From contig CAWGBU010000002.1 in NCBI GenBank assembly GCA_963820905.1, positions 366,144-430,143 of the forward strand: a DNA stretch of 64,000 bases, written 5' to 3'. Positions 1 through 64,000 of the stretch are shown here, piece after piece. A program made the position numbers and the translations under genes. The DNA is from an uncultured Acidobacteriota bacterium (GTDB taxonomy: Bacteria > Acidobacteriota > Vicinamibacteria > Vicinamibacterales > 2-12-FULL-66-21). The notes below the pieces were generated by a model. The model saw only the letters and a program-made list of their open reading frames with translations, had not been told where the DNA came from and made no database searches. Within the stretch, counting starts at the first letter, position 1; every line of letters begins with the position of its first letter.

Positions 1-289
1 CGACGCCGCGACGGCAAGCCACGTGGACATCGGGCGCGGACGGATCTCCTCGACGGCCGGCGCGGGCGCTCCGAGGGCGGCGTTCAGCACCCGGGCGCGG
101 AGGCCCGCGGGCGGATCGACCTGCGGCACCGCGTGCGCCAGACCGATCGCGACGCGCGACAGCTCCCGCACTTCGACCGAGCACTCCGCGCACGTGAGGA
201 GATGCGCCTCGAGCGCGCGCCGCTCGTCCTCGCCGAGCACGCCAAGCGCATAACCGCCGGTGAGCTCCCGCAGCTCGTCGTGCGTCATG
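1..289 (-). CDS. Anti-sigma factor with zinc-finger motif (HxxxCxxC), partial; the C-terminus runs off the window start
   Basis: Manual minus-strand translation from the ATG (reverse complement at 287-289): MTHDELRELTGGYALGVLGEDERRALEAHLLTCAECSVEVRELSRVAIGLAHAVP... There is no stop before coordinate 1. It lies immediately downstream of the ECF sigma stop and overlaps it, the classic sigma/anti-sigma arrangement. Confidence 0.6.
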
Positions 290-292
290 CCG

Positions 293-889
293 TCACTCCC
301 CCGCCATCGCTTCCCTCAGCTTCAGCAGCCCCGATCGTATCCGCGTCTTCACCGTTCCGAGCGGCTGCTGCAGCCGCTCCGCGATGTCACTCTGCGACAG
401 GCCCTCGTAGTATGCGAGCTCGATCGCCGCCCGCTGGCTCTCGGGCAGGCTGCCGAGCGCGCCGCGCAAGCGGTCTGCCTGCTCCGCCGTGATGGCCAGC
501 GATTCCTGGCTTGCGTCTGGATCGCGCGGATGCGGAGTGCTCGCATCGAGCTCGGTGGCGACGATGCGGGATCGGCGGCGGCGGAGGCGGTCGAGCGAAC
601 GCGCCCTCGTGATAATCATCAGCCATGCCACGACCGGCGCGCGCGCGGCGTCGTAGCGTGCCGCCTGGCGCCAGGCCTGCGTGAACACGTCCTGGACGAC
701 GTCCTCCGCCTCCGCGGCGTCGGCGAGCATGCGGACGGCCAGCGAGTAGATCGCGCGCGCGTGGCGATCGTACAGATCGCTCAGCGCGGAGCTGTCACCC
801 CTTGCCATGCGATCGACCGTGGCCCGGTCAGCGTCGAAGGTCGCGATATGCGCGGCCGGCACGTGTTCAATCTTCCCGGTTCGAAACAA
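293..889 (-). CDS. ECF-type RNA polymerase sigma-70 factor
   Basis: The 198-aa ORF shows sigma-70 region 2 (DLYDRHARAIYSLAVRMLADAAEAEDVVQDVFTQAW) and region 4 (LAYYEGLSQSDIAERLQQPLGTVKTRIRSGLLKLR). The true start may be the internal M at residue 28. Confidence 0.85.
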   Translation of the reverse strand: MFRTGKIEHVPAAHIATFDADRATVDRMARGDSSALSDLYDRHARAIYSLAVRMLADAAEAEDVVQDVFTQAWRQAARYDAARAPVVAWLMIITRARSLDRLRRRRSRIVATELDASTPHPRDPDASQESLAITAEQADRLRGALGSLPESQRAAIELAYYEGLSQSDIAERLQQPLGTVKTRIRSGLLKLREAMAGE

Positions 890-952
890 CTAGGACCCCG
901 GGGGTCATATATCTCTACGCCCGGACGGGCGGGGCGGATTTACCTGAAGTTT

Positions 953-1040
953 TCAGCTTCCAGCTTCCAGCTTCCAGCTCCCAGTTGGGAAAAGCTGGAA
1001 GCTCGTAGCTGGCAGCTGGAAGCTGGCAGCTGGAAGCTTT
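953..1040. repeat. Imperfect palindromic tandem hexamer array, (CAGCTT)n on the left and (AAGCTG/CAGCTG)n on the right, in a divergent promoter region
   Basis: Read directly: cagcttccagcttccagcttccagctcccagttgggaaaagctggaagctcgtagctggcagctggaagctggcagctggaagctt. It lies between the sigma start (889, minus) and the PHP gene start (1059, plus). Confidence 0.8.
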
Positions 1041-1058
1041 TAACCTACACTGCCAGCT

Positions 1059-1748
1059 GTGCTGAAGACAGAGCTTCACGCGCATACCGACGCGGACCCG
1101 GCCGACCTCATCGACCACAGCATCCGCGACCTCGTCGACCATGCCGTATCGCTGGGCTATCAGGCGCTGGCGGTGACGCTGCACGATCGGTACTTCGATC
1201 CGGGCCCGCACGCGGCGTATGCGAGCGAGCGGGGGCTCGTGCTGATTGCCGGCATCGAGCGCACGATTCAGCGGCGCCACGTGCTGCTCGTCAATTTTCC
1301 GGCGTCGAGCGCGGACGTCGGGAGCTTCGAGGATGTCGCGCTGTTGAAGCGGCAGTACCCGGACGGGCTGATCGTGGCGCCGCATCCGTTCTATCCGATC
1401 CCGAGCGCGCTCGGCCGTCTTGCCGAACGCCACGCCGCGCTCTTCGACGCCGTCGAGGTCAACGCGATGTATACGCGGTATCTCGATTTCAACCGCCGGG
1501 CGATCGCGTGGGCGCGCGCGAACGGCAAGCCGCTCGTCGGCAACACGGACCTGCACCTGCTGCCGCAGATGGGCACCACGTACTCGCTCGTCGACGCCGC
1601 ACCGAACGCCGATTCGGTCTGCAAGGCGATTCGCGATGGACGTGTGACCGTGCAGTCCGAACCGCTCTCGACAATCAATGCCGTGCGGTTGTTCTCGAAG
1701 ATGTGCTGGGGCGGGCTCAAAGGCCGTCTCGGCCGTCGTCTTCGTTGA
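1059..1748 (+). CDS. PHP-domain metal-dependent phosphoesterase
   Basis: The 229-aa ORF has the N-terminal ELHAHTD motif and histidine/aspartate pattern typical of PHP (polymerase/histidinol-phosphatase) domains. Confidence 0.65.
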   Translation: MLKTELHAHTDADPADLIDHSIRDLVDHAVSLGYQALAVTLHDRYFDPGPHAAYASERGLVLIAGIERTIQRRHVLLVNFPASSADVGSFEDVALLKRQYPDGLIVAPHPFYPIPSALGRLAERHAALFDAVEVNAMYTRYLDFNRRAIAWARANGKPLVGNTDLHLLPQMGTTYSLVDAAPNADSVCKAIRDGRVTVQSEPLSTINAVRLFSKMCWGGLKGRLGRRLR

Positions 1749-1791
1749 CTCCCCTTCTTCGCTCGCTTACAGTGCGGGAAGGGGGAGCCGT

Positions 1792-4700
1792 ATGACGTTC
1801 AGGTCGTATTCGGGAAGGCGTCTGCTCGCATCCGTGATCGGCGCCTGCTTCGCCGTCTGCGCATACACCGCGCCGGCGCGCGCGCAGAGCGCGACGGGAT
1901 CGATCGAAGGCACGATCGTCGATCAGACGGGCGCGCTGATGCCGGGCGTTACGGTGACCGCCACGCAGTCCGCCACCCGGGCGTCCCGCACGGTCGTGAC
2001 CGACGAGAACGGCATCTTCCGCATCCCGCTGCTGCCGGTCGGCGTCTACGACCTCACGGCCGAGCTCGCCGGCTTCTCAGTCCCGGAAGCTGCCGGAGAT
2101 CACGCTGACGATCGGGCAGACGGTCACGCTGAACGTGCAGATGGCGGTCACGGGCGTCGCCGAAACCGTCAACGTCCCGGGCGGCACGCCGATCATCGAG
2201 ACGAGCCGCACGCAGGTCAGCTCGACGGTCGACGGAAGCGTCCGTGCAGAACCTGCCGGTCAACGGCCGCAACTTCATCGATTTCGCGCTGCTGACGCCG
2301 GGCGTGACGCGCGACGTCCGCACCGGCGACATCAGCTTCGCCGGGCAGCGCGGCACGCTCAACAGCCTCGTCGTCGACGGCGCCGACAACAACAACACGT
2401 TCTTCGGACAGACGCCCGGCCGGACCGGCTCGGCGCGCGCGCCGTATCAGTTCAGCCAGGACGCGGTGAAGGAGTTCCAGGTCAACTCGAACTCCTTCTC
2501 GGCCGAGTATCGGCCGCGCCGGCGGCGCGCGTCATCAACGTCGTCACCAAGTCGGGCACGAACGAGCTGCACGGCTCGGCCTTCGAGTTCTATCGCGACA
2601 AGGCGCTGAACGCGAACAACGCGATCAACGAGCTGAACAACCGGCCGAAGTCGCCGTACCACTACAACCAGTTCGGCGGCACGCTCGGCGGGCCCGATCC
2701 GGCGCAACCGGGACTTCTACTTCTTCAACTACGACGGCCAGCGCAACACGCAGCCGAACGTCGTCTTCCTGAACCTGCCGGCCAACACGCCGAACGACGC
2801 CGGCGACGCCGGCCGGGATCGCGCGGCTCGCAGCCGCTCGCCGACAGCTGGAACCGCAGGCTCGATCAGGACGTGTTCCTCGTCAAGACGGATCACGAGC
2901 TGAACGACGGCGAACCGGCTCACGCTGCGCTACAACCATCAGAACTTCACCGGCGAGGGATTCGAGAGCGGCGGCGCCCAGAACGCGTTCGAGCACACCG
3001 GCGCGTCGATCGTGAAGACGCGGACGTTCAACGCGAGCTGGACGAGCGTCGTCGGCGCGACGCTCTTCAACGAGCTCAGGTTCCAGTATGCGCGCGGACA
3101 AGGAGCCGGGGAGGCCAACACCGACGAACCCCGAGGCCGTCGTCCAGCAGAGCGGGACGACGGTGCTGACGATCGGCCGCAACAACTTCAGCCCGCGCGA
3201 GACGACGATCAAGCGCTGGCAGATCGCCGACACGGCGACCTGGCTGCGCAGGGCAGCACAAGCTGAAGGGCGGATTCGATTTCCAGTTCGACGACATCCT
3301 CAACCGCTTCCCCGGCTTCTTCAGCGGCTCGTACACGTTCCGCAGCCTCGCGTCGTTCGCCGGCGGCCGGCCGAACGCCGCGAACGAATCCTATCAGCAG
3401 AACTTCGCCGGGACCGGACACGACCGGGCGCCGAGACGCGACCCGGACCTCCGCGAGTACTCGTTGTTCGTCGCAGGACGAATGGAGGCTGACGCGCGAC
3501 CTCACGGTCAACCTGCGGGCTGCGCTACGACCTGATGAAGACCGAGGCGCCGCCGGTGCGCAATCCCGATCCGCAGCTCGCCGCGGCCGACATCGACACG
3601 AGCCGGCTCGACGCCGACACCAACAACTTCGGGCCGCGCCTCGGGCTCGCGTGGAGCCCGCGGGACGCGCGCTACGTGGTGCGCGGCGGGTGGGGACTCT
3701 TCTACGGCCGCACGCCGTCGATCATGCTCGGCACTGCCCACTCGAACAACGGCGATCAACATCGTGTCGCTGACGTTCACCGGCGACGCGGTTCCGACCT
3801 ATCCGCAGAACTTCTCGAGCATTCCCAGCACCGGGAGTCGCGGCGCGGCCGAACATCTTCTACATCGACCAGGACTTCGCCAACGCGCGGCTGATGCAGG
3901 CGAACGCCGCGGTCGAGTGGCAGATCCAGCGCAACACGAGCCTGACCGTCACGTATCTCTTCGTCGACGGCATCCAATCTTCCGCGATCGATCGATCGCA
4001 ACCTCGGCACGCTCGGCTCGCGCACGTTCACGGTCGCCGGGACGGGCAAGACGTTCCCGTATCACTTCTTCGGACGCCGATCGGCCATTCGCGAACTTCC
4101 AGCGCGTGATCGCGTTCGAGTCGACCGCCGAGTCGCGCTACAACGGCCTCACGCTCGAGCTGAATCGGCGCTTCGCGAATCATCTGCAGTTCCGCGTCGC
4201 CTACACGCTCGGCAAGGTCGACGACACCGTCCCGGACGCGACCGCGGTCGTGCCCGGCAACGCCGGCGACGACGTGAAGTACGCGTCGAACCCGAACGAT
4301 TTCGACGCCGATCGCACCGTCGGCAACAACGACCAGCGGCATCGCTTCGTGCTGAGCGGCGATCTACAACACCAACGGGCTCGCGAGGGGCCTCGACGGG
4401 ATTCACCGGCACGCTCCTCCGGACTGGTCGTTCAGCGCCATCTTGACCGCGCAGTCGGGGCAGCCCTACACGGCGCGCGTCGGCGCCGTCGATCTGAACG
4501 ACGACGGCAACACCCGCAACGACATCGCGCCCGGCACCGACGCGCAACCAGTTCCGGCTGCCGTCGGTCGTGACGTTCGATCCGCGGATCGCCCGCGACA
4601 TGCCGCTCGGGCCGCGACGCGCGTGCAGCTGATCTGGGAAGCGTTCAACCTGTTCAACCGCGACAACATCACCGGCGTCGACACGACGTACTACAGCGTG

Positions 4701-4796
4701 GCCGGCACGACGCTGACGCGCGGCACGACGTTCGGACGTCCCACGGTGAGCGCCGGCGAGCGGATCATGCAGCTGGCGGTGAAGATGACGTTCTGA
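1792..4796 (+). pseudogene. TonB-dependent receptor with a carboxypeptidase-regulatory-like N-terminal domain, disrupted by many frameshifts
   Basis: ATG at 1792 follows a GGGAAGGGGGA ribosome-binding site. It is followed by a signal peptide and the CarboxypepD_reg motif (SIEGTIVDQTGALMPGVTVTATQ...GIFRIPLLPVGVYDLTAELAGF). The reading frame then has to be switched repeatedly to follow the receptor, for example at about 2085, 2235, 2515, 2700 and many more sites, giving at least 8 switches. It ends with the canonical C-terminal ...IMQLAVKMTF-stop at 4794-4796. Confidence 0.8.
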
Positions 4797-5539
4797 TTCA
4801 AGAGCGGCCTTAGGCTTTGGGCTCTAGGCTTTAGCGCTTTTCAAACGCTGTAGGGTCCACCTTCAGGTCAATGCCCTTCGGAAATTTGCACTGTGTGCCG
4901 GCTCATAGGAGCCGGCCCGTTGGACATAGAGCCCATCTCACCAGCCGGCAGTCTCTTCCACCGGTGGGAAACATTCCAGCGTACCGATCAGCCGCGGTGG
5001 GCTGGCCGGCTCGGACCGCCGGCTTCGACAGCGCGGAAAAAATGGCCCCTCCGCCGGTCCTGACGTTGGCTGGCGACGGCTTGGGGTGATCCGCGCGCCG
5101 GTAAAGCATCGGTTCGGCAACGAGGTCGCTCGACCGCTTGGGACGAATCCGCGCCGCCGCCAGGTGGGATGCTCCGGGACCATTTTTAGAGGCTTCGCTG
5201 ATCGCGCTGCTCAACGTCGGCCCGAGCCGACCAGCCCACCACGGCGTGGAGGGCCAACCCGAGCGGTCGGGCGGTGCGCGTGGCGGCCGGCGGCCCTCGG
5301 AGCGCGCCGACGCGCGGCGTCAGCCGGAACGCGCGCGGAGCGATTCCGCGCGGCGCCTTCCGGCCCCGTGATCTTCCAGGTCACGAAGGACCACTGGCGG
5401 CCCGCGGCGCCTGACGCCGGATGCCAGAGCCAGCTCGTAGGCGGCGCGGCGGCGCCAGGGCGTACAGCCGGAGCGCGCGTTCCCGGCGCGCGGAGCGGGC
5501 CGCGGGCCGCCACGCGCACCGCACGATCGATCGACAATC

Positions 5540-5627
5540 GTCCGGCTAAAGCCGGACACTACAGGTACCAATCTCCGAAAGGCCTTCACCTTCAGGAGGA
5601 TCTGTTCCGGTCCAGCTAAAGTCGGGC
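5540..5627. repeat. Two copies of a REP-like hairpin element (GTCCGGCTAAAGCCGGACACTACAG and a degenerate copy) inside a noncoding stretch of about 1 kb
   Basis: Matches the consensus CTGTAGTGTCCGGCTKMAGCCGGAC (inverted orientation here). No credible ORF was found across 4800-5795. Confidence 0.7.
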
Positions 5628-5799
5628 ACTACAGCGTTCTGGAGAACGCTGCAGGCGTTCTACTCCGAATGCTCTTGCCAGAGCCGAGAGCCTAAAGCCC
5701 AAAGCCCTTTCCTCCCATCGTCTATCGATGGAGCTTGACATCGCCCGCCGCACCGATCCATCCTTCCCATCGTTAGACGATGGGAATGGGAGGAGATGG

Positions 5800-6138
5800 A
5801 TGGGGAGAACGAATGTGCCGCCGGACTTGCTGCCGGGCACGCTCGACATGCTGATTCTCAGGACGCTCGCGACCGGGCCCAGGCACGGGTACGGCATCGC
5901 CGAACGGTTGAAACAGGTGTCGCAGGACGTGCTGCAGGTCGGCGAGAGCTCGCTGTACCCCGCCCTGCAGCGGCTGCTCCTCAACGGCTGGGTGAAGGCG
6001 GAATGGGGCGCCTCGGACAACAACCGCCGCGCGCGGTACTACACGGTGACCGCCGCGGGACGCAAGCAGCTCGGCGCCGAGCGGCAGGAGTTCGAACGGC
6101 TCGTCACCGCGATTCAAAGGGTTTTGCAGACCGGCTAG
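5800..6138 (+). CDS. PadR-family transcriptional regulator
   Basis: ATG at 5800 is preceded by GGAGGAG. Winged-helix PadR signature: [23 protein letters not shown]...[15 protein letters not shown]...[13 protein letters not shown]. Confidence 0.85.
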
Positions 6139-6142
6139 GCCA

Positions 6143-6202
6143 GATTCAAGGTTCAGGGTTCAAGGTTCAAGGTTCAGGGTTCAGGTTCAAGGTTCAGGTT
6201 CT
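6143..6202. repeat. Tandem hexamer array (GGTTCA)n between the PadR and permease genes
   Basis: attcaaggttcagggttcaaggttcaaggttcagggttcaggttcaaggttcaggttc. Confidence 0.85.
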
Positions 6203-6204
6203 TC

Positions 6205-8874
6205 ATGCGCACCCTACTCCGGCGCATCGGATACTGGCTCCGGCACCGCCGGCACGAGGCGGACCTGTCGGAGGAGATCGAAAGCCATCGCGCGATGATG
6301 CAGGCGCGGCTCGAGGCGTCGGGGCTCTCGAGCGACGCGGCGCGCGACGAGAGCCGGCGGTCGCTTGGCAACATCACGCTCGCGCGCGAGGACGCGCGGT
6401 CGGTGTGGCTGTGGCCGTGGCTCGACGCGGTCCGGCAGGATACGTCGTACGCGCTGCGGGCGCTCCGGCGCAATCCCGGGTTCGCCTGCGCGGTGATCCT
6501 CGTGACGTCGCTCGGCATCGGCGCGACGACGAGCGTGTTCGGGATGCTCGACGCGCTGGTGCTCAGGCCGCTGCCGGTGCGCGAGCCTCACAGGCTCGTG
6601 TACTTCGAAAGCCCCTCGTTCTCCTACCCCGTGTTCATGGAAGTCCGGAAGCACGGAACGGAGATCTTCAGCGGCGTGTCCGCGTGGTCGCTCGAATCGG
6701 CCCATGTCGACTGGAACGGTGAGCTAGAGCCGGTGGAGATCCTCACGGCGTCCGGCGACTTCTACGAGACGCTCGGCATCGGCGCCGCGATCGGCCGGAC
6801 GTTCACGCCGGCCGACGATCGGGTCGGCGGCGGGCCGGACGGCGCCGTCGCGGTTCTGAGCCATGCGGCGTGGCAGCGACGGTTCGGCGGGGATCCGTCG
6901 ATCGTCGGGCGCACGGTCCGCATCGATCGGCGGCCCTTCACCATCATCGGCGTGTCGCCGCGCGGCTTCTTCGGCGTCGCGGCCGGACTCGCGCCGGACC
7001 TCACGATCCCGATCACCGCGCTCCAGAGCGAGAAGGCGCTCGAACAGACGACCTCGGCGTGGATGCACTTCATCTGCCGGCTGCGCGACGGCCTCGGCCA
7101 CGACCAGGCGAACGCGATGCTGGTGCGGGTGTGGCCCCGGATCCTCGAGGTCACGACGAACCCGGGCATGCCGGCGGATCGACGCGCGCACTACCTGGGA
7201 CGGCAGACGTCTCTCGTTCCCGGCTACGCGGGCTTCTCGCGCGTGCGGAACCAGTTCGCCGATCCGCTGTGGATGCTGCTCGGCCTCACGGGGCTCCTCT
7301 TCACGATCGCCTGCGCGAGCGCCGCGAACCTGCTGCTCGCGCGCGGCGTCGAGCGCCAGCGCGAGATCGCCGTGCGCCTCGCGATCGGCGCCAGCCGCGG
7401 ACGCCTGGTCCGCCAGTTCATCACCGAATCCGTCGTCTGGACCGTGCTCGGCGCGGCCGCCGGCCTGGTCTTCGCGTCGTGGACCGGCAACCTGCTGGTC
7501 GCGATGCTCAGGAACCGCGACAACCCGATCGATCTGGATCTGGGCCCGAACTGGCGCATCACGCTTTTCGTGCTCGGCCTGACGTTCGTCACGGTAGGCG
7601 TCTGCTCGATCCTCCCCGCTCTTCGGGCAACGCGCCTTGCGCCAGCGCCGGCGCTCAGGTCGACGGCCGGCGGGGCGTCTTCGCACTTCCGACGGTGGTC
7701 GGTAGGAAAGACGCTCGTCGCCGCGCAAGTCGCGCTGACGCTCGTCCTGCTCGTCGGCGGCGCGCTCTTCGTGCGGAGCCTGTCGCGCGTGCTGAACCAG
7801 CATGCCGGCTTCGATCGCCACAACCTGCTCGTCGTCTCCACTGACGCGGAAGCGGTTGGATACGAAGGCGATCGCATGGTCGAGTTCTATCGTACGCTGC
7901 ACGGCGCGCTGGCGTCGATCCCCGGCGTCGCCTCGGCGAGCCTGTCGATGTATCCCCCGATCAGCAACGAGGACGGGGCGTGGACGCAGAGCATTGCCGT
8001 GGACGGGACCGCGCTGACGCCGGAGAACACCCGATACGTCTACTTCAACGCGGTGTCGCCGGGCTACTTCGCCACCGTGGGCACTCGCCTCATCCAGGGA
8101 CGCGACTTCACGGCGACTGACGACGAATCGAGCACGAAGGTCGTGATCGTCAACGAGTCCCTCGCGCGGAGATTCTTCCAGGACGCCAACCCGATCGGCC
8201 GGCGGGTCAGCATCGGCCGCGACGCCCGGCGGAGGGATCTCGAGATTGTCGGCATTGCCGGCGATTCGAAGTACCAGCACCTGCAGGAACCGTCGCGATC
8301 GATCGCGTATCTCCCGCTGGCGCAGCAACCCGGCCGCGACAACCTCTTCGTGGAAGTTCGTTCCGCGGTGGCGGCGGCCGCGATCGTCGAACCCGTCCGC
8401 CGCGGAGTGCGCGCCATCGATCGCGCGGTGCCGCTGAGAATCGAACCGATGACCGATCGCATCCGCGAATCCCTGGTGCGCGAACGGGTCCTGGCGATTC
8501 TCGCGACGACTCTCGGATGCGTCGCGCTCGTGCTCGCGTCAGCGGGGTTGTACGGGATCCTCGCCTACGCGGTCTCGCGGCGGACGAAGGAGATCGGGCT
8601 CAGGCTGGCGCTCGGCGCCGGCCGGACGGCCATGATCGCGAGCGTGATGCGGGACTGCCTCCTGCTGACGCTCATCGGCATCGCGATCGGCCTCGCGGGA
8701 TCGCTCGCGCTCGGCCGCTTCGCGCGGTCGCTGCTCTATCAGATCAGCGCGACGGACGCCGGCTCGATCGCGTCCGCCATCCTCCTCATGCTGATCGTCG
8801 CGACCGCCGCTGGTTTCATTCCTGCCCGCCGCGCGTCGCGCGTCGATCCCGTGACCGCGCTGAAGATCGACTGA
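6205..8874 (+). CDS. ADOP-family permease (MacB-like periplasmic domain plus duplicated FtsX domain)
   Basis: Intact 889-aa ORF. The N-terminus (LRHRRHEADLSEEIESH...WLDAVRQDTSYALRALRRNPGFACAVILVTSLGIGATTSVFGMLDALVLRPLP) and two FtsX-type 4-TM blocks are typical of Acidobacterial duplicated orphan permeases, which usually sit next to a PadR regulator. Confidence 0.85.
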   Translation: MRTLLRRIGYWLRHRRHEADLSEEIESHRAMMQARLEASGLSSDAARDESRRSLGNITLAREDARSVWLWPWLDAVRQDTSYALRALRRNPGFACAVILVTSLGIGATTSVFGMLDALVLRPLPVREPHRLVYFESPSFSYPVFMEVRKHGTEIFSGVSAWSLESAHVDWNGELEPVEILTASGDFYETLGIGAAIGRTFTPADDRVGGGPDGAVAVLSHAAWQRRFGGDPSIVGRTVRIDRRPFTIIGVSPRGFFGVAAGLAPDLTIPITALQSEKALEQTTSAWMHFICRLRDGLGHDQANAMLVRVWPRILEVTTNPGMPADRRAHYLGRQTSLVPGYAGFSRVRNQFADPLWMLLGLTGLLFTIACASAANLLLARGVERQREIAVRLAIGASRGRLVRQFITESVVWTVLGAAAGLVFASWTGNLLVAMLRNRDNPIDLDLGPNWRITLFVLGLTFVTVGVCSILPALRATRLAPAPALRSTAGGASSHFRRWSVGKTLVAAQVALTLVLLVGGALFVRSLSRVLNQHAGFDRHNLLVVSTDAEAVGYEGDRMVEFYRTLHGALASIPGVASASLSMYPPISNEDGAWTQSIAVDGTALTPENTRYVYFNAVSPGYFATVGTRLIQGRDFTATDDESSTKVVIVNESLARRFFQDANPIGRRVSIGRDARRRDLEIVGIAGDSKYQHLQEPSRSIAYLPLAQQPGRDNLFVEVRSAVAAAAIVEPVRRGVRAIDRAVPLRIEPMTDRIRESLVRERVLAILATTLGCVALVLASAGLYGILAYAVSRRTKEIGLRLALGAGRTAMIASVMRDCLLLTLIGIAIGLAGSLALGRFARSLLYQISATDAGSIASAILLMLIVATAAGFIPARRASRVDPVTALKID

Positions 8875-8911
8875 GCCTGCGGCGGACTCGCGGACTCGGT
8901 ATCATGTCGTC

Positions 8912-9751
8912 ATGAAATCATTCGCAGGCGTATGCCTTGCCGCGCTGTGGGCGGCGCTCCTCCCGGCACAGGGACCATCCTCCGTCAAGCCGTTCAGGAT
9001 CGTCGGCAACATCTATTACGTCGGCACATCCGATCCGACGGCGTTTCTGATCACGACTCCATCCGGACACATCCTGCTGGACACGACCTACGAGCAGTCC
9101 GCGCCGCTCGTGATGAACAGTATCTCGGCGCTCGGCTTCAAGCTCGAGGACGTCGAGATCATCCTGTCGAGCCACGCGCACCTGGATCACGTCGGCGGCC
9201 ACGCGGCCGTCAAGCGCGCGACGGGCGCGAAGGTCGTGGCGATCGCGGAGGACGCGGTGAACCTCGAGAGCGGAGGAAAGAGAGCGTTCCACCAGATCGG
9301 CTCGTTCGAACCGGTGTCAGTCGACCGCAGGCTGAAGGACGGCGACACGGTCGAGCTCGGCGGCGTGACGCTGACCGCCCATCGCACGCCCGGGCATACC
9401 GAAGGCAACACGGCATGGACGACGACCGTGCTCGACGGCAGCCGGCGCCTCTCCGTCGTCTTCGCGCCGAGCATGTCGATCAACCCGGGGGTGCGCATGG
9501 CGAAGTATCCGCCGTGGCCCACGATCGCCGACGCCTATGCGGCCTCGTTCAAGTTCCTGCGCGGGCTCACGCCCGATGTCTTCCTCGCGCCGCACGCCTC
9601 GTTCTTCGACCTCGAACGGAAGCTGCAGCAGCCGAAGGCCTCGGAGGGTTCCAACCCGTTCATCGATCCGGACGGCTACCGCAGGTTCCTCGACGATCTG
9701 GAAGGCAAGTACCGCGAGCAGCTTCGAAAGGACAGCGCCGGCCTCATGTAG
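8912..9751 (+). CDS. Subclass B3 metallo-beta-lactamase-fold hydrolase, secreted
   Basis: Signal peptide, HAHLDH (the HxHxDH zinc motif) and a downstream GHTEG histidine, about 280 aa. Confidence 0.75.
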   Translation: MKSFAGVCLAALWAALLPAQGPSSVKPFRIVGNIYYVGTSDPTAFLITTPSGHILLDTTYEQSAPLVMNSISALGFKLEDVEIILSSHAHLDHVGGHAAVKRATGAKVVAIAEDAVNLESGGKRAFHQIGSFEPVSVDRRLKDGDTVELGGVTLTAHRTPGHTEGNTAWTTTVLDGSRRLSVVFAPSMSINPGVRMAKYPPWPTIADAYAASFKFLRGLTPDVFLAPHASFFDLERKLQQPKASEGSNPFIDPDGYRRFLDDLEGKYREQLRKDSAGLM

Positions 9752-9836
9752 TGTCCGGCTTGAGCCGGACCACCCCTGGTCCGCCTGAAGGCGGACGCTA
9801 CAGGAATGCAGCTGTAGTGTCCGGCTTCAGCCGGAC
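9748..9836. repeat. Three tandem copies of the REP-like hairpin element between convergent genes
   Basis: tgtagtgtccggcttgagccggac / gtccgcctgaaggcggacgctacag / ctgtagtgtccggcttcagccggac. Confidence 0.8.
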
Positions 9837-9837
9837 C

Positions 9838-10551
9838 TCACTGCTGCGCTGGCTTCGCTGCCCCCGAAGCAGGCGCGGCACCGCCGCGCTGCCGTCCCGA
9901 AACGATCATGACGACGATCGCAATCACCACCAGGATCCCTCCGGCGGCCACGACGCGCCCGGGGATCAACTCGAAGATGCGCGCGGCGAAGTACGCCTGC
10001 AGGTAGCAGAGCGGCGCCATGCCGACGAGCGTGCCGGCCGCGACCTTCCACGCGGGCACGCCCGCGATTCCTGCGGCGTACGACACCAGGTCGGAGGACG
10101 TCAGGGGATTGGCGCGCAGCAGCAGGACGACCCACAACCCGCGGGCCTGAAGCCGTTCGCGATAGCGGCCGATCTCACCAGCGCTCGCGGCGCCAAACAG
10201 GCGCTCGCCGATCGCTCCGCCGAGCAGGCAGCTGATCGCGGCGCCGATCACGTTGCCGATGAGCGACAGCGTCCCGCCGAGAAAGCCGCCGAAGATCGCG
10301 CCGCCGGGCGCATACAGCAGCGTGCCGGGGATCGGCGCGACGACGACTTCGACGACAACGATGGCGGTGTAGACGACGGGCGCGAACGGGCCCCAGGACG
10401 CGACGGCGGCGCGCAGACGATCCAGCCACGGGCCCTGATCCGGCGTGCCGGTGACCAGCACGTAGACGAGGCCTTCCGTCGCATACGACAGGACGGCCCA
10501 TCCGATCAGGACGACGAGGACGATGAGGAGGGCGAGCGAGCCACGGCGCAC
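9838..10551 (-). CDS. TVP38/TMEM64 (DedA-related) family membrane protein
   Basis: 237-aa polytopic membrane protein with the glycine-rich conserved core of the TVP38/SNARE-associated family. Confidence 0.6.
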   Translation of the reverse strand: MRRGSLALLIVLVVLIGWAVLSYATEGLVYVLVTGTPDQGPWLDRLRAAVASWGPFAPVVYTAIVVVEVVVAPIPGTLLYAPGGAIFGGFLGGTLSLIGNVIGAAISCLLGGAIGERLFGAASAGEIGRYRERLQARGLWVVLLLRANPLTSSDLVSYAAGIAGVPAWKVAAGTLVGMAPLCYLQAYFAARIFELIPGRVVAAGGILVVIAIVVMIVSGRQRGGAAPASGAAKPAQQ

Positions 10552-10563
10552 GGTGGTCCGGCG

Positions 10564-11505
10564 TCAGGCCGCGGGTCTGAGCGGCGGGAGTACGGCTTCG
10601 ATGCGGCTCCGCGCGGGCTCGAGCCATGGCGGCAGCACGAGCGACTCGCCCAGGTGCTCGCGATCCTCGTCGACCGCGAAACCGGGGCCGTCCGTCGCCA
10701 GCTCGAAGAGCACGCCGCCCGGCTCCTTGAAGTAGACCGACTTGAACCAGAATCGATCGATGACGGGCGTCGCCTGCGCCCCGCCGGACTCGACCTGCGC
10801 GCGCACCGCGAGCTGATGCAGGTCGTCGTCCACGCGCCACGCGAGATGATGAACGCTGCCGACGCCCCACGCGCCGCGGCGTTCCTCGGCCGCCTCGCGG
10901 ACGTCCACGACCCCGGCGCCGTCGGCGAAACCGTAGCGCGTCCATCCGTTCTCTTCGGCGATGCGCTCGAAGCCGAGCACCGCCGTCAGGAACTCGGTGG
11001 TCGGCGCCAGGCTCCGTTCCCAGATCTGCGCGCCGTACAGTCCTCGCACCTGACGTTCGGGCTCGACGGTGCTGTGCTGCCACGGCGAGAATTTCTGCCG
11101 CTTCGAACGCGATGGTTCCACGAGCGCGAGCCGCAGCCCGTGCGGATCGACGAGCGGCAGCACGCGATCGCCGAAGCGCGTTTCGGCCGCACTGACGCGG
11201 GCCTCGTACTTCTGGAGCCGCTGTCCCCAGAAGTCGAGGCTGCCGGCCGGCACTTCGAGCGCGACTTCCACCGCCAGCCCGTGTCCGATGCGGGGCGGCG
11301 CCATCTGCGCCCACGGGAAGAACGTGAGGTCGGTGCCGGGCGATCCTTCCGCGTCCGCGTAGAACAGGTGATAGGTGCCGGGATCGTCCTGGTTGACGCT
11401 TTTCTTGACGAGCCGCATGCCGAGCACGCCGCTGTAGAAGTCGAGGTTCTCCTGCGCGGGACCGGAGATCGCCGTGATGTGGTGCAGCCCGTTGACGCTC
11501 CGCAT
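10564..11505 (-). CDS. Ring-cleaving dioxygenase of the VOC/glyoxalase superfamily, with two VOC domains
   Basis: The 313-aa ORF begins MRSVNGLHHITAISGPAQENLDFYSGVLGMRLVKK... and carries a second VOC module. This is the MhqO/YfiE-like architecture. Confidence 0.75.
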   Translation of the reverse strand: MRSVNGLHHITAISGPAQENLDFYSGVLGMRLVKKSVNQDDPGTYHLFYADAEGSPGTDLTFFPWAQMAPPRIGHGLAVEVALEVPAGSLDFWGQRLQKYEARVSAAETRFGDRVLPLVDPHGLRLALVEPSRSKRQKFSPWQHSTVEPERQVRGLYGAQIWERSLAPTTEFLTAVLGFERIAEENGWTRYGFADGAGVVDVREAAEERRGAWGVGSVHHLAWRVDDDLHQLAVRAQVESGGAQATPVIDRFWFKSVYFKEPGGVLFELATDGPGFAVDEDREHLGESLVLPPWLEPARSRIEAVLPPLRPAA

Positions 11506-11534
11506 GAGGGGATCTTAGATCGGCTTTCAGAACT

Positions 11535-11559
11535 GCTGTAGTGTCCGGCTTCAGCCGGA
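11535..11559. repeat. REP-like hairpin element
   Basis: ctgtagtgtccggcttcagccggac. Confidence 0.8.
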
Positions 11560-13098
11560 CCTCACCCACCGGGCTTTTTGATCAGCCTGTCCAGGAAGCC
11601 CTTCAGTTCGTCCTTCGCCCTGTTGCGAAACGCGCGGCCGAGCGCGGCCTGCACGTCGATGAATACCGTAGGGCGACCCGACGGTCCCGTTGATCGTCGC
11701 CGGGAGCACGATGCGCTCCCCTTCGCGCGCGAGCCTGTACAGGTCGCGTCCGGCCTGCGCGCTGAGCTCCTTCGAGAGGACGACGTCCGTGCGAAAGGCG
11801 ATTGCCTTCGAGGCGAGCGAGAGGTTGCCCCGGCCGGTCATGTCGAGATCCCGCGATTCGAACACCAGGTCGCTCGTGGAGAGCCGCGGCCCGTCGATCG
11901 CGAGCGTCGCGGCGATCCGGTTGAACGCTTCGCCGGATCCTGCGGGGCGCTCGCCAGTCGACCTGCCGAAGGCGAGCACGACGCTCCGGACGATTTCGAG
12001 GCCGGGGATGCGGCCGTCCGTGGCCCTGACGCGCGCCGAGCCGCGCGCGTCGCGAATGGCCTCGGCGGGATCGGTACCTGGCGCGCCGAGGCTGATCGTG
12101 CCCGCGAGCCGTCCGGTGATCGAGCCGGGTGCTCCAGCGAACTCGGTCAGCTTCGGCACGTCGACGTTGTCGAAGCTGCCCTTCCACTCGTAGCGGCCGG
12201 CGTTGAGCGCGCCGCGGAAGGCCGCCGATCCCGTGTAGTTCCCGCCGAAGACGCCCATTCGCAGATCGTCGAGCAGCACGTCGCTGCCCCGCGCGCGAGC
12301 GGTGGCGCTCATGTCGGTGAGCCCGACGCCGAGCGCCCTGCCCTGCCGCGCGCGAATCCGTATCTCGACGTCGAGCGGCACGCGGACCGGAGGCGCCGCG
12401 CTCGCGGCAGACGGACGCGCCGCGCCGGCGGGCGTCGCCGCCGCGAGAAACGCCATCACCCCGTCGAGATCCAGCGTCTGCGCATCGACCGTGAACGTTC
12501 CGGTCCGCTTCGCGACGCTGGCGAGCTCGCCCGACGCCGTGAACGTCGAGGCATCCGACGCGCCGCGCATCTCGCGGATCACGAGGCGGTCGCCGCCGGT
12601 GAACGACCCGTCCAGGTTCACCAGCAGGGCGCGGTCGCCGGCCATCAGCGTCACGTCGCGCAGCGCGATCGTGCGAACGGAATCAACCGTGAGCGCGTAC
12701 GACGACGGCGCAGCCGGCGGTTTCGCTCCCGGCGCTTCGCCTGCCATGGCCGCCATGAGCGCGAGCGCCCAGCGCACGTCGATCCGGCTCTCCTCGACCG
12801 AGACGTCCGCCTCCTCGACGCGGCGCCGCACGAGCGCGCGGAGGCCCGTCGCGAGCCGGACGCGTTCGATCCGGACCTCGCGCGAGGAACCGATGGCGAT
12901 GCCGTCGAGGTCGAGGCTGACGCGGGGGAAGAACCGCGGGCTCGCGGTCCGAATCGTCACGGGCTGCCCGAGCGCAATCGTCGCCTGCGATTCGATCGCC
13001 GCCTTGATGCGATCGCCGCCGAGCGCGATGCGCACCGCGATCGCGAGCAGCGCCGCGAGAACGGCAATCACCCCGAGAAGGATCAGGAGACGCTTCAT
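11551..13098 (-). CDS. AsmA-family outer-membrane assembly protein
   Basis: The start MKRLLILLGVIAVLAALLAIAVRIA (ATG reverse complement at 13096-13098) overlaps the stop of the upstream deacetylase. An N-terminal TM helix is followed by an AsmA-like beta-rich domain. Confidence 0.6.
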   Translation of the reverse strand: MKRLLILLGVIAVLAALLAIAVRIALGGDRIKAAIESQATIALGQPVTIRTASPRFFPRVSLDLDGIAIGSSREVRIERVRLATGLRALVRRRVEEADVSVEESRIDVRWALALMAAMAGEAPGAKPPAAPSSYALTVDSVRTIALRDVTLMAGDRALLVNLDGSFTGGDRLVIREMRGASDASTFTASGELASVAKRTGTFTVDAQTLDLDGVMAFLAAATPAGAARPSAASAAPPVRVPLDVEIRIRARQGRALGVGLTDMSATARARGSDVLLDDLRMGVFGGNYTGSAAFRGALNAGRYEWKGSFDNVDVPKLTEFAGAPGSITGRLAGTISLGAPGTDPAEAIRDARGSARVRATDGRIPGLEIVRSVVLAFGRSTGERPAGSGEAFNRIAATLAIDGPRLSTSDLVFESRDLDMTGRGNLSLASKAIAFRTDVVLSKELSAQAGRDLYRLAREGERIVLPATINGTVGSPYGIHRRAGRARPRVSQQGEGRTEGLPGQADQKARWVRSG

Positions 13099-13844
13099 GA
13101 CGTCGAGAAATGGGACGACTGGAGTGACGGATCGCAGAGACGCCCGAACGAGAAACCCTGCGATCGAAGCGCCGGCGCCAGGAGCCGCACGGTCTCCGCC
13201 GCATGGCGGCGATCGGCGCGCGGGTTGGCGTGGTGCCCGTCGTGGATGACGACGATGTCGCCGGCGGAGGCCTTGCGGGCGAGCCGGCTGGCGGTGCGGT
13301 CGCCGCGAGGCGTCCGCCACCAGCTCCAGTCCCACATGCCCCAGCTCCAGCCGGCGAGGCGGTAGCCGATGCGATCGAGGCCCTCGTACATCGACGCGCT
13401 GCGCCATCCGCCGTGCGGGCGGAACAACCTGCACGGCTCGACGCCCGCGATCGACGTGATGCGATCGGCGGCGTTCCGCAGGCGCGCCGCGAGCGCGTCG
13501 GGCGGCATGATCATCAGCTGCCGCGTGCCGCTGTGCAGCCCGATGGCATGGCCCTCGTCCGCTATCCGCTTGACGATCGGCGCGGTCTCCGCCGTGATGT
13601 GCTCGTCTATCAGAAAGAACGTCGCCGCGATCTTCTCCTGCTGCAGCGCGTCCAGGAGCGCCGGCGTCCACTCCGGGTTCGGCCCATCGTCGAACGTCAG
13701 GTAGATCCGCGGCGGCGTTCCGGCCGGAGCGGCAATCCGCCAGACCGACTTCGACGGCCGGAACGCTTCCAGCAGGAACGGCGCGGGCGCCGTGTGCGAG
13801 AGCACCGCGGCGCCGGCGATGACGAGCACGAGGAGGACGATCAC
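13095..13844 (-). CDS. Polysaccharide deacetylase (NodB/CE4 family)
   Basis: YLTFDDGP motif and other CE4 histidine motifs; 249 aa. Confidence 0.8.
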   Translation of the reverse strand: MIVLLVLVIAGAAVLSHTAPAPFLLEAFRPSKSVWRIAAPAGTPPRIYLTFDDGPNPEWTPALLDALQQEKIAATFFLIDEHITAETAPIVKRIADEGHAIGLHSGTRQLMIMPPDALAARLRNAADRITSIAGVEPCRLFRPHGGWRSASMYEGLDRIGYRLAGWSWGMWDWSWWRTPRGDRTASRLARKASAGDIVVIHDGHHANPRADRRHAAETVRLLAPALRSQGFSFGRLCDPSLQSSHFSTS

Positions 13845-13845
13845 A

Positions 13846-14205
13846 TCAGGCAGTCGCTTTCGTGCGCCCGTACCGCTGCGTCGCGTACCCGACGATCAGG
13901 CCGACCACGCATCCCGGCAGCATGATCTGCCACCAGTAATGCGTGCCGTCCGGCTGCGGCATCGCCGCGACCAGGAACGCGAAGAACCCGCTGATGGCGA
14001 TGCCCGCAAGGATGCAGGCCTGAAGCGATCGCACGCGCGTGGCGACCCACCCGATCAGCGCGCCCGCGACAACGCCCTTGAACGTCGATCCGATCACGAT
14101 GCCGAGAATTCCAGGCGCAACCTCCGGCGCCGACAAAAGCGCGCTGAGACCGTCGAAGATGCCGAGCACGCCGCCAAGGACAAGACCCAACACTGGTTTG
14201 CTCAT
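13846..14205 (-). CDS. Small integral membrane protein, function unknown
   Basis: 119-aa ORF with 3-4 predicted TM helices. It heads the deacetylase/AsmA operon. Confidence 0.4.
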   Translation of the reverse strand: MSKPVLGLVLGGVLGIFDGLSALLSAPEVAPGILGIVIGSTFKGVVAGALIGWVATRVRSLQACILAGIAISGFFAFLVAAMPQPDGTHYWWQIMLPGCVVGLIVGYATQRYGRTKATA

Positions 14206-14263
14206 CTCGATCCCTCCAACGTGCTATTACCCGCCGGTCGCGGAATCTATCGTCTGTCGCCGG

Positions 14264-14322
14264 GTCCGGCTGAAGCCGGACACTACAGCGGTCTCGGGTC
14301 CTGCTGAAGCCGGACGCTACAG
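14264..14322. repeat. Two copies of the REP-like hairpin element 3' of the kinase gene
   Basis: gtccggctgaagccggacactacag and gtcctgctgaagccggacgctacag. Confidence 0.75.
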
Positions 14323-14331
14323 GGGCCGCGT

Positions 14332-15389
14332 TCACCAACCGGCGAACACTGCCACGGCCGTCCGCATGACGATATAGGCCAGCACGAGCAGGATGGGCGT
14401 GCGGTACGCCCGCGCGATGCGGACGCCGCGCTCGATCGCGGTCTCCCTGTACGCACCCACCGCGCCGCCGGCACGATACCGCGCGATGTCCTCGCCGAGC
14501 GCCGCCACGCTCTGATAGCGCGCGCCGGGATCGCCCGCGATCGCCTTGACGCAGATCGCCGCCAAGCGGCCGCGGCACGTGATGCTCACGGAGAACGCCA
14601 CCCGGCTCGCCGGCCGGCGGGAGCTGATCGGTGAGCAGCAAAAACAAGATCACCCCCAACCCATACACATCCGCGCGAACGTCTATCTCCGCGGCGCCAC
14701 TGGCCTGCTCCGGCGCCATGAACCCACGGGTACCGATCACCATCCCGTCCGCAGTCTGAGATCGACCGTCGACTGTGACTGCCGACTGTGACCGTCGACT
14801 GCCGACTGTCGACCGGGACGTCGACCGTCGACTGTGACTGCCGACTGAGACTCTCGACTCCCGACTGTCGACCGTCGACTGTCTTTGCGGCCCCCCAGTC
14901 CATCACCATCACTTCGCCGAACGCACCGACCATCACGTTGTCGGGCTTCAGGTCCCTGTGGATCACGCCATGCGCGTGCGCGAACGCCACCGGATCGCAG
15001 ATCCGCTCGAACACGCGCAGCCGCGCGGCGAGGTCCGACACCTCCGTCAGGTAGTCGCGAAGCGTCCGCCCTTCGACGCGCTTCATGACGTAGAAGAGCC
15101 GGCCGTCCGCCAGCCGGCCGGCATCGTGAATCGGCACGATCCCCGGGTGCTCGAGCCGCGCCAGCGCGCGCGCCTCGAGCTGCAGCCGGCGATCCAGCGC
15201 TTCGCCGTCGAGGCTGTTGGGAATCTTGATTGCCACGTCGCGCCCGAGGACTTCGTCGCGCGCGAGGAAGACCGTCCCCATTCCGCCGCGTCCGATCTCC
15301 TCCACCACCGAGTAGCGGCCCGACTCGAACTCGGGCCAGTTCCCGATGCTGCGAAGCCGGCCGATCGCCCGATCGGAGAGGCCGCTCAC
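14332..15389 (-). pseudogene. Ser/Thr protein kinase (Hanks-type), disrupted by a hexamer-repeat insertion in the activation loop plus two frame changes
   Basis: The GTG start overlaps the sigma stop. The N-lobe reads (EEIGRGGMGTVFLARDEV...VAIKI), then HRDLKPDNVMV and DWGAAK. The 125-bp (CGACTG)n array then interrupts. GTRGFMAPEQ and the following C-lobe are in a second frame, and the C-terminal DPGARYQSVAALGEDIARY is in a third. The codon phases run 2, 1, 0. Confidence 0.7.
14756..14880. repeat. Tandem hexamer array (CGACTG/TGACTG)n inside the kinase coding region
   Basis: cgaccgtcgactgtgactgccgactgtgaccgtcgactgccgactgtcgac...cgactgagactctcgactcccgactgtcgaccgtcgactgtc. Confidence 0.85.
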
Positions 15390-16123
15390 TCGACCTCCAG
15401 GCCGAACAGCTCGCGCGCTTCGCGGCGGAACTCTTCGTTGCTGCCGCACAACCCGCGGAGGCTGGCCAGCGCACGGTCGCGAAACCGGCGGCGGACCTGT
15501 GCCAGCGTATTGGTCACCTGCGCTGTCGTCAGGCCGAATTCCGCGGCAAGCTGCGCGTAGCTCACGCCCTCGGCGGGATCGAGATCGTAACGCTCGAAGA
15601 GCGTGAAGTGCGTCGGGCGCCCGCTGTCCTCGTACTCGGCGCGGAGCTGACGGACGGCGCTGTCGAACAGCGCGCGCACGAACTCCTGGTGGAAGAACGC
15701 CTCGGGCTCGGGCTGCGTCGTGAGCTGGGCGGCGACCTCGCGCTCGGCGCCTTCGAAATCGAGCGGCACGGTGCGGGCGCCGCCGCCGCGTTTGAGGCGG
15801 GAGGCGGACTGCCGCATGTTCATCACGAAACGATCGGCGCACACGCGCACGAACGTGCGGAACTTCGCCTTCGCCGGCTCGTACTTCTCGAGCCACGATT
15901 TCTGGAACGCGTCCGCGAAGAACGCCTGCGTGAGATCCTGCGCGTCCTCGGACTCGAGGCGCCAGGTGATTCGGAGGTGCTTGTACACCGGCTTCCAGTA
16001 GCCCTCGACCAGGTCGCCGAACGCCTCCCGGCGCGCCTCCGGATCGACGTCGCGCATCCGCTCGATCACGGAGTGCCGCGTCGCGGGAAACCCGCCCGGC
16101 GAATGCGCGTCACCTGCACTCAT
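15386..16123 (-). CDS. Sigma-70 family (ECF-like) sigma factor, translationally coupled to the Ser/Thr kinase
   Basis: The 245-aa ORF has region 2 (DLVEGYWKPVYKHLRITW...DLTQAFFADAF) and region 4 (SYAQLAAEFGLTTAQVTNTLAQVRRRF). Its TGA stop overlaps the GTG start of the kinase. Confidence 0.8.
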   Translation of the reverse strand: MSAGDAHSPGGFPATRHSVIERMRDVDPEARREAFGDLVEGYWKPVYKHLRITWRLESEDAQDLTQAFFADAFQKSWLEKYEPAKAKFRTFVRVCADRFVMNMRQSASRLKRGGGARTVPLDFEGAEREVAAQLTTQPEPEAFFHQEFVRALFDSAVRQLRAEYEDSGRPTHFTLFERYDLDPAEGVSYAQLAAEFGLTTAQVTNTLAQVRRRFRDRALASLRGLCGSNEEFRREARELFGLEVE

Positions 16124-16195
16124 GACTCTGGACTCTGGATTTGAACCTTGAACCCTGAACCTTGAACCCTGAACCTTGAACCCTGAACCGCGCCA
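16124..16195. repeat. Tandem hexamer array (TGAACC)n in a divergent promoter region; inverse of the 6143-6202 array
   Basis: tggatttgaaccttgaaccctgaaccttgaaccctgaaccttgaaccctgaacc. Confidence 0.85.
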
Positions 16196-16233
16196 TCTGG
16201 ACCGCGATCATAACCCCGCTGTATGCTGCGGCA

Positions 16234-17163
16234 ATGGCGACCGGTCAGCTCGACGCGAAGATCGATGAGCTCTATCAGGGGCCGCCCGAGGCATTCACCG
16301 AGGCGCGCAACGCGCTGGCGAAGGAGTACGGGAAGGACGGGGCGGAGATCCGGCGCCTGCAGAAGCCTCCCGCGGCGGCGTGGGCGATCAACATGGTGTA
16401 CTGGCAGCGGCGCGCCGCGTACGACGCGCTGATGGCGGCAGCATCCTCACTGCGAGCGGCGCACACCGCCGTGCTCGCCGGGAAGCGCGCCGACCTGCGC
16501 GCCGCAGGAAAGGCCCACGAGGACGCGTTCGAGGCGTTCCTCAAGACCGCGCTCGCGCTGCTCGCAGCCGCGGGGCAGCCCGCCAGCGACGGGACGAAGC
16601 AGGCGATCGCGAATACGCTGCGCGCGCTGCCCTCGTCGAGCGAACGTCCGGGACGGCTCTCGCAGACGCTCCAGCCTGGAGGCTTCGAGCTCCTGGCCGG
16701 CCTTCCTGCGGGCGGCGCGGTTCAGCGTCCGCCCAAACCGTCTCCGTCTCCTCGACCCGCTCCCGCGTCGCGCGCAACACCGGCAGCAGAGTCGCGCGCT
16801 GAACAGGCGGAGCACGCCAAGGCGATCGCCAGGGCGAAGGACGCGGCCGCCGAAGCAGCGCGAGCCGAGAAGGCCGCGGATCAGAACGCGCGCCGCGAAG
16901 AGTTCGAGGCCGCGCGCGCCGCGCGCGACTCGGAGCGCGCCGAACGGTCCCTCGCGGAAGCGCGCGCCGCGCTCGACGCGGCGCAGCTGGCTGTCGACGA
17001 TGCCCAGGAAGCGGCGACTGCGGCGCTGAGAAAGAAAGAGGCCGCGGGCCGCCGGGTCCGCGAGAGCGCCGACGCACTTGCGCGTGCGCGCGTGAAGACG
17101 CAGACCGCGCAGGCCGAGCTCGCGCGCGTCGACGGTACCTCCGCGCGGAGACGAGGCCGATAA
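16234..17163 (+). CDS. Hypothetical Ala/Arg/Glu-rich protein with a probable coiled-coil C-terminus
   Basis: Uninterrupted 309-aa ORF with consistent codon usage. No recognisable domain. Confidence 0.4.
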   Translation: MATGQLDAKIDELYQGPPEAFTEARNALAKEYGKDGAEIRRLQKPPAAAWAINMVYWQRRAAYDALMAAASSLRAAHTAVLAGKRADLRAAGKAHEDAFEAFLKTALALLAAAGQPASDGTKQAIANTLRALPSSSERPGRLSQTLQPGGFELLAGLPAGGAVQRPPKPSPSPRPAPASRATPAAESRAEQAEHAKAIARAKDAAAEAARAEKAADQNARREEFEAARAARDSERAERSLAEARAALDAAQLAVDDAQEAATAALRKKEAAGRRVRESADALARARVKTQTAQAELARVDGTSARRRGR

Positions 17164-17168
17164 GATCC

Positions 17169-17492
17169 TCAGCCCGCGATCTTCTTCTCCAGCCTGCACA
17201 CGAAGAACACGTACATCGCAGGGATCAGCAGGCCGATGTGGACCGCGTTGAGTGAAACCGCGGAAACCATCCGCCCCCACACGAGCAGCACGGCCCCCGC
17301 GATCACCGACGCGACCCAGACGTTCCACTTGTCGGTCGATGCCAGCGCCACGGCCGGCGCCGCGATCCCCAGCGCGACGAGAGCCTGCGCCTGACGTCCG
17401 GCCTGCAGCAGACCGGAATCGAGCGCCTGCAGTCCGCCAACCACCACCGTCAACATCGCCCAGAGCAGTCTGTTGGTCATCATGCGAACCAC
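17169..17492 (-). CDS. Small membrane protein, unknown function
   Basis: 107 aa with 3 predicted TM helices. Confidence 0.35.
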   Translation of the reverse strand: MVRMMTNRLLWAMLTVVVGGLQALDSGLLQAGRQAQALVALGIAAPAVALASTDKWNVWVASVIAGAVLLVWGRMVSAVSLNAVHIGLLIPAMYVFFVCRLEKKIAG

Positions 17493-17567
17493 TCTGGCAG
17501 AGCGTGGACGGCGCGATCGGCGCCGGACGATGAGCGGTCAAATTGGCTGATGAATGGCGGAAAAGGC

Positions 17568-18335
17568 TCAGCCGAGCGCCTGCCGTACGTCTGCCGCGCG
17601 CCGCCGGCTCACGTGCACGCTGACGCCTCCGGCGAGCGTCAGCGTCGCCGATCCGTCGCCGTTGCTGACGATGCCCTGCACGTGCTCGAGATTGACGAGA
17701 TCCGAACGGCTCACGCGCACGAACGTCGCGCCCAGCCGCTCCTCCAGCTCTCCAAGCGTGTAGTCCGCGACTGGCTGCTCGGTGCGCGTGTGCGCGTGCG
17801 TGAGGCCGTCCGCTGACGTGAACCTGATCACGTCGCGCACCGCGAGCAGCCGGTGCCCCGCGCCATGGCGAACGAGGATCCGCGCCGGACGCACGCGCTC
17901 GTGCGCGAGCGCGGATCCCATCTTCTCGAGCGGCGCGCCGTGCCAGAGCCCCGCGCGCTCGAGCGTCGCGAGCCGGATCCGTGCGCGCTCGAGGGCCTGC
18001 GACAGGCGCTCCCTGCTGACCGGCTTCACCACGTAGTCGAGGGCCTGGTGTTCGAACGCCTGCAGCGCGTACTCGTGATACGCCGTCTGGAAGATGACGA
18101 GCGGCCGCGGATCGGGCAGATGGCGCACGACGTCGAGCCCGTCGACTTCGGGCATCGCGATGTCGAGAAGGATCACGTCGGGCTGCCGTTCCTTCACGAG
18201 CTCCAGCGCGGTCATGCCATCGGGCGCTTCGCCGACGATCTCCACGCGCGATTCCTCGTGCGCGCCGATCTCCTCCAGCATCGACGCCAGGCGCCGCCTC
18301 GCGTGCGCCTCGTCGTCCACGATGAGGACCTTCAT
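17568..18335 (-). CDS. LytR/AlgR-family response regulator (REC plus LytTR DNA-binding domain)
   Basis: MKVLIVDDE...ILLDIAMPEVDGLDVV is the REC domain. A C-terminal LytTR region follows. The start overlaps the kinase stop. Confidence 0.85.
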   Translation of the reverse strand: MKVLIVDDEAHARRRLASMLEEIGAHEESRVEIVGEAPDGMTALELVKERQPDVILLDIAMPEVDGLDVVRHLPDPRPLVIFQTAYHEYALQAFEHQALDYVVKPVSRERLSQALERARIRLATLERAGLWHGAPLEKMGSALAHERVRPARILVRHGAGHRLLAVRDVIRFTSADGLTHAHTRTEQPVADYTLGELEERLGATFVRVSRSDLVNLEHVQGIVSNGDGSATLTLAGGVSVHVSRRRAADVRQALG

Positions 18336-19423
18336 GGCGTCGCCGACGGAATCGTCAGCGTGACGTGCGCGCCGTCTGCGCCGGATGCGATCTCGAGGCT
18401 CGCCCGCTCTCCATACAACGCGTGAAGGCGTTCCCGCAGGTTTCCCAGGCCCGTTCCTTCGGACCACTTCACCGGGAAGCCCGCGCCGTCGTCGTCGACG
18501 CGCACGGTGAGCATCGCTCCGCTCTTGACGGTGATTCGAATGGTTCCACCCTCGAGGCGCGCGCCGAGGCCATGGCGAAGCGCGTTCTCGACCAGAGGCT
18601 GGAGCACGAGCGGAGGCAGCGCGTACGGGATCGCTCGCGAATCGACGTCCCAGATCACGTGAAGGCGATCTCCCAGGCGCTCCTGTTCGAGGCTCAGGTA
18701 GGCGCGGACATATTCGATCTCGTCGCCGACGGTGCCGCCGCTCCCGGCGGATCGCTGCAGCGTCCGCCGCAGGACGTCCGAGAGATTCTCGACGACGCGC
18801 TCGGCGGCCGACGGGTTCGAGCGGACGACCGCGGCGACCGTGTTGAGGGCGTTGAAGAGGAAGTGCGGATTCATGCGGGCCTGCAGCGCCGCAAGCTGAG
18901 CCGCGGACGCACGGCTCCGCGCGTCCGCCGCGAGCGCCGCCTGCTCGGTCGCATGCTGGTAGAGCGTGCGCGCCGAGCCCGTGACGGTCCTGGCGGCAAA
19001 GAGGAGCATGGCCGTGTAGGCAAGCAGCGCCACGACGGCGAGAAACAGCTCCGCGCCGAGCATCGCGCGGACGACCACGAGCGCAGCGGCGGCGGCGAGC
19101 GCCACGCCGGACGCAAAGCCAAGCGCGGGCAGCGCGATCAGCACCTGCTCGAGCGCCACGGCGTCTTCTGCAGTACGGCGCGGGTGCCGATTCGCGCTGT
19201 CGCCAATGGTCCGCTGCAGGGTATGCGCGGTGCCAAGCAGCGCCACGCCCGACACGCCAAAGAACGTACTCAGGAATTCCGCGACGCCGCCCGCCCCGGC
19301 GGCATTCCTGCTGTCCCACAGCTGGAGGATGACCATGCATGCCCAGAATGCAGCCATCCATCGGATTTGACGACGGATATCCGGGCTTGCGTACGTAACC
19401 GCGTCACGAACGATTGGCCACAT
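18332..19423 (-). CDS. LytS/YehU-type sensor histidine kinase
   Basis: A multi-TM N-terminus is followed by the His_kinase box NPHFLFNALNTV and HATPase_c motifs (GTGLGNLRERL). The start was chosen at MWPIV (ATG reverse complement at 19421-19423). Confidence 0.8.
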   Translation of the reverse strand: MWPIVRDAVTYASPDIRRQIRWMAAFWACMVILQLWDSRNAAGAGGVAEFLSTFFGVSGVALLGTAHTLQRTIGDSANRHPRRTAEDAVALEQVLIALPALGFASGVALAAAAALVVVRAMLGAELFLAVVALLAYTAMLLFAARTVTGSARTLYQHATEQAALAADARSRASAAQLAALQARMNPHFLFNALNTVAAVVRSNPSAAERVVENLSDVLRRTLQRSAGSGGTVGDEIEYVRAYLSLEQERLGDRLHVIWDVDSRAIPYALPPLVLQPLVENALRHGLGARLEGGTIRITVKSGAMLTVRVDDDGAGFPVKWSEGTGLGNLRERLHALYGERASLEIASGADGAHVTLTIPSATP

Positions 19424-19573
19424 CGCCGACAAGATACGGTAAAAACGGGCCAACCATAGCAAAAACCACAGGAAACACGCGAATTCCGTGGTTGGACGGC
19501 TGTGCAGGGGCCCGGCCGGGAAGTCGGCACAAGGCTTGAAACAGAGTCTTAGAAGACCTCGGCCATAGCGCAA

Positions 19574-20503
19574 ATGCCCCAGAAAACTGGAGTCACGATA
19601 CTCAACTCGAACATGCCTCGGACTCTAGACGAGCTGCGCGACTGGATCAGGGCCAATCTCAATATCGATCTGCAGGTGGAGCTCGATCTGCTGTCGGCCG
19701 TCGACTCGGTGCTCAGCCGGCAGCGGCAGCTCGTCGAGGAGTCGAAGCGCGACGCGATCCAGGCGCTCTCGGAGGGGTTCACGACCAAACTCGACAAGCT
19801 CCAGAGCCAGCTCACGGAGAAGGAGGCGACCGTCAGCAACATCGCGCGGTATTTCGAGGAGGTCGTCGCGGAGCTGACCGAGAAATCGCATCGCGATCCG
19901 AAGACCAAGCTCCTGAACTTCAACTGGTTCATGGAGCGGGTCGAGTCGTACCTCGCCGTCGAGCAGCGCGCCCGCTGGTGCAGCGTGGGCGTCGTGGACA
20001 TCACGAGCTTCAAGCGCTACAACGACACGCTCGGTCATGCCGTCGGCGATCTGATCATCGAGCGCGTCGCGCAGATCCTGTCGGACCAGATCCGCTCGGC
20101 CGACTTCCTCGCCGTGGAGCGCACGAACGACGCGCGCGACCTGCACGCCCGCTTCGGCGGCGACGAGTTCTGCTTCCTGATCCCGCAGCTGCCCGGCTGC
20201 GTGGAGGCGAAGGAGATCGCCGAGCGCTTCAAGCAGGCCGTCGAGCGTCACGACTGGGCGAACGAGGACGAACGGCTCACCGATCACCCCGTCAAGGTCG
20301 ACGTCGGCGTCGTCTGCCTCCGGCTCGGGCCGATCGCCGAGCGCCGCGGCGCCGCGCGGCAGCTCGCGGCGGACCTCATTCAGAGCGCGGACATGCTGAT
20401 GTACCAGGCGAAGAGCCGGCAGTCGGAGTCGGTCTACGCCACCGCCGTCGCCGTCCGCGACGGGAAACTCGTCGACATAACCGGCACGGGCATCAGGGGT
20501 TAG
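19574..20503 (+). CDS. Diguanylate cyclase (GGDEF domain) with an N-terminal coiled coil
   Basis: RFGGDEFCFL active-site motif. The start may instead be M14 (19613). Confidence 0.8.
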   Translation: MPQKTGVTILNSNMPRTLDELRDWIRANLNIDLQVELDLLSAVDSVLSRQRQLVEESKRDAIQALSEGFTTKLDKLQSQLTEKEATVSNIARYFEEVVAELTEKSHRDPKTKLLNFNWFMERVESYLAVEQRARWCSVGVVDITSFKRYNDTLGHAVGDLIIERVAQILSDQIRSADFLAVERTNDARDLHARFGGDEFCFLIPQLPGCVEAKEIAERFKQAVERHDWANEDERLTDHPVKVDVGVVCLRLGPIAERRGAARQLAADLIQSADMLMYQAKSRQSESVYATAVAVRDGKLVDITGTGIRG

Positions 20504-20617
20504 ATTCCCGCCATTTGCCCGCGTTCCTGAGCGGGTGCTAGAATTCCCATTTGGCCGATCGGCGTCGGAGGTGAGGGAGGCGACTCCCTTGTCTTCGAGC
20601 TGTGTTCCTTCCTCAGT

Positions 20618-20693
20618 GGTGGGTGTAGCTCAGTGGTAGAGCGCCTGACTGTGGCTCAGGAAGTCGCGGGTTCAATTCCCGTCATCCACCCCA
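20618..20693 (+). tRNA. tRNA-His (anticodon GTG)
   Basis: GGTGGGTGTAGCTCAGTGGTAGAGCGCCTGACTGTGGCTCAGGAAGTCGCGGGTTCAATTCCCGTCATCCACCCCA. It has the extra 5' G(-1) typical of tRNA-His, a CTGTGGC anticodon loop and an encoded CCA. Confidence 0.9.
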
Positions 20694-20756
20694 ATTCACA
20701 AAACCCCAACAATTCGCTGGCGGTACGACGTGGAACCGACGTCACCTGTCCGGCCA

Positions 20757-21587
20757 CTACGCGGTCACCTGCTGCCGGCGCCGCAGCACCTCGTCGAGCA
20801 CGCTCGGGCGTGACTGATGAGCGTGATGTTCGAGAAAATCGATCACGTGCCGACGGCAGCGGTGGTACTCGGGATGTGCCAGCACCGCTGAGCGGCGGCG
20901 CGGGCGCGGGAAGGGCACCACCAGCGACTCGCCGACGGTCGCTTCGGGGCCATCCGTCATGAGCAAGAGGCGATCGGCCAGGTAGAGTGCCTCGTCCACA
21001 TCGTGGGTGACCATCACCACGGTCTTGTCCGACTCCTCCCACACCCGAAGCAGGATGTCCTGCAGCTCGAACCGGGTCAGCGAGTCGAGCTGAGAAAACG
21101 GCTCGTCTAGGAGGAGGAACCGCGGCTCGAGCGACAGCGCCCGCGCCAGCGACACGCACTGCTGCGTCCCGAGGGAGACGTGCGCAGGCAGCTCGCCCGA
21201 CACATCGTCCACCCCGGCCATCGCGAGATAGCGATCCGCGGCGTCGCGCTGCTCGCGCGCGCCGATGTCGCGTCGCTGCGCGGCTGCGAGCAGCACGTTG
21301 TCGCGCACAGTCAGCCACGGCAGCAGGCAGGGCGATTGAAAGACCATGGCGCGCTCGGCGCCAGGTCCGATCACTTGTGTCCCGTCGATCACGACGCCGC
21401 CGTAGGTGGCGCGCTCGAGCCCGGCAATCATCGAGAGGACGGTCGACTTGCCGCAGCCGGAGTGGCCGAGCATTGCGACGAATTCTCCAGCGCGAACCTC
21501 GGCGTTGATGTCGCGCACGGCGACGAACGGACCCGACGGCGTGTCGAAGACCTTGGTCAGTCCGGTCAGCTCGAGCGGCGCCCTCAT
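20757..21587 (-). CDS. ABC transporter ATP-binding protein (NitT/TauT family, NrtD/CmpD-like)
   Basis: Walker A GHSGCGKST, the signature, and Walker B LLLDEPFSQLD. Confidence 0.85.
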   Translation of the reverse strand: MRAPLELTGLTKVFDTPSGPFVAVRDINAEVRAGEFVAMLGHSGCGKSTVLSMIAGLERATYGGVVIDGTQVIGPGAERAMVFQSPCLLPWLTVRDNVLLAAAQRRDIGAREQRDAADRYLAMAGVDDVSGELPAHVSLGTQQCVSLARALSLEPRFLLLDEPFSQLDSLTRFELQDILLRVWEESDKTVVMVTHDVDEALYLADRLLLMTDGPEATVGESLVVPFPRPRRRSAVLAHPEYHRCRRHVIDFLEHHAHQSRPSVLDEVLRRRQQVTA

Positions 21588-22441
21588 CGCGACTCCTCCG
21601 TCGCCAGCTCGATCGACGTCACGGCGTCCGCGTCCTGTCGCGGCTGACCGCGTCGAATGCGGCCGCCAATCGCCGCGGTCAGCGTCGCGATCACGTGCGC
21701 CCGCACGTGCGTCGCATCCTCTTCGTAGGCGAGCTGCGACAGGCTGCGCGGCCGCGACAACCGGACGCGAATCGGCGCGCCGAGCGTGGCCGGTGGTCCG
21801 GGCAGCATCGGAACGATCCAGTCGGACAACAGAATGGCCTCCTCGACGCTGTTGGTGATCATCACCGTCGTGACGGGGCGCTCGGCTGATGAACAGAGCC
21901 GCACCAGATCCTGCTGCAGGGTCTCGCGGGTCAGAGCGTCGAGGGCGCCAAACGGCTCATCCAGGAACAGCAACTCGGGGTTCGTGGCAAACGCGCGAGC
22001 GATCGCGACGCGCTGCCGCATGCCGCCGGAAAGCTGCCCCGGCCGACGGTGCATGGCGTTGCCAAGACCAACCTGTTCGAGCGCGCGCCGCGACTGCTCG
22101 AGCTGCGCCTCGCGATTGAGCAGCGGACACGCCGCGCGCACTGCCAGTCGAACGTTCTCGAGCGCGGTGAACCACGGCAACAGCGAGTAGTTCTGAAACA
22201 CGACGCCGGCGTCCTGCCGCACGTCGCGCACCGGCTCCCCGCCAATCACCACCGAGCCGCTATCCGGGGTGGTCAGGCCGGCGAGAATGCTGAGCAGCGT
22301 CGTCTTGCCGCTCCCCATCGCGCCGACGATGGAGGTGAACTCGCCACGCTCGACCGCGAAGGACACGTCGCGCAGCACCGGCCTGACGCCGGCGGCCGTC
22401 GCGAACGACTTCGAGACGCCGGAGACTTCGATGAACGCCAT
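21584..22441 (-). CDS. ABC transporter ATP-binding protein (NitT/TauT family), second ATPase
   Basis: The start was chosen at MAFIEVSGVSKSF (ATG reverse complement at 22439-22441), 6 nt after the permease stop. Walker A GAMGSGKTT, LSGGMRQRVAIARA, LLFLDEPFGALD. Confidence 0.8.
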   Translation of the reverse strand: MAFIEVSGVSKSFATAAGVRPVLRDVSFAVERGEFTSIVGAMGSGKTTLLSILAGLTTPDSGSVVIGGEPVRDVRQDAGVVFQNYSLLPWFTALENVRLAVRAACPLLNREAQLEQSRRALEQVGLGNAMHRRPGQLSGGMRQRVAIARAFATNPELLFLDEPFGALDALTRETLQQDLVRLCSSAERPVTTVMITNSVEEAILLSDWIVPMLPGPPATLGAPIRVRLSRPRSLSQLAYEEDATHVRAHVIATLTAAIGGRIRRGQPRQDADAVTSIELATEESR

Positions 22442-22446
22442 CGCGC

Positions 22447-23208
22447 CTATGCCGCCCGCAGCCTGGCTTCGGCAAGCCCCATCAACCGGTCGAGCACGAA
22501 GCCGATGACGCCGATGGTGATGATGGCCAGCAGGATGTGCGCGTAAATCAGGCTGTTGTATTCCTGCCAGAGGAAGCCGCCGACGCCCGGTGTGCCGGTC
22601 AGCATCTCGCTGGCGACGATCACGAGCCACGCAATGCCGAGGCTCAAACGGTAGCCGGTGAACATGTAGGGTAACGTCGCCGGCACGATGATCTTGAGGA
22701 ACGTCGTCGTGCGGGAGAGCCGGAGGACTTTGGCCACGTTCCAGTAGTCCTGCGGGATCGCGCGGACACCCATCATGGTGTTGATGATGGTCGGCCACAT
22801 CGAGCACACGGCGATGGCAAAGAGCGCCGCGGGTTCGGACTTCTGGAACAGGACGAGCCCCAGCGGCAGCCACGCCAGCGGCGAGATGGGCCGCAACACC
22901 TGCATGAGGGGATCGAACATCCGTGTCAGGAGCGGCGACACGCCGAACAGAAAGCCAACCGGCGTGCCGATGACGGCGCCGAGCAGGAATCCCTGCGCGA
23001 CGCGCACCAGGCTGTAGTACGCCAGCAGCGCGATGCCCTGGTCCGTCTCACCGCGCTTGACGAACGGCTCCAGAACGTAGACCTTGCTCTCCTCCCACGT
23101 CCGCGCCGGGGATGGCAAATCGGGAACCTGGACGCTCGCCGCCCACCAGACGAGTACCGCTAACACGACGCCCACCATGGGCACTAGCAGGTGCAGGACA
23201 CGTTTCAT
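22447..23208 (-). CDS. ABC transporter permease (NrtB/SsuC-like, BPD_transp_1)
   Basis: The start was chosen at MKRVLHLLVPMVGVV. Six predicted TM helices with the EAA-like loop. Confidence 0.8.
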   Translation of the reverse strand: MKRVLHLLVPMVGVVLAVLVWWAASVQVPDLPSPARTWEESKVYVLEPFVKRGETDQGIALLAYYSLVRVAQGFLLGAVIGTPVGFLFGVSPLLTRMFDPLMQVLRPISPLAWLPLGLVLFQKSEPAALFAIAVCSMWPTIINTMMGVRAIPQDYWNVAKVLRLSRTTTFLKIIVPATLPYMFTGYRLSLGIAWLVIVASEMLTGTPGVGGFLWQEYNSLIYAHILLAIITIGVIGFVLDRLMGLAEARLRAA

Positions 23209-23222
23209 TCGTTGACCCTCGA

Positions 23223-24497
23223 CTAAGTCAGGCTGTGAACCGCGAACGACTTGGCGTACGCCTCCGGGTCTTTCCCGTCGAACGCGCCGTCGAACAACGT
23301 GATCTTCTGCTCTTCGGCGACTTTGGACGCGACGCCGAGCTCCTTCATGGCCTCGAGATACAGGTCCGATCGCATCACGCGCTTGCTGACGCCGGCGTAG
23401 TCCGGCGCCGCCTTCGCCATGCCCCAGCGACGGAACTGCGTGAGCCACCACTTCGCATAGATCTGGTGCGGGTAGTTGCAGCTGCGGTTCGAGAAGATCA
23501 TGTAGGACGGGTCCTGCTCCACCCTGCCGTCGCCGTACCTGTACTTCCCCATCAGGCGTTCGAGGATCGTCGAGGGCGGACAGTTGATGTACGAGGGACG
23601 GGCGATGACCTCGGCGAACTTCGCGCGATTCTCCATCTTGTCGAGATCAACGCTCGCCAGGTGCAGGGCCTTCAGGATGGCCTTGACGGTCTTCGGATTC
23701 TTGAGCGCGAACTCCTCCGTGAACGCGCACACCTTTTCCGGGTGGTCCTTCCACAACTGCTGCGTGGTGACTGCGGTAAAGCCAATGCCGTCCTCGATTG
23801 CGCGGTTGTTCCACGGCTCACCGACGCAGAAGCCGTCCATCTTGTCCACTCGCATGTTGGCGACCATCTGCGGTGGCGGAATGGTGATGAGGTTGACGTC
23901 CTTATCCGGATTGATGCCGCCGGATGCGAGCCAGTAGCGCAGCCACATCGCGTGCGTCCCGGGCGGAAACGTCATCGCGAACGTCAGCGGGTCCCCGGCC
24001 GCCTTCGCCTTCTCGGCCAACGGCTTGATCTGGGACGGAGTCCTGGCTCCGGCAGCCTTCAGCTTGTTGTTCAGGGTGATCGCCTGTCCGTTCCGGTTGA
24101 GCAGCCAGGGGATGACCATCGGCTTGACCGGCGACCCGGCAAGCCCCATGGTCGAAGCCAGCGGCATGCCGAGCAGCATGTGCGTCGCGTGGTTCTCGCC
24201 GAGCGTGAGCTTGTCGCGGATGACCGCCCACGAGGCTTCCTTTGAAACGATGGAATTGATGCCGAACTTCTTGAAGTAGCCGAGCTCGTGCGCCATCACG
24301 ATCGCCGCGCAGTCCGTCAGGGCAATGATGCCGAAGCGGACGTCGGGGTGTTCCGGCGCATCGGTCGCATACGCGGCACCGGCCCATCCTGCCGGCACAC
24401 TCGACATGAGCACTGCCGCAGTCGACGTGCTCGCCGATTTGAGGAACGTGCGTCTGGTCAGTCTCTTCGAGTTGTTTCGCATCTCACTCACTTTCAT
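23223..24497 (-). CDS. NrtA/CmpA-like periplasmic substrate-binding protein (nitrate/bicarbonate/cyanate type) with a Tat signal
   Basis: RRTFLKSASTSTAAVL twin-arginine signal; NMT1/NrtA-like fold, about 424 aa. The ATG overlaps the stop of the upstream porin gene. Confidence 0.8.
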   Translation of the reverse strand: MKVSEMRNNSKRLTRRTFLKSASTSTAAVLMSSVPAGWAGAAYATDAPEHPDVRFGIIALTDCAAIVMAHELGYFKKFGINSIVSKEASWAVIRDKLTLGENHATHMLLGMPLASTMGLAGSPVKPMVIPWLLNRNGQAITLNNKLKAAGARTPSQIKPLAEKAKAAGDPLTFAMTFPPGTHAMWLRYWLASGGINPDKDVNLITIPPPQMVANMRVDKMDGFCVGEPWNNRAIEDGIGFTAVTTQQLWKDHPEKVCAFTEEFALKNPKTVKAILKALHLASVDLDKMENRAKFAEVIARPSYINCPPSTILERLMGKYRYGDGRVEQDPSYMIFSNRSCNYPHQIYAKWWLTQFRRWGMAKAAPDYAGVSKRVMRSDLYLEAMKELGVASKVAEEQKITLFDGAFDGKDPEAYAKSFAVHSLT

Positions 24498-25891
24498 TTA
24501 TCCGCAAGGAACACATAGGTCACCATCACGAACGGACCGGTGTACGACTTGCCGGGCGTCGCCTCTTTGAGAAAGGGACCAGCGAACAGGTGCGCGTAGC
24601 CCGCTGCCAATCCGAGGTACGGCGTCAAGGGCCGCGAGACCTGCACATCGATCTCCTGCCCGACTCGTGTGCTTGCGGCACCAGCGGGCACGCGGGCCAG
24701 CGGCGCGCCGCTGGCCGCATACAGCGCATCCCGAGCCTCGGCGAGCCAGTACGAGTGATAGCCAACGGTGATCGGTGTGGCCTTGATCGGCGTGATGTCG
24801 AAGCCGATGCGGAGGTCGTGGATGTTGCGCCAGCCGACCTGATCCGCCAGGCCGTACTTGTCGTGCGCGGTTGGATACAGCTGATCGAACGTGCCGCGGA
24901 TGCCGTCGGCCGGGTCGGCATCGCCCGACGCATAGTTGTACTCCGCGGAGACACGCGGCGCCCACGCGCCGGTCAGCGTCTCGCGTATCTGCCAGTGGCC
25001 GGCCCAGGCGCGAATCGAGTCTGGCCCAAGCGAGCCGCGCTGGAAGGCCGATTCCACGTTGTAATCGAGACGGGCTGGAAGGCGACCCGCGAGGCGAGCG
25101 CCGGTCGTCACCTGCTGCAGCGAGTCGAGAGCGCCGGACTCCGCGCGCTGATTGACGTCTCGCCGCCAGAACAGGTACGGCTCGGTGGTGGCGCGCGGGA
25201 CGACGCGCGGCGTGCTGACATAGGCGCCGGCGAAGCGGTTACCGTTGCCGCTCTTGTCGAACTCGTCCTCCAGGATCCGGACGACGGAGGCGGCGAACAG
25301 ATCGATTTGCGCCGGCTTGGTCTTGAGCGTCAGCCGCGCGGCGTCGAAGGAGCGCCCGGCGTTGAGCCAATTGGCGTGGCCGACCAGGCGCTGATCGCCG
25401 AAGGCGATCTCCTGCCTGCCCAGCCGCGCGGTCAGCGGCGCCTTCGCGCTGCCCAGATCCACGAACGCCTGGCGAAGATCGAACGCTGCTTTGAAGGGCG
25501 CCGCAGTGGCGCCAACGCTCTTGTCGCCGACGCGGGCATCCTGGACCTGCACGGTTGCGCCAATCGACGTGCCGGTCAGCGTCGCATTGAAGCGAAGCCG
25601 CGAGAGGTAGTAGGTGTCGTCGCGGGCCTCGACGAAGCCGGAGTTGGCAAAGCCCTCGACGCGCTCGCGGAACTCGGCTCGCACGCGCAGCCAGGCCGGC
25701 ATCACTTCGTTCGCACGATTGGGGAACGGCGGCCGCCGAACCGGAACGGTCGGCGCAGCCTGAGCGGCGGGGGCCGGCGATTGTGGCGATTGTTCGGTCG
25801 CAGGCGCCGGCGGTGATGCCGGCGGCAGTTGAGCGAACAGCGGGTCGGGCCACGCCAACGAAGCCCCCAGGCATACGGCCCAGCAGACCAC
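24494..25891 (-). CDS. Outer-membrane porin of the alginate-export (AlgE-like) family; start uncertain
   Basis: Signal-peptide-like VVCWAVCLGASLAWPDPLFAQ follows the candidate GTG at 25891, but the ORF is open up to 26107. The beta-rich C-terminus ends ...VTYVFLADK and resembles the Alginate_exp domain. It is translationally coupled to nrtA-like. Confidence 0.5.
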   Translation of the reverse strand: MVCWAVCLGASLAWPDPLFAQLPPASPPAPATEQSPQSPAPAAQAAPTVPVRRPPFPNRANEVMPAWLRVRAEFRERVEGFANSGFVEARDDTYYLSRLRFNATLTGTSIGATVQVQDARVGDKSVGATAAPFKAAFDLRQAFVDLGSAKAPLTARLGRQEIAFGDQRLVGHANWLNAGRSFDAARLTLKTKPAQIDLFAASVVRILEDEFDKSGNGNRFAGAYVSTPRVVPRATTEPYLFWRRDVNQRAESGALDSLQQVTTGARLAGRLPARLDYNVESAFQRGSLGPDSIRAWAGHWQIRETLTGAWAPRVSAEYNYASGDADPADGIRGTFDQLYPTAHDKYGLADQVGWRNIHDLRIGFDITPIKATPITVGYHSYWLAEARDALYAASGAPLARVPAGAASTRVGQEIDVQVSRPLTPYLGLAAGYAHLFAGPFLKEATPGKSYTGPFVMVTYVFLADK

Positions 25892-26575
25892 GCGCGAAAC
25901 AGTGTTAGACGGACAACGCACGCGAACGCTCCCTGATGTCGGAATCGATCGCCGGCCGTGGCGCGGACCGGGTCGGTCCGCGGAGACGCGCCGTCTCGAT
26001 CGGATTGGTGTCGTGATGCCGGCAGGGGCGAGCGCGGCGTCTGGGCCGCTGCCTCGACCGCCAGCAAAGCCCATTCCTGCGGCCGCGTGCACCGGCAGCG
26101 AACGCAAAGACGCCTGATACGGGCGCGTTTCCCGCGCGAATCACATTCCGGCGTCGTGAGCGCCCAGCCAACAAAAGTGTTCCCGAAAAACATTCGCGAA
26201 CAAACGTGTTCAGGTCCGGGGTGTCCACGGCGCGCGGCAGCGGCGGCGGAGTCGTCGGCGCGCCGCGACCGTGCGGCCGGTTCACCGGTACCCGCTGTCA
26301 CTCCTACACAATTGTCATGTTTTGTTTTTGTGCCGACATTAACGTTGGCCCCAGTCCCTTGTCGATCGCTTCGATCTTGTGTATCTTCAAACCCGCGGTT
26401 CTTCCAGGCGTGCCGCCGGCTCCTTGTCGCAGCCGGCTTCGACAGCGCGCCGCTTCAAGAATCTGCACGCGCTCCCCGTCGAGCAACGTCGAACAACGTA
26501 GACGCTGCGCCGCGCAGAACATCCGCTTCACAGACTCGTGGCGGCTGGTTTGCGTCTTGCGTACGGGAGCATGCG

Positions 26576-27609
26576 GTGTCGCTGCCTCTTGTAAAACGAG
26601 CTGCCGAGGACGGCGTGACGTCGGTGCCGACGCCGTCGCCGGAGACGACTACGGTCGAGGATCGTGTTCGTGCGATCTGGCAGGAGCGCTCCAGCAGGCC
26701 CGGCCGCGGCGCGCCGACTGCGAACTTCGACGGCAGGCGCGTGCTGACGCTCGAGAGCCGGCGCGCGCCGGAGCTTGCGCTGCTGGTGATGAACTACGGC
26801 GGCTGGCCCGTGGTGGCACCGTCGGTTCGCGAAGTGCCGCTCGCGGCGAACCAGCAGGCACTGACGTTTGCCAACGACGTCATCCGCGGACGCTTCGGCA
26901 TCGTCATTCTGATGACTGGTGTCGGCGTGAGACTGCTGATGAGAGTCATCGAGCCGGAGCTCGGCCGCGAGCGATTCCTCGAGGCGCTGACGCGCACGAA
27001 AATCGTCGCCCGTGGACCCAAGACCGTGGCCGCCCTGCGCGAGCTTGGCCTGACGGCGTGGGCAACGGTGCCAACCCCGAACACGTGGCGTGAGTTGCTG
27101 GCCACGATCGACGGCCGCGCCGACGAGGCGCCGCTCGATCGTCAGCAGGTGGCGCTCCAGGAATACGGGCTGCCAATCCGGACCTCCTGCAGGCGCTGTC
27201 TGCCCGTGGTGCGCACGTCACGTCGGTGCCGGTGTATCGATGGGCAATGCCGGCAGATGTCGAGCCGCTGCGCGACGCCGTGCGCGCCATCGTCCGAAAC
27301 GAGATTGACGTCGTCATCCTGACCGCGAGCATTCAGCTCGTCCACTTGCTGCAGGTGGCCCGCGACATGGGCCTGGAAGCCGCGATGCGCGGCGGGCTGG
27401 AACGAGTGGTCCTCGCGTCGATCGGCCCGATGACATCCGAGGAACTTCGTCATCACGGGCTGCCTATCGACTACGAGCCGTCCCACCCCAAGATGGGCTT
27501 CCTCGTCAAAGAGCTCGCCGAGAACTGCCGGACCTTGCTCGACGCGAAGCGACGTCCCGAAACCACGCCATCCACGGAAGCGGAGCGATGCACAGAAGCG
27601 ACGACCTAG
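26576..27609 (+). pseudogene. Uroporphyrinogen-III synthase (HemD/HEM4)-like domain protein, frameshifted near 27170
   Basis: From the GTG at 26576: ...RVLTLESRRAPELALLVMNYGGWPVVAPSV...LQEYGLP. The frame then changes by +1 at about 27170 and continues NPDLLQALSARGAHVTSVPVYRWAMPADVEPLRDAV...ASIGPMTSEELRHHGLPIDYEP. The two-half HemD-like pattern is recognisable, but the family assignment is moderate. Confidence 0.5.
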
Positions 27610-28334
27610 CGATCAGCGGCAGCGCAAATGCGAACGAGGTCATCGGCCGCGAATCGATCGGCTTTCTGCATGAGATCGGTAGCCGTTTTGCGGCCGCCGA
27701 TTCCCTCCAGACTGTCCTGAGCCGGGTCGTCAACTTCGTCTCGACCGTGGTCCGCTGCGACTCGTGTTTCATCTACGTCCTGGAGGACGATGCGCTGGTG
27801 CTGCGGGCGTCCAAGGATCCTCACACCGATATCGTCGATCGGCTCAAGCTGCGCGTTGGCCAGGGCATCACCGGTTGGGTTGCCGAGCATCGTCAACCGG
27901 TCGCTGTCGGTTGTCACGCCTTCGAAGATCCGCGCTTTCAAGTCTTCAACGATTTGCCGGAGGACAAGTACGAGGCGTTCCTGTCGGTGCCAGTGCTGTG
28001 CCGCGGACGTCTCGTCGCCGTCATCAACCTGCAGCATCGGTTTCCACACGAGCACAGCTGGGCCGAGATCCAGCTCGTCGCCACCATTGGGTTTCTCGTC
28101 GGCGCCGAGATCGCGCTGGCACGGCTCGAGTCTGAGAACAGCCAGTTGTCGGAGCGGCTCGAAACGCGTAAGGTCCTGGACCGCGCGAAGGGGATCCTGC
28201 AACGGGATCTCGGCATCAGCGAGGAAGAGGCCTACCTCACCATTCAGCGCCAAAGCCGGCAGCGGCGGCGATTGAAGCGCGAGATTGCGGAAGCGATCCT
28301 GCTGGCCGACGACCTGCGTCGCGGTCAGCGTTAG
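27588..28334 (+). CDS. GAF-ANTAR RNA-binding antiterminator regulator
   Basis: N-terminal GAF domain. C-terminal ANTAR motif: RKVLDRAKGILQRDLGISEEEAYLTIQRQSRQRRRLKREIAEAIL. Confidence 0.8.
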   Translation: MHRSDDLAISGSANANEVIGRESIGFLHEIGSRFAAADSLQTVLSRVVNFVSTVVRCDSCFIYVLEDDALVLRASKDPHTDIVDRLKLRVGQGITGWVAEHRQPVAVGCHAFEDPRFQVFNDLPEDKYEAFLSVPVLCRGRLVAVINLQHRFPHEHSWAEIQLVATIGFLVGAEIALARLESENSQLSERLETRKVLDRAKGILQRDLGISEEEAYLTIQRQSRQRRRLKREIAEAILLADDLRRGQR

Positions 28335-28474
28335 CTCGAGCAGGCGCGGACGGCCGCGCGCGCCGCGCTCATCACTGCATGAACAGCAAACCAAAAGCTA
28401 GCCAACTCGATGGGAGACTGCTCACGGGACTATCGCGACTACTCGTCGGCAAACAAAACGAACGCTCGGTGCAC

Positions 28475-28490
28475 GTGAGCGTACGCTCAC
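28475..28490. promoter_or_regulatory. Perfect 16-bp palindrome GTGAGCGTACGCTCAC in a lower-GC intergenic region
   Basis: Read directly. Its function is unknown; it is a candidate operator. Confidence 0.3.
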
Positions 28491-28508
28491 AGGTAGTCAG
28501 CCGCATAG

Positions 28509-28538
28509 GGAAGGGCGGTCAGCCTGGACCGCCCTTCC
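28509..28538. terminator. Perfect 12-bp-stem hairpin (GGAAGGGCGGTC-agcctg-GACCGCCCTTCC) about 175 nt after the ANTAR gene
   Basis: Seen directly. There is no U-tract, so its terminator function is inferred only. Confidence 0.35.
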
Positions 28539-28777
28539 GCGGCACTGAGGCCCACATGCCCGCCCGAACCCCGTCATCCACCGCAACACACTGAACTCTC
28601 CACGCGCCGGGAACCATCTGATTCGGAGCTGTATACTTTCGAGCTCCAACGAGGAGCCTGCAAGTACGCGTAGACTTCAGGTAAGTCAGGCGCCGCGTTC
28701 CGACTAATCTCTGTATTCCCGAGGGACATTGCTTCAGCATCCCGTCTCCACCCGCCGCGCGTTCATGTGAGGCATTC

Positions 28778-29296
28778 ATGGCAAGAGGCCGCCCGCTAGA
28801 AATGGAACAGGAGCTCATCGAGGCATTCCGCCGCAGCGGCCTGGCGAGCGAATACCTGGTCAGCATTCTGCCAATCGCCATGTGGCGACTCCCGCCTCCG
28901 ACCGGACGCGGCCGCACGATTGCCGCCATCGTCGCGCACATGCAGAGCGTCCGGCGCACGTTTGCCCGCATGGGGGGCGCCCGTCCGGGCCCGCCTGCGC
29001 TCGACAGGCAGCGCGTGACCCGGGACGAAGCCTGCCGCGCAGTCCGGCAGTCAACCGATGATCTCGCGGGCCTGTTCGAGTCCGCGCTGGCTGAACGGCA
29101 AGCCCGCGTGAAGGGGATGCCTCGCCGGGCGATCGACATGCTGACGTATCTGCTGCAGCACGATGCCCATCACCGCGGTCAGATCTGCATGCTCGCGCGC
29201 GGCTTCGGGCACGAGTTCCGGGGCGGGGACATGACGCGTCTGTGGGGCTGGAGAGCGATTGAGGCGCGTCCCGGCGGGCGACCTGCTCGTCACTAG
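28778..29296 (+). CDS. DinB/YfiT-like (DinB_2 superfamily) putative metal-dependent hydrolase
   Basis: 172 aa with conserved histidines (IVAHMQ..., HDAHHRGQI) typical of the four-helix DinB fold. Confidence 0.5.
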   Translation: MARGRPLEMEQELIEAFRRSGLASEYLVSILPIAMWRLPPPTGRGRTIAAIVAHMQSVRRTFARMGGARPGPPALDRQRVTRDEACRAVRQSTDDLAGLFESALAERQARVKGMPRRAIDMLTYLLQHDAHHRGQICMLARGFGHEFRGGDMTRLWGWRAIEARPGGRPARH

Positions 29297-29368
29297 CCCC
29301 CATCGAATGCGCGCAGTTGGCCTCAGCTTTGCTCACGGTCCGGCCGCGAGCTGAACGGGAGGCCATTT

Positions 29369-29581
29369 ATGGAGGACGAACGTACTGAGCTGGAGGACGC
29401 GCTCACACAGTGTGAAAAAGAAAACGAACACCTGAAGGAAGAGAACGATCACCTTCGCAAGTCCGCCGAATCGTTCGGCGATCTGGCGGAGCGCCTCAAC
29501 GCACGGAACCGCCAGAAAAGGGATCTCGATCGGGGAAAAGCGCCAGTCGAGGTGTCGGGTAGTCTGCCGCGCGGCGGATAA
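29369..29581 (+). CDS. Small acidic coiled-coil protein, hypothetical
   Basis: 70-aa ORF in a lower-GC stretch (MEDERTELEDALTQCEKENEHLKEENDHLRK...). No homology recognised. Confidence 0.3.
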   Translation: MEDERTELEDALTQCEKENEHLKEENDHLRKSAESFGDLAERLNARNRQKRDLDRGKAPVEVSGSLPRGG

Positions 29582-29758
29582 CGTCGGTCGCCGGCGCTGC
29601 CAGGGGGACGACTATCTCGTCTGACGCCCGAGTGAAGCGTGTTACTATTGAGCTTCCCCACAACGTCGCCACGGCTCCGTTAGTCAGCTCCTGGGAATGC
29701 TCGCCGGTCGCGAGACCCGGAGCGTGACGCTTGTGATCGCTACAGACGGAAACGGGCC

Positions 29759-30685
29759 ATGAAGACATCTCTCCTTCAGTACGTCGCTGTAATTGCCCTC
29801 TCGAGCGCCGCGGGAATGACGTCGGTCGTGGCGCAGGCACCGACTCCAGCGTTCCAGAGCTCGGTTGACGTCGTCAGCATCCAAGCCTCCGTGCGCGACA
29901 AGCGCGGGCGACCGATCTCGAGTCTGACGACTGCTGATTTCGAAGTCCGCGACAACGGTCAAGCCAGACCGATCCTTTCGTTTCGGTCCGATCGACAGTC
30001 TCCTGTCAGTCTTGCGATTCTGACCGACATGAGCGGAAGCATGGCCGTAGCCTCGAAAATGGCGATGGCGCGGCAGGCGTTCGCCACGCTCCTGTCGCTG
30101 TTGCGCGACGGGCATGACGAAGTCGCGCTGTTTACGTTCGATTCCGCTCTCCATGAACGGCAGCCGTTTACAAGCGACATCACGCGCCTCAAAGGCGCCC
30201 TGGACGGTTTCGAGCCGTTCGGATCGACATCGCTCTACGATGCGACAGCCGCCACGGCGCGACGACTCGCCGATCGCTCGGCGACACACAAAGCGATCAT
30301 CATCCTCACTGACGGGACTGACACCAGCAGCACGCTGACTGCGCCGGAAGTATCCGGGCTGGCGAGTTCGATCGATGTGCCCGTCTACATCGTGGCGACG
30401 GTCCCATCAATCGACGAGGCCACGATGATGGAAGCGGCGGAACGTGCCCTGCCGTCAGGCAGCGCCGACTTGCGTGACCTCGCTGAATGGACTGGGGGTC
30501 AGTTGGTCTTTTCGCGCAACTTCGTCGAGACCACTGTGGTCGCCACACGCCTTCTCGACGAGCTGCGCCAACGATATGTCCTCGCCATCGAGGCCGCTCG
30601 GCTCAATGAGTGGCGCCGGCTCGAGGTTCGGGTCAAACACCCATCGGCTGTCGTCAAGGCGAGAAGCGGCTACTTCGGCGGGTAG
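29759..30685 (+). CDS. Secreted VWA (von Willebrand factor A) domain protein
   Basis: Signal peptide. MIDAS motif ILTDMSGSM. 308 aa. Confidence 0.75.
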   Translation: MKTSLLQYVAVIALSSAAGMTSVVAQAPTPAFQSSVDVVSIQASVRDKRGRPISSLTTADFEVRDNGQARPILSFRSDRQSPVSLAILTDMSGSMAVASKMAMARQAFATLLSLLRDGHDEVALFTFDSALHERQPFTSDITRLKGALDGFEPFGSTSLYDATAATARRLADRSATHKAIIILTDGTDTSSTLTAPEVSGLASSIDVPVYIVATVPSIDEATMMEAAERALPSGSADLRDLAEWTGGQLVFSRNFVETTVVATRLLDELRQRYVLAIEAARLNEWRRLEVRVKHPSAVVKARSGYFGG

Positions 30686-31012
30686 TGTCGCCGGCGCATT
30701 TCTGGCGCCTTCGGGCATAGGCGCCACGCCGAGGCCTGTAGCCTGAAGGCACAATGCGTCACTGTGCCACCCAGGCCTGGCCCGAACCGCGTCCTCCACC
30801 CCAAATTTTCAGCACCACAGCGTTCCGTGGCATCGATGGAAGCGCGTGACCGTACCGTCCCGGGCATCATCTCGATTCTCGTGTGCCCGACGGGAACGTG
30901 ACCGGTCCTCAACAGCTGACGCACGAGGAAAGGACACCGAGGACTCAAACCTCGCCGCTGACGCCGGGTGATAGACTCTTGCCGACGTCAAGACGTCGCA
31001 AGGAGCTGACCG

Positions 31013-32989
31013 GTGATATTCGACGCTGGACCATCCTCTCTCTTGATTGCAGCGGCAGTGGTCTCGGTCATGCTTCTGCACTCAATCTACAGCATCGGTC
31101 CCGCGCAGGTCGGACTGGTCCGGAAGCGATTCGGAGCCAAGCTCCCAGGCGACAATCCACTGGCGTTTCGCGGGGAAGCCGGGTACCAAGCGCAATTGCT
31201 CATGCCCGGCCTCCGTTTCAAATTCGGCCTGGTGTTCTCCGTGACGAAGCATCCCTGGGTGCAGGTCCCTGCGGGTCAAATCGGCGTGGTGATTGCCCAG
31301 GTTGGACAGCCGCTGCCCATCGGCGCAAAGTCGGCGGTGTACAAACCAGAGTTTGGCAATTTCAGCGACCTGAACACGTTCATCGAACAAGGCGGTCAAA
31401 AGGGCGTGCAGAGACCGGTGCTGTCTCCTGGCACGCTGGCCCCGATTCATCCCGTCGCCTTCCTGGTGATTACCAAGCCGGAAGTCTTCGGCCAACCGAT
31501 TTCTACCGACCTCAGCGCGTTGGCTCAGAAGAAGGGCGCGCTGACATACGCGGAGTTCGGGCTCGAAGAACGGCAGCTCGAAGTCACACGGATTTCACCG
31601 TATCCAACCGAGGCTGGACGAGTCCTCGACATGGTTGGTGTCGTCACCACCTTGGAAGGCGAGCCACTGCCTGCAGGTGATATTGCGAGCCGTCTGGGCG
31701 GATTCAGGGATATCGAAGCGTTGGAGGCGGACCCCGGCGCGAGCTCCGCTACGGATGCGCGACTCATCGAGACCATTCTGGGCAACCAGAACGACCGGCA
31801 CAGCGCCTACCAGGACTTTCAGAAATTCCTGCAATTGGGCGGCAAGATCGGACTGCAGCACGATCCGCTGCTGTATGGCGCCTACAACCTCAACCCGTTC
31901 CTGGTCCGCGTGGAAGAAGTGCCCATGCTCGTCGTCGAGCAGGGTCAGGTCGCCGTCATGAAGGCGTACGTCGGTCTGCCGACGCAGGATACGTCCGGTG
32001 TTGAGTTCAAGTTCGGCAGCCTCGTGCGGCCCGGTCATCGCGGCATCTGGCAGGAGCCGCTGCGAACCGGAAAATACCCGATCAATCCTCGCTGTTACCA
32101 GGCCGTCATCGTGCCAACGTTCATCATCACGCTGAACTGGGCCGATGTGGTATCGCAGGCTCACAATCTCGATGCGCAACTGAAGCAGATTGAGGCGAAG
32201 AGCAGTGAAGGGTTTCACTTTGCCATCGATCTGCAGGTGCAGATTCACATTCCAGACACCCAGGCTCCGTATGTCATCTCGATGGTCGGGAGCGTGGCGA
32301 ACCTCGTCAACGAGGTGCTGCAGGCTGCGGTCGGCAATCATTTCCGGAACAAGCTGCAAAGCATGCCCGCGGTCAGCTTCATCGCCACCAGGGAAGCGGT
32401 CCAGCAAGGGGCATTCGAGTACGTCAAAGAGGAACTGGCGAAGTATCGGGTCGAAACGCGCGGCGTGTACATCCAGGCAGTGGTGCTGCCAGAGCAGCTG
32501 GTTGGCGTGTTGACGGAGCGGGAAATCGCCAATCAGCAAATCGCCACCTACAAGATGCAGCAATCGGCGCAGGACCAGCGGACGGAAACCGAAAAGGCCA
32601 AAGGCACCGCGGATATGCAGGCGGACCTGGCGAAATCCCAGGTGGGTGTGGACATCCAGACCAACCGGACCGCGGCCCGGAAAATGGAGGCCCAGGGAGA
32701 GGCGGCCTTTATCGAGCAGACCGGCGCAGCCCAGGGCGCGCAGGTCAAATCGATCGGCCTGGCCCGGGCCGAAGCCTACGAGCGACAGGTTGCCGCGCTC
32801 GGAGCGAACGCGACAGCACTCGTGAACGCCGTCGAAGCTCTCTCGAAGAGCAATGTGCCGTTCATGCCGAACACCCTCGTCATGGGTGGCAGTGATGGGA
32901 GCGGCACGCTCGGAGGAGTGATGGCGCTCTTGATGCGCCAGATCGACGCCGGGCTGGCCCGGAGGCCAGCGCCGCCGCCGCTGCCCTAG
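31013..32989 (+). CDS. SPFH/band-7 (flotillin-like) membrane protein
   Basis: The GTG start is preceded by AAGGAG. An N-terminal TM helix leads into the SPFH core (IGPAQVGLVRKRFG...) and a long C-terminal coiled coil with flotillin-like EA repeats. 658 aa. Confidence 0.75.
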   Translation: MIFDAGPSSLLIAAAVVSVMLLHSIYSIGPAQVGLVRKRFGAKLPGDNPLAFRGEAGYQAQLLMPGLRFKFGLVFSVTKHPWVQVPAGQIGVVIAQVGQPLPIGAKSAVYKPEFGNFSDLNTFIEQGGQKGVQRPVLSPGTLAPIHPVAFLVITKPEVFGQPISTDLSALAQKKGALTYAEFGLEERQLEVTRISPYPTEAGRVLDMVGVVTTLEGEPLPAGDIASRLGGFRDIEALEADPGASSATDARLIETILGNQNDRHSAYQDFQKFLQLGGKIGLQHDPLLYGAYNLNPFLVRVEEVPMLVVEQGQVAVMKAYVGLPTQDTSGVEFKFGSLVRPGHRGIWQEPLRTGKYPINPRCYQAVIVPTFIITLNWADVVSQAHNLDAQLKQIEAKSSEGFHFAIDLQVQIHIPDTQAPYVISMVGSVANLVNEVLQAAVGNHFRNKLQSMPAVSFIATREAVQQGAFEYVKEELAKYRVETRGVYIQAVVLPEQLVGVLTEREIANQQIATYKMQQSAQDQRTETEKAKGTADMQADLAKSQVGVDIQTNRTAARKMEAQGEAAFIEQTGAAQGAQVKSIGLARAEAYERQVAALGANATALVNAVEALSKSNVPFMPNTLVMGGSDGSGTLGGVMALLMRQIDAGLARRPAPPPLP

Positions 32990-33076
32990 CACTCGAGTCG
33001 TCGCTGCGCAAGAAAGTCATAAAGAGTCAGTAAAAACTCCAGCTACGCGCGCGCATCGCTCTCAGCCGATGCCAGA

Positions 33077-34606
33077 ATGGCGGTAGAGCCAACCATGGAC
33101 CGCCACGCCACAACCCGGGATGCGATCGCGCTCCTCCTCAGCATCGGCGTGCTTGGTCTGGCAGTAGCCCTTCTCAGGATGCTGCCCGATGTCAGCGCGA
33201 CGACCGTCGCGCTGGCGCTGCTGCTGGTTGTCCTCGGCACCGCAACCAACGCACGCCTGGCCGTCGCGATCGTCGTATCCGTTGTGGCAATGCTGGCGTT
33301 CAATTTCTTCTTTCTTCCTCCCATTGGAACGTTGACCATTGCGAACCCGCAGAACTGGGTGGCGTTGTTCGCGTTTCTGACCGTGTCCGTCATCGCCAGC
33401 AATCTCTCGGCCGCTGCCAGGGACCGGGAGCGTGAGGCCATCGCTCGCGGCAACGAAGTCACGCGCTTGTTCGACCTGACACGAGATGTCCTGCTGACCA
33501 CGGAGACCGCCACGGCCATGGACATCATCGCTCGCCAGGTCGCGCGCCGTTTCGAGCTGACCACGGTGGCGATCGCCCTTCCCGCCGACCATGGATGGCG
33601 CGTGTATCAGGGGGGGAGCAGCGACGTGGCCATCGACGAGGCCGTCCTGAATACTGCGCTCGCGAAGGCGCGAGGGACGCTGGAGTTCGACGCGCACCAG
33701 CGCGCCTATGGCGGACACGTGCAGATCGGCGACGCCCAGACCGGCCTGAAAATCGTGCCGCTGCGCCACGGTGTGAAGGCCATGGGCCTGCTCGCGGCGG
33801 GCGCGTCGGATCTCGATATCGGCACGCTGGATGCGCTTGGCGGCGTCGTCGCGATTGCCATCGAGCGCACGCAGTTTCTCGGCGAGCGTGACGCCGCGGA
33901 GCGCGTTCGGCAGAAGGCGGATCTTGCAGCGACGCTTCTGGCGTCCTTGAGCCACGACCTCAGGACGCCGCTGACGGCGGCCCGGGTCGCCGTCGAGAAC
34001 CTTCGCGGCGAGCTGACGGCTGACGAACGCAAGGCGCAGACCGACCTCGCGGCTGCGGAGCTCGGCCGCCTGTCGCGTCTCTTCCAGGACATCCTGGACA
34101 TGGCGCGAGTGGATGCCTCCGCGATCCTGATCGAGCGGCAGTGGGTCACGCCGGCGGAAGTCATCGATGCCGCCATGGCCCACGTGCGTCACACGCTCAC
34201 CGGGCGAACGGTCAACGTGGATGCCGATGGCGAGATGGTCGTTGAAATCGATCCCCGGCTGGCGTCCGGGGCGCTCTCCCACCTGCTCGAGAACGCCGCG
34301 CAATATTCGCCGGCCGACCGCAGCATCGACGTCGTCGGCCGCGCCGAGCCCGACGGGCTGCGCGTGTCAGTCGTCGACCAAGGACCGGGGTTGGATCCAG
34401 GCGAGCTCGATCACCTCTTCGAGCGGTTCTATCGCGGTCGGGCTGCGCGGCAACTGTCGCCAGGAACGGGAATGGGACTCGCGATCAGTCGTGGGCTGCT
34501 GGCCGCCGCCGGGGGCCGGGTCTGGGCCGAGAACGTGCCTGGCGCGGGCGCCAGGTTCTCGATGGTCGTGCCCGGGGCCATCCGCCGCGTCGTGGAGGAG
34601 CGCTGA
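33077..34606 (+). CDS. kdpD: Sensor histidine kinase matching the C-terminal half of KdpD (4-TM, GAF-like, HisKA, HATPase_c); the N-terminal KdpD/Usp domains are absent
   Basis: KdpD-type TM region (AFNFFFLPPIGTLTIANPQNW), H-box LSHDLRTPLTA, and N/G boxes (LLENAAQYSP, GTGMGLAISRGL). Confidence 0.85.
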   Translation: MAVEPTMDRHATTRDAIALLLSIGVLGLAVALLRMLPDVSATTVALALLLVVLGTATNARLAVAIVVSVVAMLAFNFFFLPPIGTLTIANPQNWVALFAFLTVSVIASNLSAAARDREREAIARGNEVTRLFDLTRDVLLTTETATAMDIIARQVARRFELTTVAIALPADHGWRVYQGGSSDVAIDEAVLNTALAKARGTLEFDAHQRAYGGHVQIGDAQTGLKIVPLRHGVKAMGLLAAGASDLDIGTLDALGGVVAIAIERTQFLGERDAAERVRQKADLAATLLASLSHDLRTPLTAARVAVENLRGELTADERKAQTDLAAAELGRLSRLFQDILDMARVDASAILIERQWVTPAEVIDAAMAHVRHTLTGRTVNVDADGEMVVEIDPRLASGALSHLLENAAQYSPADRSIDVVGRAEPDGLRVSVVDQGPGLDPGELDHLFERFYRGRAARQLSPGTGMGLAISRGLLAAAGGRVWAENVPGAGARFSMVVPGAIRRVVEER

Positions 34607-35287
34607 GTGGCCGACCGCATCCTCGTCGTCGACGACGAGCCGAACATCCTGGCGACCATCACGCCGCTGCTCTGCGGCCGCGGGTACGACGTGCTGACCG
34701 CGATGACCGGACACGCGGCACTCGAAGCCGTGCACCGGGACGCGCCGGACCTCGTTATCCTGGACCTCGGACTGCCGGACCTCGACGGGGTCGAGGTCTG
34801 CACTCGGATTCGCGAGAGCCGCACCACCCCGATCGTCGTGTTGTCGGCGCGCGGCGGCGAGAACGACAAGGTACGGGCGCTCGATGCCGGCGCCGACGAC
34901 TACGTCACCAAGCCGTTCGGAACGGAGGAGCTCCTCGCGCGCGTGCGCGTGGCGCTGAGACGGATCGACACGGCACAGTCGAACGAGCCGATCGTGCGCG
35001 GCAAGCTGGTGATCGACCGGGAGCGCTTCCGGGTGCTCACCGACGGCAAGGAGGTCAGGCTCACGCCGAAGGAATTCGAGCTGCTGACCTATCTGGCGCA
35101 GCGGCCGGGGCGTGTCGTCACCCATCGCGCGATTCTGCGGGCCATCTGGGGGCCACAAGCGCTGAACCAGCCAGAACACCTGCGGGTCCTCGTCGGGTCG
35201 CTTCGACGGAAGATCGAACCCAATCCCTCTGCGCCGCAGTACATCCTCACGGAGCCATGGGTTGGCTATCGATTCATGGACGCGTGA
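34607..35287 (+). CDS. kdpE: OmpR-family response regulator KdpE
   Basis: The GTG start comes immediately after the kinase stop. REC (ILVVDDEPNIL...LDLGLPDLDG) plus the winged-helix Trans_reg_C (LTPKEFELLTYLAQRPGRVVTHRAIL...VGYRF). Confidence 0.85.
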   Translation: MADRILVVDDEPNILATITPLLCGRGYDVLTAMTGHAALEAVHRDAPDLVILDLGLPDLDGVEVCTRIRESRTTPIVVLSARGGENDKVRALDAGADDYVTKPFGTEELLARVRVALRRIDTAQSNEPIVRGKLVIDRERFRVLTDGKEVRLTPKEFELLTYLAQRPGRVVTHRAILRAIWGPQALNQPEHLRVLVGSLRRKIEPNPSAPQYILTEPWVGYRFMDA

Positions 35288-35328
35288 CCGTGCCGGGGCG
35301 CGTGGCGAGACTTATCGCGCTGCCTGCG

Positions 35329-36477
35329 TCACGCGCCCGGCTCACCAAGCGGCACGACTTGCACGGCAGCGTCTCGAACCTCTTCCAGAAATCGGTTCAA
35401 GGTCGATCCCTTCAACAGAATCTCCCATCGCGTACGAGCGCTCTGCCCGAAGATGACATGGGTAATGCCTTCGCGCTTGGCAAAGGCGATCAGACCGTCA
35501 GCGGGCTTGTCGGCTTTCACGCGCACGATCGTGGCTCCGAGATCCTTCGCCAGGGCGATGTTACGCTCCAACGCCTGCTGATCCGTGCGCTTGATGTGGC
35601 CGGGTGCCTCTCGCGGTGTTTCGACGTAAACCGCGTACCAGTGCGCGCCCAGCCGGCCGGCGATGCGCGCCCCGGCGCGAAGCACCCGCGGAGCATCGGC
35701 GCTCGAGCTCACGCACACCATCACTCGTTCAGGAATCAGCGCCGGCTCGAGACCCTCGCGCTGGCGATGCGACGCCGCTTTCTCGCCGATCTCGTCGGCA
35801 ACCGCACGCAAGGCCAGCTCGCGCAGCGTCGAGAGATTCGTCTCCCTGAAGAAATTCGTCAGCGCCTGCTCGACCTTTTCCGGCTTGTACACCTTTCCCT
35901 GTCGTAACCGGGTCTGGAGCTCCTGCACGGTCACGTCCACGTTGACGACTTCGTCGGCGCGATCGAGAAACGTGTCGGGCACGGTCTCGCGCACGCGGAC
36001 GCCGGTCACACGGCTCACCGCGTCGTTCAGCGTCTCCAGGTGCTGAATGTTGACGGCTGTCAGGACACCGATGCCGGCGTCGAGCAGGTCGAGCACGTCC
36101 TGATATCGCTTCTCGTGTCGTCCGCCCGGCGCGTTCGTGTGCGCCAGCTCGTCGACCACGGTGAGCTGCGGCTTCCTGGCAAGGATCGCCTCCAGATCCA
36201 TCTCTTCGAGGATCACGCCCCGGTACTCGACGCGCCGCCTCGGGATGATCGGCAGATCCTGCAGCCGCGCTTCCGTATCGGCGCGGCCGTGCGTCTCGAC
36301 GAAGCCGACCACGACATCGACGCCCTCCAGACGGAAGGCATGGGCGTCTTCGATCATTGAATAGGTCTTGCCAACGCCGGGGGCAGCACCGATGTAGATG
36401 CGGAGGCGCGCACGCTCTGCGGTCTGCAGCTTCGCCAATGCCTGCTCGCCCGTGATGCGGGTGGGATCCGACACCAA
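35329..36477 (-). CDS. Stand-alone KdpD N-terminal sensor domain protein (KdpD domain with P-loop, plus a Usp domain)
   Basis: RIYIGAAPGVGKTYSMIEDAHAFRLEGVDVVVGFVETHGRADTEA...VDELAHTN matches the KdpD N-terminal domain. A Usp-like C-terminus follows. There are no TM or kinase domains. Confidence 0.8.
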   Translation of the reverse strand: MVSDPTRITGEQALAKLQTAERARLRIYIGAAPGVGKTYSMIEDAHAFRLEGVDVVVGFVETHGRADTEARLQDLPIIPRRRVEYRGVILEEMDLEAILARKPQLTVVDELAHTNAPGGRHEKRYQDVLDLLDAGIGVLTAVNIQHLETLNDAVSRVTGVRVRETVPDTFLDRADEVVNVDVTVQELQTRLRQGKVYKPEKVEQALTNFFRETNLSTLRELALRAVADEIGEKAASHRQREGLEPALIPERVMVCVSSSADAPRVLRAGARIAGRLGAHWYAVYVETPREAPGHIKRTDQQALERNIALAKDLGATIVRVKADKPADGLIAFAKREGITHVIFGQSARTRWEILLKGSTLNRFLEEVRDAAVQVVPLGEPGA

Positions 36478-36500
36478 GGCATCGTAGCGCGAGCGTAGCG

Positions 36501-36586
36501 GCGAGCTGCGGCTCTTTATGAACTCTTTACGACTTTTCGAGACGGTCCTTACGCCTTTATGAATTCTTTAGCGACTCTTGATGCTC
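36501..36586. promoter_or_regulatory. Seven to eight direct TTTA-containing repeats at 11-bp periodicity in the divergent kdp promoter region; candidate KdpE operator
   Basis: ctctttatgaa ctctttacgac ttttcgagacg gtccttacgcc tttatgaattc tttagcgactc ttgatgctctt cttacgg. It is a locally AT-rich island. Confidence 0.4.
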
Positions 36587-36633
36587 TTCTTACGGCCAGG
36601 CGCCCTATGCTCGAGACGAAAGGCAGGTTCCCG

Positions 36634-36723
36634 TGCTGGATGTTGTCTTCGTCGCTGTGTCCCTGGTGTTCTTTGCCGTCGCCGTAGGCTACGTGTCGCT
36701 GTGCGACCGGCTGATGAAGTGAG
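36634..36723 (+). CDS. Small hydrophobic peptide (29 aa) immediately upstream of kdpF; second KdpF-like peptide or leader peptide
   Basis: GTG-start ORF VLDVVFVAVSLVFFAVAVGYVSLCDRLMK-stop; a single TM helix. Confidence 0.3.
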
Positions 36724-36729
36724 CGCGCT

Positions 36730-36819
36730 ATGAGTCTCGATTACCTCGTCGGATTGGTCGTGAGCCTGGCCCTGCTGGCGTACCTCGTGCTCGCCATGAT
36801 GAAGCCGGAGAAGTTCTGA
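36730..36819 (+). CDS. kdpF: K+-transporting ATPase subunit F (KdpF)
   Basis: MSLDYLVGLVVSLALLAYLVLAMMKPEKF-stop. 29 aa, single TM, ending 1 nt before the kdpA ATG. Confidence 0.6.
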   Translation: MSLDYLVGLVVSLALLAYLVLAMMKPEKF

Positions 36820-36820
36820 C

Positions 36821-38602
36821 ATGACTGCGAATGGCTGGTTGCAAATCGTCGTGTTTCTTCTGGCTGTCCTTGCCGTGACACCGCTGCTGGGCGGTTTCAT
36901 GGCGCGGGTGTTCTCGCGCCAGAAGACGTTCCTCGACTCGGTCGTGCGGCCCATCGAACGCCTGGTCTACAAGCTGACCGGCGTGGACGAGACGCGCGAG
37001 ATGCGGTGGACGGAGTACGCGGTGGCGGTGCTGATGTTCAGCGTGGTGTCGCTGCTGGTGCTGTACGTCATGCAGCGTATTCAGCACGTCCTGCCGCTCA
37101 ACCCGCAGGGCTTTGGTCCGGTGGCGCCGGACCTGGCGTTCAACACCGCTGTGTCGTTCACCACGAACACGAACTGGCAGGCGTACGGCGGCGAGACGAC
37201 GATGAGCTATTTCACGCAGATGGCCGGGCTCGCCTACCACAACTTCGTCTCGGCCGCGGTCGGCATCGCCGTCGCGATTGCGTTCATCCGCGGCATCGCC
37301 CAGCGCGAAAAGGACACGCTCGGGAACTTCTGGGTCGACATGGTTCGGGCGACGCTGTGGGTGCTGCTGCCGATCTCGATCGTCGGCGCGCTCTTCCTCG
37401 TCTCGCAGGGCGTCGTGCAGAACCTCAAGCCGTACGACAAGGTCGCCGTCGTCGATCCGCAGACCATCAGCTCGACCGGCGCCGACGGCAAGGCGCAGAC
37501 GACGGTCGTCAGCGAACAGACGATCGCGCAGGGACCGGTGGCGTCGCAGGAGATCATCAAGCAGTTCGGGACCAATGGCGGCGGCTTCTTCAATGCCAAC
37601 AGCTCGCATCCATTCGAGAATCCGACACCGCTGACCAATTTCCTCGCGATGTTCGCGATCTTCGCGATCTCGGCCGGTCTCACCTACACACTCGGGTCGA
37701 TGACGGGATCGCGCCGCCACGGCTGGGCAGTCTGGAGCGCGATGGCGTTCCTCTTCGTCGCCGGCGTCTCGGTGGCGTACTGGGCCGAAGCCCGCGGCAA
37801 CCCGATGTTGACCGCCGCCGGCGCCGACCAGGTGGTCTCCGATCAGTCCTCGGGCGGGAACATGGAGGGCAAGGAGGTGCGATTCGGCATCGCCAATACC
37901 GCCCTCTTCGCCACCGTCACCACCGACGCCAGTTGCGGCGCCATCAACGGCTGGCACGACTCGTTCACGCCGCTCGGCGGCCTGGTGCCGCTCGCCAACA
38001 TGCAATTGAGCGAGGTGGTGTTCGGCGGCGTCGGCGCGGGCATGTATGGAATCCTCGTCTACATCATCCTCGCGGTCTTCATCGCCGGCCTGATGGTCGG
38101 GCGGACGCCGGAATACCTGGGTAAGAAGATTCAGGCGTTCGAGGTGCAGATGGCGATGCTGACGGTGCTGATCTTCTCGTTCCTCATCCTGACGTTCACC
38201 GCCATCTCGTCGGTGTCGCCGGACTTCGGCACATCGAGCATCTTCAATCCCGGGCCGCACGGGCTGTCGGAGATGCTCTACGCCTACTCGTCCGCCGGCG
38301 CCAACAACGGCTCGGCCTTCGGCGGCATCAGCGTGAACACCAAGTGGTACAACACGACGCTCGGGCTCACGATGCTCTTCGGGCGCTTCTTCATGATCAT
38401 CCCGCCGCTCGCGATCGCCGGGAGCCTGAGCCGGAAGAAGATCGTGCCCGCGTCGCTCGGCACGTTCCCTGTGACCACACCGCTGTTCACCGCGCTGCTG
38501 GTGGGCGTGATCGTGATCGTCGGAGCGCTCACATTCTTTCCGGTCCTCAGTCTTGGACCCATCGTCGAGCATTTCATCATGCAGGCAGGGCAGGTGTTCT
38601 GA
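36821..38602 (+). CDS. kdpA: K+-transporting ATPase subunit A
   Basis: 593-aa polytopic protein with typical KdpA motifs ([13 protein letters not shown]..., [31 protein letters not shown]). Confidence 0.9.
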
Positions 38603-40692
38603 TGGCGACACAAACCCGTTCACTCTGGGATCCGCAGATCGTGCAGCGCGCCGTAGGGGACGCGTTCCGAAAGCTCCACCCGCGCACGATGGCTCGAAAC
38701 CCGGTGATGTTCGTCGTGCTGGTCGGAAGCGTGCTGACGACGCTGCGCATGGCTCAGACCGTCGTCACCGGCAGCGGCAACATCCTCTTCGAGCTGCAGA
38801 TCACGTTCTGGCTGTGGCTGACGGTGCTGTTCGCCAACTTCGCGGAGGCGATGGCCGAGGGACGCGGCAAAGCGCAAGCCGACACGCTCCGGCGCGCCAG
38901 GACCGAAACGATGGCCAGGCGTGAGCGCGCCGGTGGCACGATTGAGACCGTTCCCGCACCGTCGCTGCGCAAGGGCGACATCGTTCGGGTCGACGCGGGC
39001 GAGGTCATCCCGGCCGACGGCGACGTCATCGAAGGCGTCGCCTCGGTGGACGAGAGCGCCATCACCGGCGAGTCGGCGCCCGTGATCCGCGAATCCGGCG
39101 GCGATCGCTCCGCGGTCACGGGCGGCACGAAAGTGCTGTCGGACTGGATCCGCGTCAAGGTGACGGTGAACCCGGGCGAAACCTTCCTGGATCGCATGAT
39201 CGCGCTGGTCGAGGGTGCCGAGCGGCAGAAAACGCCGAACGAGATCGCCCTCAACATCCTGCTCGCAGGGCTGACGATCGTCTTCCTGATCGCCGTCGTC
39301 ACGCTGCAGCCGTTTGCGATCTACTCGGGCGCTCCGCAATCGCTCTTCGTGCTGGTCTCGCTGCTCGTCTGCCTCATTCCCACGACGATCGGCGGCCTGC
39401 TGTCGGCGATCGGCATCGCGGGGATGGACCGGCTGGTGCAGCACAACGTGCTCGCCATGTCGGGACGAGCGGTCGAAGCCGCCGGAGACGTGCACACCCT
39501 GCTCCTCGACAAGACCGGCACGATCACGCTCGGGAATCGCCAGGCGACGGAGTTCATTCCCCTGTCCGGCGTTGGCGCAGAGACGCTGGCCGACGCGGCG
39601 CAGCTTGCCTCCTTGCCGGATGAGACGCCCGAGGGCCGGTCGATCGTAGTGTTGGCGAAGGAGAAGTACGGCCTCCGAGGCCGCGAGTTCTCACCGCAGC
39701 AGGCGATGTTCGTGCCCTTCACCGCGCAGACGCGAATGTCCGGGATCGATCTCGTGATCCAGCGCAGCGCCGTCGCCGCCGGTGGCGGCCGGTCCTACGG
39801 AGATTCGGATGTACGGGAGATCCGGAAGGGTGCCGCAGAGGCCATCGAGGCGTGGATCCTCTCGAAGGGCGGCAGTGTATCGGAGGAATTGACGGCCGTC
39901 GTGCAGCGTGTCGCTCGCGCCGGAGGAACGCCGCTGGTTGTGGCTGAAGGGCGTCGCGCGCTCGGCGTCATTCATCTCAAGGACATCGTCAAGGGCGGCA
40001 TCCGCGAGCGCTTCGCGCACCTGCGGGCGATGGGGATCAAGACCGTGATGATCACCGGCGACAACCCGCTGACCGCCGCCGCCATCGCGTCCGAGGCCGG
40101 GGTCGACGACTATCTCGCGCAGGCGACCCCGGAAGACAAGATGGCGCTGATCCGGCGTGAGCAGGCGGACGGAAAGCTGGTCGCCATGACCGGCGACGGC
40201 ACCAACGACGCGCCCGCTCTCGCTCAGGCAGATGTCGGCGTGGCGATGAACACCGGCACGCAGGCGGCCAAGGAAGCGGGCAACATGGTCGATCTCGACT
40301 CGAACCCGACCAAGCTGATCGAGGTCGTGGAGATCGGCAAACAGCTGCTCATCACGCGCGGTGCGTTGACGACGTTTTCGATCGCCAACGACGTCGCGAA
40401 GTACTTCGCGATCATTCCCGCGATGTTCCTGGCGACGTTTCCCATGCTGGGTGCGCTGAACATCATGGGGTTGCGGACGCCGGAATCGGCCATCCTGTCG
40501 GCCGTGATCTTCAACGCGCTCGTCATCGTCGCACTCGTGCCCCTCGCATTGCGCGGCATCTCGTACCGCCCCGAGGGAGCCGGTGCACTGCTGCGGCGCA
40601 ACCTCCTCATCTACGGCGTCGGTGGAATCATCGTCCCGTTCATCGGGATCAAGATCATCGACGTGGTCATCACCACGCTTCGACTCGCGTGA
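38602..40692 (+). CDS. kdpB: K+-transporting P-type ATPase subunit B
   Basis: ATG overlaps the kdpA stop. The DKTGTIT phosphorylation motif, TGDN and [11 protein letters not shown]-type ATPase motifs are present. Confidence 0.9.
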
Positions 40693-40723
40693 GGGCGGCC
40701 CGCGGCTTCAACTGGAGAACACC

Positions 40724-41314
40724 ATGAACGTCATGCGCAATATCGTCACCGCCGCACTGATGACCGTCGTCACCACGCTGCTGCTCGGGATCATCTACCC
40801 GCTCGCCATCACGGGAATCGCGCAGGTGCTGTTCCCGGACAAGGCGAACGGGCAACTGGTGGAGCACAACGGAAAAGTCGTCGCCTCCCGGATCATCGGA
40901 CAGGCGTTCTCCTCGCCCGGGTACTTCCGGTCGAGGCCATCGGCCGCAGGCACTGGCTACGACGCGGCGAACTCGGCGGGCACGCAGCTTGGTCCGACCA
41001 ACAAGAAGCTGGTCGACAACGTCAAGGCGAACGTCGAAACGGCGCGCACGGAGAATGCGACCGCACCGGTCCCCATCGACCTGGTCACCACTTCGGCGTC
41101 GGGGCTCGATCCTCACCTCTCCCCCGCGGCCGCGGACTTCCAGGTCGGACGCGTTGCCCGCGAGCGCGGGGTGTCGGAGTCGGATGTTCGCGCGCTCGTC
41201 GCGTCGCACACCGAAGGACGTCAGCTCGGCTTCCTCGGCGAACCGCGCGTCAAGGTGCTCGAGCTCAACCTCGCGCTCGACGCCGCCCATCCCATGAAGG
41301 CGCCGGGGAAGTAA
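40724..41314 (+). CDS. kdpC: K+-transporting ATPase subunit C
   Basis: MNVMRNIVTAALMTVVTTLLLGIIYPLAITGIAQVLFPDKANGQ... is the canonical KdpC N-terminus. 196 aa. Confidence 0.85.
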   Translation: MNVMRNIVTAALMTVVTTLLLGIIYPLAITGIAQVLFPDKANGQLVEHNGKVVASRIIGQAFSSPGYFRSRPSAAGTGYDAANSAGTQLGPTNKKLVDNVKANVETARTENATAPVPIDLVTTSASGLDPHLSPAAADFQVGRVARERGVSESDVRALVASHTEGRQLGFLGEPRVKVLELNLALDAAHPMKAPGK

Positions 41315-41353
41315 CCGGGTGGACCTATGTGTTCAATTTCTCCGACGATCGTG

Positions 41354-42247
41354 ATGCGGACACGGCATCGTGCTGCACGACGCCTGCCGCGCAGCCTGGT
41401 GGTCGTGGCCATCTCCGCCGCCGTGGTTTCGGCCTGCAATCGCCCGGCACAGCTCACCCAACTGGTCGAAGCACGGCGCGTGGCGTCTGCGCTTCACGTC
41501 CAATTCACGTACGCCGCGGATGCTGCGAACCGGGCGGTCATGGCCGATACCGACGATGCCTCGACGGCCGCGGCCAACGAGGCCCGGCAGGCTAGGCAAG
41601 CTGTCGAACGCCACGTCGAGACGCTTCGGCCCATGCTCGCGTCGCTTGGCTTCAACGACGACCTGAAGCACCTGGACGGGTTCACGTCGCGATTCGACGA
41701 GTACCGGAAGCTCGACGACGAGATCCTGTCATTGGCAGTCCAGAACACCAACCTCAAGGCGCAGCGCTTGTCGTTCGGTCCCGCGCAAGAGGCAGCGGTC
41801 GCCTTTCGCTCGTCGGTCGATGCGGCAGTCAGGAGCAGCACGGCCAAAGATCGCTGCGACGCGTTGACGATCGCGGCGCGAGCGAGTACCGCGCTCCTCG
41901 AAATGCAAGTAATGCAGGCGCCGCATATCGCTGAACCTGATGACGCGGTGATGACGCGTCTCGAAGGCCAGATGACCGCGGCGGCAGCGGTCGCCGGCAA
42001 GTCAGTCGACGAGCTGGGCCGTACCCTTCCGCCGGCCGCGCGCCCTCAGCTCGACGCGGCGCGCGCCGCGCTCTCGCGCTTCATGGCGATCCACGGCGAG
42101 ATCATCACGCTGTCCCGCCGCAACACCAACGTCCGTTCGCTCGCATTGTCGCTCGGCCGAAAACGGGTGCTGACGGCGGCATGTGAGGAGCTGTTGCAAA
42201 CCTTTGAAACCGCGCTCGCGGGGCATGCGTTCAACGCCACGCGCTAG
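41354..42247 (+). CDS. Hypothetical lipoprotein, mostly helical
   Basis: Lipobox-like AAVVSAC after a positively charged N-terminus. It lies 40 nt downstream of kdpC in the same orientation. No domain recognised. Confidence 0.4.
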   Translation: MRTRHRAARRLPRSLVVVAISAAVVSACNRPAQLTQLVEARRVASALHVQFTYAADAANRAVMADTDDASTAAANEARQARQAVERHVETLRPMLASLGFNDDLKHLDGFTSRFDEYRKLDDEILSLAVQNTNLKAQRLSFGPAQEAAVAFRSSVDAAVRSSTAKDRCDALTIAARASTALLEMQVMQAPHIAEPDDAVMTRLEGQMTAAAAVAGKSVDELGRTLPPAARPQLDAARAALSRFMAIHGEIITLSRRNTNVRSLALSLGRKRVLTAACEELLQTFETALAGHAFNATR

Positions 42248-42280
42248 TGGTCCTTCTTCAACGTGGACGGGCCACTAGGC

Positions 42281-43147
42281 CTACCACGGGGGCAGCGTCC
42301 GGAACAGGAACTCCTTGAGGAAGGCGTCTTCGGCTGCGAGAAGATCCGACGCGTTGCCGTGGAACTGGATCCGGCCCTCGTGCAGGACCATGAACTCGAC
42401 GTTCGGCGTTTCGCCCTTGTCGGCCTTCGCGATCCGGATCTTGCCGTCCGCGCGGATCGCGTTGTGCTCGGCGATGTAGTAGGCGTCTCGAATCTGGTGC
42501 GTCACGACGATCGACGTCGCACGCTGCAGGTCCCGCAGCTTGACGATCTCGTCGTCCACGCTCGTCGCGATGATCGGGTCGAGCCCCGTCGTCGGATCGT
42601 CGAACAGCAGGAGGCTCGGGTTCGATGCCACCGCGCGGGCGATGGCGACGCGCCGGCGCTGACCGCCCGACAGCGTCGACGGCATGCGGTCGATGAAGTC
42701 GGAGAGACCCACGAAGCCGAGGACCTCCTCCACTCGCGCGCGCACGTCGTCCATCGGCGTGTCGGTCTCCTCGTACAACCGGTACCCGACGTTCTCCGCG
42801 ACGGTCAGCGAGTCGAACAGCGCATTCTCCTGGAACATCATGCCGATGTCGGCGCGCACGCGGAGGAGATCCTGCTCGGGCATGTCGTCGATCCGCTGGC
42901 CGTTGACAACGATTTTTCCGGCATCAGGTCTCAACAGACCAAGAATCAGCTTGAGCACGAGGGATTTCCCGGCACCGCTCGGACCCAGGAACACCCGCAT
43001 CGCGCCCTTGGGCACGCTGAAGCTCAGGTCGCGGAGCACGACATGGTCGTCGAAGGCCAGCGATACGCCTTCGAAGACCACGGCGTCCGATGCAGCAGGT
43101 GTTTTTGGGCCCTCGATCTTCGCCGCGGACGGCGTCCGTTCCATCAC
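42281..43147 (-). CDS. ABC transporter ATP-binding protein, MlaF/Ttg2A-like
   Basis: Walker A GPSGAGKS, the signature LSGGQRRRVAIARA, and LLLFDDPTTGLD. Confidence 0.75.
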   Translation of the reverse strand: MMERTPSAAKIEGPKTPAASDAVVFEGVSLAFDDHVVLRDLSFSVPKGAMRVFLGPSGAGKSLVLKLILGLLRPDAGKIVVNGQRIDDMPEQDLLRVRADIGMMFQENALFDSLTVAENVGYRLYEETDTPMDDVRARVEEVLGFVGLSDFIDRMPSTLSGGQRRRVAIARAVASNPSLLLFDDPTTGLDPIIATSVDDEIVKLRDLQRATSIVVTHQIRDAYYIAEHNAIRADGKIRIAKADKGETPNVEFMVLHEGRIQFHGNASDLLAAEDAFLKEFLFRTLPPW

Positions 43148-43224
43148 ATCCTTGTATCACGCCCGGGGGCGGCGGATTACGCCGCATTCCCAGATCCGCC
43201 GAGAGCGGCTACGATTGACACAAC

Positions 43225-43728
43225 ATGGACGCCTCCATCTGCCCGCTCTGCGGGGAGCCGAACGGCTGCGCGATTGTCGAGGGCAAGTCGGAGTGCTGGT
43301 GCTTCACCGCCACCGTGCCGGAGGCCGTCGTCGCACGGGTTCCCGACGACGATCGCAATCGTCGATGCATCTGTCAGCGTTGTGCCGCGTCAGCGCCGAC
43401 GGCTGCCGATCGCACGGACGAGCAGACCGATCTTCCGATCGCCTGCGCGTTGACTCCGGATGACCTCCGCAGTCGACGCGAAGGCCTGCTGGCAGACCTG
43501 CTGCGCCAGGCCGAGAGTCAGGAGCGGCTGCCTGAGGGGATTCGCCTGCGGTTTGCCGCGTCGGCGGAGGTGCTCGCACTCATCGCGCGCGCCGTCGAAG
43601 CCGAGCGTCAGTGCTGCCGCTTCCTTCGCTTCGGGATCGTCGTCGAGCCCGCAGGCGGACCGATGTTCCTTGAAGTCAGCGGCGGGCCGGGCACCGGGGA
43701 TTTTCTGGACGCCCTCGTACAGCTGTAG
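43225..43728 (+). CDS. Cysteine-rich protein with an N-terminal CPxCG...CWC motif
   Basis: ICPLCGEPNGCAIVEGKSECWCF plus further cysteines (CICQRC, QCC). 167 aa. Confidence 0.45.
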   Translation: MDASICPLCGEPNGCAIVEGKSECWCFTATVPEAVVARVPDDDRNRRCICQRCAASAPTAADRTDEQTDLPIACALTPDDLRSRREGLLADLLRQAESQERLPEGIRLRFAASAEVLALIARAVEAERQCCRFLRFGIVVEPAGGPMFLEVSGGPGTGDFLDALVQL

Positions 43729-43774
43729 TGTCCGCCTTAGGCGGACTCAGTGTAGTCCGGGCCAAAACGGGCTG
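43723..43774. repeat. REP-like hairpin element (variant GTCCGCCTTAGGCGGAC) plus a second degenerate hairpin, between convergent genes
   Basis: ctgtagtgtccgccttaggcggac ... gtagtccgggccaaaacgggctg. Confidence 0.7.
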
Positions 43775-43809
43775 CTGAAAATCTCCCTGTGATGAAGGAA
43801 CGAAACGCG

Positions 43810-46524
43810 TCAGAACCGCGCGCCGGCGGCCGATGTCGCGGTCACTGCTGGCGGACCGTTGAACAGCGCGTTGAAGACCAGCTTGAACGTGCCGTGCGTC
43901 TGGTCGCGGTGCTGCGGACGGAAGCCGATCACGACCACTCGTCCCTCGCCGTGCGCGACCGAGACGGCGGCGGCCTTCTTCGCGATCACGCTTTCACCGA
44001 GCAACCATCCGCTCTGCAGAATCTCCCGCTCGGCGAAGGTCGCGAAGATCTCGACGTTGGGGCTCGACGTCGTGACCTCGTACGCCTGACTGCCGTCGAG
44101 GAAGAGCGCGTAGCCTTCGCGCGGCATGCCGAACGCGATCGGATGGCGGTTGTCGTACCGCACGCGCAGCGTCGAGCCGGGCGACCAGAACTGCGTGGAC
44201 GGGAGACCCGCGACGACGTTGCGGAGCGGAAGGCCGAAGCGCTGAATCGGGAGCTCGGCCGACTGGCCGAACGTGACGAGGGTACCGCCCTTCTGGACGA
44301 ATGCCTGCAGCACCTTGACGCCGTCGGCGCCGAACCCGCTGCGGTATTCCGGCGGCGTGCCGCCGCCCTGCCGCCCGCCCGCGCCCGCCGGCGCCTCGCC
44401 ACCGCCGCCGCCACGGCCACCACCGCGCCCGCCGCGGCCGCCGCCCGCGCCCTCGGCGACAGGCTCGCCCGTCATCGCGTTCATCGAGTCAGCCGGAAGG
44501 ATGATCACGTCGAACGTGCTGTTCAGATCGCCCTTGCCAATCTCGGCGTCCATCAGCGGCTTCACGGGAATGTTGAACTGCTCGAACATCAGGCGCGACC
44601 AGCCTTCGTCCATGTTGCCGCCGCCGTATCGCTGATACATCGCGATGCGCGGCTTGCGCAGCGCGTACGCGGCCGCGGGCACCGCTGACGGCGCCGCGTT
44701 GAAGTCGACGCCGGTCTGCTTCGCCACGTCGTTCACGGCCGCGCCGGAAGCGGCGGCTACGACGAAGTCGCCCGGCGTGAAGCCGTCTCCCGACGGCACG
44801 CGGCGCACGGCGACCCCCTTCTCGAGCAGGAGTGTGACCGCGCGGAACGCGTCGTTCTGCTTCGTGCTGATCACGTAGCCGTTCGGCGCGTTCGCCGCCA
44901 CGGCTCCCGGCGGCCACGTCGTCGTCGTCACCTTCGCCAGTCCCTGGGTGACGGGCTCCCCCAGCGGATCGCACCGGACGCCCATGAACTCGGCGAACGT
45001 GTCGGTCGCCATGTCGTACGGGCGGATCGGATTGCCCTGCCGGTCGCGCGTGTACGTGTTGTCGGGATAGAAAGTGCGGCCGAGCATCCACCGCACGAGG
45101 CCGGACTTCGGCTGCGCCATCGTGACGACGTAGGAGCCGGGCGCGTAGACGCGGCCGTCGATCGTCATCTGGGCGGTGACCTGCTGCACCTCGACGCCCG
45201 AGTTGAGGAGCATGTTGACGAGCTTGCGCGCCGTCAGCGGATCGTGCTGCGGCATCGCGATCGCGTACGCCTTGACGTCGCCCTTCCCGCCGCGCTCGGT
45301 CTGGCGCGTTCCCTTGAGATACATGTTCCAGAGGACCACCTCGCGGTTGCGCGCCGCGAGATCGACCGTCGCCCACGCGGCGATCTTCTGCTGCTCGACG
45401 ATGTCGCGGACGCGCCACCAGCCGCCGGGCCACAGGCTCGGCATGTTGGTCTGCGTCTCGTACTCCGGGAGGTTCCGCGGGCCGCCGCGCAGGGAATCGG
45501 GATGGATGTACAACGGGGTCGCGAGCCGCGCGCTCGCCGATTCGGTCAGCATTCCCGCGATGTTGTGGAACGGCGTGATCCAGTGGAAGCCCATGTGGCC
45601 CCAGCCGGAGTAGATCGCGTTGCCGATGACGCCCGTCTTGCCGGCAGCCTCCAGCTTGGTCCCCATGTGCGCGCCCCACCACGCCATCTCGCGCCAGACC
45701 AGCGGATCGCCGTCGGGGCGGATCGGCTCGGCGTACGGCGGGATGTAGAGGCGGGCGTTGCCGCTACCCATCTGGTGATGGTCGACGTACGCCTGCGGCA
45801 TCCAATCCCGGTACATGAGCTTCGCGAGGTTCTGCGACTCCGGCAGATTCAGCGCGAACCCGTCGCGGTTGTTGTCGTGCCCGGAGTACTTCTGGTACAG
45901 CCACGGGAGCCCCGCGGCTTCGTACGGCGTGCCGACGTACTTCATGTACCAGTCGGCGATCATCTGCGTCCCGTCGGGGTTGATCGACGGCACCACGATG
46001 CTGATCACGTTGTCGAGCATCCGCTGCGACTCTTCGTCCGTGCGCGAGACGCTGTCGTAGACGTACTCGGCGGCCGTCTGCGACGCGGCCACCTCGCTCG
46101 AGTGCAGGGCGAAGCTCTGGATGACGACCGCGCGCGCTTCGGCGACGATCTTCTGCGCCTCGGCCTCGGACAGGCCGCGGGGATCGGCGAGCCGCGCGTT
46201 CAGCTGGCGCAGCCGATCGAGCTTCGCGAGGTTCGCCGGCGACGAGATGAAGAGCGCGATGTAGGGCTTGCCCTCGCTCGACTTGCCGAGCTCGACGAGC
46301 CGCAGGTTCTTCGCCGTCTTCGCGAGCGCCTGGTAGTACTCGACGAGCTTGTCCCAGTTGGCGAGCTTGCGATCCTCGCCCATTCGATAGCCGAAGAACT
46401 GCTCCGGCGACGGCAGATCGGACGTGCGCGCCGTCTGCGCTCGGGTGCTCAGCGGGCTGGCCGAGCTGATCAGGAGCAGCACGAGCAGCGCCCGTGCCAC
46501 GCGCGACGAGGTCCGGGCGATCAT
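43810..46524 (-). CDS. Secreted M14-family zinc carboxypeptidase-like protein with an internal Gly/Arg-rich linker
   Basis: Signal peptide. HSSE (the HxxE zinc ligand), NPDG, HDNNRD. A long GGGRGGRGGGRGGGGG low-complexity segment. 904 aa. Its ATG overlaps the ku stop (ATGA). Confidence 0.75.
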   Translation of the reverse strand: MIARTSSRVARALLVLLLISSASPLSTRAQTARTSDLPSPEQFFGYRMGEDRKLANWDKLVEYYQALAKTAKNLRLVELGKSSEGKPYIALFISSPANLAKLDRLRQLNARLADPRGLSEAEAQKIVAEARAVVIQSFALHSSEVAASQTAAEYVYDSVSRTDEESQRMLDNVISIVVPSINPDGTQMIADWYMKYVGTPYEAAGLPWLYQKYSGHDNNRDGFALNLPESQNLAKLMYRDWMPQAYVDHHQMGSGNARLYIPPYAEPIRPDGDPLVWREMAWWGAHMGTKLEAAGKTGVIGNAIYSGWGHMGFHWITPFHNIAGMLTESASARLATPLYIHPDSLRGGPRNLPEYETQTNMPSLWPGGWWRVRDIVEQQKIAAWATVDLAARNREVVLWNMYLKGTRQTERGGKGDVKAYAIAMPQHDPLTARKLVNMLLNSGVEVQQVTAQMTIDGRVYAPGSYVVTMAQPKSGLVRWMLGRTFYPDNTYTRDRQGNPIRPYDMATDTFAEFMGVRCDPLGEPVTQGLAKVTTTTWPPGAVAANAPNGYVISTKQNDAFRAVTLLLEKGVAVRRVPSGDGFTPGDFVVAAASGAAVNDVAKQTGVDFNAAPSAVPAAAYALRKPRIAMYQRYGGGNMDEGWSRLMFEQFNIPVKPLMDAEIGKGDLNSTFDVIILPADSMNAMTGEPVAEGAGGGRGGRGGGRGGGGGEAPAGAGGRQGGGTPPEYRSGFGADGVKVLQAFVQKGGTLVTFGQSAELPIQRFGLPLRNVVAGLPSTQFWSPGSTLRVRYDNRHPIAFGMPREGYALFLDGSQAYEVTTSSPNVEIFATFAEREILQSGWLLGESVIAKKAAAVSVAHGEGRVVVIGFRPQHRDQTHGTFKLVFNALFNGPPAVTATSAAGARF

Positions 46525-47378
46525 CGCGCCGCCCGCCGCCGCGCGGCCGGTGCCGCCTTCGCTGGTTTCTCGATGACCGCTTTCGCTGCCTTCTTCTTCC
46601 CGGTGCTGACGCGATCGAGACTCTGCCTCAGCGCGTCCATGAGGTTGACGACCTTCGGCGGCGCCTCTTCCTCGGTCGCGACCACTTCTTCACCAGCGAC
46701 CTTCGCGTCGATGATCCGCTGCAGCTCTTCCTGGTACTTGTCGATGTAGTCCTCGAGGTTGAGCGCCGACTCGAAGTTGCCGATCACCTGCTTCGCCAGC
46801 TTGATCTCATCGGGCTTGACCTTCGACGGCACTTCCTCGAGCTCCTCGATGTTGTCCATGCTGCGGACTTCCTTGGCGTGCCGCATGGTGTACATGACGA
46901 GGCCCTTCTCGCGCGCCTGCACGGCCACGAGGTACTCGCGTCCGTAGAGCGCGAGCTTGCCGATGCCGGCCTTGCCCTTCATCCCCTCGCGCATGACCGC
47001 GAACGCCTCGCGCGCCATCGCGCCATCCGGGGCGAGGTAGTACGGCTTCTCGACGTAGATCGGATCGATCGCGGCGGCGTCGGTGAACTGGACGAGATCG
47101 ATCACGCGCGTCGACTCAGGACGCACCTTGGCCATGTCGTCGTCAGTCATGACGACGTAGCGGCCCTTCTCGAACTCGTAGCCTTTCGCGATCTCGGAGA
47201 TCGGAATCTCACGCTCGCACTTCGGGCACCAGCGCTTCTGCTGGATGCGTGTCTGACACTCGGCGTGCAGCTGGTTGAAGCTGATGGTGGCCGCGGCGTC
47301 CGTCGCTGGAAACACGCGTACGGGAATATTCACCAGGCTGATCTTGAGAAAACCCTTCCACGTCGGACGAGCCGGCAT
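46521..47378 (-). CDS. ku: Ku protein (NHEJ DNA end-binding)
   Basis: MPARPTWKGFLKISLVNIPVRVFPAT... is the canonical bacterial Ku N-terminus. A Lys/Ala-rich C-terminal tail follows. The start was chosen at M19 of the listed ORF. Confidence 0.85.
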   Translation of the reverse strand: MPARPTWKGFLKISLVNIPVRVFPATDAAATISFNQLHAECQTRIQQKRWCPKCEREIPISEIAKGYEFEKGRYVVMTDDDMAKVRPESTRVIDLVQFTDAAAIDPIYVEKPYYLAPDGAMAREAFAVMREGMKGKAGIGKLALYGREYLVAVQAREKGLVMYTMRHAKEVRSMDNIEELEEVPSKVKPDEIKLAKQVIGNFESALNLEDYIDKYQEELQRIIDAKVAGEEVVATEEEAPPKVVNLMDALRQSLDRVSTGKKKAAKAVIEKPAKAAPAARRRAAR

Positions 47379-47736
47379 CGGTGCGCTCCTGTCTGGGCTG
47401 AATTTTGCCCCATGATTATCGACGTTTTCCACCGGGTCCGTATCGCTGCACGAAACTGCACGGGCCGCCCTGCGAAGCTGAGCCGGTAGCCCTTACGTCC
47501 CGCGATCCGATTGAAAACAGTGCCCTTCCGTCACGATTATGACGCCGGGCAGACTCTGACGTATTCCGAAAGGGAGTTGATTAATGCGGCCACTTGGTTG
47601 AAGATGGACGCAGTCGATTGCCGAGTATTCGGAGATTGGGTCAGATGTGGAATCAGGGCACCCTCCTCCCGCCCTGCCCGCGGTCGTCAGTCTCCGAATA
47701 CTCGGCAACCGACCCTTCCTTTTCCTCTTCCTCTGA

Positions 47737-49743
47737 ATGATCTGGCGCGAGAAGCCAGGCGCCGCGCGGCCCATGCTGGCCACGCTCGCCGATCCACCGC
47801 TCACCGGCAGGAACCTCGTGTACGAGCCGAAGTACGACGGCATCCGCGCGATCGCGGAGCTGACGCCGTCGCGCGGCCGCGTCGCCGTGCACTTGTGGTC
47901 GCGGCTCGGCAACGAGAAGACGTCGCAGTTTCCCTCGATCGTATCGGCGCTCGAACACTTCGGCGCCGCGGCCAGGCGGCCGCTCGTCGTCGACGGCGAG
48001 ATCGTCGCGCTCGATCGCGAGGGCCGGCCGATGGGCTTCCAGCGGCTGCAGGGACGCATCCACCTCTCCGGCGCGAAGGACGTGCAACGCATCGATCGCG
48101 AGCAGCCGGTGGCGTACATCGCGTTCGACCTGCTGCGCGACGGCGACGAGGATCTCCGTGGCCTGCCGCTCACCGAACGCCGCGAGCGGCTCGATGAACT
48201 GTTCCAGCTGAAACACCCGGAGACTCTGCGCACCAGCGAACAGGCTATCAACGACGGCCGCGCGCTGCACTCGCGCGCCAGCCGCGAAGGGTGGGAGGGC
48301 CTCATCGTCAAGGATGCGAGCGCGCCCTATCAGTCGGGCCGGCGCAGCCCCGCCTGGCGCAAGCTCAAGCTCGTCCAGCAGCAGGAGTTCGTCGTCGGCG
48401 GCTGGACGGAGCCGCGGCAGACGCGTCAGCACTTCGGCGCGCTGCTGCTGGGCGTGCACGACGACGGGAAAAAGGGCCTGACGTACGTCGGGCATACGGG
48501 CACCGGGTTCGACGAGCGCGAGCTCGCCCGCGTCTCGAAGCTATTGAGGCCGCGGGAGACGCGCACGTCGCCGTTCAACGCGCCCATCAAGACGAACGAG
48601 CCCGCGCACTGGGTGAAGCCGGAGCTCGTCGCGCAGGTGCGCTTCACCGAATGGACCGACGATCGCAAGCTGCGTCATCCGGTCTACCTGGGGCTGCGGG
48701 ACGACAAGATGGCCAAACAGGTCGTACGGGAAGAACCGCCGGCGCCGCGCCGCGCGACATCGAAAACGCTCGACACATCGCACGTCGTCGAGCAGCTCCG
48801 CGCGCTCGAGGACGCGCGCAAGGACGGCACGATCGCGCTGCCCGACGGCACGCGCATCGGCGTCACCAACCTTGCGAAGCTCTTCTGGCCGAAGCTGAAG
48901 ATCACCAAGGGCGACCTGCTCCGGTACTACGCGACCGTCGCGCCGCTCATCCTGCCGGTCGTCGCCGATCGCCCGCTCGTCATGAAGCGGTTTCCGCACG
49001 GCGTCGACGGTGCGGCGTTCTATCAGCAGAAGAAGCAGAAGGAGCAGCCGCCGGAGGGGGTACGCGTCGAGGTACTGCCCGACGATCTCGATCCGATGTC
49101 GGAGCCGGGGGCGCAGCGCCTGATCGGGGGCAACCTCATCACGCTGCTGTACATGACGCAGCTCGCGGCGATCTCGCAGGACCCCTGGTTCTCGCGCGTT
49201 CAGTCGCCGCTCGACGCCGACTACGTCGCGCTCGACCTCGATCCCGACGACCACGCGCCGTTCTCGCGCGTGCTCGACGTGGCGCGATGGGTGCGCGACG
49301 AGCTGGAGTCGTTGAAGGTCACCGCCGTGCCGAAGACGTCGGGATCGAGCGGGCTCCACGTGTACGTGCCGCTGCCGCCGGGCACGTCGTACGAGTCGGG
49401 CCAGCTCTTCTGCCAGATCATCGCGACGGTCGTCGCGGCAAAGCATCCGAAGGCCGCGACCGTGGAGCGCAAGGTGAAGGCGCGTCCGCGCGGGACCGTC
49501 TACGTCGACTTCCTCCAGAACATCCTCGGCAAGACGCTCGCGACGGCGTACAGCGCGCGCGCCAGCGACTACGCCGGCGTCGCGACGCCGCTCGCGTGGA
49601 AGGAGATCGACGAGGGCATCGATCCGCGCGACTTCACGATCCTGACGGCGCCCGCGCGCTTTCGCGAGGTCGGCGATCTCTGGGCGCGTCTCCGCACGGG
49701 AAAGCCAGCCAATCTCGAGGCCGTCTTCAAGAAGTACTCGTGA
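47737..49743 (+). CDS. ligD: ATP-dependent DNA ligase LigD (ligase domain plus polymerase/primase domain; no phosphoesterase domain)
   Basis: Ligase motif [10 protein letters not shown] and an OB domain. The C-terminal LigD-Pol region ([14 protein letters not shown]...[12 protein letters not shown]). 668 aa. Confidence 0.85.
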
Positions 49744-49769
49744 GGGGGCTGCGGTATGATCGCGAGGAG

Positions 49770-50159
49770 ATGGGCAAGAAGTTCAAGGAACCCGAAGATG
49801 CGGCGGAGGCGTTCGGCGTCGGCAAGCTCACCCGCCATCTCTTCCTCTGCCTCGGTCCCGACTGCTGCGATCGCGACGACGGCGAGCGGACGTGGGACTA
49901 CCTGAAGAAGCGCATGAAGGAGCTGAACATCACGGGCGGCGACGGTCCCTTCTACCGCACGAAGGTCGGGTGCTTCCGCATCTGCACCGACGGTCCCATC
50001 TGCGTCGTGTATCCCGAAGGGGCCTGGTACCGCGACGTCACACCTCAGAACGCGGAGCGGATCATCCAGGAACACTTGATCGGCGGACGGGTGGTGGAGG
50101 ATCTGTGCTTCGCTCGCAACGAGCTGCGAACGCGATCAGTCGGTAGTCGGCTACTTTGA
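49770..50159 (+). CDS. Thioredoxin-like [2Fe-2S] ferredoxin
   Basis: ATG after GGAGA. The cysteine pattern LCLGPDCCD ... [12 protein letters not shown] matches Trx-like 2Fe-2S ferredoxins (NuoE-like). Confidence 0.65.
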
Positions 50160-50606
50160 GTATCGGATTGTGTATGGATTCTGGATTGCCCCGGTAGCTT
50201 CGATCGTCTGTCTCACCTGGATGACGAGGGTGGCCCCCTCGAGGCGCATGACAGTCGTAAGCACGTACGGCGCAGCGGCGTCCCGTACAGGCGTGCGCGT
50301 CACCAACGACTCCCCGTCCCAGACCGTGGTCGAAACCTGAACGTATTCCGGAGCGTTCGCCGGCTTGATGACGTTCCTGCTTTCGGACCCGTCGAGCTTT
50401 TGGACCCAGCGAATCACGCCAGACGGAGACTGAGTCTCAACTACGAGCGTGTCGGGGGTCTGCGAGATGGTCGTGGTCTCGACCGCTTCACCGGGTGACG
50501 TGGGGATCTTTTTCCACTTGCCGGAGAAGTCAGGTTTCGTCTGCTCCAGTCCGGCCGTGAGCGCCAGACTCAGAAGGAGCCGCGCGACAACCAGCATCAT
50601 GGGCAC
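50151..50606 (-). CDS. Secreted hypothetical protein (small beta-rich, lipocalin-like)
   Basis: Signal peptide [22 protein letters not shown]. 151 aa. Confidence 0.4.
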
Positions 50607-50669
50607 CTCGCTGCTTCATTTCACGCCGCTTCTTTGACTCCTCTAGGTCAGCGCACGGCGGCACCCGAC

Positions 50670-52670
50670 TTACTTCGGCACGTCCAGCGCAGGGTTGCGC
50701 GAGAAGAACCCGGCCGGGATCATCTTGAAGCCTACGTGCGTGACCGGCATCACCGGCCACTCCTCCGGCCGCGGCATGTGCGTGACCCCCATCGTGTACC
50801 AGACGACGACGTCCTGATTGGCCAGCGGCTCGTTGTTGGCGGCCCACGTCGGCAGACCCGGCGCCGCCGAGGCTCTGGTTCGGATACGCGCCGCCGGCGT
50901 ACATCTCGTCCGCGTTGTAGCGCGTGGCCCAGAAGTGATGGTTGATGAAGCCCGCGCGCTGCCGCACCTGTGAGGCCGGCCCCACATACGGGATCGAGTT
51001 CACGCCGGGCACGATGATGTAGCTGGTGTGAGAGCCGAGCGCGTTCTGCGCCGACGGATTGACGACGGCCCAGGTGCGCGCCGACGCCATGCTCATGTGC
51101 GCGCTGCGCGGCGGCCTCGGTCCCGAGCACGGTCTCCTTCATGATCATCCCGTTCAGCGCACGGATTGCCCGGCCCGGCCGGGAGCGCGCTGGTGTTCAT
51201 CTCGTGCACGGAGTTGCTCTGGCCGTCCACGTCGAAGTCGAGCCTGAAGTTGAAGAAGTGCTGGTGGTGCGGCGCGACGACGTTGGCGGCGACGAGGTGG
51301 CCGGACTGACGCCGGCGCCGTGCCGCCGGCCTTCGCGTCGCTCACGCCCTTCGGCAGCATGATGCCGGTCAGCGCGCCGTCCAGCTCCAGCACGCCGTCC
51401 TGGTGGAAGATCCAGTTGAGGGCGTAGTCGTAGTTGCCGATCGTGGCGATGAAGAAGATCACGAGCTGGCGGGCGCGGCGCGACTCGTTCGTCTTCGGAG
51501 TAGACCTCGTAGTGCTTCCACAGCATGCCGCCGTCGCGCTCGTAGATGCCGACCGCCCGCGGCAGCACGTACGGCTTGCCGTCGTCGCCCGCATAAGGTC
51601 GACGTCGAGCAGCGTCGCGTTCGGCGGCGCGTCGGTGTTCGGCTCGATCGAGCTGGCCAGCCGGCCCATGCCGTATTCGCCGACGTCGAAGGCGCTGCGC
51701 CAGCGCCAGTTCTTGTCCGTGTCGCCGTACGGCACCGCCATCTCGGAGAGCGACGGCGCGATAGAGGATCGGCCGCAGGCGCCCTTCGTCCTCGTAGCCG
51801 ACCGTGTGCAGCACGAGACCTTCGCGCGGGTGCATGGTGTAGCGGAAGCGCCACTTCTGCCAGCGTATCTCCTGGCCGGTGATGGTGAAGCTGGCGCCGT
51901 CGGGCTGGCTGATATCGAGCGCTTGGGCGCCTCACGCGCGCCGGTGGACTTCTCGTCCAGCTCCTGACTGGGCGGCGGCAGCGGGACGGACGCCGCTGTC
52001 GATGAACTCGACGACCTTCTCCGCGTTCATGTCGACGAGCGCGACGACCCCTTCGATCGGCCGGCCGTAGAAGTTGGTCTGCGTCGCCTTTGAAATAGGA
52101 CAGCGCGCGCAGCAGCCGCTTGCCCTGAAACTGCGGCGCGACCTGGCCGACGGCCCAGTTGTCGATCTGGACCTTGCTGAAATCCTCGATGCCGCGCTTC
52201 CGCATCGCCGCCTGCCAGCGCGGATCCTTCTTGACGATGTCGACCAGCACGTCGTATTCGTCCTCGAGCACGACCGGCTGCACGCCCTTTGATTTCGGTC
52301 CACGACACGACGCGCGGCGACTTCACGTCCACGACCGCTTCGAACGTGCGATTCCCCTTGCGATCCAGGATCACGGCGAACGCCCGCCGGGCGATCGGGG
52401 CGCCGGCCGTGAAGCTGAGCACGTCGCTCTTGGCGGGCTCCTTCAGCACGATCGTCGCGAACCGGGCCCCCTCCGGAAACTGCGGCACCGCGGCGAGCAG
52501 CTTGGCCGCCGTCTCGATCTCGGCGGCGCTCAAGGGATCGAGAGGATGCTGGGCTGCGGTTGCAGCCTGGGAGGGACCGGCGCGGCGGCGGTCTGGGCCG
52601 CCCGGACGGGCACGACGACGAGGGGGGAACAAGCCAGCAGGATGACGGCGGCGCGGCGGAAGAAGGTCAT
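50670..52670 (-). pseudogene. Copper amine oxidase (TPQ-containing), disrupted by multiple frameshifts
   Basis: Signal peptide MTFFRRAAVILLACSPLVVVPVRAAQ at 52670. The N2/N3 domains, the catalytic core with the TPQ consensus NYDY (LVIFFIATIGNYDYALNWIFHQDGVLELDGALTG) and the C-terminal DVVVWYTMGVTHMPRPEEWPVMP can be followed only by switching frame at least 5 times. One junction is consistent with a 1-nt indel (YPNQ|S). Confidence 0.75.
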
Positions 52671-53202
52671 GCGCGGATTATCGCCGAATTGGCTGAGCCG
52701 GCACTCGCGCCTGCCCAGAGTCAGCGGAATCGCGCCGGCGTTCGCGGGGTCACATCAGCCCCGCGGCGCCTCGGCCTACGCGCGGAAAACCGCACCTCCG
52801 GCGGCTCACGATCCCCGCGTCGGCTTGGGTTGCTCGAGGGCCGGTGAGCCATCAGCTTGCGGTACCGGGGAATTCCGGGCGGCGGTGACGAATCAGCGCC
52901 GACGCGGATCGGGACGCCTGCGGCGCGGTTTTCGATCTGACGCAGCGCGCTGGCCGCATCGCGCCGCGGGGCTGATATGACGGCGCCGACTGCTGACACC
53001 TAACGCTGACCGTGTATTCTCGCGCTGTCCCCGGTCAGCGTATCGCGATGGTGTCCATCCTTTCAGTGTGGTCGTGACAGGGTGCCACTTGCTATCCTGC
53101 AGGCGCGCGGCAGGGGCGTTACACAAGTAGGGACATTGATAGTTAAGCGCTGATGCTGGACCCTGTCTCAGGTCAGGCACCTCTAGGATCAGCGAGGCGG
53201 AT

Positions 53203-53270
53203 GGTGCGCCCGGGGGCGCGCTCGAAAGGTCGCCCGATTCCCTTCCGGGGCGTAGCCGCTTGATCCTGGC
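53203..53270. repeat. Copy 1 of a conserved 55-68-nt element (core CGCRCTCGAAAGGTYGCMC, variable hairpin, GCCGCTTGATC)
   Basis: ggtgcgcccgggggcgcgctcgaaaggtcgcccgattcccttccggggcgtagccgcttgatcctggc; 43 nt 3' of the lipocalin-like gene. Confidence 0.7.
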
Positions 53271-53312
53271 ATCGGCGTGCTTCGCAAAGGCCGCAGGAAC
53301 TGCACCGGCTTC

Positions 53313-53855
53313 TCATTGCTTTTCAAAGACCGAGACATCATTGATTGTCTGACCCTTGGCGTTGATCCCTTCGGTTGTGATGGTCATGACTTTCCCGTCC
53401 CTCGAGATCACGCGCGTGCCAGTGATGACAACCCGGCCAGCTCTCTTCTGTGTAAAGTCTGCAGTGAAGGCGTCGATTCGCTTCAACGCAAGCGTATCGA
53501 TGTCTGGATCACCGGTCACCGGACGCTCCTTCCCATCGTAGACAATCGTCCATTCCCGAGTCGTGGTCTTCCCTTCGACGTCCACGACCGTGGAGGTCGC
53601 TTTGATTTCCTGGCGCACCGTCATGTACGTCATCGGTTTGCTTGCGCCTTTGGATGTCACCTTGGTCGCCTGGCCTTCCATGACGTACGTGCACGAGTCA
53701 CTCTGGGGAGCGGGGCCTGGGCTGAACTTCGATTTCGCGACATTCAGCACCCACGTGCCGATGATCGGGTCGGCATCCTGAGTCGCCAGAGGCCTTCCGA
53801 ACGGCATGAGGATGATTCCGAGGACCGTGAGGCATCGAAGCATGCGCCTGTTCAT
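53313..53855 (-). CDS. Secreted lipocalin-like hypothetical protein
   Basis: Signal peptide; GTWVLNVAKSKF... beta-rich. 180 aa. Locally lower GC. Confidence 0.45.
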   Translation of the reverse strand: MNRRMLRCLTVLGIILMPFGRPLATQDADPIIGTWVLNVAKSKFSPGPAPQSDSCTYVMEGQATKVTSKGASKPMTYMTVRQEIKATSTVVDVEGKTTTREWTIVYDGKERPVTGDPDIDTLALKRIDAFTADFTQKRAGRVVITGTRVISRDGKVMTITTEGINAKGQTINDVSVFEKQ

Positions 53856-54057
53856 TGGCGCCTTCCCTTCACGTTTTGCACGCGTTTGAGTATGCCAGCA
53901 TCGGACGGAGTCCGCCGTGGTTCTTAGCGGAGGCGGAAGCGGGCCAGCGCGGCGGCGAGCGCGTCGGGGAGTTCGAGGGGCGAAGCCCCTCGATTGAAAA
54001 TGAAGCGCGCCCGGCCCGCCTTCGCGCTCGGCGCTACGGCGCGCTCGGCCTGGGGTA

Positions 54058-54120
54058 TCGCGCCCGGCACTCGAAAGGTTGCACGATCCGTTTTCAGGGG
54101 ATCGCCGCTTGATCTTATGA
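54058..54120. repeat. Copy 2 of the conserved element
   Basis: tcgcgcccggcactcgaaaggttgcacgatccgttttcaggggatcgccgcttgatcttatga. Confidence 0.7.
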
Positions 54121-54196
54121 GCCTGACTTACGGCTCACCTCGTGGGGGTGCGGATTGACGGCGTCGGAGACGCCAACAACCACATCCCAGAAGCAT

Positions 54197-54307
54197 CTAC
54201 CAGACATAGGCTGAGCCGAAGTTCCAGACTAGAACGATGCCCACCACCGTGAGCCCTATCCATAACAGTCGCTTGTCAGAGCTATCCGTTTTGACGTGGA
54301 TCTCCAT
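54197..54307 (-). CDS. Tiny hydrophobic ORF (36 aa), candidate small membrane peptide
   Basis: MEIHVKTDSSDKRLLWIGLTVVGIVLVWNFGSAYVW-stop, with a strong RBS GGAGGTGAGG 5 nt upstream of the ATG. Manual translation only. Confidence 0.3.
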   Translation of the reverse strand: MEIHVKTDSSDKRLLWIGLTVVGIVLVWNFGSAYVW

Positions 54308-54355
54308 AGGACCTCACCTCCGTACTGACCCTTAGACACCGCCGCGCGTCACCTG

Positions 54356-54410
54356 CTCGCGCGCTCGAAAGGTTGCACCCCCCTTCCGAGGGATTGCCGC
54401 TTGATCGTAC
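54356..54410. repeat. Copy 3 of the conserved element
   Basis: ctcgcgcgctcgaaaggttgcaccccccttccgagggattgccgcttgatcgtacc. Confidence 0.7.
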
Positions 54411-54475
54411 CTCGACCGGGTGATCTGCGGGCCCACGCGCTTGGGTTCATTGGTCGGGAGAGCGATTCGCCATCG

Positions 54476-54604
54476 TCAGAACGGATTCATGATCATGCCG
54501 ATCACTACGAGGATGAGGCCCACCAACATCACGAAAACGAAGAACGCCACGGCGATACCGATCCACTTTAGAATAAGCAAGATCCACTCTATTAGAACCG
54601 TCAA
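54476..54604 (-). CDS. Tiny hydrophobic ORF (42 aa, TTG start), candidate small membrane peptide
   Basis: (L/M)TVLIEWILLILKWIGIAVAFFVFVMLVGLILVVIGMIMNPF-stop, with GGGAGG 6 nt upstream of the TTG. It shares an LxWIGxxV motif with the 36-aa ORF. Manual translation only. Confidence 0.3.
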   Translation of the reverse strand: MTVLIEWILLILKWIGIAVAFFVFVMLVGLILVVIGMIMNPF

Positions 54605-54877
54605 GGGCTGCCTCCCACCGTTTCTGTTTGCTCACGCAAGCCATACCTCCCCTTAGCGACTAGAATCCCGACCGGCGCAGGGCGATGGCTACGCCTCGGG
54701 CCGGGCTCGACGAACCAGATGGTGTCAGGCAGCGAACGAGATGGTATCAGGCAGTGAATCGTGAATCGCCGGGTGGCGCATCGCGTTCACGATTCACTGC
54801 CTGACACCCGCTCACGGGGGAGTTGACCGTCGAGCGGCTGCTCGTCGGCTAGAATGGCCTACCAACTAAACTAATTG

Positions 54878-54945
54878 TGGTGCGCCCGGGGGCGCACTCG
54901 AAAGGTTGCACTACCAAGTTTGCAGGCATTGCGGCCTGATCGGAG
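54878..54945. repeat. Copy 4 of the conserved element
   Basis: gtggtgcgcccgggggcgcactcgaaaggttgcactaccaagtttgcaggcattgcggcctgatcgg. Confidence 0.65.
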
Positions 54946-54969
54946 ATCGGTCGGCAACCCTCTCTCGCG

Positions 54970-55119
54970 TCAAGCAAACAGATACAGCAGAATGACTACA
55001 ACGTTCAGGGCCGCGAGAACGAAACATACACTACGCCCGAGTTTGTCCTCGGTTCTCAGGGCCAGCATGAACATTCCGACGGCACCGCACACATTTCCGA
55101 CCAGTCCGAGCGTGTTCAT
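54970..55119 (-). CDS. Tiny hydrophobic ORF (49 aa), candidate small membrane peptide
   Basis: MNTLGLVGNVCGAVGMFMLALRTEDKLGRSVCFVLAALNVVVILLYLFA-stop. No clear RBS. Confidence 0.25.
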   Translation of the reverse strand: MNTLGLVGNVCGAVGMFMLALRTEDKLGRSVCFVLAALNVVVILLYLFA

Positions 55120-55165
55120 GGGGGCGTATTCTACGGAACCGCCTCGTTTCGGGCGAGCAAGAGTC

Positions 55166-55612
55166 TCAAGACCGTTCGCGACGAGCGACGCGCCGGCCCC
55201 GAGCCGCTCGGTGCCGACGCTGTAACTCCTTCAGTTGGCGAATGGCCTCCTGATCCACGACGCGCTCCATCCGTTTCGTGTCGCCTCGCTTGGGGAGCAG
55301 TGGTATGAGCCGCTGGAAGCCTGTCTGGTCGTCGAGTACGCCGGCCCAGACGACCGGCGTGCTCGAGCGATCGAGGAAGTACCGAATGCCTTCGAGAGCC
55401 GTCGTGAGCGCCTGGAACGCATCGATTCCGCGGCCGTATTCAACCCGGCTCATTCCTGCTCCGCTGATGCGGAAGGGGCACTCCCACTCGTCGGCGCGTT
55501 TCGTCTTTCGCGGCTTGCCGAGCGAGACGACGATGGTCCGTCGTGTCGCTCCGCTTTGCTGAAGACGCCGCTCGGCTATCACGGTCCCAAAAGGGCTGTC
55601 ACTACGGCTCAT
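55166..55612 (-). CDS. Hypothetical protein (148 aa) next to tRNA-Arg
   Basis: MSRSDSPFGTVIAERRLQQSGATRRTIVVSLGKPRK...; uninterrupted ORF starting 44 nt from the tRNA 3' end. No homology recognised. Confidence 0.35.
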   Translation of the reverse strand: MSRSDSPFGTVIAERRLQQSGATRRTIVVSLGKPRKTKRADEWECPFRISGAGMSRVEYGRGIDAFQALTTALEGIRYFLDRSSTPVVWAGVLDDQTGFQRLIPLLPKRGDTKRMERVVDQEAIRQLKELQRRHRAARGRRVARRERS

Positions 55613-55655
55613 CAGTCGCCCCGTGCCGGATTCCTGCGTATTTCTGGGAATTGTT

Positions 55656-55732
55656 TGGTGCGCCCGGCAGGGCTCGAACCTGCAACCTTCGGCTCCGGAG
55701 GCCGACGCTCTATCCAATTGAGCTACGGGCGC
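55656..55732 (-). tRNA. tRNA-Arg (anticodon CCG)
   Basis: Reverse complement GCGCCCGTAGCTCAATTGGATAGAGCGTCGGCCTCCGGAGCCGAAGGTTGCAGGTTCGAGCCCTGCCGGGCGCACCA. Cloverleaf with anticodon loop CTCCGGA, encoded CCA. Confidence 0.9.
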
Positions 55733-55830
55733 AGACAGTCGACAGTCGGGAGTCGTCAGTCGGGAGTCGTCAGTCGGTAGTCTCAGTCGACAGTCAGAGT
55801 CGACAGTCGATAGCTCGAGACAACTTGACC
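55733..55830. repeat. Tandem hexamer array (CAGTCG)n immediately 5' of tRNA-Arg(CCG)
   Basis: cagacagtcgacagtcgggagtcgtcagtcgggagtcgtcagtcggtagtctcagtcgacagtcagagtcgacagtcgatag. Confidence 0.85.
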
Positions 55831-55935
55831 GTCCGCAAACCCCAATCGTAGCACAGCGGAAAGCGCTCCATCCCGGGGCGCCTTGAACGCGCGTCAGCCG
55901 ATGCATTGTGAGCGACGAGAATCCGCGACTCGGGA

Positions 55936-58900
55936 TCACGCGATCTCGATGAGCTCGCCTGAACGTACGAGGCACACAGAAGAACTGACAGGCCGGTGGA
56001 GAACGGCGGAGAGCGTGGCGGCATAACCGCTCAACTGCTCCGAACGCTTCTTCAATGCCTCCGGCGCCAGCACTGTGTCGGTCTTGAAGTCCACGAGACG
56101 CCAGCCGTTGTCAGTCTCGAACAACAGATCGACCTTCGCCTGCATCCTTCCTTCAGGCGCGTTTCCGGCCACGGGCACGTCGCGGAACACGCGTCTGGCG
56201 CGCTTGACCTCCGCGATCGGCGACAGGTTCAAGGTCCGGCGCACGATTTCGATCGCGCTCGCCACTTCCGGCTCGGAGTGGCCGTACGGTCTGGCCAGCG
56301 TGCGGCCGATCCGTTCGAGATCCTTTCCGCTGAAATCAACGGCCGACAGGATCTCGTGCAAGTACTGAGCGAACGACGATCGTTCCAGTCCACCAGCATC
56401 TTCGGGCGCTGGCGCTGTCGACGACAGTTCATGCGGCTCACCTTCGGACTCGATTCCGTAGAGCCGCTGCGCGCCAGTGGACGCCGCGCGCCATGACGCG
56501 GGCGCTTCAGGCTCGTTCGATGGCGTCAGCAAAACAATCCCTCGTGCGCGGGCGCGCTCGCGATCGCTTCGCCGCGCCTCAATCCACGACTCCTGCGCCG
56601 CGCGCGCGCGACGGCCATCCTGAATGGCGCCATCGAGCGCGCCGGTCCCGCGAGGCACTGGAGCCGCGTCCACGTCGAACGCGAGCCGGCGCGAATCGAA
56701 CCACGAGACGCCGCCGCGCCGCTGGCCGAAAGGAATGTCCTCTGCCTCGCACACCAGCGGATTCGCCAGCGGCCCCAGCCAGCTCTCGACCGTCTGGCCA
56801 GGCAGGCAGGGGATCACCAGGTGATCGCGGGCGCGGGTCGCCGCTACATAGAGGAGACGCCTCCCTTCGGCGTCCTGCTCGAGATCCTCGTTCTGCGCCT
56901 GCTGCTCCCAACCGTCAGGCTTGAACTTGCCGATCTTCAGCCATCCTCGACGGCCAGCATGGTCGATGATGCAATCGCCGGACGGCACCCGGCTGGTGAA
57001 CAGGTCGGCGACGATGACGATCGGGTACTCGAGACCTTTGGCCTTGTGCACCGTGACAATCTCGACGCTCGCCCCGATCGGCTCTCCGACCGGCGAGTCG
57101 CCTTCCGCCTGGCTGCTCGCTTCCTCGTCCTGGAGAAACCGCACGAACGCACGCAACGTCGCCGGAGCGGCTGCCTCGTACGCCCGCGCGGTTTCGAGCA
57201 CCTTCCACAAGTTGGCCACGGCCTGCGCGCCGGAAGGTCTCGCCAGGAACGCCGGCAGCGCCCGCGTCCGCGAGAACAACTCCTCGATGATGACGGACGG
57301 CGACTCGATGCGGCGCAAGCGATGCAGCCGCGTCAGCATCTTGAAAATCGGTGCGAAGATCTCCAGCCCCTGCACCGACTCGTCCTGCGGCGCATTGATG
57401 TTGAGGATTCCGCCGGTCGACGTGAACAGGAACAGATCGGCGTCGCTCACGGCAAAGAACGGCGAGCGCAGCGCCTGGACGAGCGACAGCCTGTCCGCCG
57501 GGTTGTCGATCGCACGCAGTACCGATGCGAGCGCCCTGACCTCGTCGCGCGCGAAATACTCCTTGCCGCCGACGAGCCGGTAGCTGACCTCTCGAACGCG
57601 GAGCTGCTCTTCGAAGGGAGCAATGAACTCCGGCGTCATCTTGCGCACGAGGATCGCGACGTCGCCAGGCCGCGCCGCTCGCGACTTCTTCAGCTCGGGG
57701 TCGTACACACTCCAGGGCCTGGTGTCGGTGATCTCGCTGACGAACGCGGCGATGGTTTCGGCGACCGCGGCGCGTCGGACCGCGATGCTCGTCTCCTGGG
57801 GCACGCGATCGACGGGAAGAGTCAGCGCCACCGTGCGCGCGCCCTTGTCGTCCAGTTCGGCACGGTACGGTTGCAGATCGATCGGCGCTGGGTCTCCGGG
57901 CTCGGTAAAAATCGCGCGGAAGCGCTCGTTGATGAACGTAATCACCGACGGCACGGTCCGGAAGTTGGCGGTCAACGGAAGTACGTCCCCGCCGCACCGC
58001 TGCACCAGCGCTTTGACTTCCTCGTAGATCTTCAGGTCGGCGCGGCGGAATCTATAGATGGACTGCTTCGGGTCGCCGACAACGAACAGCTTGCCCGGAA
58101 GCAACGAGACACGATGCCAGTCTGTCGCCGGCGGCGTGGCCGGGTCCTCCGCAAGAAACGCGACCAGCTCGGCCTGCAGTGGATCGGTATCCTGGAACTC
58201 GTCGACGAGGATGCGGTCGAACCTCGCCTGGAAGTACCGGCGCACGGGTATCGAGCGCACGATGACGTCGCGCGCACGTATCAGCAAATCCTGGAAGTCG
58301 GCGAGGGCGCTCTCCGATTTTCTCTGCTGGTACCGTTGCAACAGATCCAGCAGCCGGCCGCGCAGCGCCGCGTTCAGGTCTGCGTCTGCTTCTTCAACCC
58401 ACGCCTCGACTCGTTCCTTCACACGCTTGAGCTCGGCTTTGACGTCGGCGCACACGGACTTCGGATTCCAGTTGCCTTGCGTGCCTTTGTGCGCGGTGAT
58501 TTTCAGCCGGCGGAAGAAGAGCTCGAGCGCCGTCCCCGACAGCCGCTTCGCCTGCCGCGCGCGCTCGTCCAGTTCCTGGATCATCTGGAACGCGGCGTCG
58601 GCTTCGTTGACGCAGTGAGCCTGTTGTTTCTTCAAGCCTTCGATCGCCTCGAAGATCTCGGCGAGGAATGCCGGCGGATCGATCGGGTCGTGCTCGACCG
58701 GCAGACCCAGCACGTCGCGCTCGCCGGCGGCAATCCGCGCCGCGCGCTGCAGGTCCCCTATGGCCAATCCAATGTTCACCGCCCGCATCAGGACAGGGTC
58801 CCCCGCCGCCAGCCGATCCTCGATCCACTCGCTCCACGTGTCGTCGAACGTTCGTCTGCCCGCGACGTCGGCGATCACCTCGAAGCCAGGATCGACGCCC

Positions 58901-59256
58901 GCCTCGAACGGCCGCTCGCGAAGCAACGCGGACGCGAACGCGTGGATGGTGGAGACGTGCGCGCGCTCGAGGTCGACGAGCGCGCGCGACAGCCTGGGCG
59001 CCTGCTCGGGTGCCGATGACGGGATAGCGCTTTCGAGCGCATCGCGGAGCCGCAGCTTGAGCTCGCCGGCGGCCGCCTCGGTAAAGGTTATCGCCACGAC
59101 TCGATCGAGCGTCGTCGTTCCCGTCACAACCAGGTTCACCAGTCGATCGACGAGCACGGTCGTCTTGCCGGTGCCCGCCCCGGCTTCCAGGACGATCGTG
59201 GTGGCGAAGTCGGTGCGGACGCGATCGCGGATTGCCTGATCCGGAGCGGGTTTCAC
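55936..59256 (-). CDS. AddA-like ATP-dependent helicase/nuclease (UvrD-family helicase plus C-terminal PD-(D/E)XK nuclease)
   Basis: Intact 1106-aa ORF. Walker A GAGTGKT, UvrD helicase motifs, and a C-terminal nuclease region. Confidence 0.8.
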   Translation of the reverse strand: MKPAPDQAIRDRVRTDFATTIVLEAGAGTGKTTVLVDRLVNLVVTGTTTLDRVVAITFTEAAAGELKLRLRDALESAIPSSAPEQAPRLSRALVDLERAHVSTIHAFASALLRERPFEAGVDPGFEVIADVAGRRTFDDTWSEWIEDRLAAGDPVLMRAVNIGLAIGDLQRAARIAAGERDVLGLPVEHDPIDPPAFLAEIFEAIEGLKKQQAHCVNEADAAFQMIQELDERARQAKRLSGTALELFFRRLKITAHKGTQGNWNPKSVCADVKAELKRVKERVEAWVEEADADLNAALRGRLLDLLQRYQQRKSESALADFQDLLIRARDVIVRSIPVRRYFQARFDRILVDEFQDTDPLQAELVAFLAEDPATPPATDWHRVSLLPGKLFVVGDPKQSIYRFRRADLKIYEEVKALVQRCGGDVLPLTANFRTVPSVITFINERFRAIFTEPGDPAPIDLQPYRAELDDKGARTVALTLPVDRVPQETSIAVRRAAVAETIAAFVSEITDTRPWSVYDPELKKSRAARPGDVAILVRKMTPEFIAPFEEQLRVREVSYRLVGGKEYFARDEVRALASVLRAIDNPADRLSLVQALRSPFFAVSDADLFLFTSTGGILNINAPQDESVQGLEIFAPIFKMLTRLHRLRRIESPSVIIEELFSRTRALPAFLARPSGAQAVANLWKVLETARAYEAAAPATLRAFVRFLQDEEASSQAEGDSPVGEPIGASVEIVTVHKAKGLEYPIVIVADLFTSRVPSGDCIIDHAGRRGWLKIGKFKPDGWEQQAQNEDLEQDAEGRRLLYVAATRARDHLVIPCLPGQTVESWLGPLANPLVCEAEDIPFGQRRGGVSWFDSRRLAFDVDAAPVPRGTGALDGAIQDGRRARAAQESWIEARRSDRERARARGIVLLTPSNEPEAPASWRAASTGAQRLYGIESEGEPHELSSTAPAPEDAGGLERSSFAQYLHEILSAVDFSGKDLERIGRTLARPYGHSEPEVASAIEIVRRTLNLSPIAEVKRARRVFRDVPVAGNAPEGRMQAKVDLLFETDNGWRLVDFKTDTVLAPEALKKRSEQLSGYAATLSAVLHRPVSSSVCLVRSGELIEIA

Positions 59257-62200
59257 TTGACCTCCCGCATCCGGTAGAACGCCGCGAGGCGCGGGTCACC
59301 TTTCTTCCGCGCCGCTCGCATCTCCTTCTGTGGACCGCAGATGTCGAGGTAGTCGCAGTATTCACAGTCGTCCGCGATCGGCGCGAATACCCCGGCGCGC
59401 ACCGTGTCATCGAGCGTAACGAGAATGTGCTTGAGCGTCTCGCGCGCGGTGTCGGTGCCTTCGATGCGCTTCGTCTTGAACCGGCCGTAGGCCGTGCAGT
59501 GGTAGTAGCGCGATTCCGTCACGACATGCTTCGGATACGCCGACGCCGCGGCGAGAATGTAGATCGCGAGCTGAACGTTCCGGCCGCCCTTGAACTCGTC
59601 CTCGTCCTGCCACTTGTACTTGCCGCTCTTGTAGTCGGTCACGCGGACACGCTTCGGCTGTTGCGCGACGTCCACGCGATCCATGAAGCCGCTGAAGCTG
59701 AGGCTTCGGCCGCGCGCGAACTCGAACGCGACGTCATCGAACTCCAGCTCGAACTTGTCGGGCACGAACTCGGCTCCGTCTTTCGCTTCACGCTCGAGCA
59801 GATCGTCGAGATCCGCTCCCATCTGATCGCGCACCGCGCTCACGAGACCGGGATGAACGATCGTGCCGGCACGCATCAGTGCGGCAAACTCTTCGTCGAG
59901 AAGCTCCTGGCCGCGTCGCGCGATCGATTCCAGCGCTTCGGGCTTCAGGGGAAGCGCCTTCTGACGCTTGAGCTCAGAGAACAGCTGCTCGAGCACATCG
60001 TGCATGATGTTGCCGGCATCACGCCGGTCCAGCGCATACGTGCGCTCCGGCTCTTCCCAGGGGCGCAGCTTGAGGCCGAAGCGCAGGAAATGGCGGTACG
60101 GACAGGTCGCAAGCGTCTCGACTTCGGTCGCGGACACCTGACGTCCCTTGAGGGAGAGCTCCTTCAGCGCGTCCTTGCATGTATCGACGTCGACCAGCCC
60201 GTCCCACGGCGTCAGCGAGCGGCGCCACGATGCGCGCTCGGCATCGCGAGACCGCCGGACATTCGGTGCCTCGTCCACGAGATGCCGGGCCGCGCCCTTC
60301 TCGCCGTAGGCAGCGAGCGCCAGGTCGCGCTCGAACACGTCGACGGCGCGATCGGCCTTTTTCGGATACGGACGCCCGAGCGTCGTCTCTCCACCAGACG
60401 CCAGCGCCGCGAGCTGCTCCGCAGACACGCGCGTGCCGATGGCAGCCCTTGCTGCGCGCAGTAGAAACGAAGACGGCACGCGGTCCCGTCCGGACTGCCC
60501 GTCGACGCGAGGGTACGAGAGGACGAGCCTCTCGCCCGCTGCGGCGCAGGCGTCGACGAATTCGAGGCGTTCTGCTTCCTGTTCGTCTGCGCTCGTCCGG
60601 AGTTCCGCCGAGAGCGCCGAGCGCTCCTCGTCGAGCAGCAGAGGGTCTGGGCGCGCAACCGACGGAAAACGCCGCTCCACGAGGCCTGGCACGAACACGA
60701 CGCGGAAGCGAAGGCCCGCGGCAACGCTCGTCGGTCCGACGAACACCCGTCCGTCGGCAAGCGATCCTTCGCGATACACCTGTGAAGCGATCAGCTCGCG
60801 TACACGGGCGAGGAACTGCGCCTGCGTCGGAGTCGGGCCGAATCGATCGAGCGGGCCGATCAGACGTTCGAGGCGCTCCTTCGTCAGCTGACCGCGGTCA
60901 ATCCAGCCGGATAGAAGCGCAAGCGTGGCGTCCAGGAACTCGCGCCACGCACCCTCTTGCGGAAAGCCTGTCAGGTCTCGATGGAGCCGCTCGACGATGG
61001 CTTCGAGCGAGTCGATGAGCGCGACTTCATCCTCGAACTCGCGCTCCTCGGCGTTTTCCCTGGCAGCCCGCAACCCGGTGCGCCATTGGTCGATGCCTGA
61101 GACGATACCCGCCCGCGCCGAGATTCGGTCCCATCGTGCCGGGCTGATGCGGGCGTCTTCACCGAGAATTTTCTGATACGGGATGCGTGCCGTCGTCAGG
61201 AACTCGGCGACCTGGGCACGATCGAGGTCGGCGCCGGCGAGATCGAGCAGCAGTCCGAGCGCGCGGGCCGCCGGGTCGACGCGTGGCACACCGTCGAGGA
61301 AGAACGCGCTGATGCCTGCACGGTCGAACGCCGACGCAAGGTGAGAAGCGTATGTCGAGGGCGTTCGCAGGAGCACGGCCATCTCCTGAAACCTCACCCC
61401 TCGTGCCGCTTCGTCCAGGATGAGGCGAGCGATTTCGACCGCCTCGAGCGACTCGCCCGGTGCGGACAAGAACTGCACCGACCAATCGGCTCCGCGCGCT
61501 TTCGTGTGGCCGTCCTCTGCGAACACCGAGCGCTGCACGCGCGCCAGCGCGCTCTCCTTCTTCGGTGTGGCAACGCACGGCACACAAGCCACGCCCATGC
61601 GCGACGTCGCCCGTGTGGCCGCTGCCTCGCGCCGCGGCGCGGTTCCTGCGGTCCGATTCGAGCCCACCCACGCGAACGGATGCACGCGCGCCGCCGTCCC
61701 GAGGAGCGCCTCGAAACCAGCGGACTCGAGGGCGTCTCCGACGAGGACGATGCCAGCGGCTTCGAGCGGCAACCGCTTCCGCCGCGCGGCGATAAACGGA
61801 CTCGCGATCCAGCAGGCCCGCCGCTTTCAAACGCGCGAAATACGTCCGCGCCAGGCGTGCGAGGAGTCGAGCCTTCTCGGGATCCGGCACCGTCGCCGCG
61901 AGCTGTTCGAGGCTCTCGGCTGCGACGCCAGCCGCGGACAGATCGCGCAGCGTGCGCAGCGCCGTTGGCGCGAACCCCGACATCTCAACCGCGTTCTTCA
62001 GATAATCGGGCGTCGCCTTCGCTACCGACGCTGCCGCCGCGGCGAGCACGATGGCGACGTCCACGTCTTCAGGAGTCGCCAGGAGTCCTTCGACGAGAGC
62101 CCGATGCCCGGCGATGCGCCACGCGAACTCATGCGGCATCTCGACGTGCACCGCCAGGCAGGCGCTGTCGTTGAAGAGCGCGCGCTCGAGAAGAGTGGCG

Positions 62201-62334
62201 AGCGCGTGATTCGGGACGATGACGTGGATGGGAAGGAGCGTCTCGGTCGAGCGCTGTTCCCGAATCGCCGCCTCGACCTGCGCCACGAGTTCAGGTGAGA
62301 CCGGCCAGGGCAACGAAGGCTTCGTGGCAGGCAT
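59253..62334 (-). CDS. AddB-like helicase-nuclease partner (PD-(D/E)XK nuclease with a Cys cluster), carrying one frameshift near 61770
   Basis: The N-terminus (MPATKPSLPWPVSPELVAQVEAAIREQ...) is in one frame up to ...YRRAAEAVA. The remainder (PLEAAGIVLVGDALES... through the C-terminal CPYRHF...CEYCDYLDIC Fe-S/nuclease motifs) is in a +1-shifted frame. The junction gaagcggttg|ccgctc is consistent with a 1-nt indel. Confidence 0.7.
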
Positions 62335-62395
62335 GGCAGTAGCTGGTCGCGAACACTATGTCGAGCGGTCCGCGCGGGAATAGACCGAAGGGGTT

Positions 62396-62472
<77 letters not shown>

Positions 62473-62690
62473 AAATCAGTCGACAGCCACACAGTCGTCA
62501 GTCGGCAGTCGACGGTCGTCAGTCCTAGTCGACAGTCACAGTCGACAGTCGACGGTCGCAGGTGATCGTCATCGTAGCACAACGACTACCGACTGCCGAC
62601 TGTGACTGTCGACTGAGACTGCCGACTGCACGACTGCCGACTGTCGACTGTCACAGTCACTGTCATCTCTTCTTGGCCGCTCAATTTCGT
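62473..62690. repeat. Palindromic tandem hexamer array, (CAGTCG)n then a central spacer then (CGACTG)n, 5' of tRNA-Arg(TCG); it overlaps the 3' end of the methyltransferase ORF
   Basis: aaatcagtcgacagccacacagtcgtcagtcggcagtcgacggtcgtcagtcctagtcgacagtcacagtcgacagtcgacggtcgcaggtgatcgtcatcgtagcacaacgactaccgactgccgactgtgactgtcgactgagactgccgactgcacgactgccgactgtcgactgtcacagtcactgtc. Confidence 0.85.
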
Positions 62691-63494
62691 TTTCGTGCCA
62701 CCCTTGGTGACCGTGCCTTCCATCACGTTGCCCTTCACGCGTCCCTCGTATTCCGCGCCGTCGGCGGTGAACCGAATCTGATCGCCGCGCAGCCGGCCGT
62801 TGCTGACCGAGGCCGCGGTGCCGCCGGACGTCAGCGTGCCGGACACCATCTGGAACTCCTGCGTCAGCGCGAGCTCGCCGGCGGGCAACACCCACGTGCC
62901 CTGCACCCTGGCCGGCACGATCCACAGCAGCGACGTGCACCAGTTCGTGCAGTCCTGTTCGAGCTGCTGTCGCTCGTCCGGCGTCCAGCCGGTCATGCCG
63001 AACGTGTTCGCGACGATGCGCGTGCCCGGTTTCATCTCGAGGAACTTCGGCGTGAGCCGGTCGAGGTTCTCCGTCAGGAGAAACAACGCCAGGACCGTTG
63101 CTTTCGAGATGTCCGCGGCGTACATGTCGCCCTGCACGAACGACGCTTTGTCGGCGACGCCTTCCTTCGCCGCCTCGCGATTCGAGAAAGTGACCAGATC
63201 CGGGTTGTACTCGACGCCCACGCCGCGGGCGCCGCGCTTCGCCGCCGCAATCACGTTGCGGCCGTCGCCGGATCCGAGATCCATCACGAAGTCAGACGAG
63301 GTGACCTTCGCCATGTCGAGCATCTTCTCGACGAGCGCGGGCGAGGTCGGCACCCACACCGCGTCCTTGCCCGGCTGGCCGACCTGCGGCTTGTACTGAT
63401 CGGGCGCGGTCTGCGCCAGCACGGGCGCCGCGGCCGTGAGCACGGCGCCCACCATCGCACCGAGGATCATCGTGAAACGCGAACTGCGAACCAT
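62586..63494 (-). CDS. Secreted class I SAM-dependent methyltransferase
   Basis: Signal peptide. SAM-binding motif I VMDLGSGDGRNVIAAAKRG. The last 30 or so codons (VTVTVDSRQSCSRQSQSTVTVGSR) are encoded by the hexamer array, so the true stop is uncertain. Confidence 0.65.
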   Translation of the reverse strand: MVRSSRFTMILGAMVGAVLTAAAPVLAQTAPDQYKPQVGQPGKDAVWVPTSPALVEKMLDMAKVTSSDFVMDLGSGDGRNVIAAAKRGARGVGVEYNPDLVTFSNREAAKEGVADKASFVQGDMYAADISKATVLALFLLTENLDRLTPKFLEMKPGTRIVANTFGMTGWTPDERQQLEQDCTNWCTSLLWIVPARVQGTWVLPAGELALTQEFQMVSGTLTSGGTAASVSNGRLRGDQIRFTADGAEYEGRVKGNVMEGTVTKGGTKTKLSGQEEMTVTVTVDSRQSCSRQSQSTVTVGSR

Positions 63495-63507
63495 CGTCGG
63501 AACTCCT

Positions 63508-64000
63508 TTATTCGGTAGTGGCGTGCTTCGGCAGGAAGTAGACCTCTTCCTTCAGCGCCTCTTTCTTCCAGCCGCGGCGGCGCAGGATGGCTTTGCCGTG
63601 CTCGACCATCTCCGGGTGGCCGCAGAGATACGCGGTCGTCGTGCTCGTGTCGAGCCCCCACTGGTCGGCGTACTTGCGAATCAGATCGTCCACGCGTCCG
63701 GTCTCGCCCGTCCACTCGGGATCGTCCCACGGCCGGCTGACCGTCGGCACGTACGTCAGCCACGGGACCTCGGCGGCAATGCGCTCCATTTCGTCGCGGT
63801 ACCCGAACTCGCGCGACAGGCTGGCGCCGTGGACGACGTAGAGCCTGTGCTCGCCCTTGAAGCGTCCCTCCTTCCAGTCGGTCAGGAGCCCGCGCGCGAA
63901 GCTGACGAACGGCGCGATGCCCGTCACGGTGCACAGCAGGAGATGATGCGTCCGGCCGGTCGTCGTGTCGAGCGTGAACCGGCCCTTCGCGACCTTGCGC
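63508..64000 (-). CDS. Ferredoxin-NADP reductase-like oxidoreductase (FAD/NAD(P)-binding domain), partial; N-terminus beyond window end
   Basis: The C-terminal NAD-binding region RLYVVHGASLSRE...TAYLCGHPEMVEHGKAIL matches the FNR-family YLCGPP motif. No start within the window. Confidence 0.55.
   Translation of the reverse strand, partial: RKVAKGRFTLDTTTGRTHHLLLCTVTGIAPFVSFARGLLTDWKEGRFKGEHRLYVVHGASLSREFGYRDEMERIAAEVPWLTYVPTVSRPWDDPEWTGETGRVDDLIRKYADQWGLDTSTTTAYLCGHPEMVEHGKAILRRRGWKKEALKEEVYFLPKHATTE

Follow-up and report, generated by a model that had tools for sequence, protein, structure and literature searches.

A 64,000-nt stretch of DNA from a soil Acidobacteriota bacterium of the order Vicinamibacterales, referred to here as the window, carries a two-gene signalling operon composed of a divergent ECF-like sigma factor and a tail-anchored cytoplasmic Ser/Thr kinase of the Hanks type. 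A tandem array of 7-nt units in the kinase gene is the coding sequence of a lineage-typical activation-loop insert and not a disabling insertion. The overall account that we consider probable comprises a sigma/kinase operon, an in-frame repeat insert and frame lesions that represent assembly errors, such that the real gene would encode an intact kinase of 353 residues.

Table 1. Coordinates of the operon, its sequence features, the frame lesions and other repetitive or fragmented elements of the window.
Feature	Position	Strand	Basis
Sigma factor gene, divergent ECF-like, 245 aa, intact ORF	15386-16123	minus	ORF call
Kinase gene, Hanks-type Ser/Thr	14332-15389	minus	three-frame translation, Pkinase matches, orthologues similar over the full length
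DWG codons (DFG-equivalent)	14892-14900	minus	sequence; invariant in family alignment
Tandem array, sense-strand CAGTCNN-type units, 122 nt	14762-14883	minus	TRF, unit parsing, autocorrelation
Frame lesion 1: one base missing, GTCGAC-GTCC vs GTCGACAGTCC in the sister contig	14819-14820	minus	alignment
Frame lesion 2: one base missing, CAGTC-ACAGTC vs CAGTCGACAGTC in the sister contig	14776-14777	minus	alignment
APE codons, inside GTRGFMAPEQ, second frame	14708-14716	minus	translation, Pkinase match
Frame lesion 3: extra T in CCGCTTGGCG	14564-14565	minus	alignment to the sister contig and orthologues
C-terminal hydrophobic tail of the kinase, TPILLVLAYIVMRTAVAVFAGW	14335-14400	minus	translation; kept in orthologues; helix 312-332 in the model of orthologue P0001
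Two REP-like GC-rich hairpin units GTCCGGCTGAAGCCGGAC, just past the kinase stop	14264-14320		sequence; one base different in the sister contig
Heptamer array (TTGAACC)7, between the sigma start and a divergent ORF at 16234	16141-16189		TRF; conserved in the sister contig
CarboxypepD_reg/OMP_b-brl_4 protein (outer-membrane barrel), broken into at least 5 ORF pieces in several frames	1678-4793
ABC ATPase, 1-nt deletion relative to the sister contig, where the gene is intact	21761
Copper amine oxidase, Pfam matches from consecutive protein parts on 6 overlapping ORF pieces	50154-52632

Organization of the sigma/kinase operon

The TGA stop codon of the sigma gene and the GTG start codon of the kinase gene overlap in the tetranucleotide GTGA (15389-15386), through which the kinase gene is translationally coupled to the sigma gene. 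Homologues of the sigma factor were detected at 63 genome loci in the Acidobacteriota, Myxococcota, Planctomycetota and Gemmatimonadota, and in 57 of them a kinase is encoded immediately downstream. The arrangement, which the initial annotation had likened to that of STK-associated ECF groups, is thus supported both by the overlap itself and by its recurrence.

The sigma factor falls just under the cut-offs of three sigma-factor profiles and would therefore be a divergent member of the ECF group; it scored 19.2 bits with Sigma70_r2 (cut-off 24), 17.6 with Sigma70_ECF (PF07638; cut-off 21.1) and 40.5 with TIGR02937 sigma70-ECF (cut-off 42.9; residues 33-216). Its region 2.2 reads EDAQDLTQAFF, and a KRGG linker motif is also present. 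Among 28 members of the sigma family, this region conforms to (E/D)DAxDLTQxFF, in which both acidic residues are kept and the second Asp is followed, two residues on, by an invariant Thr. Directly around the two genes, no gene for an anti-sigma factor was recognized.

[quoted passage not shown] Further kinase-associated groups of the ECF classification, in which members are assigned by group-specific HMMs, are ECF59-62, ECF217, ECF267 and ECF283 (PMC7826278). By analogy with the EcfP/PknT and EcfK/PknS pairs, the kinase presumably phosphorylates the sigma factor, which would thereby be activated. The uncharged, QTTA-type hallmark of ECF43 is absent from the sigma factor, which has the acidic DxxD (DAQD) there instead, and because these residues are kept the ECF43 phospho-switch mechanism, as such, may not apply to it.

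Domain structure of the kinase

As initially described, the kinase gene reads cleanly through the DWG motif: a single frame extends from its start codon through GxGxxG, VAIK and HRDLKPDN to DWG, and this N-terminal frame matched Pkinase (PF00069) with E=2.1e-24 (86.8 bits; cut-off 31.7). The frame that contains APE matched the same profile at positions 157-198 (E=2.1e-05), and the C-terminal third is encoded in a third frame, which ends at the stop codon at 14332-14334. One uninterrupted frame is therefore not found in the window; it is restored by three 1-nt corrections guided by a sister contig and by the orthologues, and the corrected product has 353 residues. The orthologues are 60-77% identical along the entire length.

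The catalytic motifs of the kinase are all present: the Gly-rich loop (GRGGMGTV), the VAIK lysine (VAIKI), the alpha-C glutamate (LEARAL), HRDLKPDN, DWG, APE and the arginine of subdomain XI (RYQS). D164, W165 and G166 are invariant across an alignment of 89 kinase sequences, such that the Phe of DFG is replaced by Trp throughout. The hydrophobic C-terminal tail is probably a membrane anchor, and no extracytoplasmic domain follows it. With orthologue P0001 as the query, the closest solved relative was PknB of Mycobacterium tuberculosis (1mru; E=1.7e-38). In the AlphaFold2 model of the same orthologue (pLDDT 81.4, pTM 0.77), residues 173-196 of the insert have a pLDDT below 50.

The repeat array of the activation loop

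The activation loop had been described as filled by a 125-bp (CGACTG)n array. The array is indeed located there, but it measures 122 nt and its dominant period is 7 rather than 6. TRF assigned it a period of 7 with 18.3 copies, 73% matches and 9% indels, its autocorrelation is 0.53 at lag 7 versus 0.27 at lag 6, and the spacings between successive GTC cores comprise 11 sevens and 6 sixes. The period matters, since a heptamer array can shift the reading frame by changes in the number of units, whereas a hexamer array never can. The distance from DWG to APE, first reported as about 58 codons, is 184 nt or 61.3 codons in the window, out of frame, and 62 residues in the corrected protein. A direct-repeat search revealed a 59-nt duplication inside the array. 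It was considered as the frame-breaking event and rejected, since taking out 59 nt would remove 2 mod 3 where restoring the frame requires the loss of 1 mod 3, and since the sister contig, which is in frame, has the duplication as well.

The array translates into an insert rich in S, R, Q, V and D, which lies between DWG-x-A-K-T-V-D and T-A-D-G-x-V-I-G-T-x-G-F-M-A-P-E. The insert is predicted from the structural model to be a disordered, Ser-rich segment. We infer that the kinase either tolerates it or uses it as a spacer or a multi-serine phospho-acceptor; the insert may be neutral.

Activation loops of the orthologues

The loops were compared in the best 120 orthologous kinases, all from the Vicinamibacterales. 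Both DWG and GTxGFMAPE occur in 119 of these, and the distance from DWG to APE varies from 22 to 137 residues, with a median of 51. At least two motifs encoded by sense-strand heptamers (SRQS, QSES, VDS) were found in 65 of the 120, as in-frame peptide. A search at the DNA level, independent of ORF calling, found both motifs at 15 related genome loci; DWG and APE are in the same frame at every one of these, and the loop DNA of the array-bearing loci is composed of CAGTCNN units. At one locus (L145), an in-frame 39-nt unit (7+6+7+6+7+6) is repeated in 7.9 copies with 92% matches and no indels.

The initial annotation had offered two readings of the array and had proposed a comparison with orthologues as a check between them. 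That comparison, in which the array recurs at the same loop position and in frame in dozens of orthologues, together with the reading of the near-identical sister contig straight through it, speaks against the view that a mobile or expandable repeat has inactivated the kinase. The other reading, that of an SRQSTV-rich low-complexity insert encoded by the repeat, with the 1-nt frame changes as the only disabling ones, is supported by the orthologues, which carry the repeat in frame, and by the intact frame obtained upon correction.

In one orthologue without an array (L147), the loop is encoded by AAG ACG GTC GAT GAG ACG GCC GAC GGC, corresponding to KTVD-E-TADG, and the insert of the window sits exactly between KTVD and TADG of this sequence. 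Since a single seed is kept in the array-less orthologue, the sequences point to the in-place expansion of a native seed rather than to insertion. The suggestion that an active process is at work is consistent with the great differences in array length between species and with the presence of the same repeat family in arrays elsewhere in the window, as had been stated and was found at 55734-55810 and 62477-62664; the process indicated is, however, expansion and not insertion.

The loop insert would accordingly have been gained, and would still change in length, by tandem expansion and contraction of the 7-nt unit CAGTCNN, for which the native K-T-V-D codons (ACA GTC GAC) would have served as the seed. 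Three heptamers amount to 21 nt, and a perfect heptamer array would give the cyclic peptide TVDSRQS in all three frames, so that selection would act mainly on the net length of the array, as a multiple of three. Higher-order units of 13 nt (7+6) and 39 nt would be the result.

Three orthologues, including P0106, seemingly carry the array in the opposite orientation, judging from their DCRL/ADCGL peptides alone. The activation loop of another orthologue (P0013) holds VRLQPD, which is the translated form of the REP-like motif found after the kinase stop.

A metagenome scan with the kinase alignment returned, among the matches listed, at least 80 loci that are 44-57% identical. In the 15 of these that could be parsed by motif, all of the DWG-GTxGFMAPE loops are in frame, long and non-repetitive, with lengths of up to about 50 residues; heptamer arrays were absent from these 15 loci. 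A search of a protein collection with an idealised repeat peptide gave no match that passed, and the low complexity of the query may have defeated this search.

Frame lesions and the sister strain

The sister contig L064 (ENA ERZ25039469, contig_216144), which is 98.8% identical to the window, reads from DWG to APE in one frame through the array. Within the array, the sister contig and the window have the same number of units, and the differences between them amount to two isolated single bases and one substitution. Lesions 1 and 2 together leave APE out of frame. At lesion 3, the sister contig and the orthologues read CCG CTG GCG GCG ATC (PRPLAAI; VPRPLAAIC in the orthologue alignment). The changes of frame noticed initially are real features of the window sequence, with a second frame for APE and another for the C-terminal third, but they arise from three single-base lesions rather than two.

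The sister contig lacks the extra T of the window but has two private frameshifts elsewhere in the kinase gene. No lesion is common to both strains, and their common ancestor thus had an intact gene. Correction of the five 1-nt indels yields full-length kinases in both strains, which differ by 10 synonymous and 6 non-synonymous changes (pN/pS 0.21; binomial P=0.0024 against neutrality); the corrected kinase genes are under purifying selection.

Similar fragmentation was observed in other conserved genes of the window, including those of an outer-membrane barrel protein, a copper amine oxidase and an ABC ATPase (Table 1). The kinase gene of other metagenome-assembled genomes is likewise multi-frame at loci L009, L017 and L057, and single-frame at L005, L011, L012, L016 and L019. 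Given the lack of a common lesion, the purifying selection and the fragmentation of other genes, the three frame lesions of the window most likely arose as errors in the consensus of an error-prone metagenome assembly, and we infer errors rather than very recent mutations. The assembly was probably of long reads, an origin suggested only by the naming of the sister contig and by the pattern of frame errors.

The clustering of the indels in the kinase gene is not predicted by uniform error; it could reflect relaxed constraint or a context-specific error mode.

Alternative explanations

The kinase gene might instead be a real, recent pseudogene, in which function has been lost and single-base indels have accrued independently in the two strains, the array being ancestral and not the cause. 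Of the six 1-nt indels that shift a coding frame between the window and the sister contig over 7.9 kb, five are located in the kinase gene, which measures only 1.06 kb; both strains are disrupted, at different sites, and in the sister contig, too, the kinase was missed by the gene caller. These points fit a decaying gene, but the same multi-frameshift pattern occurs in unrelated conserved genes with strong domain matches and in the ABC ATPase that is intact in the sister contig, and other assemblies of the kinase gene are also multi-frame. The intact catalytic motifs, the intact gene of the common ancestor and the departure of pN/pS from neutrality further oppose a pseudogene, which we regard as unlikely.

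Two explanations that involve the array itself appear highly improbable, and to the same degree. According to one, the gene is a contingency locus, in which slipped-strand mispairing of the heptamers switches the kinase on and off, the window representing the OFF allele. The repeat is intragenic and has a unit of 7, which is not divisible by 3; the tract contains about 18 units and varies widely in length between species, and, arithmetically, the frame between DWG and APE would be regained if a single unit of 7 nt or of 13 nt were lost. The tract is, however, heterogeneous (only 73% matches, with mixed 7-mers and 6-mers), which disfavours slippage; the one strain pair compared has the same unit count and two isolated single-base differences, the third lesion is located outside the repeat, and the two motifs share a frame in every related genome locus that could be parsed. 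According to the other, a mobile repeat element, MITE/REP-like or otherwise, was inserted into the codons of the activation loop. The same heptamer family forms arrays at other sites of the window, the apparent opposite orientation in three orthologues would suit an insertion, and the translated REP-like palindrome (PFDEAQGDPEHVEG, VRLQPD) in the same loop of some orthologues indicates that this site can receive repeat DNA from elsewhere. The array is also flanked by an imperfect direct repeat of 14 nt, but as a candidate target-site duplication it was rejected: the two 14-mers are native MVM and MVI codons, also present in an array-less orthologue. Moreover, the array lacks terminal inverted repeats, and no inverted repeats were found in 14700-14920. 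It begins and ends in register with the native seed (KTVD ... TVDGRSQ-TADG), and its structure, purely tandem and with higher-order units, is the one that in-place expansion typically produces.

Other repeats and flanking DNA

A promoter-like sequence upstream of the sigma gene (TTGCCG-16-TATGAT, minus strand, 16234-16207), recognized by consensus match only, would place the (TTGAACC)7 array in the 5' leader of the sigma transcript. In the region after the kinase stop codon no terminator was found, and its folding was no better than that of shuffled sequence (z = -0.15). An Rfam scan of the window detected only three tRNAs and no RNA family over the array. Among short tandem periods in the Acidobacteriota loci examined, period 7 was the commonest, with 98 entries; periods 6 and 8 had 13 and 15, respectively. 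Intergenic 7-nt arrays often occur as inverted pairs, and in the window they directly abut two tRNA-Arg genes. Arrays of period 7 seem to be common in the genomes of Acidobacteriota and to have gone undescribed; the literature searched yielded nothing relevant on tandem repeats of heptanucleotides or heptamers in Acidobacteria or Vicinamibacter.

Implications

A kinase killed by a simple-sequence repeat would be a curiosity; what is observed here is most likely an assembly artefact superimposed on a normal gene. Through frame breaks, a gene of a metagenome-assembled genome can take on the look of a pseudogene, and a near-identical strain together with pN/pS can serve to sort the two out. Of wider significance is the subfamily to which the kinase belongs. 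These sigma-coupled bacterial Hanks kinases are widespread, their activation loops range from 22 to 137 residues, and the loop consists of the translation of a heptanucleotide repeat that also forms arrays in intergenic DNA. Should the Ser-rich insert be phosphorylated or set the threshold for activation, a signalling kinase would have in it a simple, evolvable tuning knob.

A more far-reaching proposal, which we offer as a tentative and rather doubtful one, is that a genome-wide process generates 7-nt arrays in the Vicinamibacterales, and apparently in other Acidobacteriota too, and has been co-opted in the sigma-coupled kinase. In-frame CAGTCNN expansions would then create a hypervariable, multi-serine, disordered loop module, and from species to species the activation of the kinase would be tuned through the length of this module and its content of phospho-acceptors. 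Such a module would be a bacterial counterpart of the activation-segment inserts of eukaryotes, evolving at microsatellite speed. No activation-loop insert of this kind in bacterial Hanks-type kinases turned up in the literature searched.

Comparison with known systems

Simple-sequence contingency loci are found in phase-variable genes of Neisseria, Haemophilus and Campylobacter. The kinase gene resembles them in that its ORF contains a tandem repeat with a unit length indivisible by three, and differs in the heterogeneity of its tract, in the lack of unit-step polymorphism between close strains and in being in frame in the relatives examined. The STRR heptanucleotide repeats of heterocystous cyanobacteria form short 7-nt arrays of several families per genome, most of them intergenic; the literature searched yielded on these only work in which STRR serve for fingerprinting. 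The arrays described here share the 7-nt unit with these, but the phylum and the unit sequences differ, and here one array family is translated inside a conserved coding sequence.

As in the EcfP/PknT pair of Vibrio parahaemolyticus and the EcfK/PknS pair of Xanthomonas citri, an ECF-type sigma gene adjoins that of a membrane-anchored Hanks-type kinase; the pairing here is conserved across phyla, again with no anti-sigma gene identified close by. Unlike those systems, the sigma factor keeps the acidic DxxD in place of uncharged, QTTA-type residues (PMC13147305), and the kinase has only a C-terminal anchor and no extracytoplasmic sensor domain, DWG in place of DFG, and a long, repeat-encoded insert in its activation loop.

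PknB, the best solved match, shares all of the Hanks subdomains with the kinase, and the insert occupies the position of the short segment that in PknB separates DFG from the phospho-threonines. The interval from DFG to SPE in PknB is about 27 residues, as opposed to the 62 of the corrected window protein and the maximum of 137 among its orthologues, and PknB additionally bears extracellular PASTA domains.

Activation-segment inserts are well known in eukaryotes, in the plant AGCVIII kinases (PINOID and the phototropins), in NDR/LATS kinases and, as low-complexity sequence, in Plasmodium kinases. Located between subdomains VII (DFG) and VIII (APE), they are long, variable, largely disordered and compatible with catalysis; those of Plasmodium derive from simple-sequence expansion, and those of the NDR and AGCVIII kinases have defined regulatory or localisation roles. 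The insert described here shares their position between DFG and APE, and differs from them in its bacterial lineage and in being built of 7-nt DNA units.

The sigma/kinase gene pair

The intact 245-residue ORF at the head of the pair matches sigma-70 region 2, the Pfam ECF model and TIGR02937 in profile searches; by these matches it is an ECF-like sigma factor, termed divergent because all three scores fall slightly under threshold. Homologues were found in the Acidobacteriota, Myxococcota (Sorangium), Planctomycetota and Gemmatimonadota. A Hanks-type kinase begins directly downstream on the same strand in 57 of 63 sigma-homologue loci, and the two genes therefore form a conserved module.

As the initial annotation had proposed, the sigma stop overlaps the GTG start of the kinase (GTGA), and the kinase reads cleanly through the DWG motif, with GRGGMGTV, VAIK, HRDLKPDN and DWG in a single frame; a Pfam Pkinase match (E=2.1e-24) extends from the kinase start to DWG. 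The two frame switches described beyond this point were also recovered, GTRGFMAPEQ occupying a second frame and the C-terminal third a third frame. The translation, the orthologues and a structural model all indicate a C-terminal hydrophobic stretch and no extracytoplasmic domain.

The divergent neighbour of the sigma gene encodes a 309-residue Ala/Arg-rich protein (16234-17163, + strand), and 3' of the kinase lies a gene for a predicted 119-residue membrane protein (13846-14205, - strand), which keeps its post-kinase position in the related loci L146 and L147. Neither protein has a family match.

A heptamer-built activation loop

The tandem array in the activation loop had been described as hexameric. 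The array itself stands, but its unit is a heptamer, some copies being short by one base: Tandem Repeats Finder (TRF) assigns period 7, the distances between successive GTC-ended units on the sense strand comprise 11 sevens and 6 sixes, and autocorrelation is 0.53 at lag 7, versus 0.27 at lag 6. An internal duplication of 59 nt is also present. Three heptamers, (ACAGTCG)3, read ACA GTC GAC AGT CGA CAG TCG and yield T-V-D-S-R-Q-S, and a perfect heptamer array would give the identical cyclic peptide in all three frames. The serine content of the insert is ∼20%.

Thousands of relatives were retrieved with the frame-joined kinase as query, and the analysis covered the best 120. These were 58-80% identical, mostly across their full length, and derived from soil and sediment metagenomes, one being labelled Vicinamibacterales by its source; the genome loci reached via the sigma protein were labelled Vicinamibacterales or Acidobacteriota. 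Both DWG and GTxGFMAPE were found in 119 of the 120, and the DWG-to-APE span ranged from 22 to 137 residues (median 51), with a canonical span of 20-30 residues in 25. At least two SRQS/QSES/VDS-type motifs, considered repeat-encoded because ACAGTCG in triplicate translates to TVDSRQS, occurred in 65 of these best orthologues, which bears out the SRQSTV-rich low-complexity insert suggested initially. The comparison of orthologues recommended at that stage gave a consistent picture at the DNA level: CAGTCNN units make up the loop in array-bearing related genome loci, and each of the 15 loci with both motifs located directly in DNA has DWG and APE in one frame. In the metagenome orthologue L145, a 39-nt higher-order unit (7+6+7+6+7+6), equal to 13 codons, is repeated 7.9 times at 92% matches and is free of indels.

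For P0001, the closest intact orthologue, AlphaFold2 gives a confident kinase fold (pLDDT 81.4, pTM 0.77), in which the insert (residues 173-196) has pLDDT < 50 and is predicted to be disordered. The nearest solved structure is the kinase domain of M. tuberculosis PknB, which, in contrast, has a short segment at this place, between the Mg-binding DWG and GT-x-x-GT-x-GFMAPE. A literature search returned no relevant paper on inserts of this sort in bacterial Hanks kinases. Small as it is, the novelty is genuine: a hypervariable, heptamer-built activation loop in a widespread subfamily of sigma-coupled kinases.

Origin of the array

The array-less orthologue L147 (75% identical) reads K-T-V-D-E-T-A-D-G, with KTVD encoded by AAG ACG GTC GAT. 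The insert of the window is placed precisely between KTVD and TADG and closes with a further TVDGRSQ. The arrangement fits in-place expansion from a native seed. It does not fit an inserted element: the repeat search around the array found no inverted ends, and the 14-mers bordering it belong to the native codons for MVM and MVI.

The loop of seven orthologues contains a GC-rich palindrome in translated form (PFDEAQGDPEHVEG or VRLQPD), and three have peptides that the repeat would encode on its opposite strand. Foreign repeats, too, are evidently tolerated in the loop, which can hold genomic repeats of more than one type.

REP-like GC-rich palindromes also lie 3' of the kinase stop (14264-14320; GTCCGGCTGAAGCCGGAC), and in relatives they take the form CCCTTCGAC...GTCGAAGGG. 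Translated copies within the activation loop were noted in loci L002, L003, L009 and L010 and in proteins P0013, P0020, P0023, P0025, P0028, P0058 and P0066.

Frame changes in the kinase gene

An identical copy of the sigma protein is encoded on the ENA contig L064. Being 98.8% identical to the window across 7.9 kb, this contig represents a sister strain or else an independent assembly. In L064 the kinase runs from DWG to APE in one frame, and PRPLAAICV is present, matching the orthologues. The two kinase genes have no lesion in common, and five 1-nt corrections produce full-length kinases of 353/354 residues. Between the corrected genes, 10 differences are synonymous and 6 non-synonymous (pN/pS = 0.21; binomial P=0.0024 against neutrality), which means that purifying selection has acted on the kinase gene since the split of the two strains.

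Phase switches recur along the GC3 map of the window. Four pieces of the broken outer-membrane gene match successive stretches of one 838-position barrel profile, and a fifth holds the N-terminal CarboxypepD_reg domain; a copper amine oxidase and an ABC ATPase are likewise broken. Such breakage points to an error-prone assembly, with errors concentrated in certain genes. The kinase gene is itself multi-frame in the MAG loci L009, L017 and L057, and single-frame in five others.

Given the lack of a common lesion, the purifying selection, the window-wide frame breaks and the multi-frame kinases of other MAGs, consensus errors are the most likely source of the frame changes. Inactivation by the repeat, one of the two readings originally put forward, is not upheld, the array being in frame in the orthologues and in L064. 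The main caveat is that the kinase gene holds five of the six frameshifting indels in coding sequence that distinguish window and L064, for which reason a real, very recent pseudogene is retained as an alternative; we consider it improbable in view of the pN/pS ratio and the frame breaks in other conserved genes of the window. Phase variation of the kinase through the array is also unlikely, since the tract is heterogeneous, its unit number is equal in window and L064, and one of the window's lesions falls outside the repeat.

L064 also carries ∼2.86 kb (9038-11896) lacking a counterpart in the window at ∼13118-13124. Encoded in this segment are a member of the beta-lactamase family and a formamidase/acetamidase, whose gene is broken into two ORFs in L064.

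Heptamer arrays elsewhere

Judging from the GC3 map, ORF positions and sequence context, none of the remaining period-7 arrays of the window falls within coding sequence. Related arrays elsewhere had been anticipated, and those of the kinase-array family were located 1-4 nt upstream of the 5' ends of two tRNA-Arg genes (regions of gene plus arrays 55656-55810 and 62396-62664; tRNA genes on the - strand, anticodons CCG and TCG). Across 64 loci (L001-L064) and the window, period 7 was by far the most frequent short repeat period (98 TRF rows; period 6 had 13 and period 8 had 15). Such arrays were seen in Vicinamibacterales, Chloracidobacterium (L028), other Acidobacteriota (L026) and a Phycisphaeraceae MAG (L030); a literature search returned no description of heptamer arrays of Acidobacteria.

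The second tRNA-adjacent array and its inverted partner could form a hairpin with ∼80-nt arms between the upstream ORF stop and tRNA-Arg. Inverted pairs are also intergenic in L006 (16062-16146), L012 (8942-9025) and L028 (17-98 and 899-961), and their unit sequence varies from genome to genome among several Acidobacteriota loci. The (TTGAACC)n family recurs in L064 (5935-5983, a conserved sigma-side copy) and in L011 (11802-11866). A sigma-70-like promoter match at 16234-16207 (- strand) would place the sigma-side array in the sigma 5' leader.

Features of the sigma/kinase pair, broken genes and heptamer arrays
Feature	Position	Strand	Basis
Inverted pair, (CAGCTTC)n facing (AAGCTGG)n	954-984 + 992-1038		TRF
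CarboxypepD_reg/OMP beta-barrel gene, at least 5 ORF pieces in several frames	1678-4793		Pfam
Period-7 array after outer-membrane gene	4806-4840		TRF
Period-7 array, (TTGAACC)n family, occupying gene spacer	6141-6201		TRF
Kinase C-terminal third (PRPL/AAICVKAIAGDPGARYQS, then hydrophobic tail), third frame	stop 14332-14334	-	translation
Window lesion, extra T (CCGCTTGGCG)	14564/14565	-	alignment to L064
GTRGFMAPEQ, second frame	APE 14708-14716	-	translation
Tandem array, period 7, 18.3 copies	14762-14883	-	TRF
Window lesion, one base missing (CAGTC-ACAG)	14776	-	alignment to L064
Window lesion, one base missing (GTCGAC-GTCC)	14819	-	alignment to L064
L064 private lesions, extra C in GCCCGGG and extra G in TCAGCGTG	kinase gene		alignment
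Kinase motifs through DWG, single frame	DWG 14892-14900	-	translation
GTGA overlap, sigma TGA/kinase GTG	15389-15386	-	sequence
Sigma ORF, intact, 245 aa	15386-16123	-	ORF map
(TTGAACC)n array between sigma start and divergent ORF at 16234	16141-16189		TRF
ABC ATPase (20757-22253), 1-nt deletion in window, intact in L064	21761		comparison with L064
Copper amine oxidase, consecutive N2, N3 and enzyme-domain matches on six overlapping ORF pieces	50154-52632		Pfam
(CAGTCGA)n arrays adjoining 5' ends of two tRNA-Arg genes	55734-55810; 62477-62558		TRF + tRNA search
Inverted partner of 62477-62558 array, 24-nt spacer	62583-62664		TRF

Comparison with known systems

In ECF43 pairs, the co-encoded kinase has been shown to phosphorylate the sigma factor directly and thereby activate it (PMC13147305; overview PMC7826278). 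The present module is likened in its working to EcfP/PknT of Vibrio parahaemolyticus and EcfK/PknS of Xanthomonas citri, although region 2.2 of its sigma family, (E/D)DAxDLTQxFF, retains both acidic residues, with an invariant Thr two positions on, where ECF43 has an uncharged QTTA-type motif; by this hallmark the family would not belong to ECF43. Following the ECF43 logic, the kinase would activate its sigma by direct phosphorylation. Because the kinase has a hydrophobic C-terminal tail and no extracytoplasmic domain, the signal input is probably cytoplasmic or conveyed through partner proteins. The least supported step concerns the insert, which may be a neutral passenger where the loop is permissive, or may modulate activation as a spacer or multi-site phospho-acceptor.

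Activation-segment inserts are borne by the eukaryotic AGCVIII, NDR and Plasmodium kinases, which the repeat-encoded insert resembles in this respect. The cyanobacterial STRR sequences are heptanucleotide repeats, mostly intergenic, and the heptamer repeat of the window is similar to them in both unit length and predominant placement.

Follow-up and report, generated by a model that had tools for sequence, protein, structure and literature searches.

Within the 64-kb stretch of DNA analysed here (the window), five genes on the minus strand form one transcription unit, in which an AlgE-family porin is followed by a nitrate-type NrtABCD ABC importer, and two genes on the plus strand encode a HemD-family protein and a GAF-ANTAR regulator (Table 1). 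All seven lie where the preliminary description had placed them, and profile searches of the window back each assignment, including the Alginate_exp, NMT1/NrtA and HEM4 families that had been proposed for checking and the GAF and ANTAR domains. The region, from a soil acidobacterium of the Vicinamibacteria type, is reasonably likely to represent the uptake (transporter) half of a nitrate/nitrite assimilation cluster.

Table 1 Genes and regulatory features of the locus in window coordinates
Feature	Position	Strand	Evidence
NrtD-type ABC ATPase, 276 aa	20757..21587	-	PF00005; best NCBIfam match TIGR01184 ntrCD, 271 bits, below the 291.8 cutoff
NrtC-type ABC ATPase, 285 aa	21584..22441	-	PF00005; best NCBIfam match TIGR01184 ntrCD, 230.8 bits
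NrtB permease, 253 aa	22447..23208	-	TIGR01183 ntrB, 240.5 bits, above the 209 cutoff; BPD_transp_1
NrtA-like periplasmic nitrate-binding protein	23223..24497	-	PF13379 NMT1_2, E=7.7e-90; RRTFLK twin-arginine (Tat) motif
Outer-membrane porin, AlgE/Alginate_exp family, 475 aa from GTG 25921	24494..25921	-	PF13372, E=1.5e-69
Dual hexaloop element, porin-nrt leader	26018..26048	-	Both hairpins predicted by RNAalifold
P1, CGGC[CCAGAC]GCCG	26048-26035	-
Linker, CGCTC		-
P2, GCC[CCTGCC]GGC	26029-26018	-
Sigma-54-like promoter, GGAATGGGCTTTGCT (GG-N10-GC)	26063..26077	-	P1 follows after 14-15 nt in every relative
Four ACA-N4-TGT palindromes	26170-26181, 26199-26210, 26305-26316, 26335-26346		Invariant columns in alignments A2 and A4
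Sigma-70-like promoter candidate, TTGTCG-N17-TATCTT, divergent (formerly nas) operon	26359..26387	+	Conserved in six loci
Single hexaloop hairpin H, GCTC[CCCGTC]GAGC, hemD-ANTAR (formerly nas) leader	26471..26484	+	Conserved
hemD (uroporphyrinogen-III synthase family), broken by a 1-nt deletion at 27175	26576..27609	+	HEM4 match in two frames
GAF-ANTAR one-component RNA-binding regulator, 248 aa	27588..28334	+	ANTAR E=1e-16, GAF E=5e-15

The porin and the nitrate-type importer

The start of the porin gene was set at GTG 25921, ahead of which lies an AGGGAG Shine-Dalgarno (SD) sequence; the start implied earlier was 25892. The N terminus of the protein resembles a signal peptide that ends with AWPDPLFA, followed by Q. 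As read from the sequence, the junctions of the operon are an ATGA overlap at porin/nrtA, 14 nt at nrtA/nrtB, 5 nt at nrtB/nrtC (from the nrtB stop to the nrtC ATG) and a second ATGA overlap at nrtC/nrtD, which bears out the description of a porin, a Tat-signal NrtA-like protein, a permease and two ATPases; every junction is a 4-nt overlap or a gap of at most 14 nt. A porin gene stands ahead of nrtA in every relative examined, and the whole arrangement is kept. The window porin shares its Pfam family with AlgE, the alginate-export porin of Pseudomonas aeruginosa, and the match covers practically the entire profile (positions 2-387 of 395). Unlike AlgE, it is translationally coupled to nrtA and has no alginate genes nearby, and a phmmer sequence search linked it neither to AlgE nor to another protein of solved structure. 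Its substrate is presumably a small anion and not a polymer as for AlgE.

The best PDB match of the binding protein is NrtA (2G29, E=4e-82), followed by CmpA with a weaker score (2e-60), and all five nitrate ligands (W102, Q155, H196, G240, and K269 in the alignment to 2G29) are kept. Models of taurine and sulfonate binders give negligible matches, so that the protein does not group with those binders. By these sequence criteria, namely NrtA as the best solved relative and five of five ligands conserved, the binding protein is of the nitrate type. The four-component importer has the same composition as cyanobacterial NrtABCD, with a five-ligand binding protein, a TIGR01183 permease and two ATPases. 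It differs in that (i) the binding protein carries a Tat signal in place of the cyanobacterial lipoprotein anchor, (ii) NrtC lacks the C-terminal NrtA-like regulatory domain, and (iii) the operon is headed by a dedicated outer-membrane porin gene.

A deleted reductase operon and the role of HemD

In relatives, porin-nrtABCD is divergent from an operon that encodes a Fer4/DmsC subunit, a molybdopterin nitrate reductase, NirB, NirD, HemD, and the GAF-ANTAR protein. The four reductase genes have been deleted in the window genome, and the old promoter and leader are now joined to hemD. About 20-25 codons of the first reductase gene, that of the Fer4/DmsC subunit, remain as an in-frame fusion to hemD (the N terminus of the Fer4/DmsC protein of locus L008 matches 26555-26635 with E=2.9e-5, by tblastn and manual alignment). 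The present locus was derived from a larger nas/nir cluster by deletion, a point that the preliminary description had missed.

With the hemD start at GTG 26576 (GTG 26615 being an alternative), the intergenic region is 654 nt long (25922-26575). The HEM4 match is divided between two frames, with profile positions 4-113 in that of 25958-27322 and 146-230 in that of 27226-27609, consistent with the frameshift previously noticed in this divergent gene. Compared to a 98.8%-identical contig, a single A is missing at 27175 (CCAAT for CCAAAT), and that contig encodes an intact HemD of 331 aa (P0001, 99% identical); the 1-nt deletion may be an assembly error. Up to the repaired hemD stop (27607-27609), hemD overlaps the GAF-ANTAR gene by 22 nt.

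Since the 64-kb window contains no nas or nir genes, it is homology and the relatives that support the putative function of this genome's transporter in nitrate uptake. The system could instead import another NitT/TauT anion (nitrite only, cyanate or bicarbonate), the locus being a remnant in decay with no further part in nitrate assimilation. We consider this improbable. It would fit with the deletion of nas and nir, with frameshifts in the window hemD and in nrtB and nrtC of the sister contig L001, and with both ATPases scoring under the NCBIfam nitrate cutoff. On the other hand, the nitrate ligands are all kept, K269 included, NrtB scores above its equivalog cutoff, and the five transport genes are intact in the window. 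Two 98.8%-identical long-read assemblies carry different frameshifts, a pattern expected of indel errors, and locus L003, which also lacks nas and nir, has all its genes intact at 80-92% identity, indicating purifying selection.

The preliminary description pointed to HemD-like domains as sensor modules of nitrate/nitrite regulators such as NnaR. On such a model, the HemD-like protein would be a non-catalytic sensor or partner that controls the translationally coupled GAF-ANTAR protein, by analogy to the HemD domain of NnaR or to NasS for NasT. In its favour, the stop codon of hemD overlaps the start of the ANTAR gene, both in the window and in relatives. Moreover, conservation of the protein is unusually high by HemD standards (mean column identity of 58% and numerous invariant residues), and the protein scores under the NCBIfam equivalog cutoffs (135 bits versus 273 and 134 versus 233) and carries an N-terminal extension of about 35 residues; the NnaR HemD domain, which has no HemD activity, provides a precedent (PMC6277429). 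Homologs that are 50-57% identical nevertheless occur throughout the Acidobacteriota without any ANTAR gene, where they adjoin cobA and cysG-N, which stand for the two following steps towards siroheme, and/or follow nirBD: about 40 of 80 acidobacterial loci have cobA and/or cysG-N beside hemD, and about 15 have nirBD upstream. Among solved structures, the Thermus uroporphyrinogen-III synthase (U3S; 3D8N, E=2e-12) is nearest, and the TGVGVR, ARG-K and YR motifs of this proven enzyme are present in the full-length alignment. In one lineage (L086/L087, an Illumina assembly) an internal deletion has reduced hemD to a 93-aa remnant while the GAF-ANTAR protein is intact and 89% identical. Finally, GAF domains themselves sense ligands, which makes a separate sensor unnecessary. 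A sensor role thus appears quite unlikely, and HemD is most likely an enzyme of the siroheme branch. NnaR of Streptomyces and Mycobacterium, in which a HemD-like domain is joined to an OmpR-type DNA-binding domain, is likewise a HEM4-fold protein encoded with nitrate/nitrite assimilation genes, but the window HemD stands alone without a DNA-binding domain, and its family is syntenic with siroheme-synthesis genes and can be lost while the regulator stays.

Conserved hairpins in the two leaders

The porin promoter appears to be sigma-54 dependent, a feature overlooked in the preliminary description. Its match is not significant as a single sequence in the window alone; across 20 loci, GGAA-N6-TTGCT is invariant while the spacer and flanks vary. 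The window encodes no enhancer-binding protein. The four ACA-N4-TGT palindromes are candidate activator sites common to both divergent promoters. On the divergent side, TTG and GTGTATCT of the sigma-70-like candidate are invariant in six loci, and a consensus scanner made no call at this position.

Downstream of the sigma-54-like promoter lies the second feature that had been missed, a non-canonical C1/G4 dual hexaloop without a terminator. Its loops read C-N-N-G-N-Y, its stems are 3-4 bp long, its linker measures 5-6 nt, and the pair is present in all 20 relatives. The 20 instances (18 of them unique) have invariant stems, C1 and G4, and variable flanks; variation within the element is limited to loop positions 2, 3, and 6 and to the linker, so that 9 of 9 variable columns are unpaired (hypergeometric P=0.0017, 18 unique sequences). 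Where the length varies, by +1 nt, the change lies precisely within the predicted linker. Searches with a covariance model gave a single hit at each locus, in every case upstream of the porin, and in an unbiased metagenome scan every true hit lay upstream of a porin-nrtA operon. On contigs that extend far enough, the GAF-ANTAR gene always adjoins the element. Between P2 and the SD lie 17 to about 100 nt, depending on the locus, with no conservation in this interval. An ACGCC direct repeat lies inside the 31-nt block.

The opposite strand carries hairpin H about 90 nt downstream of its own promoter, as GCTC[C-N-N-G-W-C]GAGC in every locus of the family, with C1, G4, and C6 invariant and positions 2, 3, and 5 variable. 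The stems of P1, P2, and H differ (CGGC, GCC, and GCUC), and the closing C-G pair and the loop signature are common to all three.

The leader had been put forward as an ANTAR target to be checked for the canonical dual hexaloop. An A1/G4 pair does occur at 25980-25950, but it is absent there in relatives and about 22 such pairs arise by chance in the window; we regard it as a chance match. What stands is the plausibility of an ANTAR-type target in the form of the conserved C1/G4 pair.

Proposed recognition of the hairpins by the GAF-ANTAR protein

The GAF-ANTAR protein is 80-94% identical across the clade, and its GAF domain is nearest to those of PtsP and NifA type. The residues with which EutV contacts G4 (Arg142, Lys149, Glu160, and Tyr164) correspond to invariant R194, K201, E212, and Y216, and the loop-plug residue Met172 is replaced by an invariant Arg224. 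Loop position 1 is C and not A, which counts against ANTAR binding, as genetic evidence shows this A to be essential for EutV and NasR. In the EutV-RNA structure, G4 makes the only base-specific contact, and the minimal site consists of one hexaloop (PMC8934654). The window linker and stem lengths fit the published motif definition (linker 5-12 nt, stems of at least 3 bp; PMC3369931). We infer that the GAF-ANTAR protein binds the leader hairpins.

Alternatively, the invariant 31-nt block might act as DNA, serving a DNA-binding regulator or the sigma-54 holoenzyme as operator or promoter-proximal element, with the GAF-ANTAR protein acting elsewhere; we find this unlikely, though it deserves some weight. 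The block keeps a fixed spacing of 14-15 nt from the -12 element, contains the direct repeat, and is conserved in sequence without compensatory stem changes; true covariation is absent, as the stems never vary. No terminator overlaps P2 or was found elsewhere in the leader, which leaves none to antagonise, and although the dual hairpin is the minimum-free-energy fold in 5 of 6 variants, folding energies are no better than those of shuffled controls. Against a DNA element stand the variable columns, which are all unpaired, and a length change confined to the predicted linker. The three hairpins are alike in loop signature and self-complementarity and unlike in half-site sequence, where recognition by one shared DNA-binding protein would demand the opposite, and H, far from its promoter, is not fixed in a promoter-proximal position.

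Binding of the RNA hairpins by the GAF-ANTAR protein would place the locus beside known ANTAR systems. As with NasR and the nasF leader of Klebsiella oxytoca and NasS-NasT of Azotobacter, Pseudomonas, and Paracoccus, the ANTAR protein is encoded beside nitrate uptake/assimilation genes, the target operon has a sigma-54-type promoter, and the leader contains short hexaloop hairpins with G at loop position 4, which is essential in those systems. The sensor, however, is GAF, as opposed to NIT in NasR and REC plus a separate NrtA-like NasS for NasT; loop position 1 is C in place of A; and the hairpins sit at the extreme 5′ end without an overlapping terminator. The eut motif of Enterococcus faecalis likewise pairs two hairpins that have stems of 3 bp or more, 6-nt loops and an invariant G4, and the window linker falls inside its range (PMC3369931, PMC8934654). 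Here too the window differs by its C1 and the missing overlapping intrinsic terminator, and its regulator is a one-component GAF protein, whereas EutV is a phosphorylated response regulator.

The explanation that we judge best overall, and on balance probable, is a nitrate uptake operon with a sigma-54 promoter, C1/G4 hairpins bound by the GAF-ANTAR protein, and an enzymatic HemD. The sigma-54-type promoter would drive the porin-nrt operon upon activation from the upstream ACA-N4-TGT sites. The first ~35 nt of the RNA would fold into P1 and P2, and the divergent leader would add one such hairpin. With its GAF domain loaded with a nitrogen-status or nitrate/nitrite ligand, the GAF-ANTAR protein would bind the loops via a flipped-out G4 and let expression proceed; as there is no intrinsic terminator, the step acted on could be Rho-dependent or non-canonical termination, RNA stability, or translation. 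HemD would supply uroporphyrinogen III for the siroheme cofactor of NirB. The locus is mostly ordinary, and its unusual part is a strictly conserved variant of the ANTAR-bound hairpin motif in both leader RNAs.

Nitrate-type transport operon and its porin

The preliminary description had proposed a nitrate-type operon led by a porin and followed by a binding protein, a permease and two ATPases. Pfam and NCBIfam searches bore this out for the five minus-strand genes between positions 20757 and 25921 of the window, whose overall G+C content is 62–71%. The gene junctions are as tight as had been claimed: ATGA overlaps join the porin to nrtA and nrtC to nrtD, and the two remaining gaps measure 14 nt and 5 nt. 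The ATPases score 230.8 and 271.1 bits against the TIGR01184 model, for which the curated cutoff is 291.8.

The binding protein likewise proved to be of the nitrate type. Its closest solved relative is the cyanobacterial NrtA (2G29, E=4e-82), ahead of the bicarbonate binder CmpA (2e-60), and the models for taurine and sulfonate binders scarcely match at all. In NrtA, nitrate is hydrogen-bonded by Trp102, Gln155, His196, Gly240 and Lys269 (PMC13204499), and all five align to identical residues in the protein encoded by the window. Considering (i) the likeness to NrtA, (ii) the identity of the ligand-binding residues, and (iii) the presence of a nas/nirBD operon in the related loci described below, nitrate or nitrite is the predicted substrate of the transporter.

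The porin matches PF13372 (Alginate_exp) over profile positions 2–387 of 395 (E=1.5e-69; 235.2 bits against a gathering cutoff of 25.2) and joins the AlgE family by this HMM, but without the association with alginate genes: no alginate (alg) genes lie beside it, and its neighbors are nrtABCD in every locus examined. A phmmer sequence search with the porin related it neither to AlgE nor to any other solved structure. Based on the structure of the operon, the porin can reasonably be taken as an outer-membrane entry channel for the same anion. PF13372 serves as a marker of algE, and hence of alginate export, in soil metagenome studies (PMC7989815). The PF13372 gene of these abundant soil Acidobacteria is instead part of an operon for nitrate uptake. 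As it leads such an operon here and in every relative, the marker counts may in part report nitrate acquisition by Acidobacteria.

Features of the window and of related loci, with their positions
Feature	Source	Position	Strand	Remarks
tRNA-His(GTG)	window	20619–20693	+	64 nt beyond the nrtD stop, convergent with the operon
Two ABC ATPases	window		−	best model for both is TIGR01184, nitrate ntrCD subfamily
NrtB permease	window		−	TIGR01183, 240.5 bits, above the curated cutoff of 209.05
Binding protein	window		−	PF13379 NMT1_2, E=7.7e-90; RRTFLK twin-arginine signal
Porin start (GTG)	window	25921	−	7 nt past an AGGGAG Shine-Dalgarno; homologous GTG used in all relatives
Canonical A1/G4 pair (rejected)	window	25980–25950		stems of at least 3 bp; just before the Shine-Dalgarno
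9-bp hairpin (rejected as terminator)	window	25982–25962		no U-tract; lineage-specific, not conserved even in L143, the next-closest relative
Hairpins P1 and P2	window	26018–26048	−	porin-nrt leader
Four ACA-N4-TGT palindromes	window	26170–26346		between the divergent promoters; conserved in all relatives
Hairpin H	window	26471–26484	+	divergent leader
Likely hemD start (GTG)	window	26576	+	preceded by a GGGAG Shine-Dalgarno
GTG corresponding to the gene caller's start of P0001	window	26615	+	P0001 is near-identical
GAF-ANTAR gene	window	27588–28334	+	begins within the end of the HEM4 frame
Kdp potassium-uptake cluster with split sensor	window	33077–42247		plus strand, DUF4118-HisKA-HATPase kinase and OmpR-type regulator
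Separate KdpD-N plus Usp gene of the Kdp cluster	window	35329–36477	−	followed by KdpA and KdpB
Fer4/DmsC and molybdopterin subunit	L008	3444–7198
Fer4/DmsC and molybdopterin subunit	L084	2572–6311
Fer4/DmsC and molybdopterin subunit	L086	3134–6888
Degraded hemD	L086/L087	9619–10001		N-terminal fragment in one frame, 93-aa C-terminal ORF in another; flanking nirD and GAF-ANTAR genes intact

The divergent cluster and its HemD-like protein

The plus-strand genes had been described as a HemD-like gene with a frameshift and an ANTAR regulator, and both assignments stand. The HEM4 (PF02602) match is split across two frames that cover profile positions 4–113 and 146–230, and intact relatives match positions 2–230 with E-values of 1e-36 to 1e-42. 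The ANTAR domain is full length (PF03861, positions 2–54 of 54, E=1e-16).

A search with the repaired HemD sequence returned thousands of relatives. The closest genomes are Acidobacteriota MAGs (Vicinamibacteraceae, “gp6”), many of them from one long-read soil survey. One related contig, L001, is 98.8% identical to positions 16618–28488 of the window, from which it differs by seven single-base indels, and then diverges completely. An extra A in L001 at 27175 yields an intact hemD gene (its product, P0001, has 331 residues and is 99% identical), and three extra bases in L001 break nrtB and nrtC, two genes that the window has intact. In another contig of the same survey, hemD and MacB are split as well. 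As the two near-identical long-read assemblies differ in which genes are broken, the hemD frameshift is more likely to be an assembly error than a real mutation. A programmed frameshift was rejected since AAA has simply been shortened to AA and the site lacks a slippery context.

Two further features of this comparison deserve mention. All similarity is lost directly after the GAF-ANTAR gene (window from 28488, L001 from 11877), where the window continues with DinB, VWA and Band_7 genes and L001 with STAS and TPR genes; this break is either a strain-level rearrangement, an insertion boundary or an assembly join. Single-nucleotide differences are densest at 21000–23500, with up to 38 per 500 nt versus 1–7 in the flanks, and the proteins encoded there are still 97–99% identical, which suggests that the tract has recombined or that one of the two assemblies carries a mixed-strain consensus there.

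Eight related loci (L006–L010, L084, L086/L087) share one layout, in which the operon divergent from porin-nrt encodes, in order, Fer4_11+DmsC, a molybdopterin oxidoreductase, NirB, NirD, HemD and GAF-ANTAR. The four reductase genes are absent from the window and from three of its relatives (L001, L002, L003), and no nas/nir homologs are present anywhere within the 64-kb window. Positions 26555–26635, however, encode AVSLPLVKRAAEDGVT, which matches the N-terminus of the L008 Fer4/DmsC protein, AVSLPLLKRAADDGVT (tblastn E=2.9e-5), and continues in frame into SVPTP..DRVRAIW, the normal HemD N-terminus. As the entire intergenic region is also homologous between the reductase-bearing and reductase-less layouts, the window locus is a deletion derivative of the larger cluster, and the former nas promoter, leader and first ~20 codons now drive hemD and the ANTAR gene. 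In the relatives, the nitrate reductase operon opens with a fused 4Fe-4S dicluster and DmsC-like membrane-anchor protein, followed by the molybdopterin subunit; this is not the usual partner of an enzyme found within an assimilatory nirBD cluster.

By analogy with NnaR, the HemD-like protein had been regarded as a sensor module, which now appears wrong or at least unsupported. The hemD gene directly adjoins cobA and/or cysG-N, the N-terminal module of siroheme synthase, in about 40 of the 80 best acidobacterial loci, and nirB lies immediately upstream of it in about 15 (with nirD in all but one), some of which have no ANTAR gene nearby. A cobA-type methylase follows nrtD in L002 and L003. The best solved relative, which aligns over the full length, is the catalytically characterised Thermus uroporphyrinogen-III synthase, and the two proteins have the motifs TGVGVR, ARG-K and YR in common. 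Given the synteny and this similarity, the protein is best read as an enzyme that would feed the siroheme branch for NirB.

That it serves instead as a partner or sensor for GAF-ANTAR is very doubtful. Intact P0001 does fall below the equivalog cutoffs (135 bits versus 273 for PRK07239 and 134 versus 233 for PRK05928.2-1), the family is unusually conserved, hemD and the ANTAR gene are translationally coupled throughout this clade, and the HemD domain of NnaR has been reported to lack HemD activity (PMC6277429). The synteny with cobA, cysG-N and nirBD, however, spans the Acidobacteriota and includes the loci without a nearby ANTAR gene. Furthermore, an internal deletion in the L086/L087 locus, an Illumina assembly, leaves 93 residues of HemD next to an intact GAF-ANTAR gene whose product is 89% identical to that of the window, and HemD is therefore dispensable for the regulator.

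Hexaloop hairpins of the two leaders

The leader of the porin-nrt operon had been put forward as an ANTAR target. This remains probable because of the conserved hexaloop hairpins described here, but not in the form of the canonical motif, which is defined by two stems of at least 3 bp, ANNGNN loops and a short linker (PMC3369931). The leader contains a single pair of hairpins with A at loop position 1 and G at position 4 (A1 and G4), and none with stems of at least 4 bp. We rejected this pair as a chance match: the window contains about 22 such pairs by chance, its loops are absent at the homologous position in relatives, and any canonical pair occurs in only two of ten homologous intergenic regions, at non-homologous positions.

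An alignment of eight leaders revealed an invariant GGAA-N6-TTGCT, which amounts to the GG-N10-GC spacing within the TGGCAC-N5-TTGC-like elements of a σ54 promoter, with ACA-N4-TGT palindromes further upstream and an invariant block of 31–32 nt that begins 14–15 nt past TTGCT. The GGAA-N6-TTGCT element is invariant in 20 loci, and it is this phylogenetic invariance on which the σ54 assignment is based, as the copy in the window departs from the 12-position consensus at three positions and, taken as a single match, lacks significance. No protein with the GAFTGA motif of enhancer-binding proteins is encoded within the 64-kb window. An ECF-type reading, with GGAAC as the −35 element, was rejected because there is no conserved −10 element at the right distance. 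The palindromes are probably bound by a nitrogen regulator; they do not fit the consensus sequences of NtrC, NifA, NtcA or CRP.

RNAalifold predicts two hairpins with 6-nt loops in the invariant block: P1, CGGC[C-N-N-G-A-C]GCCG, has a 4-bp stem and P2, GCC[C-N-N-G-C-Y]GGC, a 3-bp stem. Transcription would be predicted to begin about 11 nt past TTGCT, which is 3–4 nt ahead of P1. The linker of 5 or 6 nt falls inside the canonical range of ~5–12 nt, both loops are 6 nt long in all 20 instances, and the pair is the minimum-free-energy fold in five of six variants. A covariance model finds the block once per locus and always upstream of the porin. A metagenome scan in which no stem position was constrained yielded 120 stretches. 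Ten were true members, every one with the same stems and located upstream of porin-nrtA; the remaining 110, which served as a null set, never had both hairpins paired. Across 18 unique sequences, variation occurs at loop positions 2, 3 and 6, in the linker and in both flanks, but never in the stems or at loop C1 and loop G4. Nine columns vary among the eight sequences located through synteny alone, and every one of them is unpaired (P=0.0017). The stems are invariant and show no covariation, and compared with shuffled sequence the folds show no gain in stability.

The leader of the divergent operon carries an invariant TTG-N17-TATCTT-like promoter and, ~90 nt downstream, a single hairpin H, GCTC[C-N-N-G-W-C]GAGC. 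All family loci have this hairpin; its loop is constant at C1, G4 and C6 and varies at positions 2, 3 and 5. The three hairpins thus have three different stems (CGGC, GCC and GCUC), yet all are closed by a C-G pair and conserve loop positions 1 and 4. Conservation of these two positions is the hallmark of ANTAR hexaloops, but here an invariant C replaces the A at position 1 of P1, P2 and H. G4 is invariant in all three, including the eight unique sequences found by synteny alone. These shared loops also bear on an alternative in which the 31–32 nt block acts at the DNA level. The fixed distance between the block and the promoter speaks for it; a common DNA-binding protein, however, would be expected to need shared half-sites, and P1, P2 and H share their loops instead, which makes a DNA site unlikely.

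The porin leader contains no terminator-like site downstream of the promoter, and P2 overlaps no intrinsic terminator. Across loci, P2 and the Shine-Dalgarno sequence are separated by 17 to ~100 nt (only 17–30 nt in some relatives), with nothing conserved in between. Sequestration of the Shine-Dalgarno sequence by the C-rich P2 region was rejected, the complementarity being specific to the window and inconsistent across loci.

Searches for the element elsewhere were negative. When covariance model R1 was run against the window and 36 loci (37 sources), no additional P1-P2 copies rose above noise, whether ahead of nirB, ahead of cobA or elsewhere. The metagenome scan also produced GCAC[CTGGAC]GTGC, another family that seemed to covary, but it lies inside a protein-coding gene and was discarded. 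An Rfam scan of 19–30 kb, with E up to 10, matched only the tRNA and no ANTAR-like family. Six loci of other Acidobacteriota (L027, L030, L044, L065, L067, L074) contain a nirC(FNT)-nirB-nirD-hemD cluster with convergent cobA and cysG-N. The leaders of these clusters lack the hexaloop family and have a different conserved promoter block upstream of nirB, AAATTTCAATCGGATGCATCAATTCATTGCGTTTGTCA. In L044, a GAF-ANTAR gene is located 3.4 kb downstream of hemD.

The GAF-ANTAR regulator and its putative RNA target

In the EutV-RNA crystal structure, the flipped-out G4 makes the only base-specific contact, the others being with the backbone at the three closing pairs, and its authors redefined the minimal ANTAR site as a single hexaloop (PMC8934654). 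In EutV, G4 is held by Arg142, Lys149, Glu160 and Tyr164; their counterparts in the protein of the window, Arg194, Lys201, Glu212 and Tyr216, do not vary among 13 family members with identities as low as 62%. Met172 of EutV, which plugs the center of the loop, is replaced by an invariant Arg224 in this family. Clade-wide, GAF-ANTAR is 80–94% identical and the porin only 60–80%, a high conservation of the regulator that parallels the invariance of the RNA block.

The GAF domain is closest to those of PtsP and NifA, which sense glutamine and 2-oxoglutarate. A nitrogen-status signal is for this reason as likely a candidate ligand as nitrate itself.

Combining these findings, we tentatively propose a distinct acidobacterial class of ANTAR RNA target, a possibility that we hold at somewhat less than even. 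Its elements would be C1-N-N-G4 hexaloops with a C-G closing pair, located without a competing terminator at the extreme 5′ end of a σ54 transcript. Through it, a GAF-ANTAR protein with Arg in place of the loop-plugging Met would control nitrate uptake and reduction without the classical terminator/antiterminator exchange. Rho antagonism, RNA stabilisation and translational activation are candidate modes of its action.

No GAF-ANTAR nitrate system, acidobacterial ANTAR target or nitrate role for PF13372 porins was found described in the literature searched, and no GAF-ANTAR protein had been characterised as of 2012. In public metagenomes, many GAF-ANTAR proteins are mislabelled “uroporphyrinogen-III synthase” (JGI annotation of hits P0121–P0240), apparently because the name has been carried over from hemD, which overlaps their gene.

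ANTAR regulators are widespread, but the understood examples are only REC-, NIT- and AmiC-controlled, and the RNA motif is defined by A1 and G4. What stands out here is almost entirely the non-canonical, terminator-less hexaloop element. If ANTAR proteins can work without an overlapping terminator, the accepted mechanism would need extension. Furthermore, if A1 is not universally required, covariance-model searches built on A1 would miss whole regulons in abundant soil phyla.

Follow-up and report, generated by a model that had tools for sequence, protein, structure and literature searches.

The stretch of DNA analyzed here (the window, 64 kb) comes from a Vicinamibacterales (Acidobacteriota) genome and carries a kdp locus whose features are collected in Table 1. 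At this locus, KdpD is divided between two proteins, a soluble one with the serine-kinase and Usp parts and a membrane-bound histidine kinase. The gene for the former, a stand-alone KdpD N-terminal protein (ASK), is divergent from kdpFABC and convergent with kdpE, and the ORFs and their strands are as claimed in a preliminary description of this sequence.

Table 1. Features of the kdp locus, with positions given in the window.
Feature	Position	Strand	Description
KdpE-type box (TTTACTGACTCTTTAT)	33019..33034	-	43 bp upstream of kinase ATG; TTTACT-N5-TTTATG at 33019
kinase-only KdpD (KdpD-C)	33077..34606	+	509 aa; DUF4118, HisKA, HATPase_c (Pfam)
kdpE	34607..35287	+	OmpR-family response regulator; Response_reg + Trans_reg_C (Pfam)
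GC-rich hairpin	35290..35343	.	spans the 41-bp gap between convergent kdpE and ASK genes
stand-alone KdpD N-terminal protein (ASK)	35329..36477	-	382 aa; PF02702 + Usp (Pfam)
KdpE-type box 1 (CTTTATGAACTCTTTAC)	36514..36530	+	37 bp upstream of ASK start codon; TTTATG-N5-TTTACG at 36515
KdpE-type box 2 (CTTTATGAATTCTTTAG)	36555..36571	+	62 bp upstream of small ORF preceding kdpF; TTTATG-N5-TTTAGC at 36556
29-aa hydrophobic peptide (VLDVVFVAVSLVFFAVAVGYVSLCDRLMK)	36633..36722	+	unannotated; upstream of kdpF; conserved
kdpF	36730..36819	+	NCBIfam TIGR02115, 33.2 bits vs. cut-off 26.85
kdpA	36821..38602	+	Pfam KdpA, 809.9 bits
kdpB	38602..40692	+	P-type ATPase subunit; aligned to E. coli KdpB 6hra_B, E=8e-283
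kdpC	40724..41314	+	Pfam KdpC, 244.6 bits

The two KdpD proteins and their genomic surroundings

In ASK, the PF02702 KdpD domain occupies residues 22–230 (315.6 bits) and Usp residues 250–365; the protein is full-length and bears both a P-loop/Walker A (GAAPGVGKT) and a Walker B (VVDELAHTN) motif, which are nearly invariant across 74 stand-alone homologues. Thus, the KdpD N-terminal domain with its P-loop and Usp module is indeed a separate protein, as had been proposed from the sequence. A TM segment is absent, and the stop codon at 35329–35331 closes the chain ahead of any TM, GAF, or DHpCA domain. ASK shares 42% identity with Deinococcus geothermalis KdpD (Q1J2K3) over 355 aligned positions (query residues 22–375) and matches the PDB entries 2r8r (E=5.3e-74) and 7ji4, the Staphylococcus aureus KdpD-USP (E=4e-07). 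The NCBIfam model NF038185 (KdpD_non_kinase, “KdpD-like non-kinase potassium sensor”) has the same architecture and is homologous, its positions 3–370 of 373 being aligned with residues 7–375 of ASK; however, the score of 432.4 bits is below the curated whole-protein cut-off of 550 bits, and ASK was not assigned to this family.

KdpD-C comprises four TM helices (DUF4118, residues 20–122), a GAF-like linker module, a DHp domain (HisKA, 286–347), and a CA domain (HATPase_c, 395–499); the chain is full-length, and the H-box SHDLRTPLT with its histidine is intact. A Pfam scan of the protein encoded by 33077–34606 of the plus strand found neither KdpD-N nor Usp, so the domain annotation suggested in the preliminary description confines both of them to the 382-aa protein. 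An upstream extension of the ORF is impossible, since no start codon lies between the preceding stop and 33077; an identical database protein begins at Met7 (position 33095), which is likely the true start. The best NCBIfam match of KdpD-C is KdpD PRK10490 (positions 405–883, 197.9 bits), and the best PDB sequence match is the DHp-CA part of E. coli KdpD (6lgq_C, E=8.4e-32). Homologues number more than 7000, and the best 120 listed are 453–546 aa long (most about 500 aa), all with the same three domains. Together, the two chains tile one KdpD, the 895 positions of PRK10490 being covered at 3–360 by ASK and at 405–883 by the kinase.

The kinase gene had been described as encoding only the TM, GAF, HisKA, and HATPase part of KdpD. 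Pfam bears this out for TM, HisKA, and HATPase, while for GAF there is only a weak match to GAF_2 (E=0.11). In the AlphaFold model, residues 141–236 form an alpha/beta module (moderate confidence, mean pLDDT 63.6), and a Foldseek search with this model mostly returned DHp-CA matches, with two bacteriophytochromes aligned over ~490 columns. The GAF label, weakly supported directly, mainly reflects the unbroken alignment of the chain with the KdpD model, which supports homology of this stretch.

The start of kdpE abuts the kinase stop codon, as it does in two further loci, L081 (a close relative) and L082, and its product matches NCBIfam KdpE best (209.3 bits). In the pump operon, the kdpA stop codon and the kdpB ATG (38602) overlap, and the kdpC start was set at ATG 40724, ahead of a TM helix. 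The KdpB segment with the equivalents of E. coli Glu161/Ser162 (TGES) is identical to that of E. coli, and DKTGT also matches exactly. The hairpin between kdpE and the ASK gene (MFE for 35271–35345 of -35.7 kcal/mol on the plus strand and -33.7 kcal/mol on the minus strand) is a candidate bidirectional terminator, and only a candidate because a T-tract is absent. An Rfam scan of the region revealed no riboswitch or other element, and a scan for sigma-70-like promoters, which may not suit Acidobacteria, detected none.

KdpE-type boxes and gene layout across related loci

In E. coli, KdpE sites are AT-rich 6-bp direct repeats TTTATA/TTTACA located 5 bp apart (PMC3264566). The boxes in the window are alike in their half-sites (TTTATA/TTTACA type) and 11-bp phasing, and by this homology they are putative KdpE-binding sites. 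Only three TTTAY-N6-TTTA sites exist in the 64 kb, and they lie at the three kdp promoters. The window has just two exact TTTAY-N6-TTTAY matches (chance expectation 0.00), of which the kinase box is one; read in the direction of its gene, this box has the same orientation as the box before the ASK gene. Box 2 is the second exact TTTATGANNTCTTTA match (chance expectation 0.01) and forms a direct repeat with box 1, with a 41-bp spacing. Box 1 and the ASK start codon are a mere 37 bp apart, so bound KdpE could act as a repressor instead of an activator, except if the mRNA has almost no leader.

A survey of related kdp loci, which had been proposed along with the domain annotation, has found a stand-alone KdpD-N/Usp protein ending at the same point in 78 of the 80 genome loci. 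Its gene adjoins kdp genes in 72 loci, with KdpD-C/KdpE visible nearby in most of them, and the synteny with kdp genes extends across three acidobacterial classes. The divergent arrangement, initially regarded as less commonly described, is indeed so in the literature, where the ASK gene is placed downstream of the pump (Silberberg et al. 2024, Nat Commun 15:3223, PMC11018627), but not in this clade, since it occurs in 21 of the 80 loci and, additionally, in L081 and L082. A box within 150 bp upstream of the ASK gene is present in 11 of these 21 divergent loci, in 3 of the 8 without the pump in the flank, and in none of the 51 operonic ones (0/51), that is, only where the ASK gene lies outside the pump operon; near-matches were seen in the remaining divergent loci. 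Altogether, 1.14 Mb of related loci contain 56 boxes, 15 of them in the 150 bp upstream of the ASK gene. Both the kinase-upstream and the ASK-upstream boxes recur in L081 and L082, and the kdpF-proximal one in L081.

Putative function of the detached serine-kinase half

The KdpD-N domain acts as an atypical serine kinase (ASK), shutting off the pump by phosphorylation of KdpB Ser162; the isolated domain suffices for this reaction in vitro, and the stand-alone KdpD of D. geothermalis (DgKdpD) has been shown experimentally to phosphorylate KdpB (PMC11018627). Because the Walker A/B motifs are kept, identity to DgKdpD reaches 42%, and KdpB retains TGES, the locus is best read as encoding a pump-inhibiting kinase that works autonomously, alongside KdpD-C/KdpE as a separate system for K+ sensing. 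Homology predicts both the action of the 382-aa protein on KdpB as an atypical serine kinase and the sensing of K+ by the TM/GAF half. The reading as a whole, including the control of three units through KdpE-type boxes, is considered probable. According to it, two activities united in E. coli KdpD would be distributed between two genes. With KdpE, the membrane protein (TM, GAF-like module, DHp, CA) would constitute a two-component system for K+ limitation, and KdpE would activate transcription from the boxes at the small ORF-kdpFABC unit, the kinase-kdpE operon, and the 382-aa gene. At replete K+, the 382-aa protein, via its Walker A/B site, would phosphorylate the serine of TGES in KdpB and switch the pump off post-translationally. 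Being divergent, the ASK gene, unlike its counterparts in Deinococcus and cyanobacteria, would receive no read-through from the pump operon, and its own KdpE-type box would keep it co-expressed. In other words, a private KdpE-type box may take the place of operon read-through in keeping the kinase co-expressed with the pump, which refines the published argument on why the kinase gene stays beside the pump.

It is extremely improbable that the split is an artefact or a sign of a decaying locus, i.e., that kdpD is broken, that the assembly is wrong, or that an unrelated two-component system lies beside kdp by chance. Decay or assembly errors do occur in the group, as seen from L081, where the KdpD-N/Usp gene call falls into two pieces and the pump genes are likewise fragmented, and from L001, where only an N-terminal fragment of the kinase is left beside the ASK gene. 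In the window, however, the two genes lie on opposite strands, and both are full-length with intact catalytic motifs; the position of the ASK stop is common to 78/80 loci, the kinase homologues among the best 120 listed uniformly have about 500 aa and the same three domains, and kdp synteny is held across the three acidobacterial classes. Furthermore, the best family match of the kinase is KdpD from TM to CA. An artefact, a broken gene, or an unrelated system is thereby refuted for the window.

Other explanations concern what the soluble half acts on and what controls it. According to the preliminary description, the N-terminal fragment has to contact the kinase in trans; it seems unlikely that the 382-aa protein is such a detached sensor/input domain, acting mainly on the kinase-only KdpD or KdpE and not on the pump, either by setting the kinase/phosphatase ratio or by stabilizing the KdpE~P-DNA complex. 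Both KdpD halves and KdpE are encoded here within 3.4 kb, and in E. coli the separated N-terminal domain (residues 1–395) contacts the C-terminal part, stabilizes DNA-bound KdpE~P, and renders kdpFABC expression constitutive, while truncated KdpD devoid of this domain provides no repression at high K+ (PMC2714519). Moreover, as diadenylate cyclase is absent from most Acidobacteriota, control of the soluble half would be accounted for by a K+ signal that the TM/GAF protein passes on to it. The sufficiency of the isolated KdpD-N domain for KdpB phosphorylation in vitro (PMC11018627) speaks against this explanation, as does the near invariance here of the Walker B Asp-Glu, which is required for serine phosphorylation. 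KdpD/Usp-only proteins, for which no histidine-kinase partner chain is listed, form the second commonest class (922/5495 species) and predominate where KdpE is absent (PMC11018627), so the conserved function needs no kinase partner. Current evidence therefore does not require interaction in trans for KdpD-N, an autonomous serine kinase; an effect on KdpD-C/KdpE is a possible additional role, and pump control may not be the only role of ASK because the E. coli N-terminal domain has KdpD-C and KdpE as further targets (PMC2714519). Control of the stand-alone kinase by c-di-AMP at Usp, as in D. geothermalis, with K+ sensing delegated to a diadenylate cyclase, is conceivable but rather unlikely. 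DgKdpD, 42% identical overall, is stimulated by c-di-AMP and not by K+ (PMC11018627), and, with C-V-S-S-S-A-D-A and the aligned Tyr conserved, the window Usp has 4/5 residues of the consensus (A/G/C)-x-S-x-S-x2-N-(Y/F) of c-di-AMP-binding Firmicute KdpD-USP (Dutta et al. 2021, PMC8214093). However, the c-di-AMP-specific Asn249 is replaced by Ala, and an annotated diadenylate cyclase is absent in 29/37 Acidobacteriota species, including 24 of the 31 with the split (PMC11018627); the consensus itself is a poor predictor outside Firmicutes because DgKdpD lacks it entirely. Neither a ydaO riboswitch nor a cyclase motif was found within the 64-kb window, to which this search was confined. Finally, it is doubtful that in Acidobacteriota, most of which lack c-di-AMP synthesis, the serine-kinase half is under a so far undescribed control, being induced by KdpE from its own box together with the pump and then activated at high K+ by a transient in-trans contact with the K+-sensing TM/GAF chain or by another Usp-bound nucleotide; the Usp domain of ASK keeps a near-complete ATP-type G-x2-A-x9-G-S motif. 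If true, the signal relay proposed to run within the single chain of E. coli KdpD would have a natural counterpart made of two chains.

Returning to the autonomous pump-inhibiting kinase, acidobacterial loci may serve as a natural system for asking about its activating signal, since the split form is the norm there and diadenylate cyclases are mostly absent. The question they pose is which signal acts on the KdpD serine kinase without K+-sensing domains and without c-di-AMP.

Known split KdpD systems and a small peptide upstream of kdpF

A split of the type “KdpD/Usp + TM/GAF/DHpCA” has been reported in 31/37 Acidobacteriota species (PMC11018627), and the split KdpD described here is, therefore, correct but ordinary. 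The published system is similar in the two-chain domain partition with KdpE, in the phylum, and in the Walker A/B motifs and KdpB TGES. As a discovery, the locus carries little weight, since earlier publications cover the split, its occurrence in Acidobacteriota, and what the N-terminal half does. Gene layout is a modest new detail: while the published work is a protein census that gives no gene order (PMC11018627), the window adds an ASK gene divergent from the pump and supplied with its own KdpE-type box.

As the preliminary description stated, cyanobacteria and Deinococcus are known to have a split KdpD, and the literature confirms this, D. radiodurans having kdpBAC-kdpD-N with a divergent SK-RR operon (PMC5716572). 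Deinococcus species mostly possess diadenylate cyclases, whereas most Acidobacteriota do not (PMC11018627). Deinococcus and the window share a stand-alone KdpD-N/Usp protein and a separate kinase/response-regulator operon beside the pump, but in Deinococcus the KdpD-N gene is the last in the pump operon and SK-RR is divergent, whereas in the window KdpD-N is divergent and kinase-kdpE is convergent with it. Cyanobacterial short KdpD proteins (kdpABGCD operons; NF038185) likewise consist of KdpD-N and Usp and have a similar length of ~370 aa, and the family model aligns with ASK from end to end; their genes are located inside the pump operon, unlike the divergent ASK gene. Every domain of E. coli KdpD is represented at the window locus (model positions 3–360 and 405–883 of 895), but instead of forming one chain they belong to two polypeptides encoded on opposite strands. 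In E. coli, the K+ signal is proposed to pass intramolecularly from TM/GAF (PMC11018627), and the soluble half in the window cannot receive it in this way.

The 29-aa membrane peptide encoded upstream of kdpF, for which Pfam and NCBIfam scans gave no family match, is probably encoded by the gene that opens the pump operon, and it may be a pump accessory component not described before. In 42 of 81 sequences, its motif has a single exact occurrence, located upstream of kdpF/kdpA, and 64 representative clusters match the peptide at E<=0.001. Within the ORF, differences at codon positions 1/2/3 are 0.40/0.26/0.59, and the synonymous share in frame is ~3–5 times that of shifted frames.

The KdpD split and the proposed roles of its two halves

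The preliminary description presented KdpD as split into a kinase-only gene and a gene for its N-terminal KdpD/Usp part, and this is borne out by the Pfam domains of the two products and by their tiling of a single model. Of the 895 positions of the full-length NCBI KdpD model, the 382-aa protein matches 3-360 and the 509-aa protein 405-883; thus, the two genes together make up one KdpD from which a short linker alone is absent. The Walker motifs of the 382-aa protein (GAAPGVGKT and VVDELAHTN) are intact, as are the H-box and the N, G1, F, and G2 boxes of the kinase. Upstream extension of the kinase ORF is impossible, and its identical database protein begins at Met7 (position 33095). The GAF label is the single soft point in the domain reading of the kinase: the Pfam GAF_2 match is weak (E=0.11), a structure model of moderate confidence has an alpha/beta module at residues 141-236 before the long DHp helix, and a Foldseek search with the whole kinase model, aimed at GAF, returned mostly DHp-CA matches.

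Genes of the kdp region in the window
Feature	Coordinates	Strand	Product and domains
Kinase-only KdpD	33077-34606	+	509 aa; Pfam DUF4118, HisKA, HATPase_c
kdpE	34607-35287	+	226 aa; Pfam Response_reg, Trans_reg_C
KdpD-N/Usp (putative atypical serine kinase, ASK)	35329-36477	-	382 aa; Pfam PF02702 KdpD (315.6 bits), Usp
Small ORF	36633-36722	+	29 aa
kdpF	36730-36819	+	
kdpA	36821-38602	+	
kdpB	38602-40692	+	
kdpC	40724-41314	+	
Gene 3' of kdpC	41327-42247	+	306 aa

The nearest loci, sought in GTDB contigs with one genome per species, come from Vicinamibacterales and then from Blastocatellia and Terriglobia MAGs; the window is acidobacterial. Of the 80 best loci, 78 have a KdpD-N/Usp ORF that ends where the window's does, and one (L050) encodes a fused full-length KdpD. 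The L050 ORF runs 524 aa beyond the Usp domain, and L049, from the same Blastocatellia MAG, encodes a stand-alone KdpD-N/Usp protein, so both forms coexist in one genome bin. Relatives of the kinase-only protein number in the thousands; the best 120 listed are about 500 aa long with the same three domains and, where the source names them, are called 'sensor histidine kinase KdpD' (JGI).

The split is already known, this phylum included, because it has been described from three sides. The two activities reside on two chains most often in Acidobacteriota and Chloroflexota (PMC11018627), Deinococcus radiodurans has kdpBAC-kdpD-N with a divergent SK-RR operon (Dani et al. 2017, PMC5716572), and NCBIfam holds a model 'KdpD-like non-kinase potassium sensor', to which the window protein aligns end to end at 432 bits, below the cut-off of 550. 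The locus is thus another instance of a published split, and its layout and boxes are the part new to the literature.

The KdpD-N domain has been identified as an atypical serine kinase whose phosphorylation of KdpB at Ser162 inhibits KdpFABC (Silberberg et al. 2024, PMC11018627). In the same study, the domain alone sufficed for this phosphorylation, and a natural KdpD/Usp-only protein of D. geothermalis (DgKdpD, Q1J2K3) was active and stimulated by c-di-AMP but not by K+. Aligned with DgKdpD over 355 positions (query residues 22-375), the 382-aa protein shows 42% identity. Its Walker A and B residues hardly vary in a set of 74 stand-alone homologues, and the window KdpB has a segment around Glu161/Ser162 identical to that of E. 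coli, with DKTGT also present. Because of these likenesses, the 382-aa protein is read as a putative stand-alone serine kinase that would inhibit KdpFABC, while the 509-aa protein and KdpE would, by homology, form the transcriptional K+-limitation system. As a possible additional role, the N-terminal half might act in trans on the kinase and KdpE, for which there is experimental support in E. coli (PMC2714519); such action is not required, however, since KdpD/Usp-only proteins are common among species that lack KdpE (PMC11018627). Thus, the earlier interpretation holds for the split but not for the need of the N-terminal half to work in trans on the kinase.

For the ASK as the proposed pump-inhibiting kinase, the activating signal in Acidobacteriota is the sole route to greater interest for the locus. 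The protein is soluble, without TM and GAF domains. Diadenylate cyclase is not annotated in 29 of the 37 Acidobacteriota of a published census (PMC11018627); a regular-expression search of the 64-kb window, translated in all six frames, found no RHR motif of this enzyme, which is uninformative for the whole genome. The window Usp domain has four of the five positions of the Firmicute c-di-AMP consensus (PMC8214093), with Ala in place of Asn249. This motif was dropped as a predictor and is not diagnostic, because DgKdpD responds to c-di-AMP without it. The ATP-binding motif G-x2-G-x9-G-(S/T) is reportedly missing from the Usp domains of KdpD (PMC8214093); three of its four key residues are present in the window Usp. 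At residues ~342-357, it reads G-Q-S-A-x9-G-S (G-x2-A-x9-G-S), near the ATP-type motif, and this is kept in the 74 homologues.

Gene layout and its possible origin

In the window, the kinase gene and kdpE are followed by the ASK gene on the opposite strand, which diverges from the small ORF and kdpFABC. Among the 80 related loci, the ASK gene lies downstream of the pump and co-directional with it in 51 and is divergent from it in 21, and the pump is absent from the flank in eight; none has the exact window order. That order is found, apart from an insertion, in two near relatives, L081 and L082 (kinases 92% and 86% identical), so the layout belongs to a lineage and is not private to the window. 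[quoted passage not shown]

In the common Vicinamibacterales order, the kinase gene and kdpE face a reversed kdpFABC, from which the ASK gene diverges in the forward direction. A simple inversion of the unit formed by pump and ASK is consistent with the difference between the two orders. Inverted repeats flanking the inversion junctions were looked for, and none were found. The Band_7/SPFH protein upstream of the kinase (31013-32989) is 93% identical to that of L023 (9213-11177), whose gene lies directly downstream of an ASK gene of operonic layout (ASK 74% identical); from sequence comparison, this suggests that the kdp module was rearranged or exchanged between related genomes.

Several loci differ further. 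Of the ASK homologues in the species collection, the nearest (L001 7478-9991, 92% identical) belongs to a reduced locus: the kinase is represented by an N-terminal (TM) fragment only, the ASK gene has the box region in front of it, and the 306-aa protein has a homologue there; pump genes and kdpE are absent within 8 kb. An extra DHp-CA-only ORF, ~22-28% identical to kinase residues 277-499, occurs between kdpC and the ASK gene in Blastocatellia and Terriglobia-type loci (L042, L044, L046-L049, L060, L062, L069, L070), several of which have a separate KdpD-C/KdpE pair downstream. A second pump type, of order kdpA-kdpC-kdpB, is found in L005, L012, L021, L027, L030, L038, L040, L041, and others; compared with the window, its KdpA is only ~43% and its KdpB ~73% identical.

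KdpE-type boxes in the divergent spacer

The divergent spacer (155 bp) contains CTTTATGAAyTCTTTA twice, 41 bp apart, and a third KdpE-type site precedes the kinase gene by 43 bp; beyond these three kdp sites, there is no TTTAY-N6-TTTA in the 64 kb. Both in half-site sequence and in their 11-bp phasing, the boxes match the KdpE sites of E. coli (TTTATA and TTTACA; PMC3264566). The boxes upstream of the kinase and ASK genes recur in L081 and L082, and the kdpF-proximal box in L081. Related loci totalling 1.14 Mb contain 56 TTTAY-N6-TTTA boxes, 15 of which fall within 150 bp upstream of the ASK gene. By layout, this region bears a box in 11 of the 21 divergent loci, 3 of the 8 with no pump in the flank, and 0 of the 51 operonic ones; most remaining divergent loci have one-mismatch versions.

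Read-through has been argued to secure expression of the ASK gene (PMC11018627). From the distribution of these candidate sites, we infer that an ASK gene outside the operon acquires or keeps a KdpE-type box of its own, and that means other than read-through would then keep it co-expressed with the pump. The sign of such regulation at candidate box 1 (36514-36530) is uncertain, because the box is just 37 bp from the ASK start codon.

Riboswitch control of kdp in the window was rejected: an Rfam scan at gathering thresholds gave three tRNAs only and no ydaO/c-di-AMP riboswitch. A sigma-70 promoter scan of the 33-37 kb region (32900-36900) gave no match and is uninformative. One terminator-like match (36494-36510) is within chance expectation and equally uninformative. 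A GC-rich hairpin without a T-tract (35290-35343, ~-35 kcal/mol on either strand) spans the kdpE-ASK gap and overlaps both stop codons.

Small peptide and neighbouring accessory candidates

The analysis had two useful by-products: the KdpE-type box private to the ASK gene in divergent loci, and a conserved 29-aa membrane peptide. The latter, hydrophobic and unannotated (VLDVVFVAVSLVFFAVAVGYVSLCDRLMK), is encoded just ahead of kdpF. Of 81 sequences (Vicinamibacteria, Blastocatellia, Terriglobia), 42 contain its motif D-hhh..FF..YVxxC[DE][RK][LV] exactly once and at the same position, and substitution patterns indicate coding. An exhaustive search of representative clusters for homologues returned 64 at E<=0.001, most of which match at the C-terminus of an over-extended gene call; in L082, the ORF is left uncalled as a gene. 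Pfam and NCBIfam searches gave no matching family, and a search of the literature for reports of another small peptide encoded ahead of kdpF returned nothing relevant. The peptide might serve as an additional Kdp subunit or have a regulatory function.

The 306-aa protein encoded directly 3' of kdpC has an N-terminus (…VVSAC) resembling that of a lipoprotein, and it matches 4HB_MCP_1 only weakly, short of the cut-off (E=1.6e-4). An accessory function associated with kdp is possible for this protein; homologues 43-58% identical adjoin kdp genes in 11 of the 80 related loci, with varying position and orientation.
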